NCBI GenBank assembly: GCA_964016885.1
Contig: OZ024743.1
Coordinates: 371,938,001 to 372,002,000, forward strand
Direction: 5' to 3'
Origin: Eledone cirrhosa
Taxonomy: Eukaryota
DNA: 64,000 bases
Shown here: one piece after another, positions 1-64,000 of the stretch
Layout: each line of letters opens with the position of its first letter
How positions within the stretch are numbered: the first letter of the stretch is position 1
The notes under the pieces: generated by a model
What the model was told of the DNA's origin: nothing
What the model saw: the letters and a program-made list of their open reading frames with translations, nothing else
Database searches by the model: none
Program-made: the position numbers and the translations under genes

Positions 1-517
1 CTTGCTCATACATTCATATATTATATAACAAAACATATTCTACAGAGTACGTAAGCAAACCTTAATCACTGCAAATGTCCACCATTTGCGTCAGTGATGA
101 AAACAACCAGTGGTGCTAATAATTGCATGCAGCCCTCTACAAAACTTGTCTACCACATGACATTACATGGTTACTCTGTAAGTCAGTCAATCCTTAGATT
201 TTGAGAAGTTTTGGGGGCGCTTAAAAAGTTGACTTATATGCCACTGTTTATGGTATGTTAGAAACAATTATTATTTCTATTTTTGTTTATCACCTTCTTC
301 CTTATCTCTTATGTTTCTGTAAGTGTATTTGCATCTTCTTTTAGGACATGACAACATATTGCTGTCATGGTAGCCTAGTTTTCTTTCTCACTTCCACTCC
401 AATGCTCTCCCTCTTTGCATGTCTAGTGTAATCTGACTAAACAAAATGAAACAAGACAAATGATTGTTTATGTATTGGTTGTTGAGTAAGTGATTGGATG
501 TGTGAATTTGAGGAAAC

Positions 518-549
518 GTATATATACATATATATATATATATAGATAT

Positions 550-588
<39 letters not shown>

Positions 589-615
589 TACATATATATA
601 TACATATATATATAT
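518..615. repeat. (TA)n microsatellite; many more across the window
   Basis: Directly visible. Confidence 0.95.
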
Positions 616-3600
616 GAGAGGAAATAATAATATCCGTTTATGTAGGGCTAATTCACATTAGTATAGAGGCAGCTTACCAGTTAGTTGTGCTCAATGTGGT
701 CTGTGGAGATGTGTAACATGAGTGTCTTTATAAAAACCATGTACCTTCAACTAGACAGGAAAACCTAGACAAAATCTGTTGAAAATCGAAGAATCATTTA
801 TTGCATAATATGGTCTCTTACACATTTCAATGCTGTTACATATTTGCCTGCAAGAACTGAAAGAATAGGTTACATAATTCTCTTTCTCACAATAAGAAAG
901 TGAAATATGTAACCTATTCTTTCAGTTCTTGCAGGCAAATTATGTAACAACATTGAAATACATAAGAGACCTTATGTAATAAATCATTCTTTCATTTTCA
1001 ACGGATTTTGTCTGGTTTTTCCTTGTACCATATTCACTTAGTCCAACACAACAGCCGTGTCCTTCGTTTGTATTTTTATTTTTAACAAATAATTTTTTAA
1101 GGTTTCCCCTTAAAAAGTTGGTTTTAGTTTGTTGTCTTATCTTCTTTGTTAATTTTCTTAAGTTTATCAATACTAATGTGACGAATGTGTTATCTCTTCT
1201 TCCCCCATTTATTGCAATGGCTTACAACACACACACACACATGAAAGACATCAATTTGGTTGGTTGTAGCATTGGTAATTTACTGTGACCCATTTATTAT
1301 TATTATTTGAGAAAGAGAGAGCGAGAAAAGATGAAACAAAAAATTTTAAGAAACCATATCAAAATATTTACACTATCTTTCTGTTGAGGGGAAGTAAAAA
1401 AAAATCACAATGCTATGGATATAGTTGTTCATTCTCAGTTGAGAACTCATCCTATAAAGACCATCAGAAATATGCATATAAAATAATAAAAAATATATTT
1501 ATATATAAAAAGAAAAGAACAAATTCTCTGAAATGTTGCCAGAGACTAGATGAATGTAAAATCTTCATCAAATGAACATCCTGTCATTTCATTAAATTAA
1601 TCATTATATCTTTAAAATATCAATTTAGAAGAGTATTCATTTTGTTGTTGTTTTTCTATAAAAAAAAAAAAAAAAAAAAAAAATCATTCCATTGCTTTTC
1701 CTCTCTCGAAGTATCTATTTATTTAACCACTTCAGTATGTTATTTTATGTGTGTTTGAATTCAGAGAAAATAGTTAACTATGTCAAAAATTCTTACCATT
1801 CATATTGATATATAATTTTTTTAACTGTTTTACTACTGGTGCATTGGTTTTGACTAGTGTTCCAGTTATTTGACTAATGGAACAGCCTTCTCATGAAATT
1901 AAGGTGAGGTGCAATTGGTTGAACATTCTACAGACACATGTACTTTTAATGTAATTCTCAAGGAGATTCAGCATAACACAGTGTGTGACAAGGCTGGCCC
2001 TTGTATCACAGATACAATTAATTTTTTCCAGCCGAGCCGACTGGAGCAACACAAAATAGTGTTTTCAAAGGCATAACATGCCACCGAGCCAAACACCTTC
2101 ATCACTTAGCCACGTGCCTTCATTGACTGGTCATAATTAGAATGTTAACAGAACAAGAACAATGAAATTCAGTTAATATGAATGAATATATTGGATACAG
2201 CACATACTTTTTCTCCGGGTTAGATAAATTAAAGTATACAATCCAAAGCCTGTGCATAATAACATGGTTAACATATTTGCCTAAAACTACAAAATGTGGA
2301 AATGACCAACGCCTGGCCTTTACAGTTATCATGTTATTTACACTTTGCTGTTTTAGGTAAGGATATTTGTGTAATCTGTGACTAAAAGCACTGTCTGAAA
2401 AAATGACAGGATAGTCACAGTTGGAATGCATTTGATCATATATCTACTCAGTCAGGGTTTAAACACACAAGAACAAGCAATATTATAATGGTTACTTTTG
2501 AGTTAGTTTTACAGTATGATGAGGATAAGTATTGTTGTAACTTATAGAGCAGAAGCTGCATGTTGAAAATTAAGTTATTGTTTGTTTTATTTTAATATAA
2601 TTTTAATTTCAGTCTGGCTTGTTGTTGGTTTTAAGCTTCAGTTTAAATTATGAACTGTATGTAATGGCTAGTGTTTGATAAATAGCCTGCCTTATATTAA
2701 ATTCTGCTTTTCACACATACGGTTGCACTGCAGACGATTTTTGCTTCCGTGAGACAGACATGAAAAACAAAAACAGCTTATTAAATTTTAATCTCCTGTG
2801 CCCCGTAAAACTGCACAAGCAAGGCATTCTTGAAAAGTTTGGAGTATCATTACAACTACATTACATTAAAAGTGTAACTAAAGTATAGACTTTAGTTTAA
2901 TGCAAATTTTCACAACAGTCTGTCCACTACTAAAAATACTATAATTATTTGAATTAACAATTTCATTTTTAGATATTTTCTACTAAATTATTACAGGATG
3001 TAATAATTTAAGAACTGAAATCTATGGATGGTACACATTGTATCCCCTTGTCATTTATAAATATATATATATATTCAAAACTCCAGTTTACACCAAATAA
3101 AAACCTGAAATTGTTTGATCTGAAGAATTTTGTTTAAAACGAGGTTCATATTTATGTAAAAATTTGGTGAAATATTTTAAAGGTGGTGAATTGGCCGTTT
3201 GAACATCAGCATTTGTTTCAGCTCACTGCTCTCAGTTCAAATCCCCCATGTGGCTAACTTTGTCTTTCATCCTTTCAGGGCTGATAAAGTATTACTCCAA
3301 GGGTGTTGGAATTGTTAAAGAGTTGAACAAGATGGTTTGTGGTATCTGAACCGGCTAGGTGTGTTTTGAATTCAATCAAATCCAGTCTCCTTGGTCTGAT
3401 CTGATGAGTTGAAGAAATATGTTTGTTTGTTTTTCTTTAACTTTTTCAAACAAACAAAGAAATGAATCTAAATAGATTCCAGTCTTATGTTTCTTTATAT
3501 TCAAAATTGAAATAGTAAAAGTCAAACTAAGCGTTATAGCAAATTTATTCCAACAAAAGAGATAATTCTTTAATACATTCCTTTTAGAATACTTGAATCT

Positions 3601-4322
3601 AGGAAAACCATATTAGTTTGATATATTAACATTTTTACTAAATTTTATTTGATGTCAGTTAAGATTGAACTGATATTTTAAATATAGAAATGAAAATCAA
3701 ACAGTTCAGTATATATTTGTTTTGTTTGTCATACCTGCATATTCCCATTGTTTTTATTCTATAACATCTGACATTAGAGAAAAGGATTCACTATTATTTC
3801 ATATAATGAAATGGAATATTTTAGATATTTAAATGCCTTTTGAGTTTGGGAGATATATCAGCAAAATATTGCTTTCTTTTGATAAGGCAAAGGGGCAAAC
3901 ATTTTGTTGACCAGGTATAGATGATTCTATTGTTCTCATTCTATTACTGGTGCTGTAGGGGGCTGAAAGTTATAATTCACCTGGGTGATATTTAAGTACA
4001 GAACATAAAGGTGGACCTAAATACTGCATTGTCTTCATAGCAAAATACTCTTTCCTAATATCCAGAATATTTACCCACTTAACATGTAAAACCAGAATAA
4101 ACATAGATTTATATATTAATGGTTTAATTTTAAATGTCACCAAAAAAGGGGTTTAAAAGTTATTATTAATCTTTAAATTATTTGGAATAAATCATATTCT
4201 TTTTGGATCCTTTTAGTAGATTATGTAAATTCAAAATAAAAATAATTATTCACTTCCATGATTAGGTCCCATATTATTTCTTTCGTTTTTAATCATCACA
4301 AGTTTGAATGGCCAAGAATCAT

Positions 4323-4466
4323 TCAGATTGGTGCCTCTCTAGGTTCTATAAGAATTTCATTAACAGCAACGTACGCCGGTTGAGACGTAGCGTAGATGCA
4401 AGCTTGTGCAACATCATCGGGTTCCAAAATTTTTGTACTACTACTACCATCATACAAAGTCTTTGC
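4323..4466 (-). CDS. Terminal coding exon (AKTLYDG...[19 protein letters not shown])
   Basis: ttttacAG acceptor, 48 codons to TGA; typical YdfG-like SDR C-terminus. Confidence 0.92.
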   Translation of the reverse strand, partial: AKTLYDGSSSTKILEPDDVAQACIYATSQPAYVAVNEILIEPREAPI

Positions 4467-7400
4467 CTGTAAAAATAAAAAAATAATCTATAAGTAAAAT
4501 TAGAACCAACTACTCAAGTCTAAAAGGATCCAAATCGACAAGATCCGACCTCATTCACTTACCGAGTGAGGTGGAACTCATTTGATCGAACCAAAGAAAC
4601 TGTTTTCGTTGGTCTTTACAATTGCTGATACTATCTACAAGTCGCAATTCCTGGCAGGAGCATCGTGAAATAAAGTGCCTTGCTCAAGGACACAACACCT
4701 CACATGACCTGGGAATCAAACTCACGATTGTAAATCCAACTCTAACCACTAAGCCAAGTGTAATAAGGTATTTAACCCTTTAGCATTTAAACTGGCCGTA
4801 TCTGGTCAAAATTCTCTCACCTCTTTCTGTTCAAACCACCTGTAACCAACTACTCATACTGTGTATTTTTCTCAAAATAAATATAAAAATTTCATATTTT
4901 CGATATTATGTGAGCCTTTACCACAAAAATACAATAATAAATATAGAGTAATGTAAATGTTAAGGGTTAAACCTTTTACTATATTTCTAATGAATAACAG
5001 TTTAATAAATAATTTTGAAAATAACCAAGAATTTGGAAGTATTTAACTTTTTCATTATTAAGTTGGTGTTTGAAGCAGAACTTAAAGATTCTTACATAAA
5101 AAAATTAAGATGGAAGGTTTTGGATGAATATAACATTTTACAACACTGTTTTGTATCTTGAGAACTGCAGGCAGTTTCAATCAATTTGGTTAAGGAGTTT
5201 GCTTTGAAAAGACGCTATGTGCTAGTGCCCCAAATTAAAATTTGGTAGACAAACTGCAGACGTCCATTGTATGTATGTGTTTGTCTGTTTATCTACAATA
5301 ACTTATCAGTTTGACAAAAAAAGAGACCAATAAAATAAGTACTAGACTTGAAAAAATAAGCAATGGATTGATGTGATCGACTAGTTCAGCATGATTGCGG
5401 GCTGATAACTGAAAAATAAATTTATTGTCATACAGGATAATGGCTTACATTGTAAGTGTATTGGGGGACTGCATCGTATAAATGTTTTTCAGTTCAGCCC
5501 CATCCTGAGCACATAAGGATCCAACTGTTTTACAAACTGAAAAGATGAGTTTCAAGTGTAATAACTTTCCAGTGCTGTAGTATTTCCACAGGCCTGTTCC
5601 ACCCAACATCACCATATGGTCCATAGCTCTTTCTACTAACACATATCAAATTGCTTAAAGTCTATTGCCTATCTTCAATATCACAATGTTCAGAGTCCAG
5701 ATCTCCATGCTTTATTCTTCAAACTCCAGAGTCTGTCCAGTTTCAGATTGGCCACACCCCAGATTTATCTAGATTGTTATTGTAAAATAAACAACTGGGA
5801 AAAAAATTAGCTAAAATAAAAGAATGATGGACACTTTTATTTGACTACAGATATACATGGATCATCAGTTTGCTAAGTTGACTAATAGCACATACTGTAG
5901 TGAGACAACTAATATGAGTTATCACACTAAAAAAAAAAAACATTTTTGATACCAAACCACCCCCGATTCTATGAAACAAAATATTTATTTTAAAGTGTTT
6001 ATATTTATAAAACCTTGTTCCAAACACTATATTGAGAAAGTTATATTCCTAAATTTTTGATTATTTTCGAAATGATTTGAAGATCATAAGGCAGTGTCTT
6101 TTTAGAAATACAGTAAGAAAGGGTTTTAAAGCATATAATGTTTTACTTATGTTCTAGAATTTGTAGGTAAAGAATGCAATGCTGGGTACCTCTTGATCCG
6201 TTGTATGGGTCAACAGTTCTGACTTCACATCACCTGGCTGAAGACATGTAACTCGTATTCCTAAAGAAGCCACTTCATGTCTTAAACCTTGGGACAAACC
6301 TTCAACAAAGAACTTTGATCCAGAATATACAGCTAAACCAGCAAAACCCTGCAAAATACAAGTGTGAGTGAGAATATTAAATATATGTATTTTCATTAGA
6401 CTAATGGCTTCAGATTTATTACAGAAAATGTGATATGGATGATGATGACATGAGAAATAACTGCTGTTAAAAATTGAAAACGGATCACTGTAGAAGAGAA
6501 TATTAATTCTTTTAACAGGCACATGGCCACACAGTTTAGAGGTGAGTTTAATTGATTATACTGACAATTGATTAGTATTGACTTCAGCTGGATTTGAACT
6601 TAGAAAATCAAATATCACAAGGAATCTTTTTGCTACTCTATCAATTCTAACAGACATATATCATAGAGAAGTGAAATGACATATTAAGCTATAATGGCTA
6701 CATACACGTCTTCCTGCATCTGAAGATATGTTGATGATATGACCAGATTTTTTCTTTATCATTCCTTCAAGGACAGCCCCAATACAATTTGTCACACCCT
6801 GAAGAAACAAATGTGACAGATTCAGTTTTTTTAAGTTTTATATATCTGAAAAAAAAAAAAAAAAATTGAGCTGGGCAGATTTTATGGGCAAAGTCAACCA
6901 GAAGTAGACCACAAGCAGGATGGTTGGATAACATCTATGAGCTGAGCTTGTCTTGCTTAAGGACTCTGCCTCAACAACCCCGCTAGGAATAAGTGGACAA
7001 AGACGATGAACAGTTGTAATTATTAAAATAAAAAATAATTGTTAAAAGTAACATAATTAATTTGATTATAATATTTTTTTGCTCGCATCACTTGGTGTTC
7101 TGTAACTTTATATGTATCTGTATACAGATGTATATTGTATGACTCACCTTACAATTAATATCAATCATTCGATTCCACTCATCTTCTTTGAGGTTTCTCA
7201 TTAATGTGTAATACATAATGCCAGCACTATTCACCAGAATGTCAATTGGTCCCAGAGAACATTCTGTGTGACGAACGAGTTCTTTCACCTGGAAGAAATT
7301 TAAAAAACAAAACAAAGGACTGAAATATCTGGATAGAAATTACAGAAGCCCATCGTATATATATACTTGAATATAAGCCAAGGAATATGTGATCAAAAAA

Positions 7401-10400
7401 TCAATGGTAAAATTGGGGAGTTGGCTTATATTTGGAGTCACTATTTTGACGATTTTCATCAACTTCAAATTCTATGTAAATAAGGAACTAAAATATCTGG
7501 AGTCATTATTTTACAATGAAACACTGTTTTTCTACATTTCCTATATCACCAAGTTTTATTTATGGATTGCCTTCAGAACATTCCCACTAAGTTTTATTAT
7601 TTGAACTTTTTAATAGATAAATATCTTTTATGCATACATGTGTGCCAACTGTTTTTCTCTGTTGGGCTAGGGAGCCGGAAGTGAAGGGCCAGTGACTTCA
7701 CATTAGAAATATGGGCCAGGTATCTCTCTTAATTCATGTGTCACAGCCGAGTGTGGACGTTTTGTGATGACTGGTATGATTGAGTGTGTGGGTTTTGGTA
7801 TGTTCTCTGGCCAGATGCGAAATAGGTGAGTATCGTACAGGGAGATTCAGTCCAAACATGAATGGAGATACAAAGGTAGGTCCATTCACTTCTTATGACA
7901 ACCTATTTTGGCAGCATATTTTTTTTATTTACTTTCTCTGACTCTCAGAAGATATGACAACAAAGATAAGGATCAGTAGCGATACAATGAAGGCCTTCAG
8001 TGGCAAAGGAGACATTGCCTGGATTACGAAGATAAAATTGTTCGCTACATTACAAGGGATCAAAAATATGGCAGGCCTCATGGTGCTGTATCTGGAGAGT
8101 AACGCAATGGCATCGTACCTTGAAATAGATTAGGCAGACCAATTGAGCAGCACCTCAAGGAGGCATTAACTGAGGGATTGTATCCTGTTTTCGCCAAACT
8201 AGGAAAGGTGATGTGGATGGGAGAGCAGGTGGACGTGTTCACGGCGGAACTCTGGAGGTTGGCTACACTAGTAGAAAACCTAGAAAGGGTTGTGTGAATG
8301 GTTTCCCCAACGAAATTTTGGTGAGGTTCCACCAGCTGCTGGGCAACAACAAAATGTCCACGCGCGAACTGATCACATAGGCCTTCATAGTGAGATGAGG
8401 TGTTCAGCAAAATGTGGCGTTAGCAGTGAATAGCAATTAATGGACAATGAGGGGAGGAGAGCCCCATGAACACCCGGCTGCGGACATTCAAAGGCCAGTG
8501 CTTTAGGTGCCAGGGTATGAACATGGCAAGGGACTATAAGAGCCCATGTGGACACTGGCTGCACAACCACCTTAGTAACACCGGAGGTGGTTAAAAGGTG
8601 GAGCAGGATGAGTAGTGTAAGAGCAGTCGACAGCAGAGTGATAAGATGCAGAGGTAGCAGTGAGGTGTAGATGGCAGTACAAGGAATAAAAATAAGGCTG
8701 TGAGTGATTGTGATCGACCATGTGATGGATGGAATTGATGTGGTAATGGGCATTTCAGTGATTAAGGATGGGGTAAAGCGGGAACACCATGTACTGTGAG
8801 AGTGTAACAGGGGAACGGGGAGAGCCATGAAGAAAAATGTGCTGTTCATACCATTCAAGACGGATTTCCATACTGTATTTAATGGTCAGTGGTGGACAGT
8901 TAAGTGGTACTGCAAAGAAGAACCCTGACGTTGAACAGAATGAGCTGCTATCAACATACCCTGAAAGGGGATGCTTGAAACGAGTTTGAGGGAGAGGGGC
9001 AAAGATGGATAGAGGAGTGGTGTGTTGCCGTTAATGGCAGTAGTGCAACAAATGAAGAACAAGGTCAGGCCAGTGCTGGACTTTCGTGAACTGAACAAAC
9101 ACGTGTTGTGCCACACAGGCGACAGATGTCTGCAGGGAAACCTTGCGAGAGTGGAGACAAATGATAGTGACTTCCACGATTTTTAACTTAAAGTCAGTGT
9201 ATCTGCATCTACATGTAGCTGAAAAGCTGTGGCAGTATCAGTTGGTTAGGTGTAAGGGCTGGACATACTGCCTGACCAGCCTGGGGTTTGGGTTGAATTC
9301 AGCACCAAATATCATAAAGACAATCCTCAAGATCATTCTGGGGAAAGGTCACCAATTCCTACATTAGGAGATGCTGCAGAAATGTTAATAAAGCACTGCC
9401 TGGGAACTCTGGGAAAGCTGGCTGCTGAGTTCAGCCTGAAGTTGAATGTGGTCTTTGAACCCTTGGAGAAAAATAGGGTGGACATCCTAACCAGGGTGAA
9501 GAAAACCTGACTGAAAGTTTCAGAAGATGCAGGAAAGGGGATAACTGCAGTGACTTGGAATTGAGGAGGTTGCATATCATGCAGACATCTGTCGCCTGTG
9601 TGGCACAACACGTGTTTGTTCAGTTCACGAAAGTCCAGCACTGGCCTGACCTTGTTCTTCATTTGTTGCACTACTGCCAAGCGGTGCACAGGCTGAGTGG
9701 AAATGGGATCGTGGAGAGGCACGGTCAAGGCGATGGCAGAGAGAAGACACATTTCACTAATGGAGGCGGTGTTCTAGTACAACATATTGCCTTGGATGGG
9801 ACAAGATGTGGAGTTGGTGCCACTTAGGGTGATATATAAATATGAATGGCGACATTTGTGCATGTTATTACAATGACCTGTGGAAGAGCTAGAATACGTT
9901 TGTGCAAATGGGCAAAGAAGCCTGGGTCAAGTACCCAAATGTGTGTTGGAGATCTCAATGAGAATAGGGAACGGTAATGGGTTTAAATTCCTGAAACAAC
10001 GTGTCTGTGGATGAAATGATGCATCATGTTTTAGATGTCTGCAGAATTGTCCATTTGATGGACTTCGAAGAAGAGGAGAATGTAAGTGGACTTTGACTTG
10101 GAGTGATCTTTGAGATCAGGGGTTGTGTGGAGCTAGGGAGCCGGAAGTGGGTCTCTCACTTGATCCATGTGCCACAGCAGAGGGTGGACATTTGGTGATG
10201 AGTGTGTGAGTTTTGTTATGTTCTTTGGCCAGACGCGAAACATGAGCATCACGCAGGGAGATTCAGTCCAGACATGAGTGGAGAGGCAAAGGTAGGTCTC
10301 TTCAATTCTTATGACACTTACATAATTATACTTTTTCATTCAACTTTGTTTCATTCTATTTCGCTTGCTCTTGCCCTCTCTTTTTCTCAATGTGCCTCTC

Positions 10401-13400
10401 CTATCTCTCTCTAGCAAGGGTTGTATAGGTCTTCATAGACCAAATACTGAAGTGAGGCACCAGTATTAGAGAGGTTATGTCTTTGATGCAACTGAAAGGT
10501 CCTCTCAAACCTTTGTTTGACAAGATTTTTATGGCTGGGTGCCCTTCCTATCACCAACCAATTTACAGTATGTACTGGGTGCATTTATTGTGTAGATCAT
10601 CAACACTAGGAAGGCTGTCATATATGTGTGTGTATTATGTGTCCATGTCATTGTTTATGTCCCTTAAAAAAGCAATTTGACAAAAATATCACTGAAGTAG
10701 GTAACAGACTTCAAGGTGGTCCCCCAATGTAGCTGCAGTTTAATGACTGAAACCAGTAAAAGAATAATAGAATATCAACAAAACCCAACCAAAAGTAACA
10801 TTTTATACCTGCTGCTTGTCAGTAACATCTGTTTTAACAGCAATGACATGACCATGAGCATCTTCTGAAAATTTCCTGCATAGTTCCTGCAGCTTATCTT
10901 CTCTGCGAGCTGCCATAGCAACATTTGCACCTGCTTTAACAAAGGCTTCTGCAATTGCACAACCAATTCCACTTGATGCACCCGTTACAATTACAACTTT
11001 GCCATGTAGATTGATATCTATTAAAAAAAACAAACATAAATATATATTTATTAAAACTCCTGCTCGCACCTGTCGTAGAGTGACAAACAGAACCAATTAT
11101 TTGAATCCCGTTTCCCTCACAGCCATAAGTATTCAGAGTTCAAATCCTGCTTCATTTTGTAACTCCTGGCAGAAGGAAGCAGGATTTGAACCTAGAATGC
11201 ACAAAGCCAGATCAGATAATGACTCTTTTGCAATTCCAACAATCCACAGCTTCTGAACTGGTATGTTATTTATCAAACCTGAAAAATTGAAAGACAAAGT
11301 GGACCTTAGCAGGATTTGAACTTAGAATGCAACAAGCTGATACAAATACCGATGTCTTAATGGCTGTCAATTCACTGCTTATTAATAACATAAGAAGGGG
11401 ATAAAACAGAGGGTATGAAGCCTTACATTTAAAGCAAATGGGGAAAATATGACAATGACATTAATGCTGTTATTATTGTTAAGTCTCAGGTTGCTTTTTA
11501 TTTAGCATACCTATGATCAAAGCTATATCAACCATGGCCATCCCACCTTTGAATCCTCAAACTGGCATACAGTTACATTTTCATGTGATACCTATATTCA
11601 TTTAACTTCCCTTCAATATATAACTAGTACTTATTTCTTCCTCTTTCCATATGAAACAAGACAAAGCTAACCCAAACAGGATTTCAATTCAAAGCATAGA
11701 GAGAAATCAAATATCATTCCTCCTAGGATAACAATGATGAATATTTGCAGTTAATTAGACAAGATAAAAGCTTTTGATGACTTACTGGCAGCACTCATTC
11801 TTGTTAACCTCTGGAATATTCCTTGGCGGCAGAGTTTGTCAAAATATAGTTTTAAAAGAGCTGAATCTATTTCAGGATATGTCAGGCTAAATTTCTCCAG
11901 AATTTCAAACAGATTACAATTTTGGAATGTACTTAGAGTAGAAAAAAATTGAGCATTTCTGTGGGAGAGAAAAAATACAAAGAAATCAAGTATAATTATC
12001 AATATATTTTAAAAGGAAATGTAAGCATAAGACAATCCAACAAAACTGTGAGCATCGCATTAGATGTTATAAGCATCAATTTGAGATAGGCATACTTAAA
12101 CTATGTATCCATAGCTTCCCAGGCAACCACATTACTGATCACTGAGTGCCTGCCTGTGGTTTGAGTCCTCTTAATGGTTTTGTTCTTAATCTGTTTTAAA
12201 TTGATTATAATGTTCGATATCTGAGAGTGCTGTTAATTCACAAGAGTACTCTTAATAATAACAAGTAAATCTGATGAGTGTATTTTAATGTTTGTAATCT
12301 CTTCTCAGCCATTCTATTTCTTCCTTCCTATTAATTCTTCGAGTGAACTCACTTTGAGCCGCTGATTTCTGTTCTTCAAGGTAATGCTTTACCCAACGCC
12401 ATTTCGCTGTTTTAAGTTTCCTTACGCTGAGTTTTTCCATTTTCCTATGAATTCTAATACACTCGCATTTCAAAACTCGATATTCAAGTTAATTTTGTTT
12501 TTTTATACATATATAACAGTGTTTTTCAAGTGTGTTCAGGGTTGGAGCCATGGTAAAATACACCCAGTGCATTCTGTAGTGGGTCATGATAGGAAAAGGA
12601 TCCAGATGTAGAAACCATGCCAAAATTGGAAAGTATGTAAATGTGGAATGACTCCTACCCCCAGCCCTTCTGGGAGGAGAGTAATTCCAATTAAGTAGTG
12701 GTTTGGTTTGAGATGATCTGTCTAGCTCATTCCAGCATGGAAAAATGGAGTTATAATGATGATGATGAGTGCATTTATATTGCTCAGGAGAGGTGACAAT
12801 ATGTGCCCTTAGCAGAGTCTGCCCCTCCACATTGAAAGGTTTTGATCTAACACCATTTATCTGAACACAAATAGTAGGACATCCATATAGGGACTTCAAG
12901 GCAACAAGAAACTGCCCATCAATCTGATACTCCTGCAATCCTAGACTAAACAGTGGTAAGGTACTAGGGGAGATGGAGCAATTGGTGACACTGTTAGCTC
13001 ACAACCCAACGATATAGTTATGAGATGAGTAAAAGCCACCTATAAAAAAGCTTAGTTTTCATGAATCTAAGAAAATTCCCAAATTGGTGACTGGCACGAA
13101 CACGACCACCAAAAACTGCAGTATGGTCAGATTCAATAAAAGTAATCCAACTGCATTATTGCAGTCTCCATCTAATGCCCCCAAAACTGGTAATAGGCAC
13201 GCAACTTGTCCCTGGGAGACATGGGATGAATGTACAAATGCTGTGTATCCTGAGACTCCAAAGATGGCCTAGAAGGGAGCAAATGTTAACAAATGGCAAC
13301 TGGAACATCACAACCCTTATAGCAGGAACTATTGGAGGAGGCTAAATGCTACCCATTAGATGTGGTGCCAGAAATGACTGCACAGGCTGGAGTGGGGATA

Positions 13401-16400
13401 CTCAGAAGTCCCTGGCTGTTGAAATGTATTATGGAATGGATACAATTAGGAAGCATGATTTGAATCTTGAGTCAAAAAAAAACAAAAACAAATCCTTCCT
13501 TGATGAAGTTACTGCAGCATTAGTTGTAGTTATGAGTGAGTCATATATCCTAATGAGAGACTTTAATGCACATGTTGGCACTGACCACCTGATATGGAAA
13601 AGAGTTATTGGAGAGGACAGCAACCCCAATCTAAATACAAATAAACAGGCCATATTAGACTTCTGCTCTTGTAATGGCCTCTCTATTGTGACATTTTCTT
13701 CCAGCATAAAGATATTTACACATGGTTTAAGGGGACAAAGGTTAGTATTTGATATTTTTTGTCTCTGATCTGGATGTTTGTGTTAAGAACAGGCAGAGCT
13801 ATCAACTGATCACCATCTAGTTATCTGCGTTGAGCTTGACCTACAGGATAAGGTGGATAGTAGTGGCTGATGAGGCCAGGACCAGGTGTGCGGTTACTAT
13901 TGCATCCAAATTCAGAGAACTATCGGAACAAACTGAGGATGTTGAAATAAAGTGGAAACAGTTTAGCAGTTTCTGCTTCAATTGTTAAATGCTGTGTGCA
14001 AAAGCAGATTGGTGTGGTTTACCTGGTTCAACCAGGGAGTTAAGGATGCCATCTGAACATAGAATGAGTCTTACAAATCTTGGCTAGGTAATAAATCTTC
14101 CTCCATGCAGTAAAGACGTTCATGGTTAAGATATGAGAGGACTTTAGGGTTAAGTTGGAATTTGACTTTAGATCAGCAGATAAAAATATTCTGGCAGACC
14201 ATCCACCGACTTTGTAATAAGAAGTTCCCTTCATACCTATCAGGAACTTGTCTGGGGTTCTTCTCCCTGAAGAGAGCATTCTCATGAAGTGGAGAGAATA
14301 CTTTGCTGATCTCCTAAATCTGGTCACAACATCTGATGTACATGAAGTACATCTAGGGGCAAACTCTTAACCTCTCACTAGAGCAATTAAAGCACTCAAA
14401 TGTGGCAAGGCTTCTGGGAAAGATGAAACTTGGCTTGAGATATTAAAATCCACAAGTAGGTAAGGTATTCTCTGGCTGACTCATGTGAGCCAGGTGGTTT
14501 GGATCTCTGGAAAGGCACCTAAGCAATGGCAATTGGGAGTGATAATCCCAATTTTCAAAATGGGAGAAGAGAGAGATTGCTATAATTATGGAGGAATCTC
14601 CTTGTTAAGGCTCCCCAGTAAAGTCTATGCTAAGTGTCTAACAAAGAGATATAGCAATGTTGTTGAGTACAAATTAGCTGAGGAACAGTGTGGCTTTTGT
14701 CAATAAATATTTTTCTTTTTTTTTAAATTTGCTTTCCCTTTCACATCGATATTATTTTGAATAAGCACTATACAATTTGATTATCTCTATGTGGCAGGCT
14801 GCCATAATTGTGGTCTGTGTATAACTAGTTATATACACACCACAATTATGGCAGCCTGCCACATAGACCATTTGATTCTAAAATCAACCTTATTATCTTT
14901 GAGTCACCTTTATATAGCTAGATGCATGGAGATAATTAAACTTAAAAGCAACAGAATTAATTGGAAATCAGAAATTATCATGAACTGCAAGCATAAATGA
15001 AAACATTCTTTCTTGAACTTAAACTGTCCTTGACTAGAACCAGGTGGCACATCATTGGATTAAGTAGCCCACTTATAAAACCACCGCTAGTAGATATATC
15101 AACACCTATGTATATTTATTCCACACCTCACCAAGTACATGTGCATACACACTTGATAAACATCATCCTAATTATCCATAAATAAGAAAAGTAGCAAGTG
15201 AAAACTGGTCTCTAAATTAGTACAAATATAGTAATGTAGCAAGCTACTTTCCTGTGACGCATTGATACCCTTTCGGTTAAGGTAAACACCTCTTAAATTC
15301 GTTCCTCAAGCATAAACAATATGTAACAACAAAACATCACTGCGGGCCTAGCTAACGCCTCAGCCAGTTGACCGTACCTTCTCAAACCTTAATTTTGTTT
15401 GTTCATTTCTTTTGGCATGCCAGCTCAGCTAACGCAGCTCTTCTTGCAATCTTTGTTAATAAATTATATGTAAAAACATTATAAAGCCTTATGATGCTAT
15501 TTACCACAACATTGCCTTTAACTGCTTCACTGGTGACTTCTATCGATACAAAATACACCAATACAAACATTAACATTCTCTCATATATATCTCTTATTAT
15601 AAACTTCTAAAGTAATCTTGGATGTTATAGAAAGGCAACAAACCCATTTGTTGAATAGAATTCTATCACGATTTTAACTTCCTGACTCCCCCACTTCTAA
15701 ATCCTTCACCACCTTTACCCCTCCACCTCCTTCTCACCACACCAATGGTTCTTAACAATTCAAAGTGAATATCTACTGTAAAACCCTGGTCTTGCATGAA
15801 TGACTTTCCTTCTAATATCTTGTCTGGGGCTCAGCTAATGCCCAAAGATGGTACCTGCAATCTCGGCTCTCCAGTTCTCTAGAAAGCCATACGAGAGTGC
15901 CTGAAGACCATGCACGCAGACCTGTTGAAGATGATGGAGAGGTTGTGTCTCATTGACATGCACCTGACACTCTTCCTCCTGAGGAATTGCTTTGCCGTTC
16001 CTAAATTTTTGTTCACTCTGTGTGAGATGCCTTGTCACCTTCTCGCAGATAGCCTAAGTGAACTCGATGCCACCATCTGACACTGTGTGCAACTCATCTG
16101 TAATGTTAGTTTCGACATCGAAAGTTGGCAACAGGTGAAGCTCCCTATGAGGTTTAGTGTGCAACTCATCTGTAATGTTAGTTTCGACATCGAAAGTTGG
16201 CAACACGTGAAGCTCCCTATGAGGTTTAGCAGCCTAGGCCTACCTCTCCTCAATCTCCTCCAGTTGCATCTTCTTCAGCAAGATTGCAGAACCTGACGTG
16301 CTCATGAAGGCTTGGACCAACACTACCTGGCCTGCCCCTGTTCCACTTTGCAGCTAAACAGCAGTGCATGGCTCAATTTGTGCCATTCTTGATGATGAGT

Positions 16401-19400
16401 GCACTTGCATTTGAGTAGCCCAACGCCTTGGCCTCCACATGTGTAAGCCACGCAAATGCCGTTGTGGAGCTGTCGACAAGTTTGGCTTGCACCCACTATC
16501 ATGCTGCCAAAGTGCAGCCTGGTTCCCCCAACATACCGCTCTCAACGGCATAATGATTTTGTCATTTCTTACATGCTTTTCTCCAAAACATCCTGATTTA
16601 CACTGTGAGAATCATATTTGTTGTACTTTTCATATTTTTGGCAGTGCTTTTCTGGCTGGATGTTTTGGTGAAAAGCGTGTAAGAAATGACACTGGTGCAT
16701 TTAGCACTACTGGTACCCAAAAGAAAGAGGCTTGGAAATGTTACTATGAGAGATTGATGAATGTGGAGAATAAATGGGAAGAAGAGAAACTACCCCACCA
16801 ACCTACTCTCAACCATTGAAATTGATAGTTATAGGTTTGAAGAAGCAATCAAAGAGATGAAGAATGGTAAAGCTGCAAGACGTCATCAAGTTTAGATTGC
16901 AAATAATTTCTGTTACTACCAAACAACTTCCACCGTGTTTAGTCATGCCTACCAACACACAATTCTTAGCATTGCTAAGTCTGTGCCATTCAGAGATGGT
17001 TCCCTAAAACAATAACACTCTGTTTGTGTTTGCTGTAATCCTGTTATCGATTACCTAATCTTTGCAATCTACAATCATGATCTGATGATGTAACCAGGTC
17101 ATAGAAATATGTATTGTGTTTTTGCAGCATTAAAAAATTATTTTGAGTTTTGCTTTCTGTTGTTTTAAAATAAATATCTAACTCTGTTCTAGTACCAAGC
17201 ATGAGATACCACATCTACAATGGAGGATTTGCATAACATCGAGTGCTTTAACTCATTTCATCACGCTTGCTAAATGGAATGACCAGTTCTACCTATTGGT
17301 AAACCACACAACATAAATGGTTCCTGCGTTGTTGTTGTTTTTTACTTTTCTATATATATATATAAAGAGGAAAGCAAGAACGGGAGAAAATTTTCCTTTT
17401 AAAGACGATGTCTCACCCCAGGGCATCAATAACTCAAGGAAGTTATTGGGGAAAAAAGGGGAAAGAAATAGAGAAAACAATAGTAACAGAAGGGAAGAGG
17501 GAAGGAAAAAACAGTGAAAAAACAGGAAGCAAATGTTTGTGAGCAACTGGAAGAGAGAGAAAAATTAAAGTTGACATCAATTACTGAACAGACGAGAGAA
17601 AACACGTCTGACCTCCGCAAGAGTAAGTGAGAGAGAGCTTGAGGGGCAGGCGAGAGAAACAGGTGGTTAGCAGGGAGAAAGGGAGAGGAAGAGTTGATAG
17701 CAACAAAATAGATAGGGAGAAAGAGAGGATGTCACAGTGAAACTTGATACGAATTTAAGAATAAACAGGCTGTGTAGTTGCATGATAAGGTGTACTTATA
17801 AAAAGAGGAAAAAAAGAACAGGAGAAAATTTTCCTTCATCAGTTGTCTGCTGCGGGTCTTGGACATTAAAGACTATATATTTTTCAATGCATTAAAGACT
17901 ATATATTTTTCTTCTTCGCCCACTTATTTCCGAGAGGGTCGTGGGGGCAAAGTCCTTAAACACTCTCTTGTCAGAAGTAAATGTCTTCAACTTATTCGGC
18001 TGGATCCCCAAGGGTGACCAGTCTATCTCATGGAAGTTATCCAACCATCTTGGTTTCGCCCGTAAAATCTGTCTAGCGATTCTTTCCTGAGACATTCTAA
18101 CCACATGTCCATTGTATCGGAACTGTCATCTATATCTATATATACCAAACATTTAAAATAAACATTATAAACATTATTACCTGTGATTTTTGAGTTTAAA
18201 TCCCACCAAGGTTAGTTTTGCCTTTCATCTTTCCGGAGTCGATAAAATAAAGTACTAGTAACACACTGGGGTTAATTTAATCGGCTTTCCCCACCCCTTC
18301 AAATTGCTGGCCTTGTGCCAAAAGTAGAAACAATTATCGAACTGTTTTTAAAAGTGAACAAAACTTTTTTTGTTTGTCTTGGAAGAGTATGGGTGGTAAA
18401 ATTTGAGATGAATTTTATAAGTTGAACAGGTTATCTGCCCTTCGCTCAATTTTTTTTGGAAAGAATTATACATAGTCTCGATTTAATTAATATGAACTTT
18501 ACGAATTAGTTCTTTGAAATTATTTTGTCTAAAAAGTTTGAGGATAGGAATTTTTTTCTCTGGCCAAGCCCTTATCGACTTCTTCATGTATCACACGAAA
18601 TTAAGTGAAACCTGTAGTTCCCAAGCTTTTTAGTTTAATCATGGCATACTGAACAAGTGAAAATGTTATTCGAAAATCTATTCAACAGAGTTGATATTAG
18701 CATATCATAAAGTTGTAATCTTTGTGGGTATGGTGTGGCGTGCGGTGGCCGGAGGCGGGGGAGTGCTCGACCGGAAGGGTCTTTTGGCCGGAAGGATGCT
18801 CGACCGGAAGGGCCAGCAGAGGGCCTCTCTCTAGTGGTGACCCGCACACGGTGTGGACGCGAGTTTGGGCAGCTCCCGGTGTTAAGCAGTTGGACGCACG
18901 TGGAAGAGGAGTACCTGCAGTGGAATTTAGCGGCGCCTGTGAAAAGCAGTAAGTGAGATAGCTTTTTCTAACCACAAGCTATTTCGGCGACTGGAACAAA
19001 AAAAAAAAAAAAAAACACTTGCCGCAAGACAAATCAGAAGATGGCGACAAGACTACGGATGAACGAAGCTATCAGGACATTCACCGGGGAAGGTGATGTT
19101 GTCGCTTGGCTGCGGAAGGTTCGGCTGGTCGCAAGCTTGCAGAAGATAGAGGACGTGGCCGGCCTCATGGCATTGTACCTCGAGGGCGACACGTTGGTAC
19201 TCTTCCTTGAGTTGGACGAGCACAGCCAAAGAGATGTGCAGAAGATTGAGAGGCGTCTGATGGATGCATTCGCTAAGCTGGCGAGAATCAGGTGGAATGG
19301 TGAGCGCGTTGACATTTTCGCAGCGGAAATAAGGCGGTTGGCTATGTTGGCCGGTTACCAGGCGGAATGCAAACGCACGGTGCGGTTGGCGTTCATCAAT

Positions 19401-22400
19401 GGATTTCCGGACGACATAGCGGTGAAACTGCAGCAAGTCCCGGGTTATAAAGAGATGGAAATGCGTTCACTGGTGGAACAAGCCCGGATCATAGCGGAAG
19501 ATGCCAAAAGGAGTGTTGCGGCGATAGCAACTACGGAGGCTCAGGACACCTGGCAGCGAAATGGTGAAAGAGAGGCAACCTCGGCACGCGGCCGTCCGCA
19601 TGCGTTTAGGGGGCGCTGTTTTCGGTGCCAGGGCCCGCATATGGCTAGAGACTGTAGAGAGTCGAAGCCGGAAATAATTTGCTACCGGTGTAAGCGACCA
19701 GGCCACATCGCTACTAACTGCGACCAGGGAAACGATCCAAGGGGAACTACTGCACCGGTAGTTGCCCCTTACGAGTAGCGGCGCTGCCCGTGGTGGAAGT
19801 CTTCGTGAGGGGGAAGCCACAGCGAGCCCTCGTGGATACGGGCTGTACGACGACACTGATGACCGCGGGGGTGGCGCAGAGGTGGGGAGGGAAGAGCAGC
19901 GTAAGGGCAGTCGACGGCAGGAAAATTGAATGCCGAGGTCGCAGCGAGATGGAAATAGCGGTACGGGGAAGGAGGATAAGGCTTTCCGCCATCGTGGTAG
20001 ACAGTGTGGTGGATGGGATCAGCGTGGTTATGGGCATGGACGCGATTGGCCGTCTAGGGGGCGTCACGGTGAGCATTGTCGGTGTGTCGTTTGGCGCCGC
20101 TGCATCGGTATGCGCTGTGAGTGCACGTCATGAGAACCAGAAGGTCCACGAGGAGGAATACCCCGCTTACACTGTACAGGACAAAGACTTCAAGGCCGTG
20201 TTTGATGGGCAGCGATGGGTTGTTGAGTGGTACCTGAAGGGAGAACCACCAACACTGAAGACCAAAGTGGGCTGCTATCAACACACATTGAAGGGAAACG
20301 CTAGGAGCGAGTTCGAGCGAGAAGTAGAGAGATGGATCGAAGAGGGCATACTGCTGCCCTGGAAGGAGGAGGTGAAGTGCGGAGTATTGCCGTTGATGGC
20401 GGTGGTGCAACCCACGAAGAGCAAGGTGAGGCCGGTGCTGGACTATCGAGAGCTGAACGAGCACGTGTCATGCCACTCGGGTGGCGAGGTCACGGATGTC
20501 TGTGGGGAAACCCTGCGTGAGTGGAGACGCATGACGGGGGGTTCAGCGATCATGGATCTAAAGTCGGCTTACTTGCAGCTGCATATAGATGAGAAGCTCT
20601 GGCGGTATCAGCTGGTCAGGTATAAGGGTCGGACATATTGCCTGACCAGGCTCGGTTTCGGGCTGAGCTCCTCACCGAAGATCATGGCGGCGGTCCTCAA
20701 GACCGCTCTGGGGAGGGCCGACAAGATAAAGACGGCTACTAACTCCTATATTGACGACATCCTAGTGGACGAGTCGGTGGTGTCGATGGCGGAGGTCACG
20801 AGCCATTTGTGGAGGTATGGACTGACTGCGAAGCCATCAGAAGCATTGGAGGGAGGAGCCGCGCTGGGACTTAGGCTACGGCGAGACAAGACGGGCGTTT
20901 TGGTGTTCCAGAGGGGAAACGAAGTTCCGGAACTGGGCCCCAAGTATGAATAGGCGGGAGCTTTTCTCGGTGTGTGGAAAGCTGGTGGGTCACTACCCGA
21001 TCGCAGGATGGCTCCGGACGGCATGCAGCTATGTCAAGAGACGAGCGGGAGGGGTGACTTGGAGTGACAGAGTGGGAGAGAGGACGATGGCCATGATGCA
21101 GGAGATCATGGGGAGGATGAAGGCCGACGACCCAGTGCGGGGACGCTGGTACGTTCCCAAATCACAGAGCGGGACCATATGGTGCGATGCCAGCAGCATA
21201 GCGCTGGGTGTCACGTTGGAGATAGGTGTTGAGGTCGAGGATGCAGCCTGGCTTAGAAAGAAGGACGACTGCAGCCACATCAATGTGGCCGAGCTGGACG
21301 CGGTGTTGAGAGGGGTGAACCTCGCCCTGCGGTGGGGGCTGTGCACCATTGAGATACGCACCGACTTGGCTACTGTACTCGGATGGGTAAGATCAGTGCT
21401 CACCAGTGAGAAGAGAGTGCGAACGAGAGGCGCGGCGGAGATGCTGATAAAGCCCCGCCTGGGAACGTTAGGAGAGCTGGCCACCGAGTTCGACCTGAAG
21501 CTGAGCGTAGTGTTCGTGCCCTCAGAGAAATATAGGGCGGACATCTTAACTAGAGTGAAGAAAGCCTGGATGGAAGCGCCGGAGGAGTTAGAGGATGAGA
21601 TAGCTGCCGTGTGTCGGCTGACCGAGTTAGACCTGAAGGGGTTGCATGACATGCACCACATGGGGGTGGATAGGAGCCTGTTCCTAGCCAGGAGAATCAA
21701 CTCGGACGTTAGCAGACACAGAGTTCAGGGGGTGATTAGAAGCTGCGTCCGATGTCAGTCCATTGATCCCGCCCCGGGTGTACACGAAACGGGAAGCCTC
21801 CCGACTGGAAGCGATTAGCAGTGGATGTGACGCACTACCGGCAGGGAACGTACCTCTCGATGGTCGACTGTGGACCAGGCCGAATGGCGATATGGAGCGA
21901 GATGAGGACTGGAACGGCCGAGGAAATCGTGCGGACCTTGAGAGAGGTGTTCTTGGAGCGGGGCCCTGTGGACGAACTGCTCGGAGGCACTGAGGGAGAT
22001 GCTCGATGGATGGAAGGTGGACCGTTTCTTCAGAGCGGCGCACAGGCCGAGCGGGAATGGAATTGTGGAGCGACACCACCGGACGATCAAGGCAATGGCG
22101 GAGCGGGGCCATATCTCACCAATGGAGGCAGTGTTCTGGTACAATATGTCCCCTCGGGTTGGACAGGTCGAGGAATCGGTGCCACACACAGCAGTATTCA
22201 GATACGAGTGGCGGCACCCGTGCACGCCACCATAACGGCCAGTGGGGAGAGAGAGTGCATTCGTGCAGGTGGGCGAAGAAGTCTGGGTTAAGCCCCCAGA
22301 TGCACGTTGCACATCTCAATGGGGAAGGGGAACGGTGACGGCCGTAAATTCAAAGAACAATGTGTCCGTGGACGGAGTACCACATCATGTCCTGGATGCA

Positions 22401-25400
22401 AGAAGAATCACTGTGTCGACGGACTCCGAGGAAGAGGAAACCCAAGATGAGGTGGAAACCCAGAGCTCTGCCCCAATACTACGAAGATCGCAACGAAGTC
22501 GTAGACCACCGACCTGGACAGCAGACTTTCATATGCAGAGGGATGAGGAGGAAATTGATCCTTGAGATCAGGGGGGCGTGTGGGTATGGTGTGGCGTGCA
22601 GTGGCCGGAGGCGGGGGGAGTGCTCGACCGGAAGGGTGTGTGGCGTGCGGTGGCCGGAGGCGGGGGAGTGCTCGACCGGAAGGGTCTTTTGGCCGGAAGG
22701 ATGCTCGACCGGAAGGGCCAGCAGAGGGCCTCTCTCTAGTGGTGACCAGCACACGGTGTGGACGCGAGTTTGGGCAGCTCCCGGTGTTAAGCAGTTGGAC
22801 GCATGTGGAAGAGGAGTACCTGCAGTGGAATTTGGCGGCGCCTGTGAAAAGCGGTGAGTGAGATAGCTTTTTCTAACCACAATCTTAACTATAATAAAGG
22901 AAGGTCTGTGGGATTGCATCCAGAATATATTTTTTTTACTCCGTTTGTAAAATAAGTTGGATTACTTTGAATAAATAATGAATGAATATTACATAATTTA
23001 TGTGCTAAATTTTGTGGCTGTTGATTAAATATATTTTATAGCTTAATCTTTAAAATTATCAAATATCAACACTTCCGGTTAGCGGCCGTTATATTATAAC
23101 ACTTATAATCGCATATATTTCCGTCGCTAATTTTCTCCTAATGCAGTTTATATATAATGTCGTCTTTTTTTTAATATATCATGGATTACTGATTACAGAA
23201 GACAGTGTAACATAGGCTTTGTTAAATTTCTGTGTATATTGTCAATTACGATTTTATTTGATGTATCATATTTACATGCATATATATTTGTGTATAATAT
23301 CAATATACACACTACACATGACAGTAGAAAAATACCCGTTGGGTGGTTTTTCTGCTAGTATAGATAATAAAAATACAAAAAAATATATATATATTTTTTT
23401 GTATTTCCTTCTTTTGTATATAAAAAGAGCAAAGTTGTCAATGATAGTTGTATTACTTTTATCTATTTTTGTTGAAAGTCACTCGTAAATTTTCTTGTCC
23501 ATTCTTTGTTTTGTTATCACCTCACATGCAGCGGTTCTCCAAACTATTGCACAAATTGGCATTACATGTGCAATACCACCTTAATACATGATATTGCATA
23601 CCAACAAGGTGTCTGACATGCAGTTGTATATATATAATGGTAAATTTCATTTGCTATTGTATAGATTGGACTACCCTCCAGCAACATCATTAAAGAATAA
23701 TGTTTTTTCTCTGAAGATTCTAAGAACATATATATAGACCTGTTATATTGATATTATGCCTTAGATAAAACACTGTGTAAGGAGTAAATTTTGTTTTTAA
23801 ATGTATTGCCTTCCCCTCCATTTGAGTCTTGTTACTCTGGAGTTTCAAATGTAATAAACAGGTCAAACTCTACAGTAACATAATATAAATGAATATTAAA
23901 ACTTTTCTTTGGTATTGAGTACTCCTATGTGGTTGAGGGCTGAGAGAAAGGAGTACTCAATACCGAAGAAAAGTTTTAATATTCATTTATATTTAGGCTA
24001 AAAAGTGGGTCTATATATATATATATAGAGATGCTGAAGGCATCTGGGTCTGTAGGTCACACTATAACCACACGTATTGTTAACCAGGTAATACTAGAAG
24101 GTGTCATACCAAAAGATTGGTGCAGTAGCATCATTGTCAACTGCTACAAAGGTAAAGGTGATGCACTAGATAGAGGAAACTATAGAGGTATAAAGCTGAT
24201 GGACCAGGTCATGAAAGTACAGAAAGAGTTACAGCACAGTTGATTAGGGACTGGGTGAAACTAGATGAGATGTAATTTGGGTTTGTACCAGGAAGAGGCA
24301 CCACTTATGCCCTCTTCCTTGTGAGGCAGTTACAGGAAAAGTACCTAGCTAAAAGTAAGCCGCTCTACCTGGCATTCGTCGATCTCGAGAAAGCCTTTGA
24401 CAGAGTTCCTCGTGCTATAATCTGGTGGGCTCTTAGAAAACTAGGAGTAGATGAATGGCTTGTGAAAGCTGTACAAGCCATGTATAGGGAAGCAGTCAGC
24501 AAAGTTAGGATTAGCAATGAGTATAGCGAGGAATTTAGCGTACTGGTTGGTGTCCACCAGGGCTCTGTTCTTAGCCCTCGCCTGTTCATCATAGTCCTGC
24601 AGGCAATAACGGAGGAGTTTAAGACCGGATGCCCTCGCACTTATAGCTGAATCTATGGTAGAACTAGAGAAGATATTCCAAACTTGGAAGCAGGGACTAG
24701 AAAGAAAGGGTCTCAAAGTCAACCTGACAAAGACTAAGGTCCTTGTAAGTAGACGAGAAAACAGAACCCAGATCTCCTCAGGGAAATGGCCTTGCTCAGT
24801 ATGTAGGAAAGGTGTAGGTAGGAACTCCATTATCGGCCCCAAATGCAAACAATGGGTACACAAGAGATGTAGCGGGATCTCAGGAAGCTTAATTAAGAAT
24901 GTAGGCTTCACATGTAGCAGCTGTGCTGGGACAGCAAGCAGTAAACATCCACAGGAAACAAGTACCACCAAACTGTGGGAGGGCTCTGTAGAAACAGTAG
25001 ACAGCTTCTACTACCTAGGAGACCGAATTAGCAGCGGAGGTGGGTGTTCAGAAAGTACAATAACTGGGGTAAGAACGGGATGGAAGAAGTTCAGGGAGCT
25101 ACTGCCACTGCTAGCTGCAAAAGGTTTCCCCCTCAAAATGAAAGGCAGACTGTATGATGCGTGTATCCGAATAGCAATGTTACATGGTAGTGAGACCTGG
25201 GCGCTGAAGGTGGAAGACTTACGTAGATTAGAAAGAAACGAAGCCTGCATGCTCCGATGGATGTGTAATAGTAATATACACGAACGGCAAAGCATAAATG
25301 AATTGAGAGAGAGACTGCTGCATAAAAAGGTGCAGAGCACTAAAAGCCAATGGAAGCCGCGGAGTGGGGAGACCCAAGAAGACCTGGGATGAGGTGATAG

Positions 25401-28400
25401 GGGCCGACCTTACCGTCACGCAGTAAAACAGAGTACCCGACCTCCCATGGATACAAGCTGAAGCATATAGACAATATGCTCCCACACCCTCCCACTGTAA
25501 AGTGGACGTGTAGGCGCCACGAAAAAAAGCACCCAGCACTCACTGTAAATGAGGTTGGTGTTAGGAAGGGCATCCAGCTGTAGAAATCAAGCCAAAATCA
25601 TTTCCTGTATGAGCAAGGCATGGTCAGCCGACCAGACACTGCCCACAACAGGACAACCCGTCTAACCCATGCTAGCATGGAAGAACGGACGTAAAACGGT
25701 GATGATGATGATATATATATATATTTAAAATTTAAACAAGGTTCAATTAATACATCAAAGAATGAGTTTTACAATAGATTGGAAGCACTCAACGGTCAAA
25801 GGTTTCCTTTCTTTCCTCTTTCTTCAGTAGTTTAAAAAAAATTTTTTTAACTGTCATTTTGATGCCATGTATTTTTTAAGCTGTATTACATGCATCCTCT
25901 CTATTGTTTGTATTATATATTTTTCTTCTGTTGTCAATATTAGGGTATAAATATTGAGTTTTGTCATGCATTAATCACTACCATGACTGAATCTTAACCA
26001 TCTACTATGTCAGGGTATGTCATGCATCATCTCATTTTATCTGATGAGGACGTATTGTTGAACTTAACTCAGTACCTCTGAAATATGTATAATAAAATAT
26101 ACTTGATCACAAGAATATCTATTTTGTTCATATTTTGAATTAATATATATATATATATATATGTATGTGTATATATATATATAGAGGGCGCACCCGAACT
26201 ACACCGATATCCTGTAATTCAGCGCCGAAACATCGGTTCGGGATACATTTACAGCTGACGATGGAAACTCCTTTCTTCCTTTCTCCTCCTGTTCCGTCCT
26301 AACCACCATCCTAAACCTTGTTTTTAGTAACCACACAGCTCCTTTCGTTTCATAACTTTGTATATATATATATTACTACGGATATAACCTGTTTTTTTTT
26401 TTTACCCCTATATATATATTATTCAAAATATTCTCATAATCAAAATATATACTTTATTATATAATGTAAAATTGTATTAATTGAGTAATCAACGAACCAT
26501 ACTAATCTTTGGTTATATATATATATATATATAAGCAAAGGGATATTTAATTTGTTGGTAATTCAACAAATATATATATTTATAACAGATTCGAAGCACT
26601 CGACAGTTTTCTGGAGTATAATATCAATGATATTAATAAATGGAAACTTTATTTATTCTATTATATATATTTCAAATGTACCAAAGTTTTGGTACCCTTG
26701 AAATATATATAATAGAATAAATATGGTTTTATAAATATAGTTTCCATTTATTAATATCATTGATATATATATATATATGTTAGGTAATTCCGAAGGAAAA
26801 GAGCTATCTAATTATATATACTAGCAGAAAAAGTTTTCTGCTAGCATGTGTAGTGTATTGATATTATACGCAAGTATATATATATACATGTAGATATGAT
26901 ACGTCAAATAAAATAGTAATTGACAATATATAATACATAGAAATTGAACGAATACTGCATTACACTGTCTTATGTAATCAGTAACGTAATCCATGATACA
27001 TTAAAAAAGGCGATATTATATATAAACTACATTAGGAGAAAATTAGCGATGGCCAACCGGAAGTGTTGACATTTTAGAAATTTAAAGAAGTGAATCTTTA
27101 AATAAACAAAATATATTTAATGAACAGCCACGAAATTTAGTAGATAAATTATGTAATATTCATTCATTATTTATTCAAAGTAATCCAACTTATTTTACAA
27201 ACGGGATAAAAAAAACAAAACCGTATGCAATCCCGCAGACCTTCCTTTATTATAGTTTAGATATCTATGTGTGTGTATCTATATAATTGTTTCTACTTTT
27301 TGGCACAAGGCCAGCAAATAACTCAGTACATTACTGATACTTTATTTTATCGACCCCGTAAGGATGAAAGGCAAAGTTAACCTCGGCGGGATTTGAACTC
27401 AGATCATAAAGGGACATAACTATGCTAGAAACCATGGCGTCTGACCCTCTACCGATACTGCCAACATGTAAAGCAAATAAGATAAATAGAATTACCTTAA
27501 ATTACTTTTCAGTTCCGTCTGCAGTTTTTCCGTAAAGGCCAATTTAGATATTCTAATAATTTAGCATTCCATTCTGGGAGAAGTGCAGCTTTTAAGGGAA
27601 CCCACTCGTATGAAAAAAAATTCAAGTGGCTGCTACAAGTGATGTTTTCAAAAAGGAAAACCGTAACGTGATATGTCGTCCAACAGAAAGGGAGTAAGCG
27701 ATAGACAAATTGGGAAGTAATGGTATTGCTAGAAGCAGCAGTCTATTTTACCCTCGTTCATTCCACCATATAGGGAATATAGAACAAACAATAGGAAATA
27801 TTTATTTATACATACATATAAAGGTGTCCATCAAGAAACATTTTTGCTCAATGGAAGAATTAAATAATTAATTTGAGCATTATAAAATGAATAGTCTCTG
27901 GTCTCGAATACCCCCCCGCCACTACCACCACTCTTATTCCAACCCACCTGCTTATTAAATTTTGCGAATCTATCTCTGGCGAAATTTTATTTTAAGTTCT
28001 AACAATCCTACGACAATTAATTTTCTTTAGACATTAAAAAGCATTATATACGACAAAAAAAGAACATTACAAGAAATCTCATAAATAGGATATGTTGGGG
28101 TTTTAAAAAGTAAACTAAACGACGAATTCTGATTTTTAAATAAAATTCAAGGGAGACAACCTAGAAAAATGATCGATTTTCCAAACCCCACTTATTCCAC
28201 CTCCCCCTATTATTTGGGACCTGGGATCATTTCGGTTTAACTGCCAGCGGCAATTTCTGTTCGAATTATTTCATATTTACTGTAACGATACACATTTATA
28301 GGCTAATGAATGCCAGGAAAATCATTTTCGCTATAAATCAATAAATAAAAAGTTATTAGCAATTAAAATTTGAAAATTTTGGGTAATTTTAGCCAATCGT

Positions 28401-31400
28401 TAGGGTTAAGGTTAGAGTTAGTCTTAGGGTGTTGACAAATATATTGATGCCTGTTTTCATAGTAACACGCGGAACATGAGAACTTCTTTGTCTGCGAGAA
28501 AGCCACGCACAAACTGACAGCTTCCAAATCCTGTTTCCTGATTGGGTGAAAATGATGAAACTTTAAACCTCTATAACTTTTTTAAAACAACCAAAATTAA
28601 ATAGAAAACATGAGTGGAACAGCAACATCACAACTTACAATTAAGGACAAAATGCAAACACACACGCACATAGAACAAACAACCAACCAGTAACATGTAA
28701 ATAAACAAATAAATAAACGAATATAAACACACACAGACACCCGGATGTGGCGCATGCGCAGACTGAGCACACGACACACACACAGAAACAAGATGGCGTA
28801 GGACAGAACAAAGGAGAGGCACAAAAACAAAGAAAAGAATCCCAAGTCACTGAAGAGGTCACAGAATGTGTGACGAAAGAACTTTGACAATATATAAACA
28901 ACCATCTGGTTGTGGAATCAACCAACCAACCGGAAATTTATAATAAATTGAAGTGAAAGCAACTGGTGCGTGTGTTTCTTATTGGCAACATGACCCTCCC
29001 AAAGTATAACAATATCGTTTTCAACACACGTTTTCAGATAAAGAATCTTGCTAAACAAATTCAGAAACGAAATTTTTAAAAACATTTTTCTGGAAAAAAA
29101 TAAATAACTCCAGCAATGCAGCTTGAAAAACTACATTAAATTAAAAAATGTTCGATAAACTTTAATGCTGGTAGCCAAACCGAAAATATCCGGGCCCTGT
29201 GAGTATGTAAAGCAAATAAGATAAAAGAATCTAAACTATAATAAAGTAAGTAGCGCGGGACTGTGTACGGTTTATAATTTTTTTTAATCCCATTAGTAAA
29301 ATAAATTGGTTACTTTCAATAAATAATTGTTTCTACTTTAGGCACAAGGCCAGCAATTACCCAGTGCATTACTGGTACTTTATTTTATCGACCCCGTAAG
29401 GATGAAAGGCAAAGTTAACCTCGGCCGGATTTGAACTCAGATCGTAAAGGGACGTAACTCTATACGTCAAAGCATGGCGTCCGACCCTCTCCCAATACTG
29501 CCAATCCAGAATGAATATTACATAATTTATCTACTAAATTTCGTGACTGTTCATTAAATATATTTTATTATTTATTTAAAGATTCACTTCTTTAGAATTT
29601 TCAAATGTCAACACTTCCGGTGGCGATCGCTTAAACAAACATTAATTTTCTCCTAATGCAGTTTATATATAATATCGTCTTTTTTTAATGTATCATGGAT
29701 TACGTTACTGATTTCATAAGACAGTGTAACACAGTCTTCGTTCAATTTCTGTTTATATTGTCAATTACGATTTTATTTGATGTATCATATCTACATGTAT
29801 ATATACTTGCGTATAATATCAATATACACACTCCACATGCTAGCAGAAAACGATCCGGAGGGTGGTTTTTCTGCTAGTGACCTTAAATTACTTTCGTTTC
29901 TGACTGCAGTACCACAGTAAAAATCAGTTTAAATATTCTAATATTTTAGCATTTCTGTTCTATACTCCCTATACGGTCGAGTGAATAAGGCTAAAACGGA
30001 CTGCTGCTTCTAGCAGTTACTTGCTATATTCTTGACACGTGTGAAGAGGCAAAGGAAGGTTATTTTGCTTCCTACGATAAGCTAATTTCAGCACCATCCC
30101 CTGGTCATTATTTACTTTTTCCGACCTCGTAGACGATATCGCGACAAAAATAGGAATAGGTAAAGATGCAATCAAAGACTTCAGCGGGGAGGGGGATGCT
30201 ATCACCTTGATTAGAAAGATAAAATTGGTCGACACACTGCAAAGCATTGAAAATGTGGGTGGCGTCATGGCACTATATTGACGGCGACGTATTAGCATTA
30301 TACCTCAAAATGGACCAATTGAACGTGGAGAAGATAGAGCAACGCCTTAAGGAAGCATTCACAAAGGGACATTATGCTGCTTTCGCCAAGCTAGGCAAAG
30401 TGAAATGGACGGGAGAGGAGGTGGGTGTGTTCGCATCTGAAATCTGGAGCTTGGCTATATTAGCCAATTTCACAAAAAAGAATCTCAAAAGGGCTGTGTG
30501 GATGGCGTTCGAGAATGGTTCCCATGCAACAACAAAATAGCCATGTGCGAGCAAATCACACACGCGTTGAACGGAATGTTGCAGTGTTAGCAACGATGGA
30601 AGCCCATAGCAGTTGACGTTTGATGAATAACAAGGGGAGAGAGCCCCCATGAATGCTTGGCTGCAAGCATTGGGAGGCCAATGCTTCAGTTGTCACGTCA
30701 TGGCAAGGGACTGCAGGGATCTGTAGCCTGAAATAATTTGCTTACCAATGTAAACAGGTAGGCCATATTGGCAACACTTGTGACCAGAGAAATGGTCAAA
30801 GGGGAGTCACTGTGCAGGTAGCTATCCACGGAAACTTGTAGAAGCACTCTTGCAGTCGCTGCCCATAGTGGAGGTTCTGGCAGGGGGAAAGCTGTCACGA
30901 GCCATTGTGGACATGAGCTGTACAACAAAATTAGTGACCCTGGAGGTGTTTAAAAAGTGGAGCAGGACGAGTAGTGTAAGGGCAGTTTATGGCCGAGTGA
31001 TTAGTAGAAGTGAGGTGGAGATAGCAGTATGAGGAATAAAAATAAGGCTGTGGATGATCGTGATCGACCACGAGGTGGGTAGAATTGATGTAGTAATGGG
31101 GATGGGTGTGATTGGCTGCTTAGGAAGCGTTATAGTGAGTGAGAATGGGGGTAACGTTTGGTAGTGTGGGAACTCCATGTGCCATGAGTATGCAACAGGG
31201 CAACGGAGATCTGTGAAGAAAAATGTGCTGTTCATACCATACAAGACAAGGATTTCCGGGCTGTGTTTGATGGTCAGTGGTGGATAGTTGAGTGGTACTG
31301 GAAAGGAGAGCTCCTGATGCTGAAGAACAGAGTGAGCTGCTGTCAACATACCCTGAAAGGGGATGCTAGAAGTGAGTTTGAGGGAGAGGTGCAAAGGAGG

Positions 31401-34400
31401 AGATAAAGAGCAGAGTGTTGCTGTTAATGGCAGTAGTGCAACCAACAATAGACAAGGTCAAACCAGTGCTGGACTTTTATAAACTGAATGAACATATGTG
31501 ATGCCACACAGGCAGTGGTCACAGGTGTCTGCAGGGAAACATTGTGAGATTGGAGACAAATGACGGCGGCTTCCACGATTGACTTAAAGTCAGTATATCT
31601 GCATCTACATGTAACTGAGAAGCTGTGGCAGTATCAGTTGGTCAGGTGTAAGGGCTGAACATACTGCCTGGCCAGCCTGGGGTTTGGGTTGAATTCAGCA
31701 CCAAAGATCATGGCAACAGTCCTCAAGACTATTCTGGGAAAGGTCGACAAGGTGAAGAGGGCCATCAATTCCTATATTGACAATATCTTGGTAGACAAGG
31801 CTGTGGTCTCAGCAGCAGAGATCTCAAACCACCTAGGAAGGTTCAGGTTAACCATGAAACTGCCTGAGGAGATGGAAGGAGGAGCTGCACTGGGACTCAG
31901 GCTGTGAAGAGACAAGACAGGCATATTGGTATTTCAGAGGGGAAATGAAGTCCCAGAACTGGGCACTGGCATGGAGAGATGAGAACTTTTCTCAATGTGT
32001 GGGCCTCTATCCAATTGCAGGGTGGCTCTGAACAGCATGCAGCTATGTCAAGAGACGTGCAGACAGGGTGAGCTGGGGAGACAGAGTAGGAGAGAGGATG
32101 GTGGTCATAATGCAGGAGATCTTGGAGAGGGTAAAGGTGGAGGACCCAGTAAGAGGAAGCTGGTATGTACCCAAATCAGAGAACGGGACCATATGAGTAC
32201 AAATCAGTTGATTCAGCCCTTGATGAAAATCAAGCTGTCCACTACCCAACAGAGTTTCATCATTCTTGAGCCACCTGGAATCCCCCCACAGAAACTTTTC
32301 CTGAAGTTTGGAGTCCCAATAATGTTTCTAAGAAATTTAGATTATTATACAATGGGACAAGGTTGATTGTGAAGAGATTATCACCTAATGTGATTGAAGC
32401 TACCATTATCACTGGGTGTACCTCTGGGGAAGATATTTCCATTACAAGAATTCCAATCAAACCAACGGACATGCCATTTGAAATACAATTCCCAGTGCGA
32501 CTTTGCTTCGCAACATCTATCAATAAAGCTGGAGGTCAGACTTTGAAATCTACTGGCTTGCATTTAAATTAACCTTTCTTTCTCATGGTCAACTTTACGT
32601 TTGTTGTTCCAGGGTGGGTAGTTTACAAGACTTATTTGTCTATGGTCCAAACCAGAAACAAAGGATGTTGTTTACCCAGAAGCTCTTCAGTAATTTCCTT
32701 CAATAAATGTGTTAGAATTTATCTCCCCTCATAACAGATAAATTTTGTATTTTCAATTTTTATTAATTTCTGTATTATGAATTCAGAATTGATTTCATCA
32801 TGTACTTCAATTGAAGAATAAATGGAATTTAGAATAACAAATTTCTATACAAGATGTTTTGCTTTCTTCTTCTAATATATAACGAACACTTTCATTTCCC
32901 AAGCAACGCTGGGTGCATCTTTTAGAGGGCCTGCGCTTGGCCCTTTCTCAATTTGTCTGTGTGCCTGTCTGTTGTACATGGCGCAAAGAGCTATGTTGTG
33001 GTAACCTGTCTTGCTAGAAATGACAGCGAAATAAAACCTTAGCTTTTACCATGTGTGCGCAGACACACAGATTGAGTTGTATCTATTTATGTACTACTCT
33101 TTCTGTATCGATGTATTCCTATCTATCTATCAACATTGTGGTAACTGGTTTCGCTAGAAATATCTATGTATTACTCTTTTTGTCTCTATGTATTCCTATC
33201 TATCTATCTATTGCCAACTACAGAAAGCATTCTCCAAAGGAGAATGAACTGCATTTGTCTAGTTATATATAAATGTGTGTGTGTGTGTGTGTGTGCGTGT
33301 GTGTATAAACCAATGTTTGATTCCACGGAGAGATGGCCACTTGGGGTTGGCTAGCATACCTGGAATGTTTTTCTTCTTTTTTGATTTTATAAAATTAGTA
33401 TCAATAAACCTTCCTGGGTATACTTCTATTCCATTGCTGTACTTACCTCTGACAAAATAGCATTTCACAATTCTATTTAAATATTAATTATTAAATCTAT
33501 TTATATATTTATAACATGTGCCAATATAGTCACCCCAGCTTAACCACTCCTACTACATTCATTTCCTCATGCACATCACATTGTTTTTGCTTTACCCATG
33601 TTTCCTCTCCACCCCATTTCTATCTGTTGATCCAAGGCAATGTTTCTCAACCATTTTTGTGCCATACTCCATTTCAAAAAAGAAAACAAACAAAAAAAAA
33701 AAGGCCTGCACATTAGTATGAGTGAAAATATTCAGTGTTTAACATAGTATATACAAAACATTCTGAAGTACCATGCCCCACCAAAATATTGTTACGCCCT
33801 ACCTTGAGCAACATCTAAAGAAACCTAAAATGGTTTTGGAAAATGTTTTATGTTGGGCACAAAAAAAGTATATAGAAAGAAATAGAACTGTACTCACACA
33901 GCATAATTCTCCACAAGTCCCCATAACTTTTTATTTTCATTTGATAGAGTGCTCTCTAATTTCATTCTGTAAAAAATAAAATAAAATAAAATAAAAATAA
34001 TACAAGGAAATATTTACAAAAAATAAATTGGTTTCTGTCATTTCTACATAAGTAGTAGTGCCAGGTCCCTAAGCTTTCAGGTATTTTAGGCCCTCTTTGG
34101 CATTTCAATCTTTCACTCCACTCCAGCAAAATAAATTGATGGGCCCTAAGATTTTGTCTAGTCAACTTTATGAACAATACTATCCTGATAAGCAGGGATA
34201 TCCTTGGCACTCTGTCGGTTATAATGATGAATGTTCCAGTTGATGCAATCAACTGAACAGCCTGCTTATGAAATTAACATGCAAGTGGCTGAGCATTCCA
34301 CAGACACGTATACTCTTAACATAGTTCTCACTGAGATTCCGCATGTCACAATATAACAGGGCTAGCTTTTCGAATTACAGGTATACCTAATTTTTTCCAG

Positions 34401-37400
34401 CTGAGTGGACTGGAGCAACATGAAATAAAGTATCTTGCTCAAGGACACATGCTGCCAAGAATCAAACTCATGACCTTACAATTGTGTGTTGGACACCCTA
34501 AACACTAAACCACACACCTTCACTAAGCAGATATATCACATAGCAGTAGCTGATTAACCTTTTTTCAGTGAAACTTTGTACAAAGCGTGCATTGGTTCTT
34601 AGTTAAGGGAACAGTTATGTAATTAAAAATATGGATAACTGGTGATTTTTTATAAATCTCTCTCAAATCACAGCCAACTGTCTTAAATAAAGAAAAAGCA
34701 CATTGAATTAATGTAGTTCTACATTTTCCATAAAAAGGTCTGTTAGGATTGGTCTAGGGTTAAACAACAACAAATAAAACTGGATACTTTTACTCTACTT
34801 TAGTTAAATATGGTAGCCTGCTGACAATTTAACTGAAGTCACATAGGGTAGTGAAAGGGTTAAATACTTAGGAACAATATCTAGAGCCTATATATCAGAT
34901 ACATCTAGCTGTGTGCCTTATTTACTTAATATCCATGCTTTGACCAACTTCCTTTCTCTTTAGAATGCTGTGTAAGAATTTAAGGTGAACTAAGCTGTGA
35001 AGAGTTAGGTATACTGCACAGTGATAGAATATGAATCTTTAATTTTTTGTCTGGTGAGAATTTTTGGGACTTGAAATGTAATTTAGATGGAAATATAAAA
35101 AAAAAATAACAGTTCATATTTAAAGGTGAGATTAATAGTTGAATGAATTACAATTTAGGCATTTAATGTTATTTTTGATTCTTAACTAATAAAGCCATCA
35201 TCACCATTGTTTCCATACCTGCATGGATTATATGATTTTACTTTTTCAACATAGCACCACTCCCCTCATCGTGATCCTTTGTCATATCTTCTGTGAGATT
35301 CAGTGATTTCAGATCAAATCTTTCTTGGTCTTCCTCTGCTGCAGCTTTCTTCCACTGGAATTTCTTGACACTTCTTAACCAACGATCATCATTCATACAC
35401 ATAATATGTTCATACCAGATACATACTACATCTGATTTCTCTTGGCACATCCATCAAAGCATGCTTATTTTTGGATATATCATATTGTCACAAACTTACC
35501 TGTCACGCCAATCCTCAAATGGAATAGTTCTGACGCTGTACCCATGGCTAGTCATCCATTCAAACACCCAACTAAAATATCAGGAAAAGTTACAGAAAGT
35601 GAATTAGTATATAATTATGGAAACTATATCATATATGTATACAACCCTTTCCTTAGTCACCAGTATACTTGTCAAAAAATATATATTAAAAATGTATTAC
35701 AAATATACTTGTCTTATATGTCATTTAAATGTCTTGTTCAAGTACATAATTTTTTGCCTAGCCCAAGTGTTGAAACCATGACTTTATGATGATAAGCCCA
35801 ACACCTTAACCACCAGGCTGATATTTTAGAGATATCTACAGCTACATTCATTATTCAATATAGCCTTCTACTTCTATAAAAATAGTAGGGTATAATTTAA
35901 AAGGAATTTGGCTGCAATGCAGTTTGAGTGATCTTATAGAGGCTCCCTCATTTCTCTTTCTGTCTGTCTCAGGTATATGTGTGTGTCTATTATTTAACAT
36001 GTGAGACTCTGTGGACTACTAGACTACATAATTAGTTATTATTTAGACATTACTGGAGCCATTGTACTGTCTCTTATCTGCTTGCTTCAATTTCTCTGAC
36101 TGTTAGAATAGTTCTTGCTTTTATGCATGTATGAGAAGTTAGTAACAAGTTGTGAGATAATAATACCTACACCATGAGAAAGACCTCATTTCCACAAGTC
36201 AGTGAAAAAACTTCTACATAGTTGCTTAACTTGAAGTAGAAATAGCAGCTAATCTTCCCTCAAACCACACCCTATCATCATAAAAATATATAGGATGATC
36301 ATGGATGGACTGCTTTGAATCATGTCAAACCAGTCAGAATTAGTCAATTACCCATATTTGTTCTTGGTTGCAGCTTTCTTCTATTGCTAACACTATTAAG
36401 AAAAGCATGGACATTACATACTCAAGCTCATTTTCACTTTTCCTTCCATGAATCGAAGTTTTTATGATTATGTTAACCTCTCCATTACCGTATTTCTAAT
36501 AAAAGACACTGCCTATAATTTTGAAAATAATCAATTTGGAGAAATATAGTAATATAAGGTTCTCATTATTTACCTGGTATTTGAAACAGTGCCTATCAAA
36601 GGTTCTTACATAAAATTATAATGGAAGGTTTTTCGATAAATATAAACTCTTTAAACCAACAATTGTGAAGCAGTGACCTCCTTTTATCTATTTAATACCT
36701 AATATAATAATCTCTGCTTTACCTATATTTCCTCTGCATCTCACAACCTGTAACAGTTCAAAGTAAACTCTATTCATCTGACTCACATATCTCTACTTAT
36801 TGATCTAAGGCAGTGTATCTCAACCATTTTTACATAAAATTATGATGGTAGGTTTTTAGATAAATATAAACACTTTGAAATAAACAGTATCATAGAACCA
36901 GGGGTGGCTCTAGTTGGTTTGGTAAAAAAATAGTTTAAAAGAGAAAGATAAAAAATAAAGTTAATTTACCTGCTCTTTATTGGTTTTGTGTTGATAATGT
37001 GCAAAATTTTGCCAACTGCTAAAGATAAGTTCTGAGTTATACGAACAATGATGTTGGCTGTGAAATCTACTGGAGTCATTTCCATATTCCAGTCAATATC
37101 TGGAGCAATCTGGAATTTTGTAGCAGACTGGAGCATTAGCAGTGTAAAATCTTGTGGGTTCCAGCAGACATTATCTCTGTCTCCTGCTAAATTACCTAAG
37201 CGGTAAATGACAACAGGAAGTCCTCTTTTCTTAGCTTTCTGTACAAGTTGTTCAGCCACCCACTTTGACTGTGAATAACCTTCTGTAAGTTGGTCATGGT
37301 AAATGGTAATGTCACTGTCCTCTCGGCACTGCTTTAAACCATGGGGGAATACAGCATCAGTACTGGAGGAAGAAGAAAAGTAATAGACATCATTTTCACA

Positions 37401-40400
37401 TACTTTTTGAGAATTTATATACATATATATATATTTATTATTAGTACAGATTAAAAATTTAAGCAAATAATTTTTGCTTTCACCCTAAGCGAGAAACTTT
37501 TTCAGAAGATCACTCTTAGGGTGAAAGCAGTAATTTATTGCTTAAACTTTTAATCTGTACTAATGATACATATTTGCTCTATGGGTATATGTATACAATC
37601 CTTATCGAGTCCTGTTCGGGTTTTGGTTTTGTATTTATCTATACATATATATAAAACTGTAGTTGTCTGTGTGTGTGTCCTCATTTTGCAAAGTCTATAC
37701 AAATCTACATTTCTACTCCAATTGACTTCAAACTTGCATTTATATATTCCTTGCGGTCTAAAGATATTAACTGCAGCATTTATTTTTCAATTTTCTGTTG
37801 TTAAAGAGGTGTTAGGTGCCGGTTATCGATCTCTGTCGCACCCTTATAATATCTGTCTGTATGTCTGGCTGTCTGCATTACGACATTATGACAAAGATTG
37901 ATGACGTATTATGTTCGCTATTTTCCGTTCATTGCCAGGGAACATCTTCACGAACCAAAGTATCGTCTTCCTGTTTTCTTTCGGTTGCAACGTTTTTTGA
38001 AACATTTACTTCTGCGTTCACAGATTGATTTTTTTAGTTTCAGAAGATCCCGTTAAGGGTGAAAGCAGCGATTCTTTGCTTAAACTTTAATCTGTTATTT
38101 TAATATATAATATAAGTGAGGCAAGCCAGCCCAGTTGCCACTTCTTGCCAATAAACATTAACCCTTTGTGCGCCATTCATCTAACTGTAGACCAACAAAT
38201 ACCAACTAAACGGAGCGTTGACAAGAACGATGGCAAATGAATCTTCGAGGTAAGCAGTTTCCTCCCGAGCTGTTAGTTCACGCAGGATTCTCTGCTACAC
38301 CTTTTCGAAATAATACCGAACAACGTACTGCTGGTCACTCCTTCCTCCAAAAGCCGTACAAAGCGGACATGTGCATCGGGCAGATGGATCGGGTGCAAAT
38401 CTACACCAGGCCTACGTGAGAAATTCGCAAGGGACTGCACCGAGAGGGATAGAGAGAAAGAGTAACTTAGTGACAAGAGTGCGAATGAACTTTTGAAGTA
38501 AGTAGCCTGCGCCTTACTGCTATTGCACTGGAACCTTCTGCCAACTTAACCTGTGACTTTCTCTTTCACATTTACTCCAATAGGCCAAAACAGAGGAGTA
38601 TGAAAAGAAGGGGCTCAACAATATTTCTATGAACAATGCACATAGACAGCTAAACTGTACTTTCAACTTCTTAATTTTCTCCAAATGAAACAAGTTTCCC
38701 GTCGGTATATTTTCGTGAGTTTTTAACAGGCACTCACAAATAAACGTTTCTCATTGGAGGTGCTATTACCAATGTTCTTAGCCGTGCAACGCTGGGATAC
38801 ACTGCTAGTTATTACTATATATATATATACATGTGTATGTGTCATTTATTTAATAAGTGTAAGACTATGCAGGTATATACAATATAAGAAAAAGCAGAAA
38901 AAAAAGAGGGAATAAAAGGAAGAAAAAAGAGGGAGATGATAAAGAAGCAAAAACTATGGGAAGAGAAGACTTGCACACTCAATCACTTATGTCATTTTAC
39001 GTATATATACCCAAAGTATTGGATACATTATGTCAAGGCAATATTTACATCAGTAATTTGCCTTGACAAAATACTTTGCGTATATATACACTTTTTTTGT
39101 TTCTTTATCATCCCCTCTTTTTTTCTTCTAAAAGAAGAAAAAAAAGGACCTACCTAACATTGAGCTATTTCTAGCACACCTGTTGGCCAGTGTATTTGCC
39201 AGACAATATTATGATATTTTATGTATTGATCAAAAAATTAATATATACATATATATATTATATATTATATTACATTATATTATATATAATATATACGTAT
39301 AATGTAGGGATATATATATATTGTTGAACTTTGGGAGGGTCATGCTGCCAATAAAAACACATGCACCAGTTGAGTTTCACTTCAATTTATTATCATAAAT
39401 TTCCATCGGTTAGTTTAATAACCGGATGGTTATTTAATTATCAAAGCTCTTTCATCACACATTCTGTGACCTCTTCAGTTACTACTTTTGGTAATTTTTT
39501 TCCTTTTTGTTCTGTTTTACACCATCATGTCTTTATTAGCTGTGCACTTGGACTGTGTATACATTACATTCGGGTGTGTGCGTTTTTTCTCTTTTCTACT
39601 TGTCACTAGTTGTTATTCTGATTTTTCTATTCTATATTTGTGTGTGTGGCATCGTTGGGGGGTCTGTTCATGTATCTTATTAGTTTTATTCTTGTCTGTC
39701 TTTATATTGCCCTCAGTCACTATGTTGTGAGGTTGTTATTATTCCATTCATGCTTTCTATTTAATTTTGATTGAAATTTGTTGCTTCTATAATGTTGGAG
39801 CATTGTGTTTGTTCTGTGTGTAGATATGATTTTTATCTCAATGTTCTCTAGTGTTTTGTCTAGGTAATATTTACTGATATATTATTGTGTATATCTCTAT
39901 ATATATAAAACAGAGGATGTCTGTCTGACTGTGTAAATCCCTAAAACTTGAGAAGTACCTGACCGACTTTTTTCAAACTTTACACATGTGTTACTTATAT
40001 TTCTTGAAGTGCAATGGGTTAAAAAATGTTAAACTTTTTCTGCCCTATGGAAGTTCCTTTATTGTTTTGTATTTTTATATTTATCTCTTTTCTTATCCCT
40101 GTATTTTTGTACTTTTTTATTATTATTTTCTTATTGTTTCTGACCATGCTGAGTAATGCCCTCACTCATCCCTTGCTACCCTCTCCCAACCTCTTTATCA
40201 TCTATTGCACCATCTAAGTGATAAATTTTTGGTGTAATTTTTAATTTTTAAACTTTTAAGACATTTTATGACATTATGTGCATCATGTATTCTGTCTTTT
40301 TCCATATAGTGCTAGCCTCAGGACCCCCCGGCTGGTCATTTAACCTTGTTCTGGTGACGAAGCTCGATGGAGCATGCAACTACTGATATACTCATGTTTA

Positions 40401-43400
40401 TAGGCTCTGAGGATTCCTGCCATGGTGTATGGATGAAACACTGTTAGCTAATAAAACAATGCATCTCTAAGCACACTTTGGTTATTCCTATAACTATATA
40501 TATATATAAATTTGAGCGACTTCCGTCCGTCCAACACACAATATATATATATAAGGGGTGATGATGTTATGCACTAAAGATGACTGAGGATGGAAGGGGT
40601 AATGACATCACACACTAGAGATGACTGAGTAAGGAAGGGAAGATGACGTCATGCACTAGAGATAACTGAGGAAGGGAGGGGTGATGATGTCATGCAATAG
40701 AGAAGATTGAGGAAGGAAGGAGTGATGACATCACGCACTAAAGATGACTGAGGAAGGAAAGGGTGATGACATCACACACTAGAGATGACTACAGAAAACA
40801 GCGTTTAACATTCACTACACTTGTGTCTACAATCTACTAATATATAATACCCTTGTGTTTTTGTCTGTCTCAAGAGATGACTGACGAAGGAAGGGGTGAT
40901 GACAAACTGACGAAGGAAGGGGGCTGTGACAAAACTCCAGATAACAGCGTCTGTGTGTGTATATGTATAACAAATTGGCTACACACATTGGTTGTTAAGA
41001 TTATGTGAGTGTTTGTGTAAAATATATTTATATATAAAATTTGAGTGAGTGTTTGTGTATGTTTATTTAGAAAGATACATAGACGCATTACAGACACACA
41101 TGCATTTACACACACTTATACATATAAACAGACACACTTAAAAAAAAAGATTATTACATACACACACATCTATGTGATGAGCTGGAAGGAAGGGGTCTGT
41201 GACAAAGTATAGAAAACAGCGAACAGCGTTCGCTACACCCGTGTTACTCATACATATAAATGTATACATATGCACACACACATACACATACTCACACACA
41301 TATATGTGTGCATGTAATAATTATGTTCTCTAATTAGTCTGTTTATGTATATGTTTGTGCAGATGTGTGTGTATGTAATAAATATTTTTACCCCGTGTTT
41401 TTTCTGTAACTAAAATCAAAAGCATTCAAATATAATGATCGATGTTACATCTCAAAATACAACCATTAAATAACATTGAGAAGTGTATTAACTTGAATTA
41501 CCATCCGTATTCTATCTATGTTTTGTTAAAAATAATTATTACAATCACACACATCTTCACAAACATTTACATATACAAACTCATTAGAGAAAATAATTAT
41601 TGTCTGAGTGTATCAAGAATATAAAATGACCGCAGTTGAAGGTATATTACAAATACACATCTACTCTTAATTTAACTGTTCATACATGTGCCTAATTTAT
41701 TTGTATTAAGAAATGTATGTAATACATTTTAAATAGGGAGTTTTTACAACATCAACTACAAGTCATGGCCTGCTTTATGTGGCTTTAAGTCATATGAGTT
41801 TAGGTTGATTTCAGTAATGGGGAATGCAATTGAAAGGAAACGTCATTTAGCGAGAGAAAGATGGAAGAATAGAAGAGCAAGGCTCTCAGCTGGAAGATCT
41901 GCTGCCATCAGAAACAAAGACAGAATTCGACAAGCATGTTGCCGTGAAAATGAAACTGATTTAGAAACTAATGCAAGAGAATATCAGAGAGAAATAGTTT
42001 CACAAAGGATTGCAAACGAGAGCTGCCCGTGTAAATGAAACATATTCAGAAAACAGAGTTCACATTCATAACTGTGGAAATATGAACTCCATTTGCCAAT
42101 TTTGCTCAGGAAAACATTTTTCTGCAGAGAAACCCTCAAATGCATGTTTTAATAATTGTTGTCACAAAGGCAAAATGTTAGCTCCTATCAGAAAAGAATT
42201 TCCACCATATTTAGTTTCATTGTTATCTGATCAAAATCATCCACATTATAGGAATTTCAAACAAAACATTCAGTCATTTAATTTATCACTATCATTTGCT
42301 TCGATTGGTGCTCAAGTGCAAAATCCACCAGGAAAAGCCCATTTTGTTTTTGTGTACATGGACAAATTTACTACAGAACTTCACATATTCATCCAAATGA
42401 AAGCAAACAAATACAATATGCTCAGCTTTATGTTGTAGACAGCGCACAAGCAACAGAAATAAGAGCTCAGAATCATACCAATTCAGGCTGCCTCCAAGAA
42501 GTGCTTGAAAATTTGGATAATATTATTTGTAGAGATAATGTGTATGCTCAGTCTTTTCAGACACTTCGTGAAATTGAAGTACAAGAAGAACAGTGTACTC
42601 AAGAAGAAAACATTGATATGCCAAGCGTCAACTTAGTATTCAACAGAGATCGTAATACCGACAGGAGATACAATTTGCCAACAGTCAATGAAATTGCTAT
42701 TGAATTCAGATTTTAAAGTATATCCAAGGAACTCTGAGACAAAACATTTTAATGCTTCAATGCTTCAACATAAAATATCTTTAACTGCTGTAAGGGATAA
42801 TGAATTCAATCCCCTTTTACATGGAGGAAAACTTGTTCAGCAGTGGGTTGTAGGTTCTCCCATACAAGTTGAAGCCAACAATTTAAATTACACATGAACG
42901 CAACAAAACTACCTGAAAGTGGAACAATATCAAGGACTTGCTGACCATTTAGCCAAAGCAGCAAATACTGAAGAATCAGACAATGCTCGAATCATTCTTC
43001 CATCATCATTCCAAGGATCAGCAAAAAATATGAGAGAGCAATACCAAGATGCATAAGCAATTGTGGGAAGATTTGGTCCACCTGATATATTTCTTACAAT
43101 GTCATGCAACCCTAATTGGCCCGAGATATAAAACAACCTTTTTCCAGGTCAAACAGCCTCTGGTAGACCAGATTTAGTGACTTGGGTGTTCAATATTAAG
43201 TTGCAGGAAATGATAATTGATCTAACAAAAAGGACATGTGATTGGCCAAATTGTCGCACATTGTTTCACCATAGAATTTCAGAAGAGAGGACTGCTGCAT
43301 GCCCATTTATTATTAATATTTCATCCAAAAGATAAACTAAACTCAACAGAAAGAATTGACAAAATTGTGTGTGCTGAAATTCCTGATCCAGAGACAGAAC

Positions 43401-46400
43401 CAGTACTTTATGAAATTGTTGAGAAATTTATGATTCACGGTCCTTGTGGTGAGCGAAACCCTAACACACCTTGCAAGGAAAATAACAACTGCTCAAAAGG
43501 CTTTCCCAAACAGTTTCAATGAGAAACCTTTAAAAACCGAGATAGTTATCCATCCTACAGAAGATGTCCGGGTTCAACATTAAACATTGGTCAGAAAGTA
43601 GTGGACAAATGTTGTACCTTATAACAAATATCTAAGTCACAAATACAACTGCTACATCAACGTAGAAATTTGTGCCTTCATCCACTCTGTGAAATATGTG
43701 TATAAATACATATACAAAGGCTTTGATTCCATAACCGTAGGAATAAGCGAAGCAACTGACAGCAATGTCATAATTCATGATGAAATCAAGAATTTCCTAG
43801 ATGCCAGATATGTGAGTGCTCCAGAAGGAATGTGGAGATTGCTTGAATTCAAAATGCATGACAAATCCCACGCAATTATTCGCCTTCCTGTTCATCTCCT
43901 GCAGGAACATCCCATCTATTTTGAGGAGGGACAAGAAAGATGAGCGCTAGAAAGAGCTGCACAATGCAACACTCCTTTAACAGCATGGTTCTTGCTCAAG
44001 CAAAATGTCAAAAATGCAAGACAATATCTATATGCAGACATTCTTTATCATTATGTGTACAATAAGAAAACGACGCAGTGGACTCCCAGACAATGTGGAG
44101 CTGACAAAATCGTAAGTCAAATGTATTCTGTCAACCCCAAGTATCAGGAAGGATTTTACATGAGACTTTTGTTGCTGCATGTTAAAGGAGCTCGAAGTTT
44201 CAAAGAACTGAAAACCGTGGATAAGGTGATATGCAGTAGCTGTAAAGAAGCAGCAGAGCTGGTAGTTGGTTCAAAATGACAAAGAGTGGAGATGATACTT
44301 AGAAGAGGCTTGATATTGCATTTGAGTTGTCAAGGAAGGTGTGTTCTCTCATTTGCTACAACAGGCATTGTTGCTGATCTATTTCACCAAAGAAGAACTG
44401 CACACAGTGGCTTTAAACTCCCAGTCCCTATCTTGGAAAAATCTACATCACTAATGAAGAAAAATCTACATCACTAATGAAGATTCCATCACAGAGCGCT
44501 GAAAAATTAAAAATAATAATTGATGAGGCATCAATGCTTTCAGAAAATACATAGAGGTGCATTGATCTACTACTAAAGGAAATAATTGTTTCTACTTTTG
44601 GCACAAGGCCAACAATTACCCAGTGTATTACTGGTACTTAATTTTATTGACCCCATAAGGATGAAAGGCAAAGTTAACCTCGGCCGGATTTGAACTCAGA
44701 ATGGCAAGGGCCGTAACACTATGCATTAAAACATGGCGTCTGACCCTCTACCGATACTGCCAATCCAAGGAAATAATGAACTGCCATAAGCCTTTCGGCG
44801 GTAAAGTTCTTGGAGGGGACTTTAGGTAAACTGCGCCGGTTATTCCCAGAGGGTCAAACGCTGCTATAATTGAATCTTCTATCAAATATTTATCTCTGTG
44901 GACAGATGTGACAATTTTTACTTTAACTGAGAATAAATGGACAAGAAGAATTCAATACATGGCCTCTTAGCATAGGAAATGGAACAGTCACTAATGATGT
45001 GGGTTTAGATCAAGATCTGACAGAAATACCTGAAACCAGGATTTCATTTGGAAATTTGAATAGACGTATTTGGTGGTGTCATTTCTGCTGTAAGTATTGC
45101 TGATATTGATGAAATTTCGCCAAAATTATTTTAACACAAAAAAACAAAGATTCAATCAAACTGAATACCAAGATATTATCACTTCTAGATGGAGACTCAC
45201 AGATATATCAAAGTGTTGATGTGTTGATTGACGAAAGTGATGAGAATATCCAGAAGAGTTTTTGAATTCCCTGAAGCCATCAGGCATGCCCCGTACAATC
45301 TAGCACTGAAGAAAAATTCCATAGTGATTTTGCTGAGAAATTTTGATCCTGCTAATGGTTTGCTGAATGGTACTCGAGTTTTGGTTTTATATTCTAATGA
45401 ATTTTATATTATTCATGCAAAAATCATTAATGGCAGTAAAAAAAGAAATGAAGCTGTAGCGAAGCTACTTGCTTAGCGTATTTATAGGCTATTCGTGCGT
45501 CATTTGGCTTAGTCAGGCCAATCGTAAGCCGCGCACGAATATATATTCCAACTTCAGCCCAAACAAAGATTTTCCCGCTTCTTTCGTATATATTCTCTCT
45601 TGCTGCTTGGACTTTGAAAGGAAGAGACACTATTATGTAAAGGTGAGATTTTCCACTTTGGCTTGGCACAATGCCATTCTTACTTCTTGGTTCTTAATTT
45701 TGTTTGTTACTTTTTGTTTGACATGTCAGCTCAACTCAACTCAACTCTTTGCAATTAGTTGTGAATAAAAACATGTAAAAATGTTATCAAAGACTTACGA
45801 CTATATCAACAAACATTCACTTTCGGCTAACATTGCCACATAACAAAACCTACATTTTCTTGCTAGTAAAACAAAACCTCTAACTGCTATAAAGCTTTCA
45901 TACCATGAGTTGACCTGCGTCTGAGTGAAACAGATCTACCCTTCAATATGAGCAGACAGCAGTCCCCTGTGATACCAGCTTTTGCCATGACCACAAACAA
46001 ATGACAAAGGATAGAACTTTAAAAAAAATTGGTATTTACTTGCCGCTTCCCTATTTAGTAACAGCTAGCTTTATGTGGTTTGTACGAGAAAGAAGGAAAA
46101 CTTTAAAATTATTTTGAAGGAAACAAGCAATCAAGGCAGATAGATTTTTCACCAAAAAAAAATTGTAATAAAAGAATTATTAAACTAAAAACTTGGTTTT
46201 GTACACTTTTTATAAATAAAATACTACAATTAGCCGTCATTTTTAATAGCATGGGGCCAGCTAGTCTATATATAAATTTGAATGACTTCCGTCAATCACA
46301 CAATGTGTGTGTGTGTGTTTGTGTAAATGTATGTGTGTGTGCGTTTGTGTGAATGTATGTATATTTGTGTGAATTTATGTATGTGAGTGTGTATGTGTTT

Positions 46401-49400
46401 GGGCATTTATATTTATATACTCATACATATAAATGTATGCATATACACATACACACATAATGTGTCAGCATGTTAAAAAAAATTCTAGTATATCAAATGA
46501 CCGATAAGTTTTTTAGAAGTTGTATATATGTATATATAAGCAAAGAGATATTTAATTTGTTGGTTACTCAACAAATTTATTTATAACAGATTCAAAGCAC
46601 TCAACAGATTTTCTGGAGTATAATATCAATGATATTAATATCATTGATATATATATATCATCATCATCATCGTTTAACGTCTATTTTCCACGCTAGCATT
46701 GGTTAGACGGGAATTGTCACTCTGGAGGCAAGATTGGTCGGGTGACCGTGTCTTGCTCATATAGGACTGCCTGGCAGGTTTTCTATGGCTGGATGTTCTT
46801 CCTAACACCAACCACATTTACAGTGTGGGACTGGGAGGTTTTTACCGTGTTACCTACACGGCCACATTACAGCGTGGACTGTGTGTTATTTGGATGTTGT
46901 GGTACCAACATAACTTTACAGAGAAAGAGTGGTGTTGGTGGGAGTGGGAGGGTGGAGTAGGGGTAGTGGGTTGCAGTGTATATTTTGTTAAGAGGTGCCT
47001 ACTGACTTAGGTTTCGCTTTGTACATAGGCAATGCAGGTCTTTTGTATTACTGTGTGACGCCAAAGATCTCGGTCCAGTGACATTGTCTTAGAGAGGTGC
47101 AAGTGTATAAGGTCAAAATTTATCATGTCATCCCAGGTTTTTCTAGGTCTACTTACTCCGTAACTTCCATCAATTTTGATCGCTCTGCACTTTTTTATAC
47201 AGCTGTCGTCTTTCATGCGCATCACGTGATCACCATGTAGTCTTTTCTCAAGTAAACAGCAACTGATCCCTCTTATTCCTAATTTCTCACTTAGTTCATT
47301 TATGTTTTGCCGTTCGCGTATATTACTATTACACATCCAACGGAGCATGCATGCTTTGTTCCTTTGCAGTCTGCACAGGTCCTCTGCACACAATGCCCAT
47401 GTCTCACTGCCATGTAACATTGCTGTTCGTATACAGGCATCATACAATCTGCCTTTCATTTTTAGAGAGAAATCTCTTGTGGCCAACAGCGGTATAAGCT
47501 CTCTGAACTTTTTCCATCTCGTTTATTATTGTGATATCACTGCTCGTATCCAATTATAACTTGACATTCACGTTATTTATTTTCCCAAACACAAATTTTC
47601 TTTTCTGAGCCTCACTTAGATTTTTTGTTGACATGACCTCGTTGACAGAATTTTTACCGTTTGACATTTTTTCTTTTGTTTCACTATGCCCAACTTTTCT
47701 ACACTCATAACATTTTAAATTTTTGTAAGGACAGTCACTTTTAAAATGTAAGCCCCCTGCACCCATAACATAGGTTGGGTCTTGACAATTGCTTTATTTA
47801 TCTGTTCTAGATCGAACCAAATGTATTTGTCAACAATCTCTTTCTTCAATGTTTTCTGTATCATGCAGAAGAATCCTCTGGCATTCTTCTGCCACTGCTT
47901 CATTGTCAATTTCTGCTTCTTTGTTAGCAGTCAGCCCTTGTACAAAAATTAGACATTTGAACATGTCTGGGGTTAATTAATTTAATTGAAACTTTTCACA
48001 TTCTCTATTTACAACCCCAGCATAAATGATGAAATCTTCATCTTTTTTCACCAAATTTAAACATTGCCAGCAAGTATTGAATGGTGAACTTCTTTCACTG
48101 AAAATTTTCGATAAAATTTTGTATGTTTCATTAAAACAAACCTCACCTGGCTTCTTTGGCAGAATAAAATTACAATACTTTTCGTGTTTGGCAGGGATAG
48201 CTTCCTTAATAGTAGTCGTACTTTCTTTTCATCATACCAACCACAATATTCTTCCTTGAAGATTTCTTTGTATCTTCTGAAATATGCTGCTAAGGTAACA
48301 CATTCTTCTGGTTTGCACACAAATTATCCAATTGAGTTTGCCACAGCATCTGGTGTGATCAAAGATGAAGTCCTTTCTGACTTTTTTAACATTAACTCTA
48401 GCATCTGTTGCTGTTCACCATGGCAGCTAACAAATCCTCCATGCTAAGGATTTTATTTTTTTGCGTAAAAATAATCCACAGACCAGCACAAGCTTCGAAT
48501 ACTTCATCGCCACTTTAAACTTGTTATATAGTCTACAATGCAGGGTACTAACAATTTTATCTCAGGCATAACTTCCAACTATAAAACGTGAGACTTTCAA
48601 ATGAGACTCCAACCGAACTCCGACAAATATCTCATTGTTTATTTATAATAGTCCACTGAGTCCATTTCTTTAATCCCAAAGGGGTGTTCACCACAACATA
48701 TATATATATATCATCATCATCATCATCGTTTTAACGTCTGCTTTCCCTGCTAGCAAGGGTTAGATGAGTCAGTACTGAAGCAGAGCCACGGATCTCCCAG
48801 GCAGGCCAGGGTCACATTGTATGCTGAATGTCGGGTCTTCTTCAGTACTGCATAGTGCCAGTCCTTGCAGCCTTTAGTCATGTCTGTTATAAGATTTAGT
48901 TTTTTAAGGTAGGTCTTTACAACCTCATCCCATGTCTTCCTGGGTCTGCCTCTTCCACAAGTCCCAGATACTGGGGTTTCTCTGCATTTCTTTATGCAGT
49001 TGCTATCTTCCATGCACATCACATGCCCATACCAATGTAGTCTTCTCTTCTACACACTACATCCAATACCTCTTATGCTTATGTTATGTCGCTCATGCAC
49101 AGTAACATTACACATCCATCTGAGCATACTCGACTCATTTCTTTCTAGCCTCTGCAGGCCTTCTGCAGTCGAGGCCCATGTTTCACTGCCATGTAACATT
49201 GCAGTTCGCACACAGGCATCATACAGTCTACCCTTCACTCTGAGAGAAAATCATTTTGTTGTTAGCAGAGGTAAAAGATCTCTAAACTTCTTCCACCCTG
49301 TTCTTATCCTAGCTATTTCACTTTCAGTGCATCCTCCCCCACTACTAATTTGATCGCCTAAGGAGCAAAAGCTGTCCACAATTTCTCGTGAGCTCCCCTG

Positions 49401-52400
49401 GCAGCTGAGGAAATCTATTTCATGTGTTCTTTGTGCTTACTTCTGTGTATCTGCCACATCTAAAGTCTATCTTTTCCATTAGAATACCTACAATCCCACT
49501 ACATCTCTTGTGCATCCATACTTTACATAGTGTGCACCTTATGGAATTTCTGCCCACCCCTTTCTGACATATTGAGCACGGGCACTTTCCTGCTGAAGGC
49601 GACAGATGAGATCTGTGGCTGGAGCAGACCTATAGGCAGGAGGAGAGTAACGTGGTGGTGGAACAGTAAGGTGGAGGTGACAATCAAGGCCAAAAAGCAG
49701 GCTTGGAAAGTATGGCTGGATGGGTGAAGTAGAGAACACTATCAAGTTGCCAGGAGAGAAGCTAGGAGACAAGTGTACTTTACAAGAAGGGAAGTAGAGG
49801 ATAGAAAGTTCTACAACGCGAGGACCAAAAACGTGAGGTGTTCAGGATTACAAGTCAAGGAAAACCGTGATATTGTTGGGGAGAAGTGTGTCCATAATGA
49901 TGATGGTGTACTTGCCCTCATTGATACTGATAAGAAGGTAGCTTGGAAGTGTCACTATGAGAGACTACTAAATGAGGAGAATAAATGGGAAAAAGATAGT
50001 CTGCCCCAAATCGATTCAATAGAGAGACCAGCGGTGCAAGTTAAAGGTAGTATAATAAGTAAGGCAATCAAAGATATGAAGACAGGCAAGGCAGCTGGGC
50101 CTTCAGAGATAGTTGCTGAGATGTTGAAAGCATCTGGAATGGTGAGACACACTATGATCACCTGGATAGTAAACCAAATAATACAGAATGGAGTCATACC
50201 AAATGACTGGTGTAGCAGCATCATCATTAATTGCTACAAGGGGAAACTATAGAGGCATTAAGTTAGTTGACCAGGTCAGGAAGGTCACAGAAAGAGTTAT
50301 AACACAACTAATCAGAGAGCGAATTGATCTAGATGAAATGCAGTTTGGATTTGTGTCAGGTAAAAGTACCACAGACGCTCTTTTCCTTGTACGACAACTA
50401 CAGGAGAAGTACCTAGCTAAAAGTAAACCCCTCTACTTAGCCTTTGTTGACTTGGAGAAAGCCTTTGACAGAGTCCCCTGCTCCATTGTCTGGTGGGCCC
50501 TTAGAAAACTAGGTGTAGATGAATGGCTTGTGAGAGCTATACAAGCCATGTATAAAGAAACAGTCAGCAAGGTTAGAATTAACAATGAATATAGTGAAGA
50601 ATTTAGTGTAAAAGTTGGTGTTCATCAAGGCTGTGTCCTTATCCCCTCCTATTTATTATTGCCCTTCAGGCTATAACAGAGGAGTTTAAGACTGGCTGCC
50701 TATGGGAACTTCTATATGCAGATGATCTAACGCTCTTAGCTGAATCTATGGCTGAACTAGAGAAGAAATTCCAAACATGGAAGCATGGCCTAGAATCAAA
50801 AGGCCTTAAAGTTAACTTGTCTAAGACTAAAGTTCTAGTATGTAGAAAGGAAAATAGGGCACAGGTGACCTCTAGGAAATGGCCTTGCTCAGTGTGTAAG
50901 AAAGGAATAGGTAGAAATTCCATTTTATGTCCCAAATACAAACTATGGGTTCATAAAAGATATAGTGGGATCACAGGTAAGTAGATTTTCTATGTGGCCG
51001 ATGCTCTGGTGCAATAAGTAGCAGGTGTCCACAGCATACTAGCTCCTTCTATTGCCCAGATGGTTCTATAGAAATAGTGGACACTTTCCGTTACCTGGGT
51101 GACAAAATCAGCAGTGGTGGAGGGTGCTCTGAAAGTACAGTAGCTAGAGTCAGAATGGGATGGAAAAATCGGGAAACCCAGGTTAAAAGTAACTTAAAAA
51201 ATCACATGTAGTTTAAATGAATGCTTGATGTCATATAATTACCTGTTACCATGTCCAGAAAAAATTTTCGCAAAATTAATTTGAGGATAATTTGTTTCAA
51301 AGTTGGACCTATTGAAAGCATATCTTCAGTTACAAGTGGAAGAGGAATGTTCAAAGTTATTAGCGATCAACACACATAAAGGATTGTATAAATCTAATCG
51401 CCTCACTTTTGGTATAAAGGTAGCATCAGTTATTTTTCAAATTAAGGACACTATGCTCGCAGGTTCGGATTTTGCAATAGCTTACTTCATGATATACTCA
51501 TAAAAAGTGAATCTCGAGGTCAACATGCGGAGCATGTTAAAAAGGTTTTTGAAAAAACTTAAAGAATATGGTTTTACGCTCAGCGATGAAAAGTATGAAT
51601 TTTTTATGTCAAGTATAAAATATCTGGGGCAAATTATCGATGAAAACGGACGAAGCCCAGACCCATCAAGGTTGAGTGCAATAAAAAATATGCCTACCCC
51701 AACAACATTAAAACGTTTTTAGGGCTCGCAAATTACTACCAGATATATATACCAAATATGCATGATTTGAGAGAACCTCTAAATAACTTGTTAAAAAAAG
51801 ATGTTAAATGGAACTGGTTTGAGAAGTGCCAAAAAGCTTTTGAGGAAATTAAAAGCATCTTAATTTCGGATTAGTCATTATCACATTTTGACCCGAAATT
51901 AGAAATTGTGGTGGCATCAAATGTGAGTGAAAGTGATTTTACACAAATATGAAGATGGAAGTTTAGAAGCTGTAGCTCATGCTTCGCAGTCCTTATTGTC
52001 AGCTGAAAAAAATTGCAGTCAGATAGAGAAGGAAGCATTAGCCATCATATTTGTGGTAAGAATATTTTATAAATTCATGCATGTAAGAAAATTCCACTTA
52101 CAACAGACCACCGCCCTTTATTGTTGATCTATGGTTAAAAGAAGGGTATTCCCACTCATACAGCCAACAGATTGCAGCTCTGGGGGATGATCTTACTGAA
52201 TTACAACTTCAAGATGGAGTATTTGCCATCTAAAAAATTGGGACATGCGGATTGTTTGTCAAGATTAATATCAATATACAGTGAATCACTAGAAGACACG
52301 CTGATCACGGTTTATGTGCTGAAAATAAAATTAAAAAATATTCTATGCAACACTGCGAGAATTGTCTGTCTCATTGGAGGAAATAAAACTTAAGGCAGAA

Positions 52401-54321
52401 AAGGACAAATTTATTATTAAAATGTGTTGCTAGATGTAACACAGATTCAAACTCGTATTCGATATGTGATGATGTGCTTATGTATGGTCAGAGAGTCGTA
52501 ATGCTTGTTTCACTACAAAAACGAATGTTAAATGATTTCCATACTGGACATCTGGCAATTTCTAGGATGAAGTCAATCAGGAGGAGTTATGTTTATTGGC
52601 TATAAAATGGACTTAGATATTGAGAAGTTAGTAAAATCCCGACATTCCATGGACCAGGTTACACACAGATTTTGCAGGACCGTTAAACAGATCGACGGGG
52701 TCGATAAAATAAAGTACCAGTAATGCACTGGGTAATTGCTGGCCTTGTGCCTAAAGTAGAAACAATTATCTAGTAGTTGTGGACAGTTTTACAAAATGGC
52801 CAGAGATTTGTAAATGTAGAAGACCGACCTCCACGGTAACAGTGAATTTTCTACACAAACTTTTTGCAAGGTTTGGTGTCACTGACACCATAGTTTCCGA
52901 TAATGGTACCCAATTTACTGCAAGTGAATTCAAGAATTTTTTCAAAATGTTCATAATTGGCCATATCACTACTCCTCTGTATCCCCCAAGATCGAGCAGA
53001 CAAGCTGAACATTTTGTGGACATGTTCAAAAGGGTGCTAAAAAATCTAACAATGAGGAAGTGGAGGAGGTATTGTTACAATTCCTGAGGGTTGACTGAGT
53101 AACGCCAAACCCTAATACCATTTCAGGCATGTCACCGGCTGATAAACTATTTCCGTGATGTAAAATAAAGACCTGGAGAAACACCAATATTACGTACAAA
53201 TATTTCAAACCTCGAGTTAATGTGTTTTTCAGAGTATACAGGAAAGGAATGTTGCAAAGCCGGTGTAATAAAAAGACAGATCAGTAAAATGACGTACAAC
53301 ATGCAAGATTCGAAATAGGAACACGAAGGTTGGCTGAGGAAAAAGGGTACAAGAAAAGACGTATCTATGGAGTACTCTATAACATATTCGGATATGCCGG
53401 CTCCACAAGAAATTATTGAACTAAAGTGTACCATCCCAAGAAAAAGAAAGCAGATGGAATTGTTGGAGGAAGTCCTGAAGTGGAATAAATATTAAGCTTC
53501 CGAAGGAAGTAAATCTCAAAAAGACAGATGCAGGGAAAAAATAATATTAATTTCCAAAGGCAGAAACTCTCAAAAGGGGAAATGTGGTGAACACCTCTTT
53601 GGGATTAAAGCAATGGACTTGGCGGACAATTATAAATAAATGAGATACATTGTTACAATTCGGTTGGAGTCTCGCTTGAAAGTGTCACGTTTTGTAGTTG
53701 GAAGTCACGCCTGAGATAAAATTGTTAGTACCCTCACATCATAGAAAATATAACCAGTTAAAAGGGTTATATATATATATAGTAAAAGAATGAAGAATAA
53801 CATGGTCGGCTGTACAAAAAAGGTTTATTTACAGTATTAACAATTGTTTCATTAATCAGGTGAGTCTAAAAGCCGCTGATCACTAGAAATTATGTCACTT
53901 GACCTTAATTACAGTGTTTGCCTGATCAAATCATGGGAATACTGATCAAGAACCACATGCCTAGGAACTCTCTTAAACTGGCCACCTGACTAAGGAAACT
54001 TCTTATTGAGTCAAACAATGCCGTACGTTAAAACTATCTTCAACACAGACTACTCACAACTCTAGCTGGATTACCTTAAACGATACCTTGTTATCCTATA
54101 TATATATATATATATATATAGCGTGGAAGAATGGATGTAAAACGGTGATGATGATGATATATATATATTAGGTGTGTATGTGCATGCACACTTCCACAGT
54201 CCCCTCATACAAAAAGAATATTGGAAACACCTTACCTTATGTAATGCAGGGGTTTCACTTTACCTGTGAAGGCAAATAGTATGATGTTATGAGTACCCTG
54301 TACATTTGGTCTTTCCAAAGC
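4323..54321 (-). CDS. Multi-exon NRPS-like reductase gene, 3' part: thioester-reductase (R1) domain fused to a C-terminal classical SDR (R2); ATRR (glycine betaine reductase)-like. 5' end outside the window
   Basis: Nine exons with AG/GT borders and compatible phases: 54321-54236, 37362-36970, 35571-35500, 11958-11786, 11017-10809, 7288-7148, 6798-6706, 6348-6190, 4466-4323. Motifs: [27 protein letters not shown] (extended SDR/thioester reductase), then [21 protein letters not shown] (classical SDR), ending [13 protein letters not shown]. Confidence 0.85.
6190..6348 (-). CDS. Exon, SDR catalytic YSGSK...QPGDV
   Basis: 159 nt, ttgcAG acceptor, weak GTACCC donor, YxxxK motif. Confidence 0.92.
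6706..6798 (-). CDS. Exon, SDR ([31 protein letters not shown])
   Basis: 93 nt, ttcAG / GTATGT, catalytic Ser region. Confidence 0.92.
7148..7288 (-). CDS. Exon, SDR (VKELVRH...LVNSAG...DINCK)
   Basis: 141 nt, ccAG / GTGAGT, NNAG-like motif. Confidence 0.93.
7660..10316 (+). mobile_element. Decayed, internally deleted LTR element of the same lineage as 18723-22881
   Basis: LTRs about 7660-7900 and 10126-10316 (end TTATGACA), same GAGATCAGGGG tract, fragmented gag/PR/RT/IN homology; no clear TSD. Confidence 0.85.
10809..11017 (-). CDS. Exon, SDR Rossmann fold ([14 protein letters not shown]...ARR...DVT)
   Basis: 209 nt, AG/GT borders, TGxxxGxG motif; basic ARR suggests NADP(H). Confidence 0.93.
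11786..11958 (-). CDS. Exon, end of R1 and R1-R2 linker ([11 protein letters not shown]...[16 protein letters not shown]...SAA)
   Basis: 173 nt, cacAG / GTAAG, phase 2-1, joins the SDR exon in frame. Confidence 0.8.
12790..12945 (-). mobile_element. LINE RT fragment
   Basis: [31 protein letters not shown]. Confidence 0.6.
13290..14702 (+). mobile_element. Old RTE-like LINE remnant (APE and RT N-terminus)
   Basis: [37 protein letters not shown] fragments. Confidence 0.75.
15835..16560 (+). mobile_element. Decayed CRE-like (RLE-type) non-LTR retrotransposon fragment with a 72-bp tandem duplication
   Basis: [44 protein letters not shown]; duplicated unit at about 16085-16228. Confidence 0.55.
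18977..18988 (+). promoter_or_regulatory. Putative primer-binding site complementary to nt 1-12 of tRNA-Phe(GAA)
   Basis: AGCTATTTCGGC directly after the LTR end; its reverse complement GCCGAAATAGCT is the 5' end of metazoan tRNA-Phe as I recall it. Confidence 0.7.
19041..19778 (+). CDS. gag: Gag with two zinc knuckles
   Basis: 245-aa ORF; [13 protein letters not shown] and [14 protein letters not shown]. Confidence 0.9.
   Translation: MATRLRMNEAIRTFTGEGDVVAWLRKVRLVASLQKIEDVAGLMALYLEGDTLVLFLELDEHSQRDVQKIERRLMDAFAKLARIRWNGERVDIFAAEIRRLAMLAGYQAECKRTVRLAFINGFPDDIAVKLQQVPGYKEMEMRSLVEQARIIAEDAKRSVAAIATTEAQDTWQRNGEREATSARGRPHAFRGRCFRCQGPHMARDCRESKPEIICYRCKRPGHIATNCDQGNDPRGTTAPVVAPYE
19727..19770 (+). 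promoter_or_regulatory. -1 programmed ribosomal frameshift signal (gag-pol)
   Basis: G GGA AAC in gag frame, 5-nt spacer, hairpin AAGGGGAACTAC/GTAGTTGCCCCTT; the -1 frame is open into the protease ORF. Confidence 0.85.
19730..22565 (+). pseudogene. pol: Pol (protease, RT, RNase H, DDE integrase), broken by indels near 20946, 21818, 21985 and 22235
   Basis: ALVDTGC protease; [34 protein letters not shown]; [15 protein letters not shown] RNase H; H..HH..C..C zinc finger, DVTHY and [14 protein letters not shown] integrase, spread over consecutive ORFs in different frames. Confidence 0.9.
22883..23358 (+). mobile_element. Non-autonomous Helitron family copy 1 (about 450 bp)
   Basis: TC start, CTAG end; homologous to 26821-27261 (-) and 29230-29877 (+). 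Confidence 0.75.
24030..25711 (+). mobile_element. 5'-truncated RTE LINE, close relative of the 56266-58083 segment
   Basis: Near-identical RT sequence with small deletions (YADD lost), (GAT)n tail, inserted in (TA)n. Confidence 0.92.
26821..27261 (-). mobile_element. Non-autonomous Helitron family copy 2
   Basis: Reverse-complement homologue of 22883-23358 with TC/CTAG termini. Confidence 0.75.
27287..27465 (-). mobile_element. tRNA-related SINE; further copies at about 29323-29508, 44582-44766, 58225-58392, 18190-18340 (+) and 52693-52768 (+)
   Basis: Near-identical 180-bp dispersed repeat with B-box-like GAGTTCAAATCC and tail AAGTAGAAACAATTAT. Confidence 0.75.
28597..29002 (-). repeat. 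Unclassified dispersed repeat; inverted homologue at about 39332-39770
   Basis: Shared GGGAGGGTCATG..GCCAATAA..GCACCAGTTG..CACACATTCTGTGACCTCTTCAG. Confidence 0.7.
29230..29877 (+). mobile_element. Non-autonomous Helitron family copy 3, with a SINE nested at about 29323-29508
   Basis: A|TCTAAACTATAATAAAG ... TTTTTCTGCTAG|T; a paralogous empty site lies at about 27467-27570. Confidence 0.8.
29956..32195 (+). mobile_element. Third, 3'-truncated decayed copy of the same LTR lineage
   Basis: gag ([14 protein letters not shown]), PR (AIVDMSCTT) and RT ([10 protein letters not shown]) fragments collinear with 19041-21180; the start coordinate is approximate. Confidence 0.85.
32196..32925 (+). mobile_element. 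Helitron 3' fragment (PIF1 helicase C-terminus and terminal hairpin)
   Basis: [51 protein letters not shown]; ends CCCAAGCAACGCTGGG...TTAG. Confidence 0.85.
34192..34520 (-). mobile_element. Second SINE family; related copies at about 1855-2120, 4640-4760 and 58630-58765 (+)
   Basis: Shared core GACTGGAGCAAC..GAAATAAAGT..CTTGCTCAAGGACAC with a tRNA-like head. Confidence 0.7.
35500..35571 (-). CDS. Exon, R1 C-terminal subdomain ([23 protein letters not shown])
   Basis: 72 nt, ttttAG / GTAAG, phase 2-2, in frame with both neighbours; GY...F..W pattern of R-domain C-termini. Confidence 0.85.
36970..37362 (-). CDS. Exon, R1 catalytic region (STDAVF...[13 protein letters not shown]...TPVDF)
   Basis: Inside ORF 36966..37466; pyrimidine tract + AG at 37363-64, GTAAAT donor; 393 nt; YxxxK in the GYxQSKWVAE context typical of NRPS R domains. 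Confidence 0.93.
37638..38808 (+). mobile_element. Non-autonomous Helitron
   Basis: A|TCTATAC..ATAAAACTGTAG start like the other Helitrons; 3' GC-rich hairpin remnant then CTAG|T; no coding capacity. Confidence 0.65.
39894..46264 (+). mobile_element. Decayed autonomous-type Helitron (RepHel pseudogene about 41800-46190) with nested repeats
   Basis: 5' A|TCTCTATATATATAAAA, 3' CTAG|T; Rep motifs [17 protein letters not shown] and [10 protein letters not shown]; helicase remnants [16 protein letters not shown]; many stops and frameshifts. Confidence 0.88.
40555..40790 (+). repeat. About 41-bp diverged minisatellite (about 6 units) inside the Helitron
   Basis: GGGGTGATGACATCACACACTAGAGATGACTGAGGAAGGAA-like units. 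Confidence 0.85.
46660..47518 (-). mobile_element. RTE LINE 3' part with (GAT)n tail
   Basis: [37 protein letters not shown]. Confidence 0.88.
47519..48698 (-). mobile_element. Ty3/Gypsy element, 5' half (5' LTR, TGG-type PBS, gag, start of protease), inverted
   Basis: LTR about 48522-48698 matches 53583-53756 in reverse; PBS TGGCGATGAAG at 48512-48502; zinc knuckles ([17 protein letters not shown]); LDTSSD protease remnant. Confidence 0.85.
48711..49545 (-). mobile_element. RTE LINE 3' fragment
   Basis: [29 protein letters not shown], (GAT)n tail into (TA)n. Confidence 0.85.
49570..51168 (+). mobile_element. RTE LINE middle part; its 3' continuation is at 47518-46660 on the minus strand
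   Basis: RT motifs [11 protein letters not shown] and YADD; breaks at RVRMGWKK. Confidence 0.88.
51169..53756 (+). mobile_element. Ty3/Gypsy element, 3' half (decayed RT, RNase H, integrase, PPT, 3' LTR)
   Basis: [50 protein letters not shown]; PPT AAAAGGGGAAA then TGTGGTGAAC. Confidence 0.88.
54236..54321 (-). CDS. Exon, R1 domain ([29 protein letters not shown])
   Basis: ttttcAG acceptor, GTAAG donor, 86 nt ending in phase 2; NVxGT motif of NAD_binding_4-type reductases; too short for the ORF track. Confidence 0.88.
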
Positions 54322-54705
54322 CTGAAAAGAAATTTATATGAAAAATCAAACCTAAGAATTTTTGTAGATAGCACATAGTGGGAATTGTCATTCCTGGGAA
54401 ATGCTAACTTGGTTTACTAACATAAAAAATACAGATGCAGGTTAACCTTTTCATTATCATATTGCTAATGAATTACTTTCCTTATGATTTTCAAATTATT
54501 TAAAAAATAATCAAGAACTTGGAAAGATTTAGTAAAATACAATTCTGATGGTTTCTTCCCTTGCACATGTCACCAATAGAATTCTTTTCTGGCATTTTGC
54601 TTTCTTGAAAATTAGAATTGCAAAAATTCAAAAGCGACACCAATCGTCACTTCTCTCCTTGCCCGCTTTTCCCTGCTTGTTTACCTTTTACATATATATA
54701 TATAT

Positions 54706-57700
54706 GTGAAGCTTCAATTCAGAGACAGGAAGCACATGCACACCCCTGCAAAAATCGACCCTTCCCCACAAATGTTGACAAAAAAAACAAAAATCCGAGT
54801 TTGTGCCATTAATGTAAGCACAATGAAAGGAAGAGCAGGAGAAATCGTAGAGATGCTAGAGCAAAAGGAAATTGATGTATGCTGTGTACAAGAGGCTAGA
54901 TGGAGAGGAGAGTCTGGTAGAGTCCTTGTAGGAAAAAGTCAGTGTTACAAATTTTTCTGGGTGGGAAATGACGATGGCATGGGTGGTGTAGGTATTCTAC
55001 TAGCTGACAAGTGGGTAGATAGAGTAATCTCAGTGAACAGAGTAAATGCAAGAATCATTAAACTCAGACTAGTCCTGAATAAAACAATTACCACAATAAT
55101 ATCAGCTGACGCACCCCAATCGGGGTTGCCAGACGAACTTAAGGATGGGTTTTACGAGTCCCTAATGCACACTACTGCTCTAACAAATGACAATGACTTC
55201 CTAATCATTGCAGGAGATTTTAACGGACACGTAGGTAAACACTGTGACAGCTTCAATAGAGTCCATGGAGGCCATGGGGTTGGCACAAGAAACGAAGAAG
55301 GATTCAGGCTTCTAGAATTCTGCGACGCCAATGACATGTCGATATATAACACAAACTTCAAAAAACCCGACAACCATCTGATCACCTATAGATCAGGGGA
55401 GCATTCTAGTCAAATAGATTTTATCCTCATCAGAGGACGTGACAGATGGACGGTCGTAAACACAAAAGCCTTCCCCAGTGAGGAATATACCTCCCAACAT
55501 AGCTTAGTTGTCAGCGACATCACGGTCAGAACTAGATGAACCTGGAAACAGAAGCCAACCTGGAGAAGAAAGATCTGGAAGCTGAAAGACCCCTCAGCCA
55601 GTAACAGATTTAAAGATATTTTTCTCAACGCCTACGACAGTAAAGAAGAACAGATAGAGACATTCAATGTAGAAGAGCACTGGGAGTTCCTAAAAAATAA
55701 CTTACTTGAGGCAACAGATGAGATCTGTGGCTGGAGTAAGACCTCAAGCAGGAGGAGAGTGACTTGGTGGTGGAACAATAAGGTAGATGAGGCAGCCAAG
55801 AGACAGGCATGGAAAGAATGGAAGAACGGGGGGAAGCAGGGTACATTACATAGAGACCAAGAGGGAAGCTAGGCGACAAGTATACTTAGCTAGGAGGGAA
55901 GCAGAGGATAGAAAATTCAAGCATGTTTTACAACATGAGGACCACAAACAGGAGGTGTTCAAGATTGCAAGGCAGTGTGTCAGAGAGAATTGTGATGTCA
56001 TTGGAGAGAAGTGTATCCGGAAAGATAAAGGTGAGCTTGCTCTCACAAGTGCTGAGAAGAAAGATGCGTGGAAGAGCCATTATGATAGATTACTAAATGA
56101 GGAGAATGCATGGGAAGAAGAGACCCTACCCCAAGTAGACCCTATAGAGGGGCCGACAGTACACGTCAGCAGCAGCATAGTAAGTAAGGCAATCAAAGAT
56201 ATGAAGATGGGGAAGGCAACCGGTCCATCGGATATAGCTACCGAGATGCTGAAGGCATCTGGGTCGGTAGGTCACACTATAACCACACGTATTGTTAACC
56301 AGGTAATACTAGAAGGTGTCATACCAAAAGATTGGTGCAGTAGCATCATTGTCAACTGCTACAAAGGTAAAGGTGATGCTCTAGATAGAGGAAACTATAG
56401 AGGTATAAAGCTAATGGATCAGATCATGAAAGTACAGAAAGAGTTATAGCACAGTTGATTAGGGATCGGGTGAAACTAGATGAGTTGCAATTTGGGTCTG
56501 TACCAGGAAGAGGCACCACTGATGCTCTCTTCCTTGTGAGGCAGTTACAGGAAAAGTACCTAGCTAAAAGTAAGCCGCTCTACCAGGCATTCGTTGATCT
56601 CGAGAAAGCCTTTGACAGAGTTCCCCGTGCTATAATCTGGTGGGCTCTTCGAAAACTAGGAGTAGATGAATGGCTTGTGAAAGCTGTACAAGCCATGTAT
56701 AGGGGAGCAGTCAGCAAAGTTAGGATTAGCAATGACTATAGCGAGGAATTTAGCATACAGATCGGTGTCCACCAGGGCTCTGTTCTTAGCCCTCTCCTGT
56801 TCATCATAGTCCTGCAGGCAATAACGGAGGAGTTTAAGACCGGATGCCCAGGGAAACTCCTGTATGCAGATGACCTCGCACTTATAGCTGAATCTATGGT
56901 AGAACTAGAGAAGATATTCCAAACTTGGAAGCAGGGACTAGAAAGAAAGGGTCTCAAAGTCAACCTAACAAAGACTAAGGTCCTTGTAAGTAGACTAGAA
57001 AACAGAACCCAGATCCCCTCAGGGAAATGGCCTTGCTCAGTATGTAGGAACGGTGTAGGTAGGAACTCCATTATCGGCCCCAAATGCAAACAATGGGTAG
57101 ACAAGAGATGTAGCGGGATCTCAGGAAGCTTAATTAAGAATGTAGGCTTCACATGTAGCAGCTGTGCTGGGACAGAAAGCAGCAAACAGCCACAGGAAAC
57201 AAGTACCTCCAATCTCTGGGAGGGCCCTGTAGAAACAGTAGACAGCTTCTGCTACCTAGGTGACCGAATTAGCAGTGGAGGTGGGTGTTTGGAAAGTACA
57301 ATAACCAGGGTAAGAACGGGATAGAAGAAGTTCAGGGAGCTACTGCCACTGCTAGCTGCAAAAGGCTCTTCATTCAAAATGAAAGGCAGACTGTATGATG
57401 CGTGTATACGAACAGCAATGTTACATGGTAGTGAGACCAGGGCGCTGACTGTGGAAGACTTGCGTAGATTAGAAAGAAATGAAGCTTGCATGCTCCGATG
57501 GATGTGTAATAGTAATATATGCGAATGGCAAAGCATAAATGAATTCAGAGAGAGACTGAGCATAAGAGGAATCGAATGCTGTGTGCAGGAGAGGCGGTTG
57601 CGTTGGTATGGACATGTGATGCGTATGAAGGATGACAGTTGCATAAAAAAGGTGCAGAGCACTAGAAGTCAATGGAAACCGCGGAGTGGGGCGACCCAAG

Positions 57701-58083
57701 AAAACCTGGGATGAGGTGATAAAAGCCGACCCTACCCAATTACACCTCTCAAAGGTGATGACACACGACCATGACCTCTGGCGTCACGCAGTAATACAGA
57801 ATACCCGACCCCCCATGTGTACAAGCTGAAGCTGAAGCATATAGACAATATGCCCCCACACCCTCCCACTGCAAAATGGACGTGTAGGCGCCACGGAAAA
57901 AAGCACCCAGCACTCACTGTAAATAAGGTTGGTGTTAGGAAGGGCATCCAGCTGTAGAAATCGAGTCAGAATCAGTTCCTGTATGAGCAAGACAAGGCCA
58001 GCCGACCGGACACTGCCCACAACAGGACAACCCGTCTAACCCATGCTAGCGTGCAAGAATGGACGTAAAACGGTGATGATGAT
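54706..58083 (+). mobile_element. Near full-length RTE-clade LINE (APE endonuclease + RT + PHD-like finger), disrupted
   Basis: APE motifs CCVQEARW, GDFNGHVG, SQIDFIL; RT motifs [25 protein letters not shown]; (GAT)n tail; (TA)n on both sides. Confidence 0.92.
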
Positions 58084-58978
58084 ATATATATATACATCAT
58101 CATCATTTTACGTCCACTTTTCCCTGCTTGTTTACCTTTTACATACACATATATATATATATATATATCCATGCTAGCATGGAAGAACGGACGTAAAACG
58201 GTGATGATGACATATATATACATCTGTTTCTACTTTTGGCACAAGGCCAGCAATTATCCCAGTGTATTACTGGTACTTTATTTTATCGATCTCGTAAGGA
58301 TGAAAGGCAAAGTCAACCTCGGCGGGATTTGAACTCAGATCGTAAAGGGACGTAACTATGCTGGAAAGCATGGCGTCCGACCCTCTCAGCCTCAATTCGC
58401 ATGCCAACACAAGAGCAAGAATGAAGTGTTCATTCTACTGACATGGCTATAAAAATGAGGCTTGTCTGCAAAATTGCAAATGAATTCAACTATGAGTGTA
58501 AGATCATCCGTGTGCAGACGTTCCATGGTCTTAAACTCCTCTGTTATAGCCTGCAAAATGATAATAAACAAGAGTTGGGCCTGGTGGACGCCAACTTGTA
58601 TGCTAAATTCCTCGCTATAGTCATTGTTATGGAGGCACATGGCTTAGTGGTTACAGCGTTGGCCTTGCAATCGAAAGGTTAAATTCTCAGACCGGTTGAT
58701 GTGTTGTTTCCTTGACCAAGACACTTTATTTCACATTGCTCCAGTTTACTCAGCTGTAGAAATGAGATGATAGGGACTGGGGTCCTTATCATTCCACTTC
58801 AAAGTGGTCGTGGAGGCGCCACGGAAAAAAAAGCACCCAGCACTCACTGTAAATGAGGTTGGTGTTAGGAAGGGCATCCAGCTGTAGAAATCAAGCCAGA
58901 ATCAGTTCCCGTCCCACCCTTGCAAGCAGGGAAAAGCAGAGGTAAAATGAAATGATGATGATGATGATGATATATATA

Positions 58979-60672
58979 GGGGAGCAGTCAGCAAAGTTAG
59001 GATTAACAATGACTGTAGCGAGGAATTTAGCGTACAAGTTGGTGCCCACCAAGGCCCACTCCTGTTTATTATCATTTTGCAGGCTATAACAGAGGAGTTT
59101 AAGACTAACTGCCCATGGGAATGTCTGCACACGGATGATCTTACACTCATAGCTGAATCTATGGTAGAACTAGAGAAGAAATTCCAAACATGGAAGCAGG
59201 GCCTAGAAAGAAGGGTTCTTAAAGTCAACTTGACAAAGGTCCTAGTAGGTAGAAAAGAAAACAGAACCCTGATCCCCCCAGGGAAATGGCCTTGCTCATT
59301 TTGTAGGAAAGGTGTAGGTAGAAATTCCATCCTCTGCCCCATATGCAAACTATGGGTACACAAGAGATGTTGTGGGATCTCAGGAAGTTTAGCTAAGAAT
59401 GTAGGCTTTACATGTAGCAGTTGCACCGGGACAGTAAGCAGCAAACAACTGCAGGGACAAGCGCTACCAAATTCTGGGGGGGCTCTGTAGAAACAGTAGA
59501 CAGTTTCTGCTACTTGGGTGACTGAATTAGCAGTGGTGGTGGGTGTTCGGAAAGTTCAGTAACCAGAGTAAGAACGGGATGGAGGAAGTTGAGGGAACTA
59601 CTACCACTGCTGGCTATAAAAGGCTTTTCTCTCAGAATGAAAGGCAGACTGTATGATGCATGCATATGAACAGCAATGTTGCATGGTAGTGATATCTGGG
59701 TGCTGTGTGTAGAAGACTTGCGTAGATTAGAAAGAAATGAAGCTTGCATGCTATGATGGATGTGTAATAGTAATATACGAGAACGGCAAAGCATAAATGA
59801 ATTGAGAGAGAAACTAGGCATAAGAGGAATCAAATGCTGTGTGCAGGAGAGGAGATTACGTTGGTATGGACATGTGATGTGTATGAAGGATGACAGCTGC
59901 ATAAAAACGTGTAGAGAGCTCAAATTTGATGGAAGCCTTGGACTGGGAAAACCCAGGAAGACCTTGGATGAGGTGATAAAAGCTGACCTTACCCAATTGC
60001 ACCTCTCAAAGGAGATGATCAGTGACTGGGGTCTCTGGTGATATGCAGTAATACAGAAGACCTGACTTCCCACAGACACAAGCTGAAGCATATATACAGT
60101 ATGCCTCAACCCACCCTCCCATACACCCCCATGAGGACAGGCTGAAGTAAATGCATTCAGTGAAGCCCCCAGCCCACACTGTAAAGTGGTCGTGTAGGTG
60201 TCACAACAAAAAGCCCCCAGCCCACACTGTAAAGTGGTAGTGTAGGTGTCACAACAAAAAGCCCCCAGCCCACACTGTAAAGTGGTAGTGTAGGTGTCAC
60301 AACAAAAAGCACCCAGCCCACACTGTAAAGTGGTCGTGTAGGTGTCACAACAAAAAGCCCCCAGCCCACACTGTAAAGTGGTAGTGTAGGTGTCACAACA
60401 AAAAGCCCCCAGCCCACACTGTAAAGTGGTAGTGTAGGTGTCACAACAAAAAGCACCCAGCCCACACTGTAAAGTGGTAGTGTAGGTGTCACAACAAAAA
60501 GCACCCAGTACTCACTGTAAACGAGGTTGGTGTTAGGAAGGGCATCCAGCTGTAGAAACCAAGCCAGAATCAGCTCTGTATGAGTAAGACATGGTCACTT
60601 GGCCTAGCATTGCCCACAACAGGACAACTTGTCTAACCCATGTTAGTGTGGAAAACACAGTGGTCATGATGA
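58979..60672 (+). mobile_element. 5'-truncated RTE LINE with an expanded 3'-UTR minisatellite
   Basis: RT C-terminus with intact C4HC3 finger, family 3' UTR, GAT tail. Confidence 0.88.
60163..60508 (+). repeat. 48-bp minisatellite, about 7 near-identical units
   Basis: Unit AAGCCCCCAGCCCACACTGTAAAGTGGT(A/C)GTGTAGGTGTCACAACAAA; gives the 16-aa periodicity of ORF 60157..60504. Confidence 0.95.
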
Positions 60673-61367
60673 TACATGCATATATATATAAATATTATGT
60701 TGGTAACATCCAGCCCATACTGTACAGTTGTCATATAGGTGTCACGACAAAAAAAGCCCAGTCCAGACAGTAAAGTGGTCGTGTAAAAGAGATGGCAAAA
60801 AGCACCCAGTGCACACTGTAAATGCGGTTGGTGTTAGGAAGGGCATCCAGCTGTAGAAAACCATCCGGAAACAGTCCTATATGAGCAAGACACGGTCACC
60901 CGACCCAACATGCCTCTAAATGGGACAAACTCGTCTAACCCATGCTAGCGTGGAAGAGAGACATTAAACAATGATGATGATATATATATATAGAGAGAGA
61001 GAGTAATAATAAAAAATGTGAAGACTAAAATCCGAAGAGGGCTCAATAAGGATTATATATATAAATATATATAAAAACCGTCCAGATTGATTTTTTTTTT
61101 AGTTTCAGAATATCCTGTTAAAGGTGAAAGCAGCGATTCTTTGCTTAAACTTTAATCTGTTATTTAATATATATATATATATTATATAGTTAGAACTATA
61201 TTATCAATTTTCAAAAGAGAGTAGAGAATTAAACTTATAGAATGTAATTGCCACCTTTTCAGAGAAATGAATAACTTGATGCTTTATATGATGTATACAA
61301 AAGTTTGAAGAACAGATATTAGCATTCTAATGAAACAGGATTGATTTTCTATTAATACTTTTGTCAA

Positions 61368-64000
61368 TCTCTATATGTATAAAACGGTAGATGTCTGTCT
61401 GTGTGTGTGTATGATTTTTATGCATTTCCACATTTCTCTACCGATTTTGATGATTTTTTTCCCAATGTGCTCCAAATTTACCAGGGCAGGTCAACGCGTA
61501 ATTACTTTTACCAAAAATTTCCTGCTTCTATGAAAAAAAAATCGATAAAACTAAATACATGCTGTAACTCTCTCTGTTACATGCTTCATTCCTCTCACTA
61601 CCCTCAATCTCCTTCGCAACACTCTTTAAAAGGTTACTGCCTCTGTCTCCATTACAGTTTAGAACAACGACAAATCTTCTCTCTCTATAATAGATCATTC
61701 ACCCTCTTCGTTCGTCATACATCAAATATCAAAATTTAAAAAGCTGATAACACTAAATACATACTGCTCTCTCAACGTTACATTTTACATCAAATAGCAA
61801 ATATTCAAAAGCAACAGATGAATTTATAAAACAACAAATGTAACAATAACGACGCTTAAGTGTTCATTTACTTGAATCTCAACAAAGACATTATATTTTA
61901 TTGTTGTCCTTTTTGTAATTTTTCTTTCTTTGTTTTTCTCAATATGAGTCAAAAAATTAATGAGAAAACTTTTTTAACGAACGTCCGATTTCGATGATTT
62001 ATTTTCCAGTGTGCTCCAAAGTAACGCCCTGATTACGCTCTTTTGTGCTATAACTCAGACAGGCTTGGCTTACAGGTTTGACCTATTATTTGACGTGCAT
62101 TCTTCATAGATCTTACTTAGTACTCACTTTCCACTTACTCACCGTTCAATTGAAAGTTTTGGCTACTCCCCCTTTCATGCTCCATTACCTGCATAAATAT
62201 TTACGTGTTCAGTCCTGCTACAATATAGTACTCACTTTAAACTAATTCAAAGTTCATTTGAAAATTTTCGCTACCAAACACATTCTTTGAATCTACGGTC
62301 ATGCCACCCCAAAAAGACCACGACTAAGTCGCCAAACTAAAGCTGCTTCTGCTGCCAAACGAAGAAGAGCTACAGAGTTGTCCGTAGAAAAATTGACTCG
62401 GTTGTCACAAAATGCAACTCGAAATGCAATTACCCGGGCAACCGAGACAGAAAATAAAGAGGAGCAACCACCTTTCTGGAAATGCATTTGTAACTGCAGT
62501 TGCACGTACAGCGCAAACTGATGAACAACATTCTCGATGACGAAGCAAAAATGCGGCCTCCACCGCTGCGGCACGTGACGGTGAGGACGAAGATCACCGT
62601 TACAGACGACGACGAAGAGATGCCGCCTCAACTGCTGCGTCACGTACTGCCGAGGACGAAGGACAGCGTTCCAGACATCAACGTACGGACGCCGCTTCAA
62701 CAGCTTCCGTTCACGCATCAGAGACTGCGCAAATTCAATTAGAAAGGCTAAACGCCAACACACTCCACAGGAGTGCTAAACGTGGTACAGAGATGATCAG
62801 TTGTACTCGGTGGTCCCATAAGGCTTTCCACTATGACCCAACAGTAAACTATGCACTGATGTCAGAAGTTCAGATTGGATCCATGTCTGTCATTTGCCAA
62901 TATTGTCGGGCAAAAAAATGGCCTGGGGAGACTTCAGGGATGTGCTGCTCTGACGGCAAAGTGAAACTGCCTCCTCTACAGGAACCACTACAACCTTTGA
63001 AGTCTCTACTGACCGGTGCCACGGCGGAGTCGGAACACTTCCTTCAATGTTCCAGGAGATACAACGCTGCCTTCCAAATGACCTCTTTCGGAGCTAACAT
63101 CATAAGGGAGGACAGCTTCATGCCTACCTTTAAAGTTCAAGGACAAATTTACCACAGAATCGGTTCGCTACTGCCCACAACAGACGGACAGCCCCATTTC
63201 CTACAGCTATACTTTGTCACTGACTATTTGAACCAAGCGGAACGACGCGCTTCAATTTCGCCTGGCACAGAGATGAAAATTCTGTTGGAACTTCAGAGAA
63301 TGCTGCACGAAAACAACAACTACACTCGCAGTTTCAAATGCGCATTGGAGGCTGCTCCGTTGCCAAATTTTGCTGTTATAATCGACGCTGACAGGAAACA
63401 ACCAGGCACCCACGCCAGACGTTTTAACACTCCCACGTGCAATGAAATAGCTGTGCTTCTTCATGGAAAACAGTACAACAAGCGGGACATCATACTTCAG
63501 TGTAAGGACAATAGTCTGCAACGGATCAGCGAGACGCATAGGTCCTATGACGCATTCCAATATCCCTTACTTTTCCCATTCGGTGACGACGGATACCACT
63601 TTGGAATTCCTTTGTGCAACAGCAACAAAACTGTTTCCTGTATGCAATTCTACGCCTACCGATTCATGGTCCGCGAATGCTGCTTTAACCAACTCCACCG
63701 TGCAAGAGTACTCTTCAACCAACTTACTGTAGACGCGTGCGCAAAGATGGAATCTGAAAGGCTGTGCTACATAAGGAACAATCAAGCACGCCTTCGTTCG
63801 GACAGCTACATTCACTTACGGGATGGAGTAAGGAATGGCGTCGATCCCGAGAACCTTGGAAAACATTGTATCCTTCCCTCGACCTTCATTGGGAATCCTC
63901 GATACATGAGTGAACGCACACAGGATGCTATGACGTACGTGCGTCTCTACGGCAGACCAGATCTCTTCATCACTTCAACATGCAACCCTAAGGGGAATGA
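61368..64000 (+). mobile_element. Helitron, 5' part with RepHel N-terminus (frameshifted), running off the window
   Basis: A|TCTCTATATGTATAAAA start; from about 62320 MPPQKRPR..., CQYCRAKKWPGETSGMCC, YNAAFQMTSFGA, QGQIYHRIGSL, YDAFQYPLLF, ILPSTFIGNPRYM, GRPDLFITSTCNP. Confidence 0.9.

Follow-up and report, generated by a model that had tools for sequence, protein, structure and literature searches.

Which RNA starts the minus strand of the LTR retrotransposon found in this stretch of the Eledone cirrhosa genome (the window, 64,000 nucleotides)? Canonical primer-binding sites (PBSs) pair with the 3' end of a tRNA, copia and Ty5 use a cleaved half of the initiator tRNA-Met, and Tf1 uses a self-primer of 11 nt that is cut by RNase H. 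A first-pass annotation of the locus had pointed to another kind of partner, namely a 5' fragment of tRNA-Phe. This reading is supported by the sequence comparisons reported here, and we put the probability that minus-strand synthesis is primed by a 12-nt 5' fragment of tRNA-Phe at roughly 80%; the priming step itself and a cut after nt 12 are what we infer from the pairing.

The features of the element are collected in Table 1. Because ATCTT lies on both flanks (18718–18722 and 22882–22886) and the 3' LTR ends at 22881, the end of the 5' LTR is fixed at 18976. The two LTRs are 97.95% identical across 244 nt, and the pol domains follow the order protease, reverse transcriptase (RT), DUF7047, RNase H and integrase. 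Pol of the window copy is disrupted within the piece at 20826–21818 and again downstream. The stretch directly 5' of the polypurine tract (window 22555–22578) reads CTTGAGATCA or a near variant and is common to families of the host genome (L322, L333) and the distant element L078. No tRNA genes were found in the 64-kb window, and no Rfam families matched at 18600–19200. Decayed copies of a LINE that we take to be RTE-like, with endonuclease, RT and a cysteine-rich finger, occupy 24000–25700, 49800–51000 and 54600–60900.

Table 1. Positions of the element, its parts and the related primer sites within the window.
Feature	Position	Strand	Remarks
Whole LTR retrotransposon	18723–22881	+	TG...CA LTRs, 5-bp target site duplication (TSD), 4.16 kb
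5' TSD, ATCTT	18718–18722	+	identical 5-mer at 22882–22886
5' LTR	18723–18976	+	254 nt, TG...CA
Predicted splice donor GTAAGT in U5	18949–18954	+	consensus match only
Predicted U5/primer-site hairpin	18954–18986	+	arms 18954–18964 and 18976–18986; z −2.96; particular to families of the host genome
Primer-binding site	18977–18988	+	exact complement of tRNA-Phe(GAA) nt 1–12
gag ORF	19041–19778	+	CCHC zinc knuckle
pol piece 1	19718–20953	+	−1 frame; aspartyl protease and RT; premature frame end in window copy
pol piece 2	20826–21818	+	DUF7047 (RT thumb position), RNase H, integrase start
Polypurine tract	22570–22578	+	adjoins 3' LTR
3' LTR	22579–22881	+	TG...CA; short internal duplication close to its start
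3' TSD, ATCTT	22882–22886	+	
Decayed primer site of an older relative	7901–7912	+	2 changes; right after LTR end 7900
Decayed primer site of a second older relative	30080–30092	+	1 insertion and 1 change; putative LTR boundary

The 5' LTR closes with ...AACCACA at 18976, and the next 12 nt (18977–18988) are AGCTATTTCGGC, which at LTR+1 to +12 is the exact complement of nt 1–12 of the host tRNA-Phe(GAA) (12/12). The site therefore lies where the first-pass annotation had placed it, directly 3' of the LTR end that the TSD fixes, and it contains no TGG. The tRNA start that the annotation had expected is likewise present in the host: tRNA-Phe(GAA) genes begin GCCGAAATAGCTCAG, a pattern with 247 matches in the genome versus 0 for the control, and ARAGORN called tRNA-Phe(GAA) in 9 of the 10 loci fetched. 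When the whole tRNA was compared with the whole 4.16-kb element, the longest Watson–Crick complement was that of tRNA nt 1–12 at 18977, and the next-best, unrelated match measured 8 nt. Canonical 3'-CCA priming was rejected, as no complement of the tRNA-Phe 3' end (CCA-type) occurs anywhere in the element and no TGG was found within +1 to +8 in 26 junctions. The host also carries a tandem array of ~1.26-kb units, each with tRNA-Phe and tRNA-Asn (G000:C4:117.36–117.54 Mb; L005–L010, L384); among its genes is a variant of tRNA-Phe in which a change at nt 4 is compensated. A further array (L383, G000:C2:99.03 Mb) consists of ~92-nt tRNA-like genes with anticodon TTA according to ARAGORN, possibly intron-containing tRNA genes.

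The same observations bear on whether the site acts in priming. It might, like the second site of a bipartite PBS, bind tRNA-Phe or its 5' fragments for packaging, dimerisation or regulation while something else primes: tRNA-Phe priming is read here from sequence, and in Drosophila gypsy the primer tRNA is described as bound at two sites, one of them dispensable for cDNA synthesis (PMC1635307). Yet neither a TGG-type site close to the LTR end nor a tRNA-Phe 3'-end match in the whole element was found, and pairing starts precisely at LTR+1, the place required of a primer 3'-OH. We consider this account improbable, if the least improbable of the alternatives to priming by the tRNA-Phe 5' end.

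The site recurs beyond the window element. The degenerate versions that had been noted in two older relatives read as described: ACCTATTTTGGC at 7901–7912 follows an LTR end at 7900 whose 78% identical partner LTR ends at 10316, and AGCTAATTTCAGC stands at 30080–30092, with no partner LTR found within 7 kb. Within the family, the motif was kept as well, the exact 12-mer being present in 26 of 30 host-genome copies and a version with 1–2 changes in the other 4 (two copies were read by eye). Genome-wide, CAAGCTATTTCGGC (CA plus the 12-mer) gave 527 matches versus 1 for the reversed pattern; gag lies within 1.5 kb in 27 of the first 30 of these, and the LTR ends upstream of the matches fall into several LTR families. 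Among 14 stretches fetched, the LTR repeat stops exactly at the motif in L321, L323, L324, L328, L329, L332 and L333, the remaining stretches being without a usable second LTR end. Exact 5-bp TSDs flank L324, L328 and L332, and TSDs with one mismatch each flank L329 and the distant L078.

Several further observations concern these host copies. Five of them (L389–L393, G000:C25) are without the last ~31 bases of the 5' LTR and retain the primer site, a loss that apparently arose by short-homology deletion. The start of another abundant host tRNA (GCCYGCATAGCT), taken as a primer site, gave 2 matches, with gag beside neither, and was rejected. Primer-templated inheritance of the site was also rejected: 2 separate insertions match the nt-4 T variant of tRNA-Phe, too few to mean anything, and changes at the variant position otherwise comprised 0 other transversions and 13 CpG transitions. 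A leader intron is predicted: a GTAAGT donor lies ~28 nt ahead of the LTR end, and immediately 5' of the gag ATG is a stretch rich in pyrimidines that resembles an acceptor. This pattern is present at window 18949–19040 and at host loci L322, L326, L328, L329 and L331. Removal of this predicted intron would take the primer site out of the spliced mRNA.

Protein homologs of the element are plentiful, those named coming from Argonauta, Petrolisthes and Oratosquilla. A profile search returned 1,331 clusters (50% identity) at E<=1e-30, not necessarily all of them members, and no relative was found in viral contigs. In a quick tree of 52 of 67 candidate rows, with partial matches <230 aa dropped and no outgroup, the own-genome copies cluster with the Argonauta protein. 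A metagenome scan yielded 52 loci, mostly at 36–52% identity. In these loci gag, rather than the motif, served as the anchor; 29 of the 52 include both gag start and junction, and the site is there in all 29. Among the others, 5 contigs end inside or just before gag and 18 loci are without a gag match. The strict form ACA/AGCTAT-NN-CGGC (the slash marking the LTR end) accounts for 26 of the 29 sites, and 3 are variants (L042, L053, L057). Most metagenome contigs contain a collapsed LTR, and the LTR end is taken there from the ACA rather than from a second LTR. In L078, which is far from the host's clade, both LTRs are present and bear out the boundary.

Merging near-duplicate loci left 27 distinct metagenome junctions, which together with 6 own-genome families make 33. 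Across these, A-C-A precedes the site (the C in 31), and positions +1 to +6 and +9 to +12 are near-invariant, which is partly imposed by the selecting pattern. Position +13 is free (A 18, G 6, C 6, T 3), so that conservation extends no further than +12, which faces tRNA nt 1. Mean pairwise identity over 26 divergent junctions is 0.88 for the 12-mer and 0.29 both upstream and downstream; this set was chosen by a loose motif, so that the 0.88 holds partly by construction, a circularity of which the gag-anchored result (29/29) is free.

Positions +7 and +8, which face tRNA nt 6 and 5, read TT in 13 of the 33 junctions, CG in 10, CA in 8 and CC in 2. Site variation is thus mostly confined to the bases facing tRNA nt 5–6, where tRNA-Phe itself varies. 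A scan for eukaryote-type tRNA-Phe with nt 4–6 left free returned 76 loci, 28 of them without an archaeal title; these 28 are probably eukaryotic contaminants, since many adjoin eukaryote-type tRNAs. Their top three starts complement TT (11 loci, 9 records), CG (8 loci, 2 records) and CA (4 loci, 4 records), and no tRNA-Phe start fitting the CC form (e.g. element L074) appeared in the scan. In the host genome, the one host on which host-to-site matching rests, tRNA-Phe fits TT; the C-form pattern gave 17 matches (control 38), with 0 of the CG, CA and CC types, and the one match of the 17 that adjoins gag is a single change from TT. The covariation is weakened because CG and CA can interconvert by CpG decay and can both pair with one tRNA via G-U. 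L059 and L067 have near-identical junctions and different forms, and the forms are interleaved across the quick tree, by which co-evolution is not proven. At L042, whose junction lies ~50 nt 5' of gag, the site reads AGCTATCCGGGC and complements a 5' end of the tRNA-Lys3 type, judged by the human tRNA-Lys3 sequence given in PMC1797187. L042 may represent a switch of primer tRNA with unchanged 12-nt geometry.

This pattern of conservation can be set against the idea that the site is a signal recognised by protein in DNA or RNA (an extension of the integrase attachment site, a splice or a packaging signal) and resembles a tRNA by chance. ACA/AGCT is nearly constant across the junction (the C of ACA in 31/33), as such a signal might be, and in host-genome families the site would fall inside the predicted leader intron. 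The chance that all 12 bases match one among a few dozen tRNA starts is, however, ~1e-6 by our estimate, and conservation stops opposite tRNA nt 1 and relaxes just where tRNA-Phe itself varies. We judge chance likeness to be most unlikely.

A second reading of the junction is self-priming of the Tf1 type, in which the transcript would supply its own primer, its 5' end or an arm of U5 annealing to the site and then being cleaved, and the likeness to the tRNA would be incidental. Self-priming sites adjoin the LTR as well (PMC4600332), and a U5/site helix of 9–11 bp with G-U pairs can be drawn in 4 of the 6 own-genome families, with differing U5 arms; in these 4 the predicted hairpin would occlude the site, which counts against priming by the tRNA fragment. 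A complement of 10–11 bp between LTR and PBS, again with G-U, is found in only 3 of the 6 families. Tf1-type elements are recognised by at least 10 LTR bases complementary to the PBS, whereas the longest site/LTR helix is 5–9 bp, much as in shuffles (means 6.0–8.1), in all 25 metagenome junctions that extend far enough upstream. The self duplexes come to −7 to −14 kcal/mol versus −19 to −24 for a perfect 12-mer. Furthermore, a self-primer would neither keep the site constant while the LTRs fall to 0.29 identity nor track the variants of tRNA-Phe. The own-genome hairpin is best read as a local secondary feature, and self-priming appears very unlikely, though a shade less so than a protein signal.

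The primer could also be the natural 3' end of another, unannotated host RNA that shares the 12 bases, which would require no cleavage step. When the complement was sought with a T-run behind it, a test of Pol III-type ends only, 7 matches emerged (control 2); 5 of these are element copies with a U5 deletion, and none has an Rfam match. Such an RNA would also need to vary from host to host as tRNA-Phe nt 5–6 do, and we rate this the least probable of the explanations considered. Better pairing with the element's own transcript or with the 3' end of another RNA had been named at the outset as what would speak against tRNA-Phe; no consistent LTR self-primer emerged, and the one narrow RNA-gene search was negative. 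Of the three grounds for refutation set out in the first-pass annotation (this one, a host tRNA-Phe with another 5' sequence, and a motif not conserved in intact copies), none was borne out.

Priming from the tRNA-Phe 5' end thus remains the preferred reading, and the geometry of the pairing suggests how it might proceed. A primer 3'-OH has to lie at the LTR end. Pairing spans tRNA nt 1–12 and stops at both ends, with nt 13–15 mismatching the ACA of the LTR; because of this mismatch, neither an intact tRNA nor a longer fragment left untrimmed could prime. We propose that the site invades the acceptor stem and the 5' strand of the D-stem, probably assisted by the Gag zinc knuckle, that the tRNA gains a 3'-OH at U12, and that RT extends this end into U5. 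The shortest class of 5' tRNA fragments listed in PMC9933334 is tRF-5a, of 14–16 nt. As 12 nt is shorter than this, either a longer fragment would be trimmed or the duplex would be cut by the element RNase H. We favour the latter, at a little under even odds: the element RNase H would cut the 12-bp RNA duplex in a trans version of Tf1 self-priming. Trimming of a host D-loop fragment to its paired part is a serious competitor, with odds somewhat further below even, and another host nuclease might also make the cut. The catalytic residues of both enzymes (RNase H D-E-D-D, RT D-DD) are invariant in 31 of 31 homologs.

Published primers are listed as three types: the 3' end of a whole tRNA, a tRNA half produced by a cut within the anticodon stem, and a self-primer (PMC6317226). 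The site described here is real and lineage-wide, and there is good support, as far as sequence can indicate, for its being a primer site for the 5' end of tRNA-Phe, which would fit none of the three; a 12-nt 5'-terminal tRNA fragment would, if true, be a fourth primer type. No description of the site or lineage was found in the mostly open-access literature searched, including PMC4139406, PMC5006619, PMC12471100, PMC7472051, PMC6934838 and PMC6238403. A term search of PMC8556966 returned neither PBS nor tRNA, and the motif is absent from the supplement files searched of mollusc and annelid LTR surveys. That the site has already been noted somewhere beyond these sources is a minor but real chance. 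The PBS pipelines outlined in PMC6317226 and PMC13524379 compare with tRNA 3' ends, one adding half-tRNA and self-primer checks, and these elements would therefore score as lacking a PBS. The 12-mer after ACA could serve as a simple marker for a large lineage. If the proposal holds, there should exist either a tRNA fragment of very small size that has so far gone unrecognised or an RNase H that cuts a host tRNA; the proposal also bears on the possible origin of self-priming from tRNA priming. The boldest form of the proposal is tentative, and we would wager against it rather than for it: that an unnamed deep-branching DUF7047-RT lineage (hundreds of families in marine eukaryotes) clips tRNA-Phe nt 1–12 with its own RNase H as a fourth priming mode, one that would unite tRNA priming with cleavage of the Tf1 type, the site tracking each host's tRNA-Phe.

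As to what this lineage is, the Atlas yields unnamed clusters only. A structure predicted with a pLDDT of 93.8 comprises RT, thumb (DUF7047) and RNase H without a tether; the structures that match it best, those of caulimovirus and retroviral RTs, are 11–20% identical to it. Alignment of the RT–RNase H region with the host genome's own gypsy RTs covers only 52 aa at 31% identity. In 6 full-length homologs, gypsy RNase H Pfam domains had no match, DUF7047 was present, and no chromodomain was matched. BEL/Pao elements are marked by Peptidase_A17 and BEL-type gag domains; neither had a Pfam match in the same 6 homologs, and this assignment was rejected. DIRS and other tyrosine-recombinase elements were rejected on the rve integrase and the TSDs, and no tyrosine recombinase turned up when the host genome was searched for one. 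The motifs RPVLD and HINxAEL (P0025 residues 490–880 and homologs) nonetheless give RT and RNase H what we take to be a DIRS-like look, although the element has direct LTRs, a protease and a DDE integrase; a chimeric origin or a deep branching position of the lineage is possible. A sister clade of ~1,400 aa proteins (P0217, P0219, P0222, P0229, P0231) shares the DUF7047 RT–RNase H and has a more gypsy-like integrase. Retroviridae, Loki and Odin are described as having a tether domain between RT and RNase H (PMC12440569) and were rejected, since in the model the thumb runs directly into RNase H. Troyka, like the present elements, is a deep-branching aquatic LTR lineage outside typical gypsy; its CG...CG termini and 3-bp TSDs, described in the same source (PMC12440569), differ from the TG...CA termini and 5-bp TSDs here, and membership was rejected.

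Among known systems, the lineage shares its overall plan with Metaviridae (Ty3/gypsy), with direct LTRs, a polypurine tract, gag-pol in the order PR-RT-RH-IN and, in the model, no tether between RT and RNase H. However, the Metaviridae PBS complements a host tRNA 3' end (PMC7879559), and that of the present lineage does not. Half-tRNA priming (copia, Ty5, Osser, Bryco, Gymco-II, Bianca) shares with the proposed mode a 5' host-tRNA fragment, a new 3' end and the lack of TGG. Its primers, according to PMC6317226, are cut in the anticodon stem of tRNA Met or Ile and are confined in plants to Ty1/copia; unlike these Hemivirus-type copia elements, whose PBS pairs with the anticodon-stem region, the lineage described here would use tRNA-Phe nt 1–12 with a cut in the D-stem, and its pol order is PR-RT-RH-IN rather than PR-IN-RT-RH. 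Tf1 and the sushi chromoviruses resemble it in a short primer from the extreme 5' end of an RNA and in a site adjoining the LTR. In Tf1, RNase H cleavage of an RNA duplex reportedly yields the primer; here, the partner would be a host tRNA acting in trans, not the element's own transcript.
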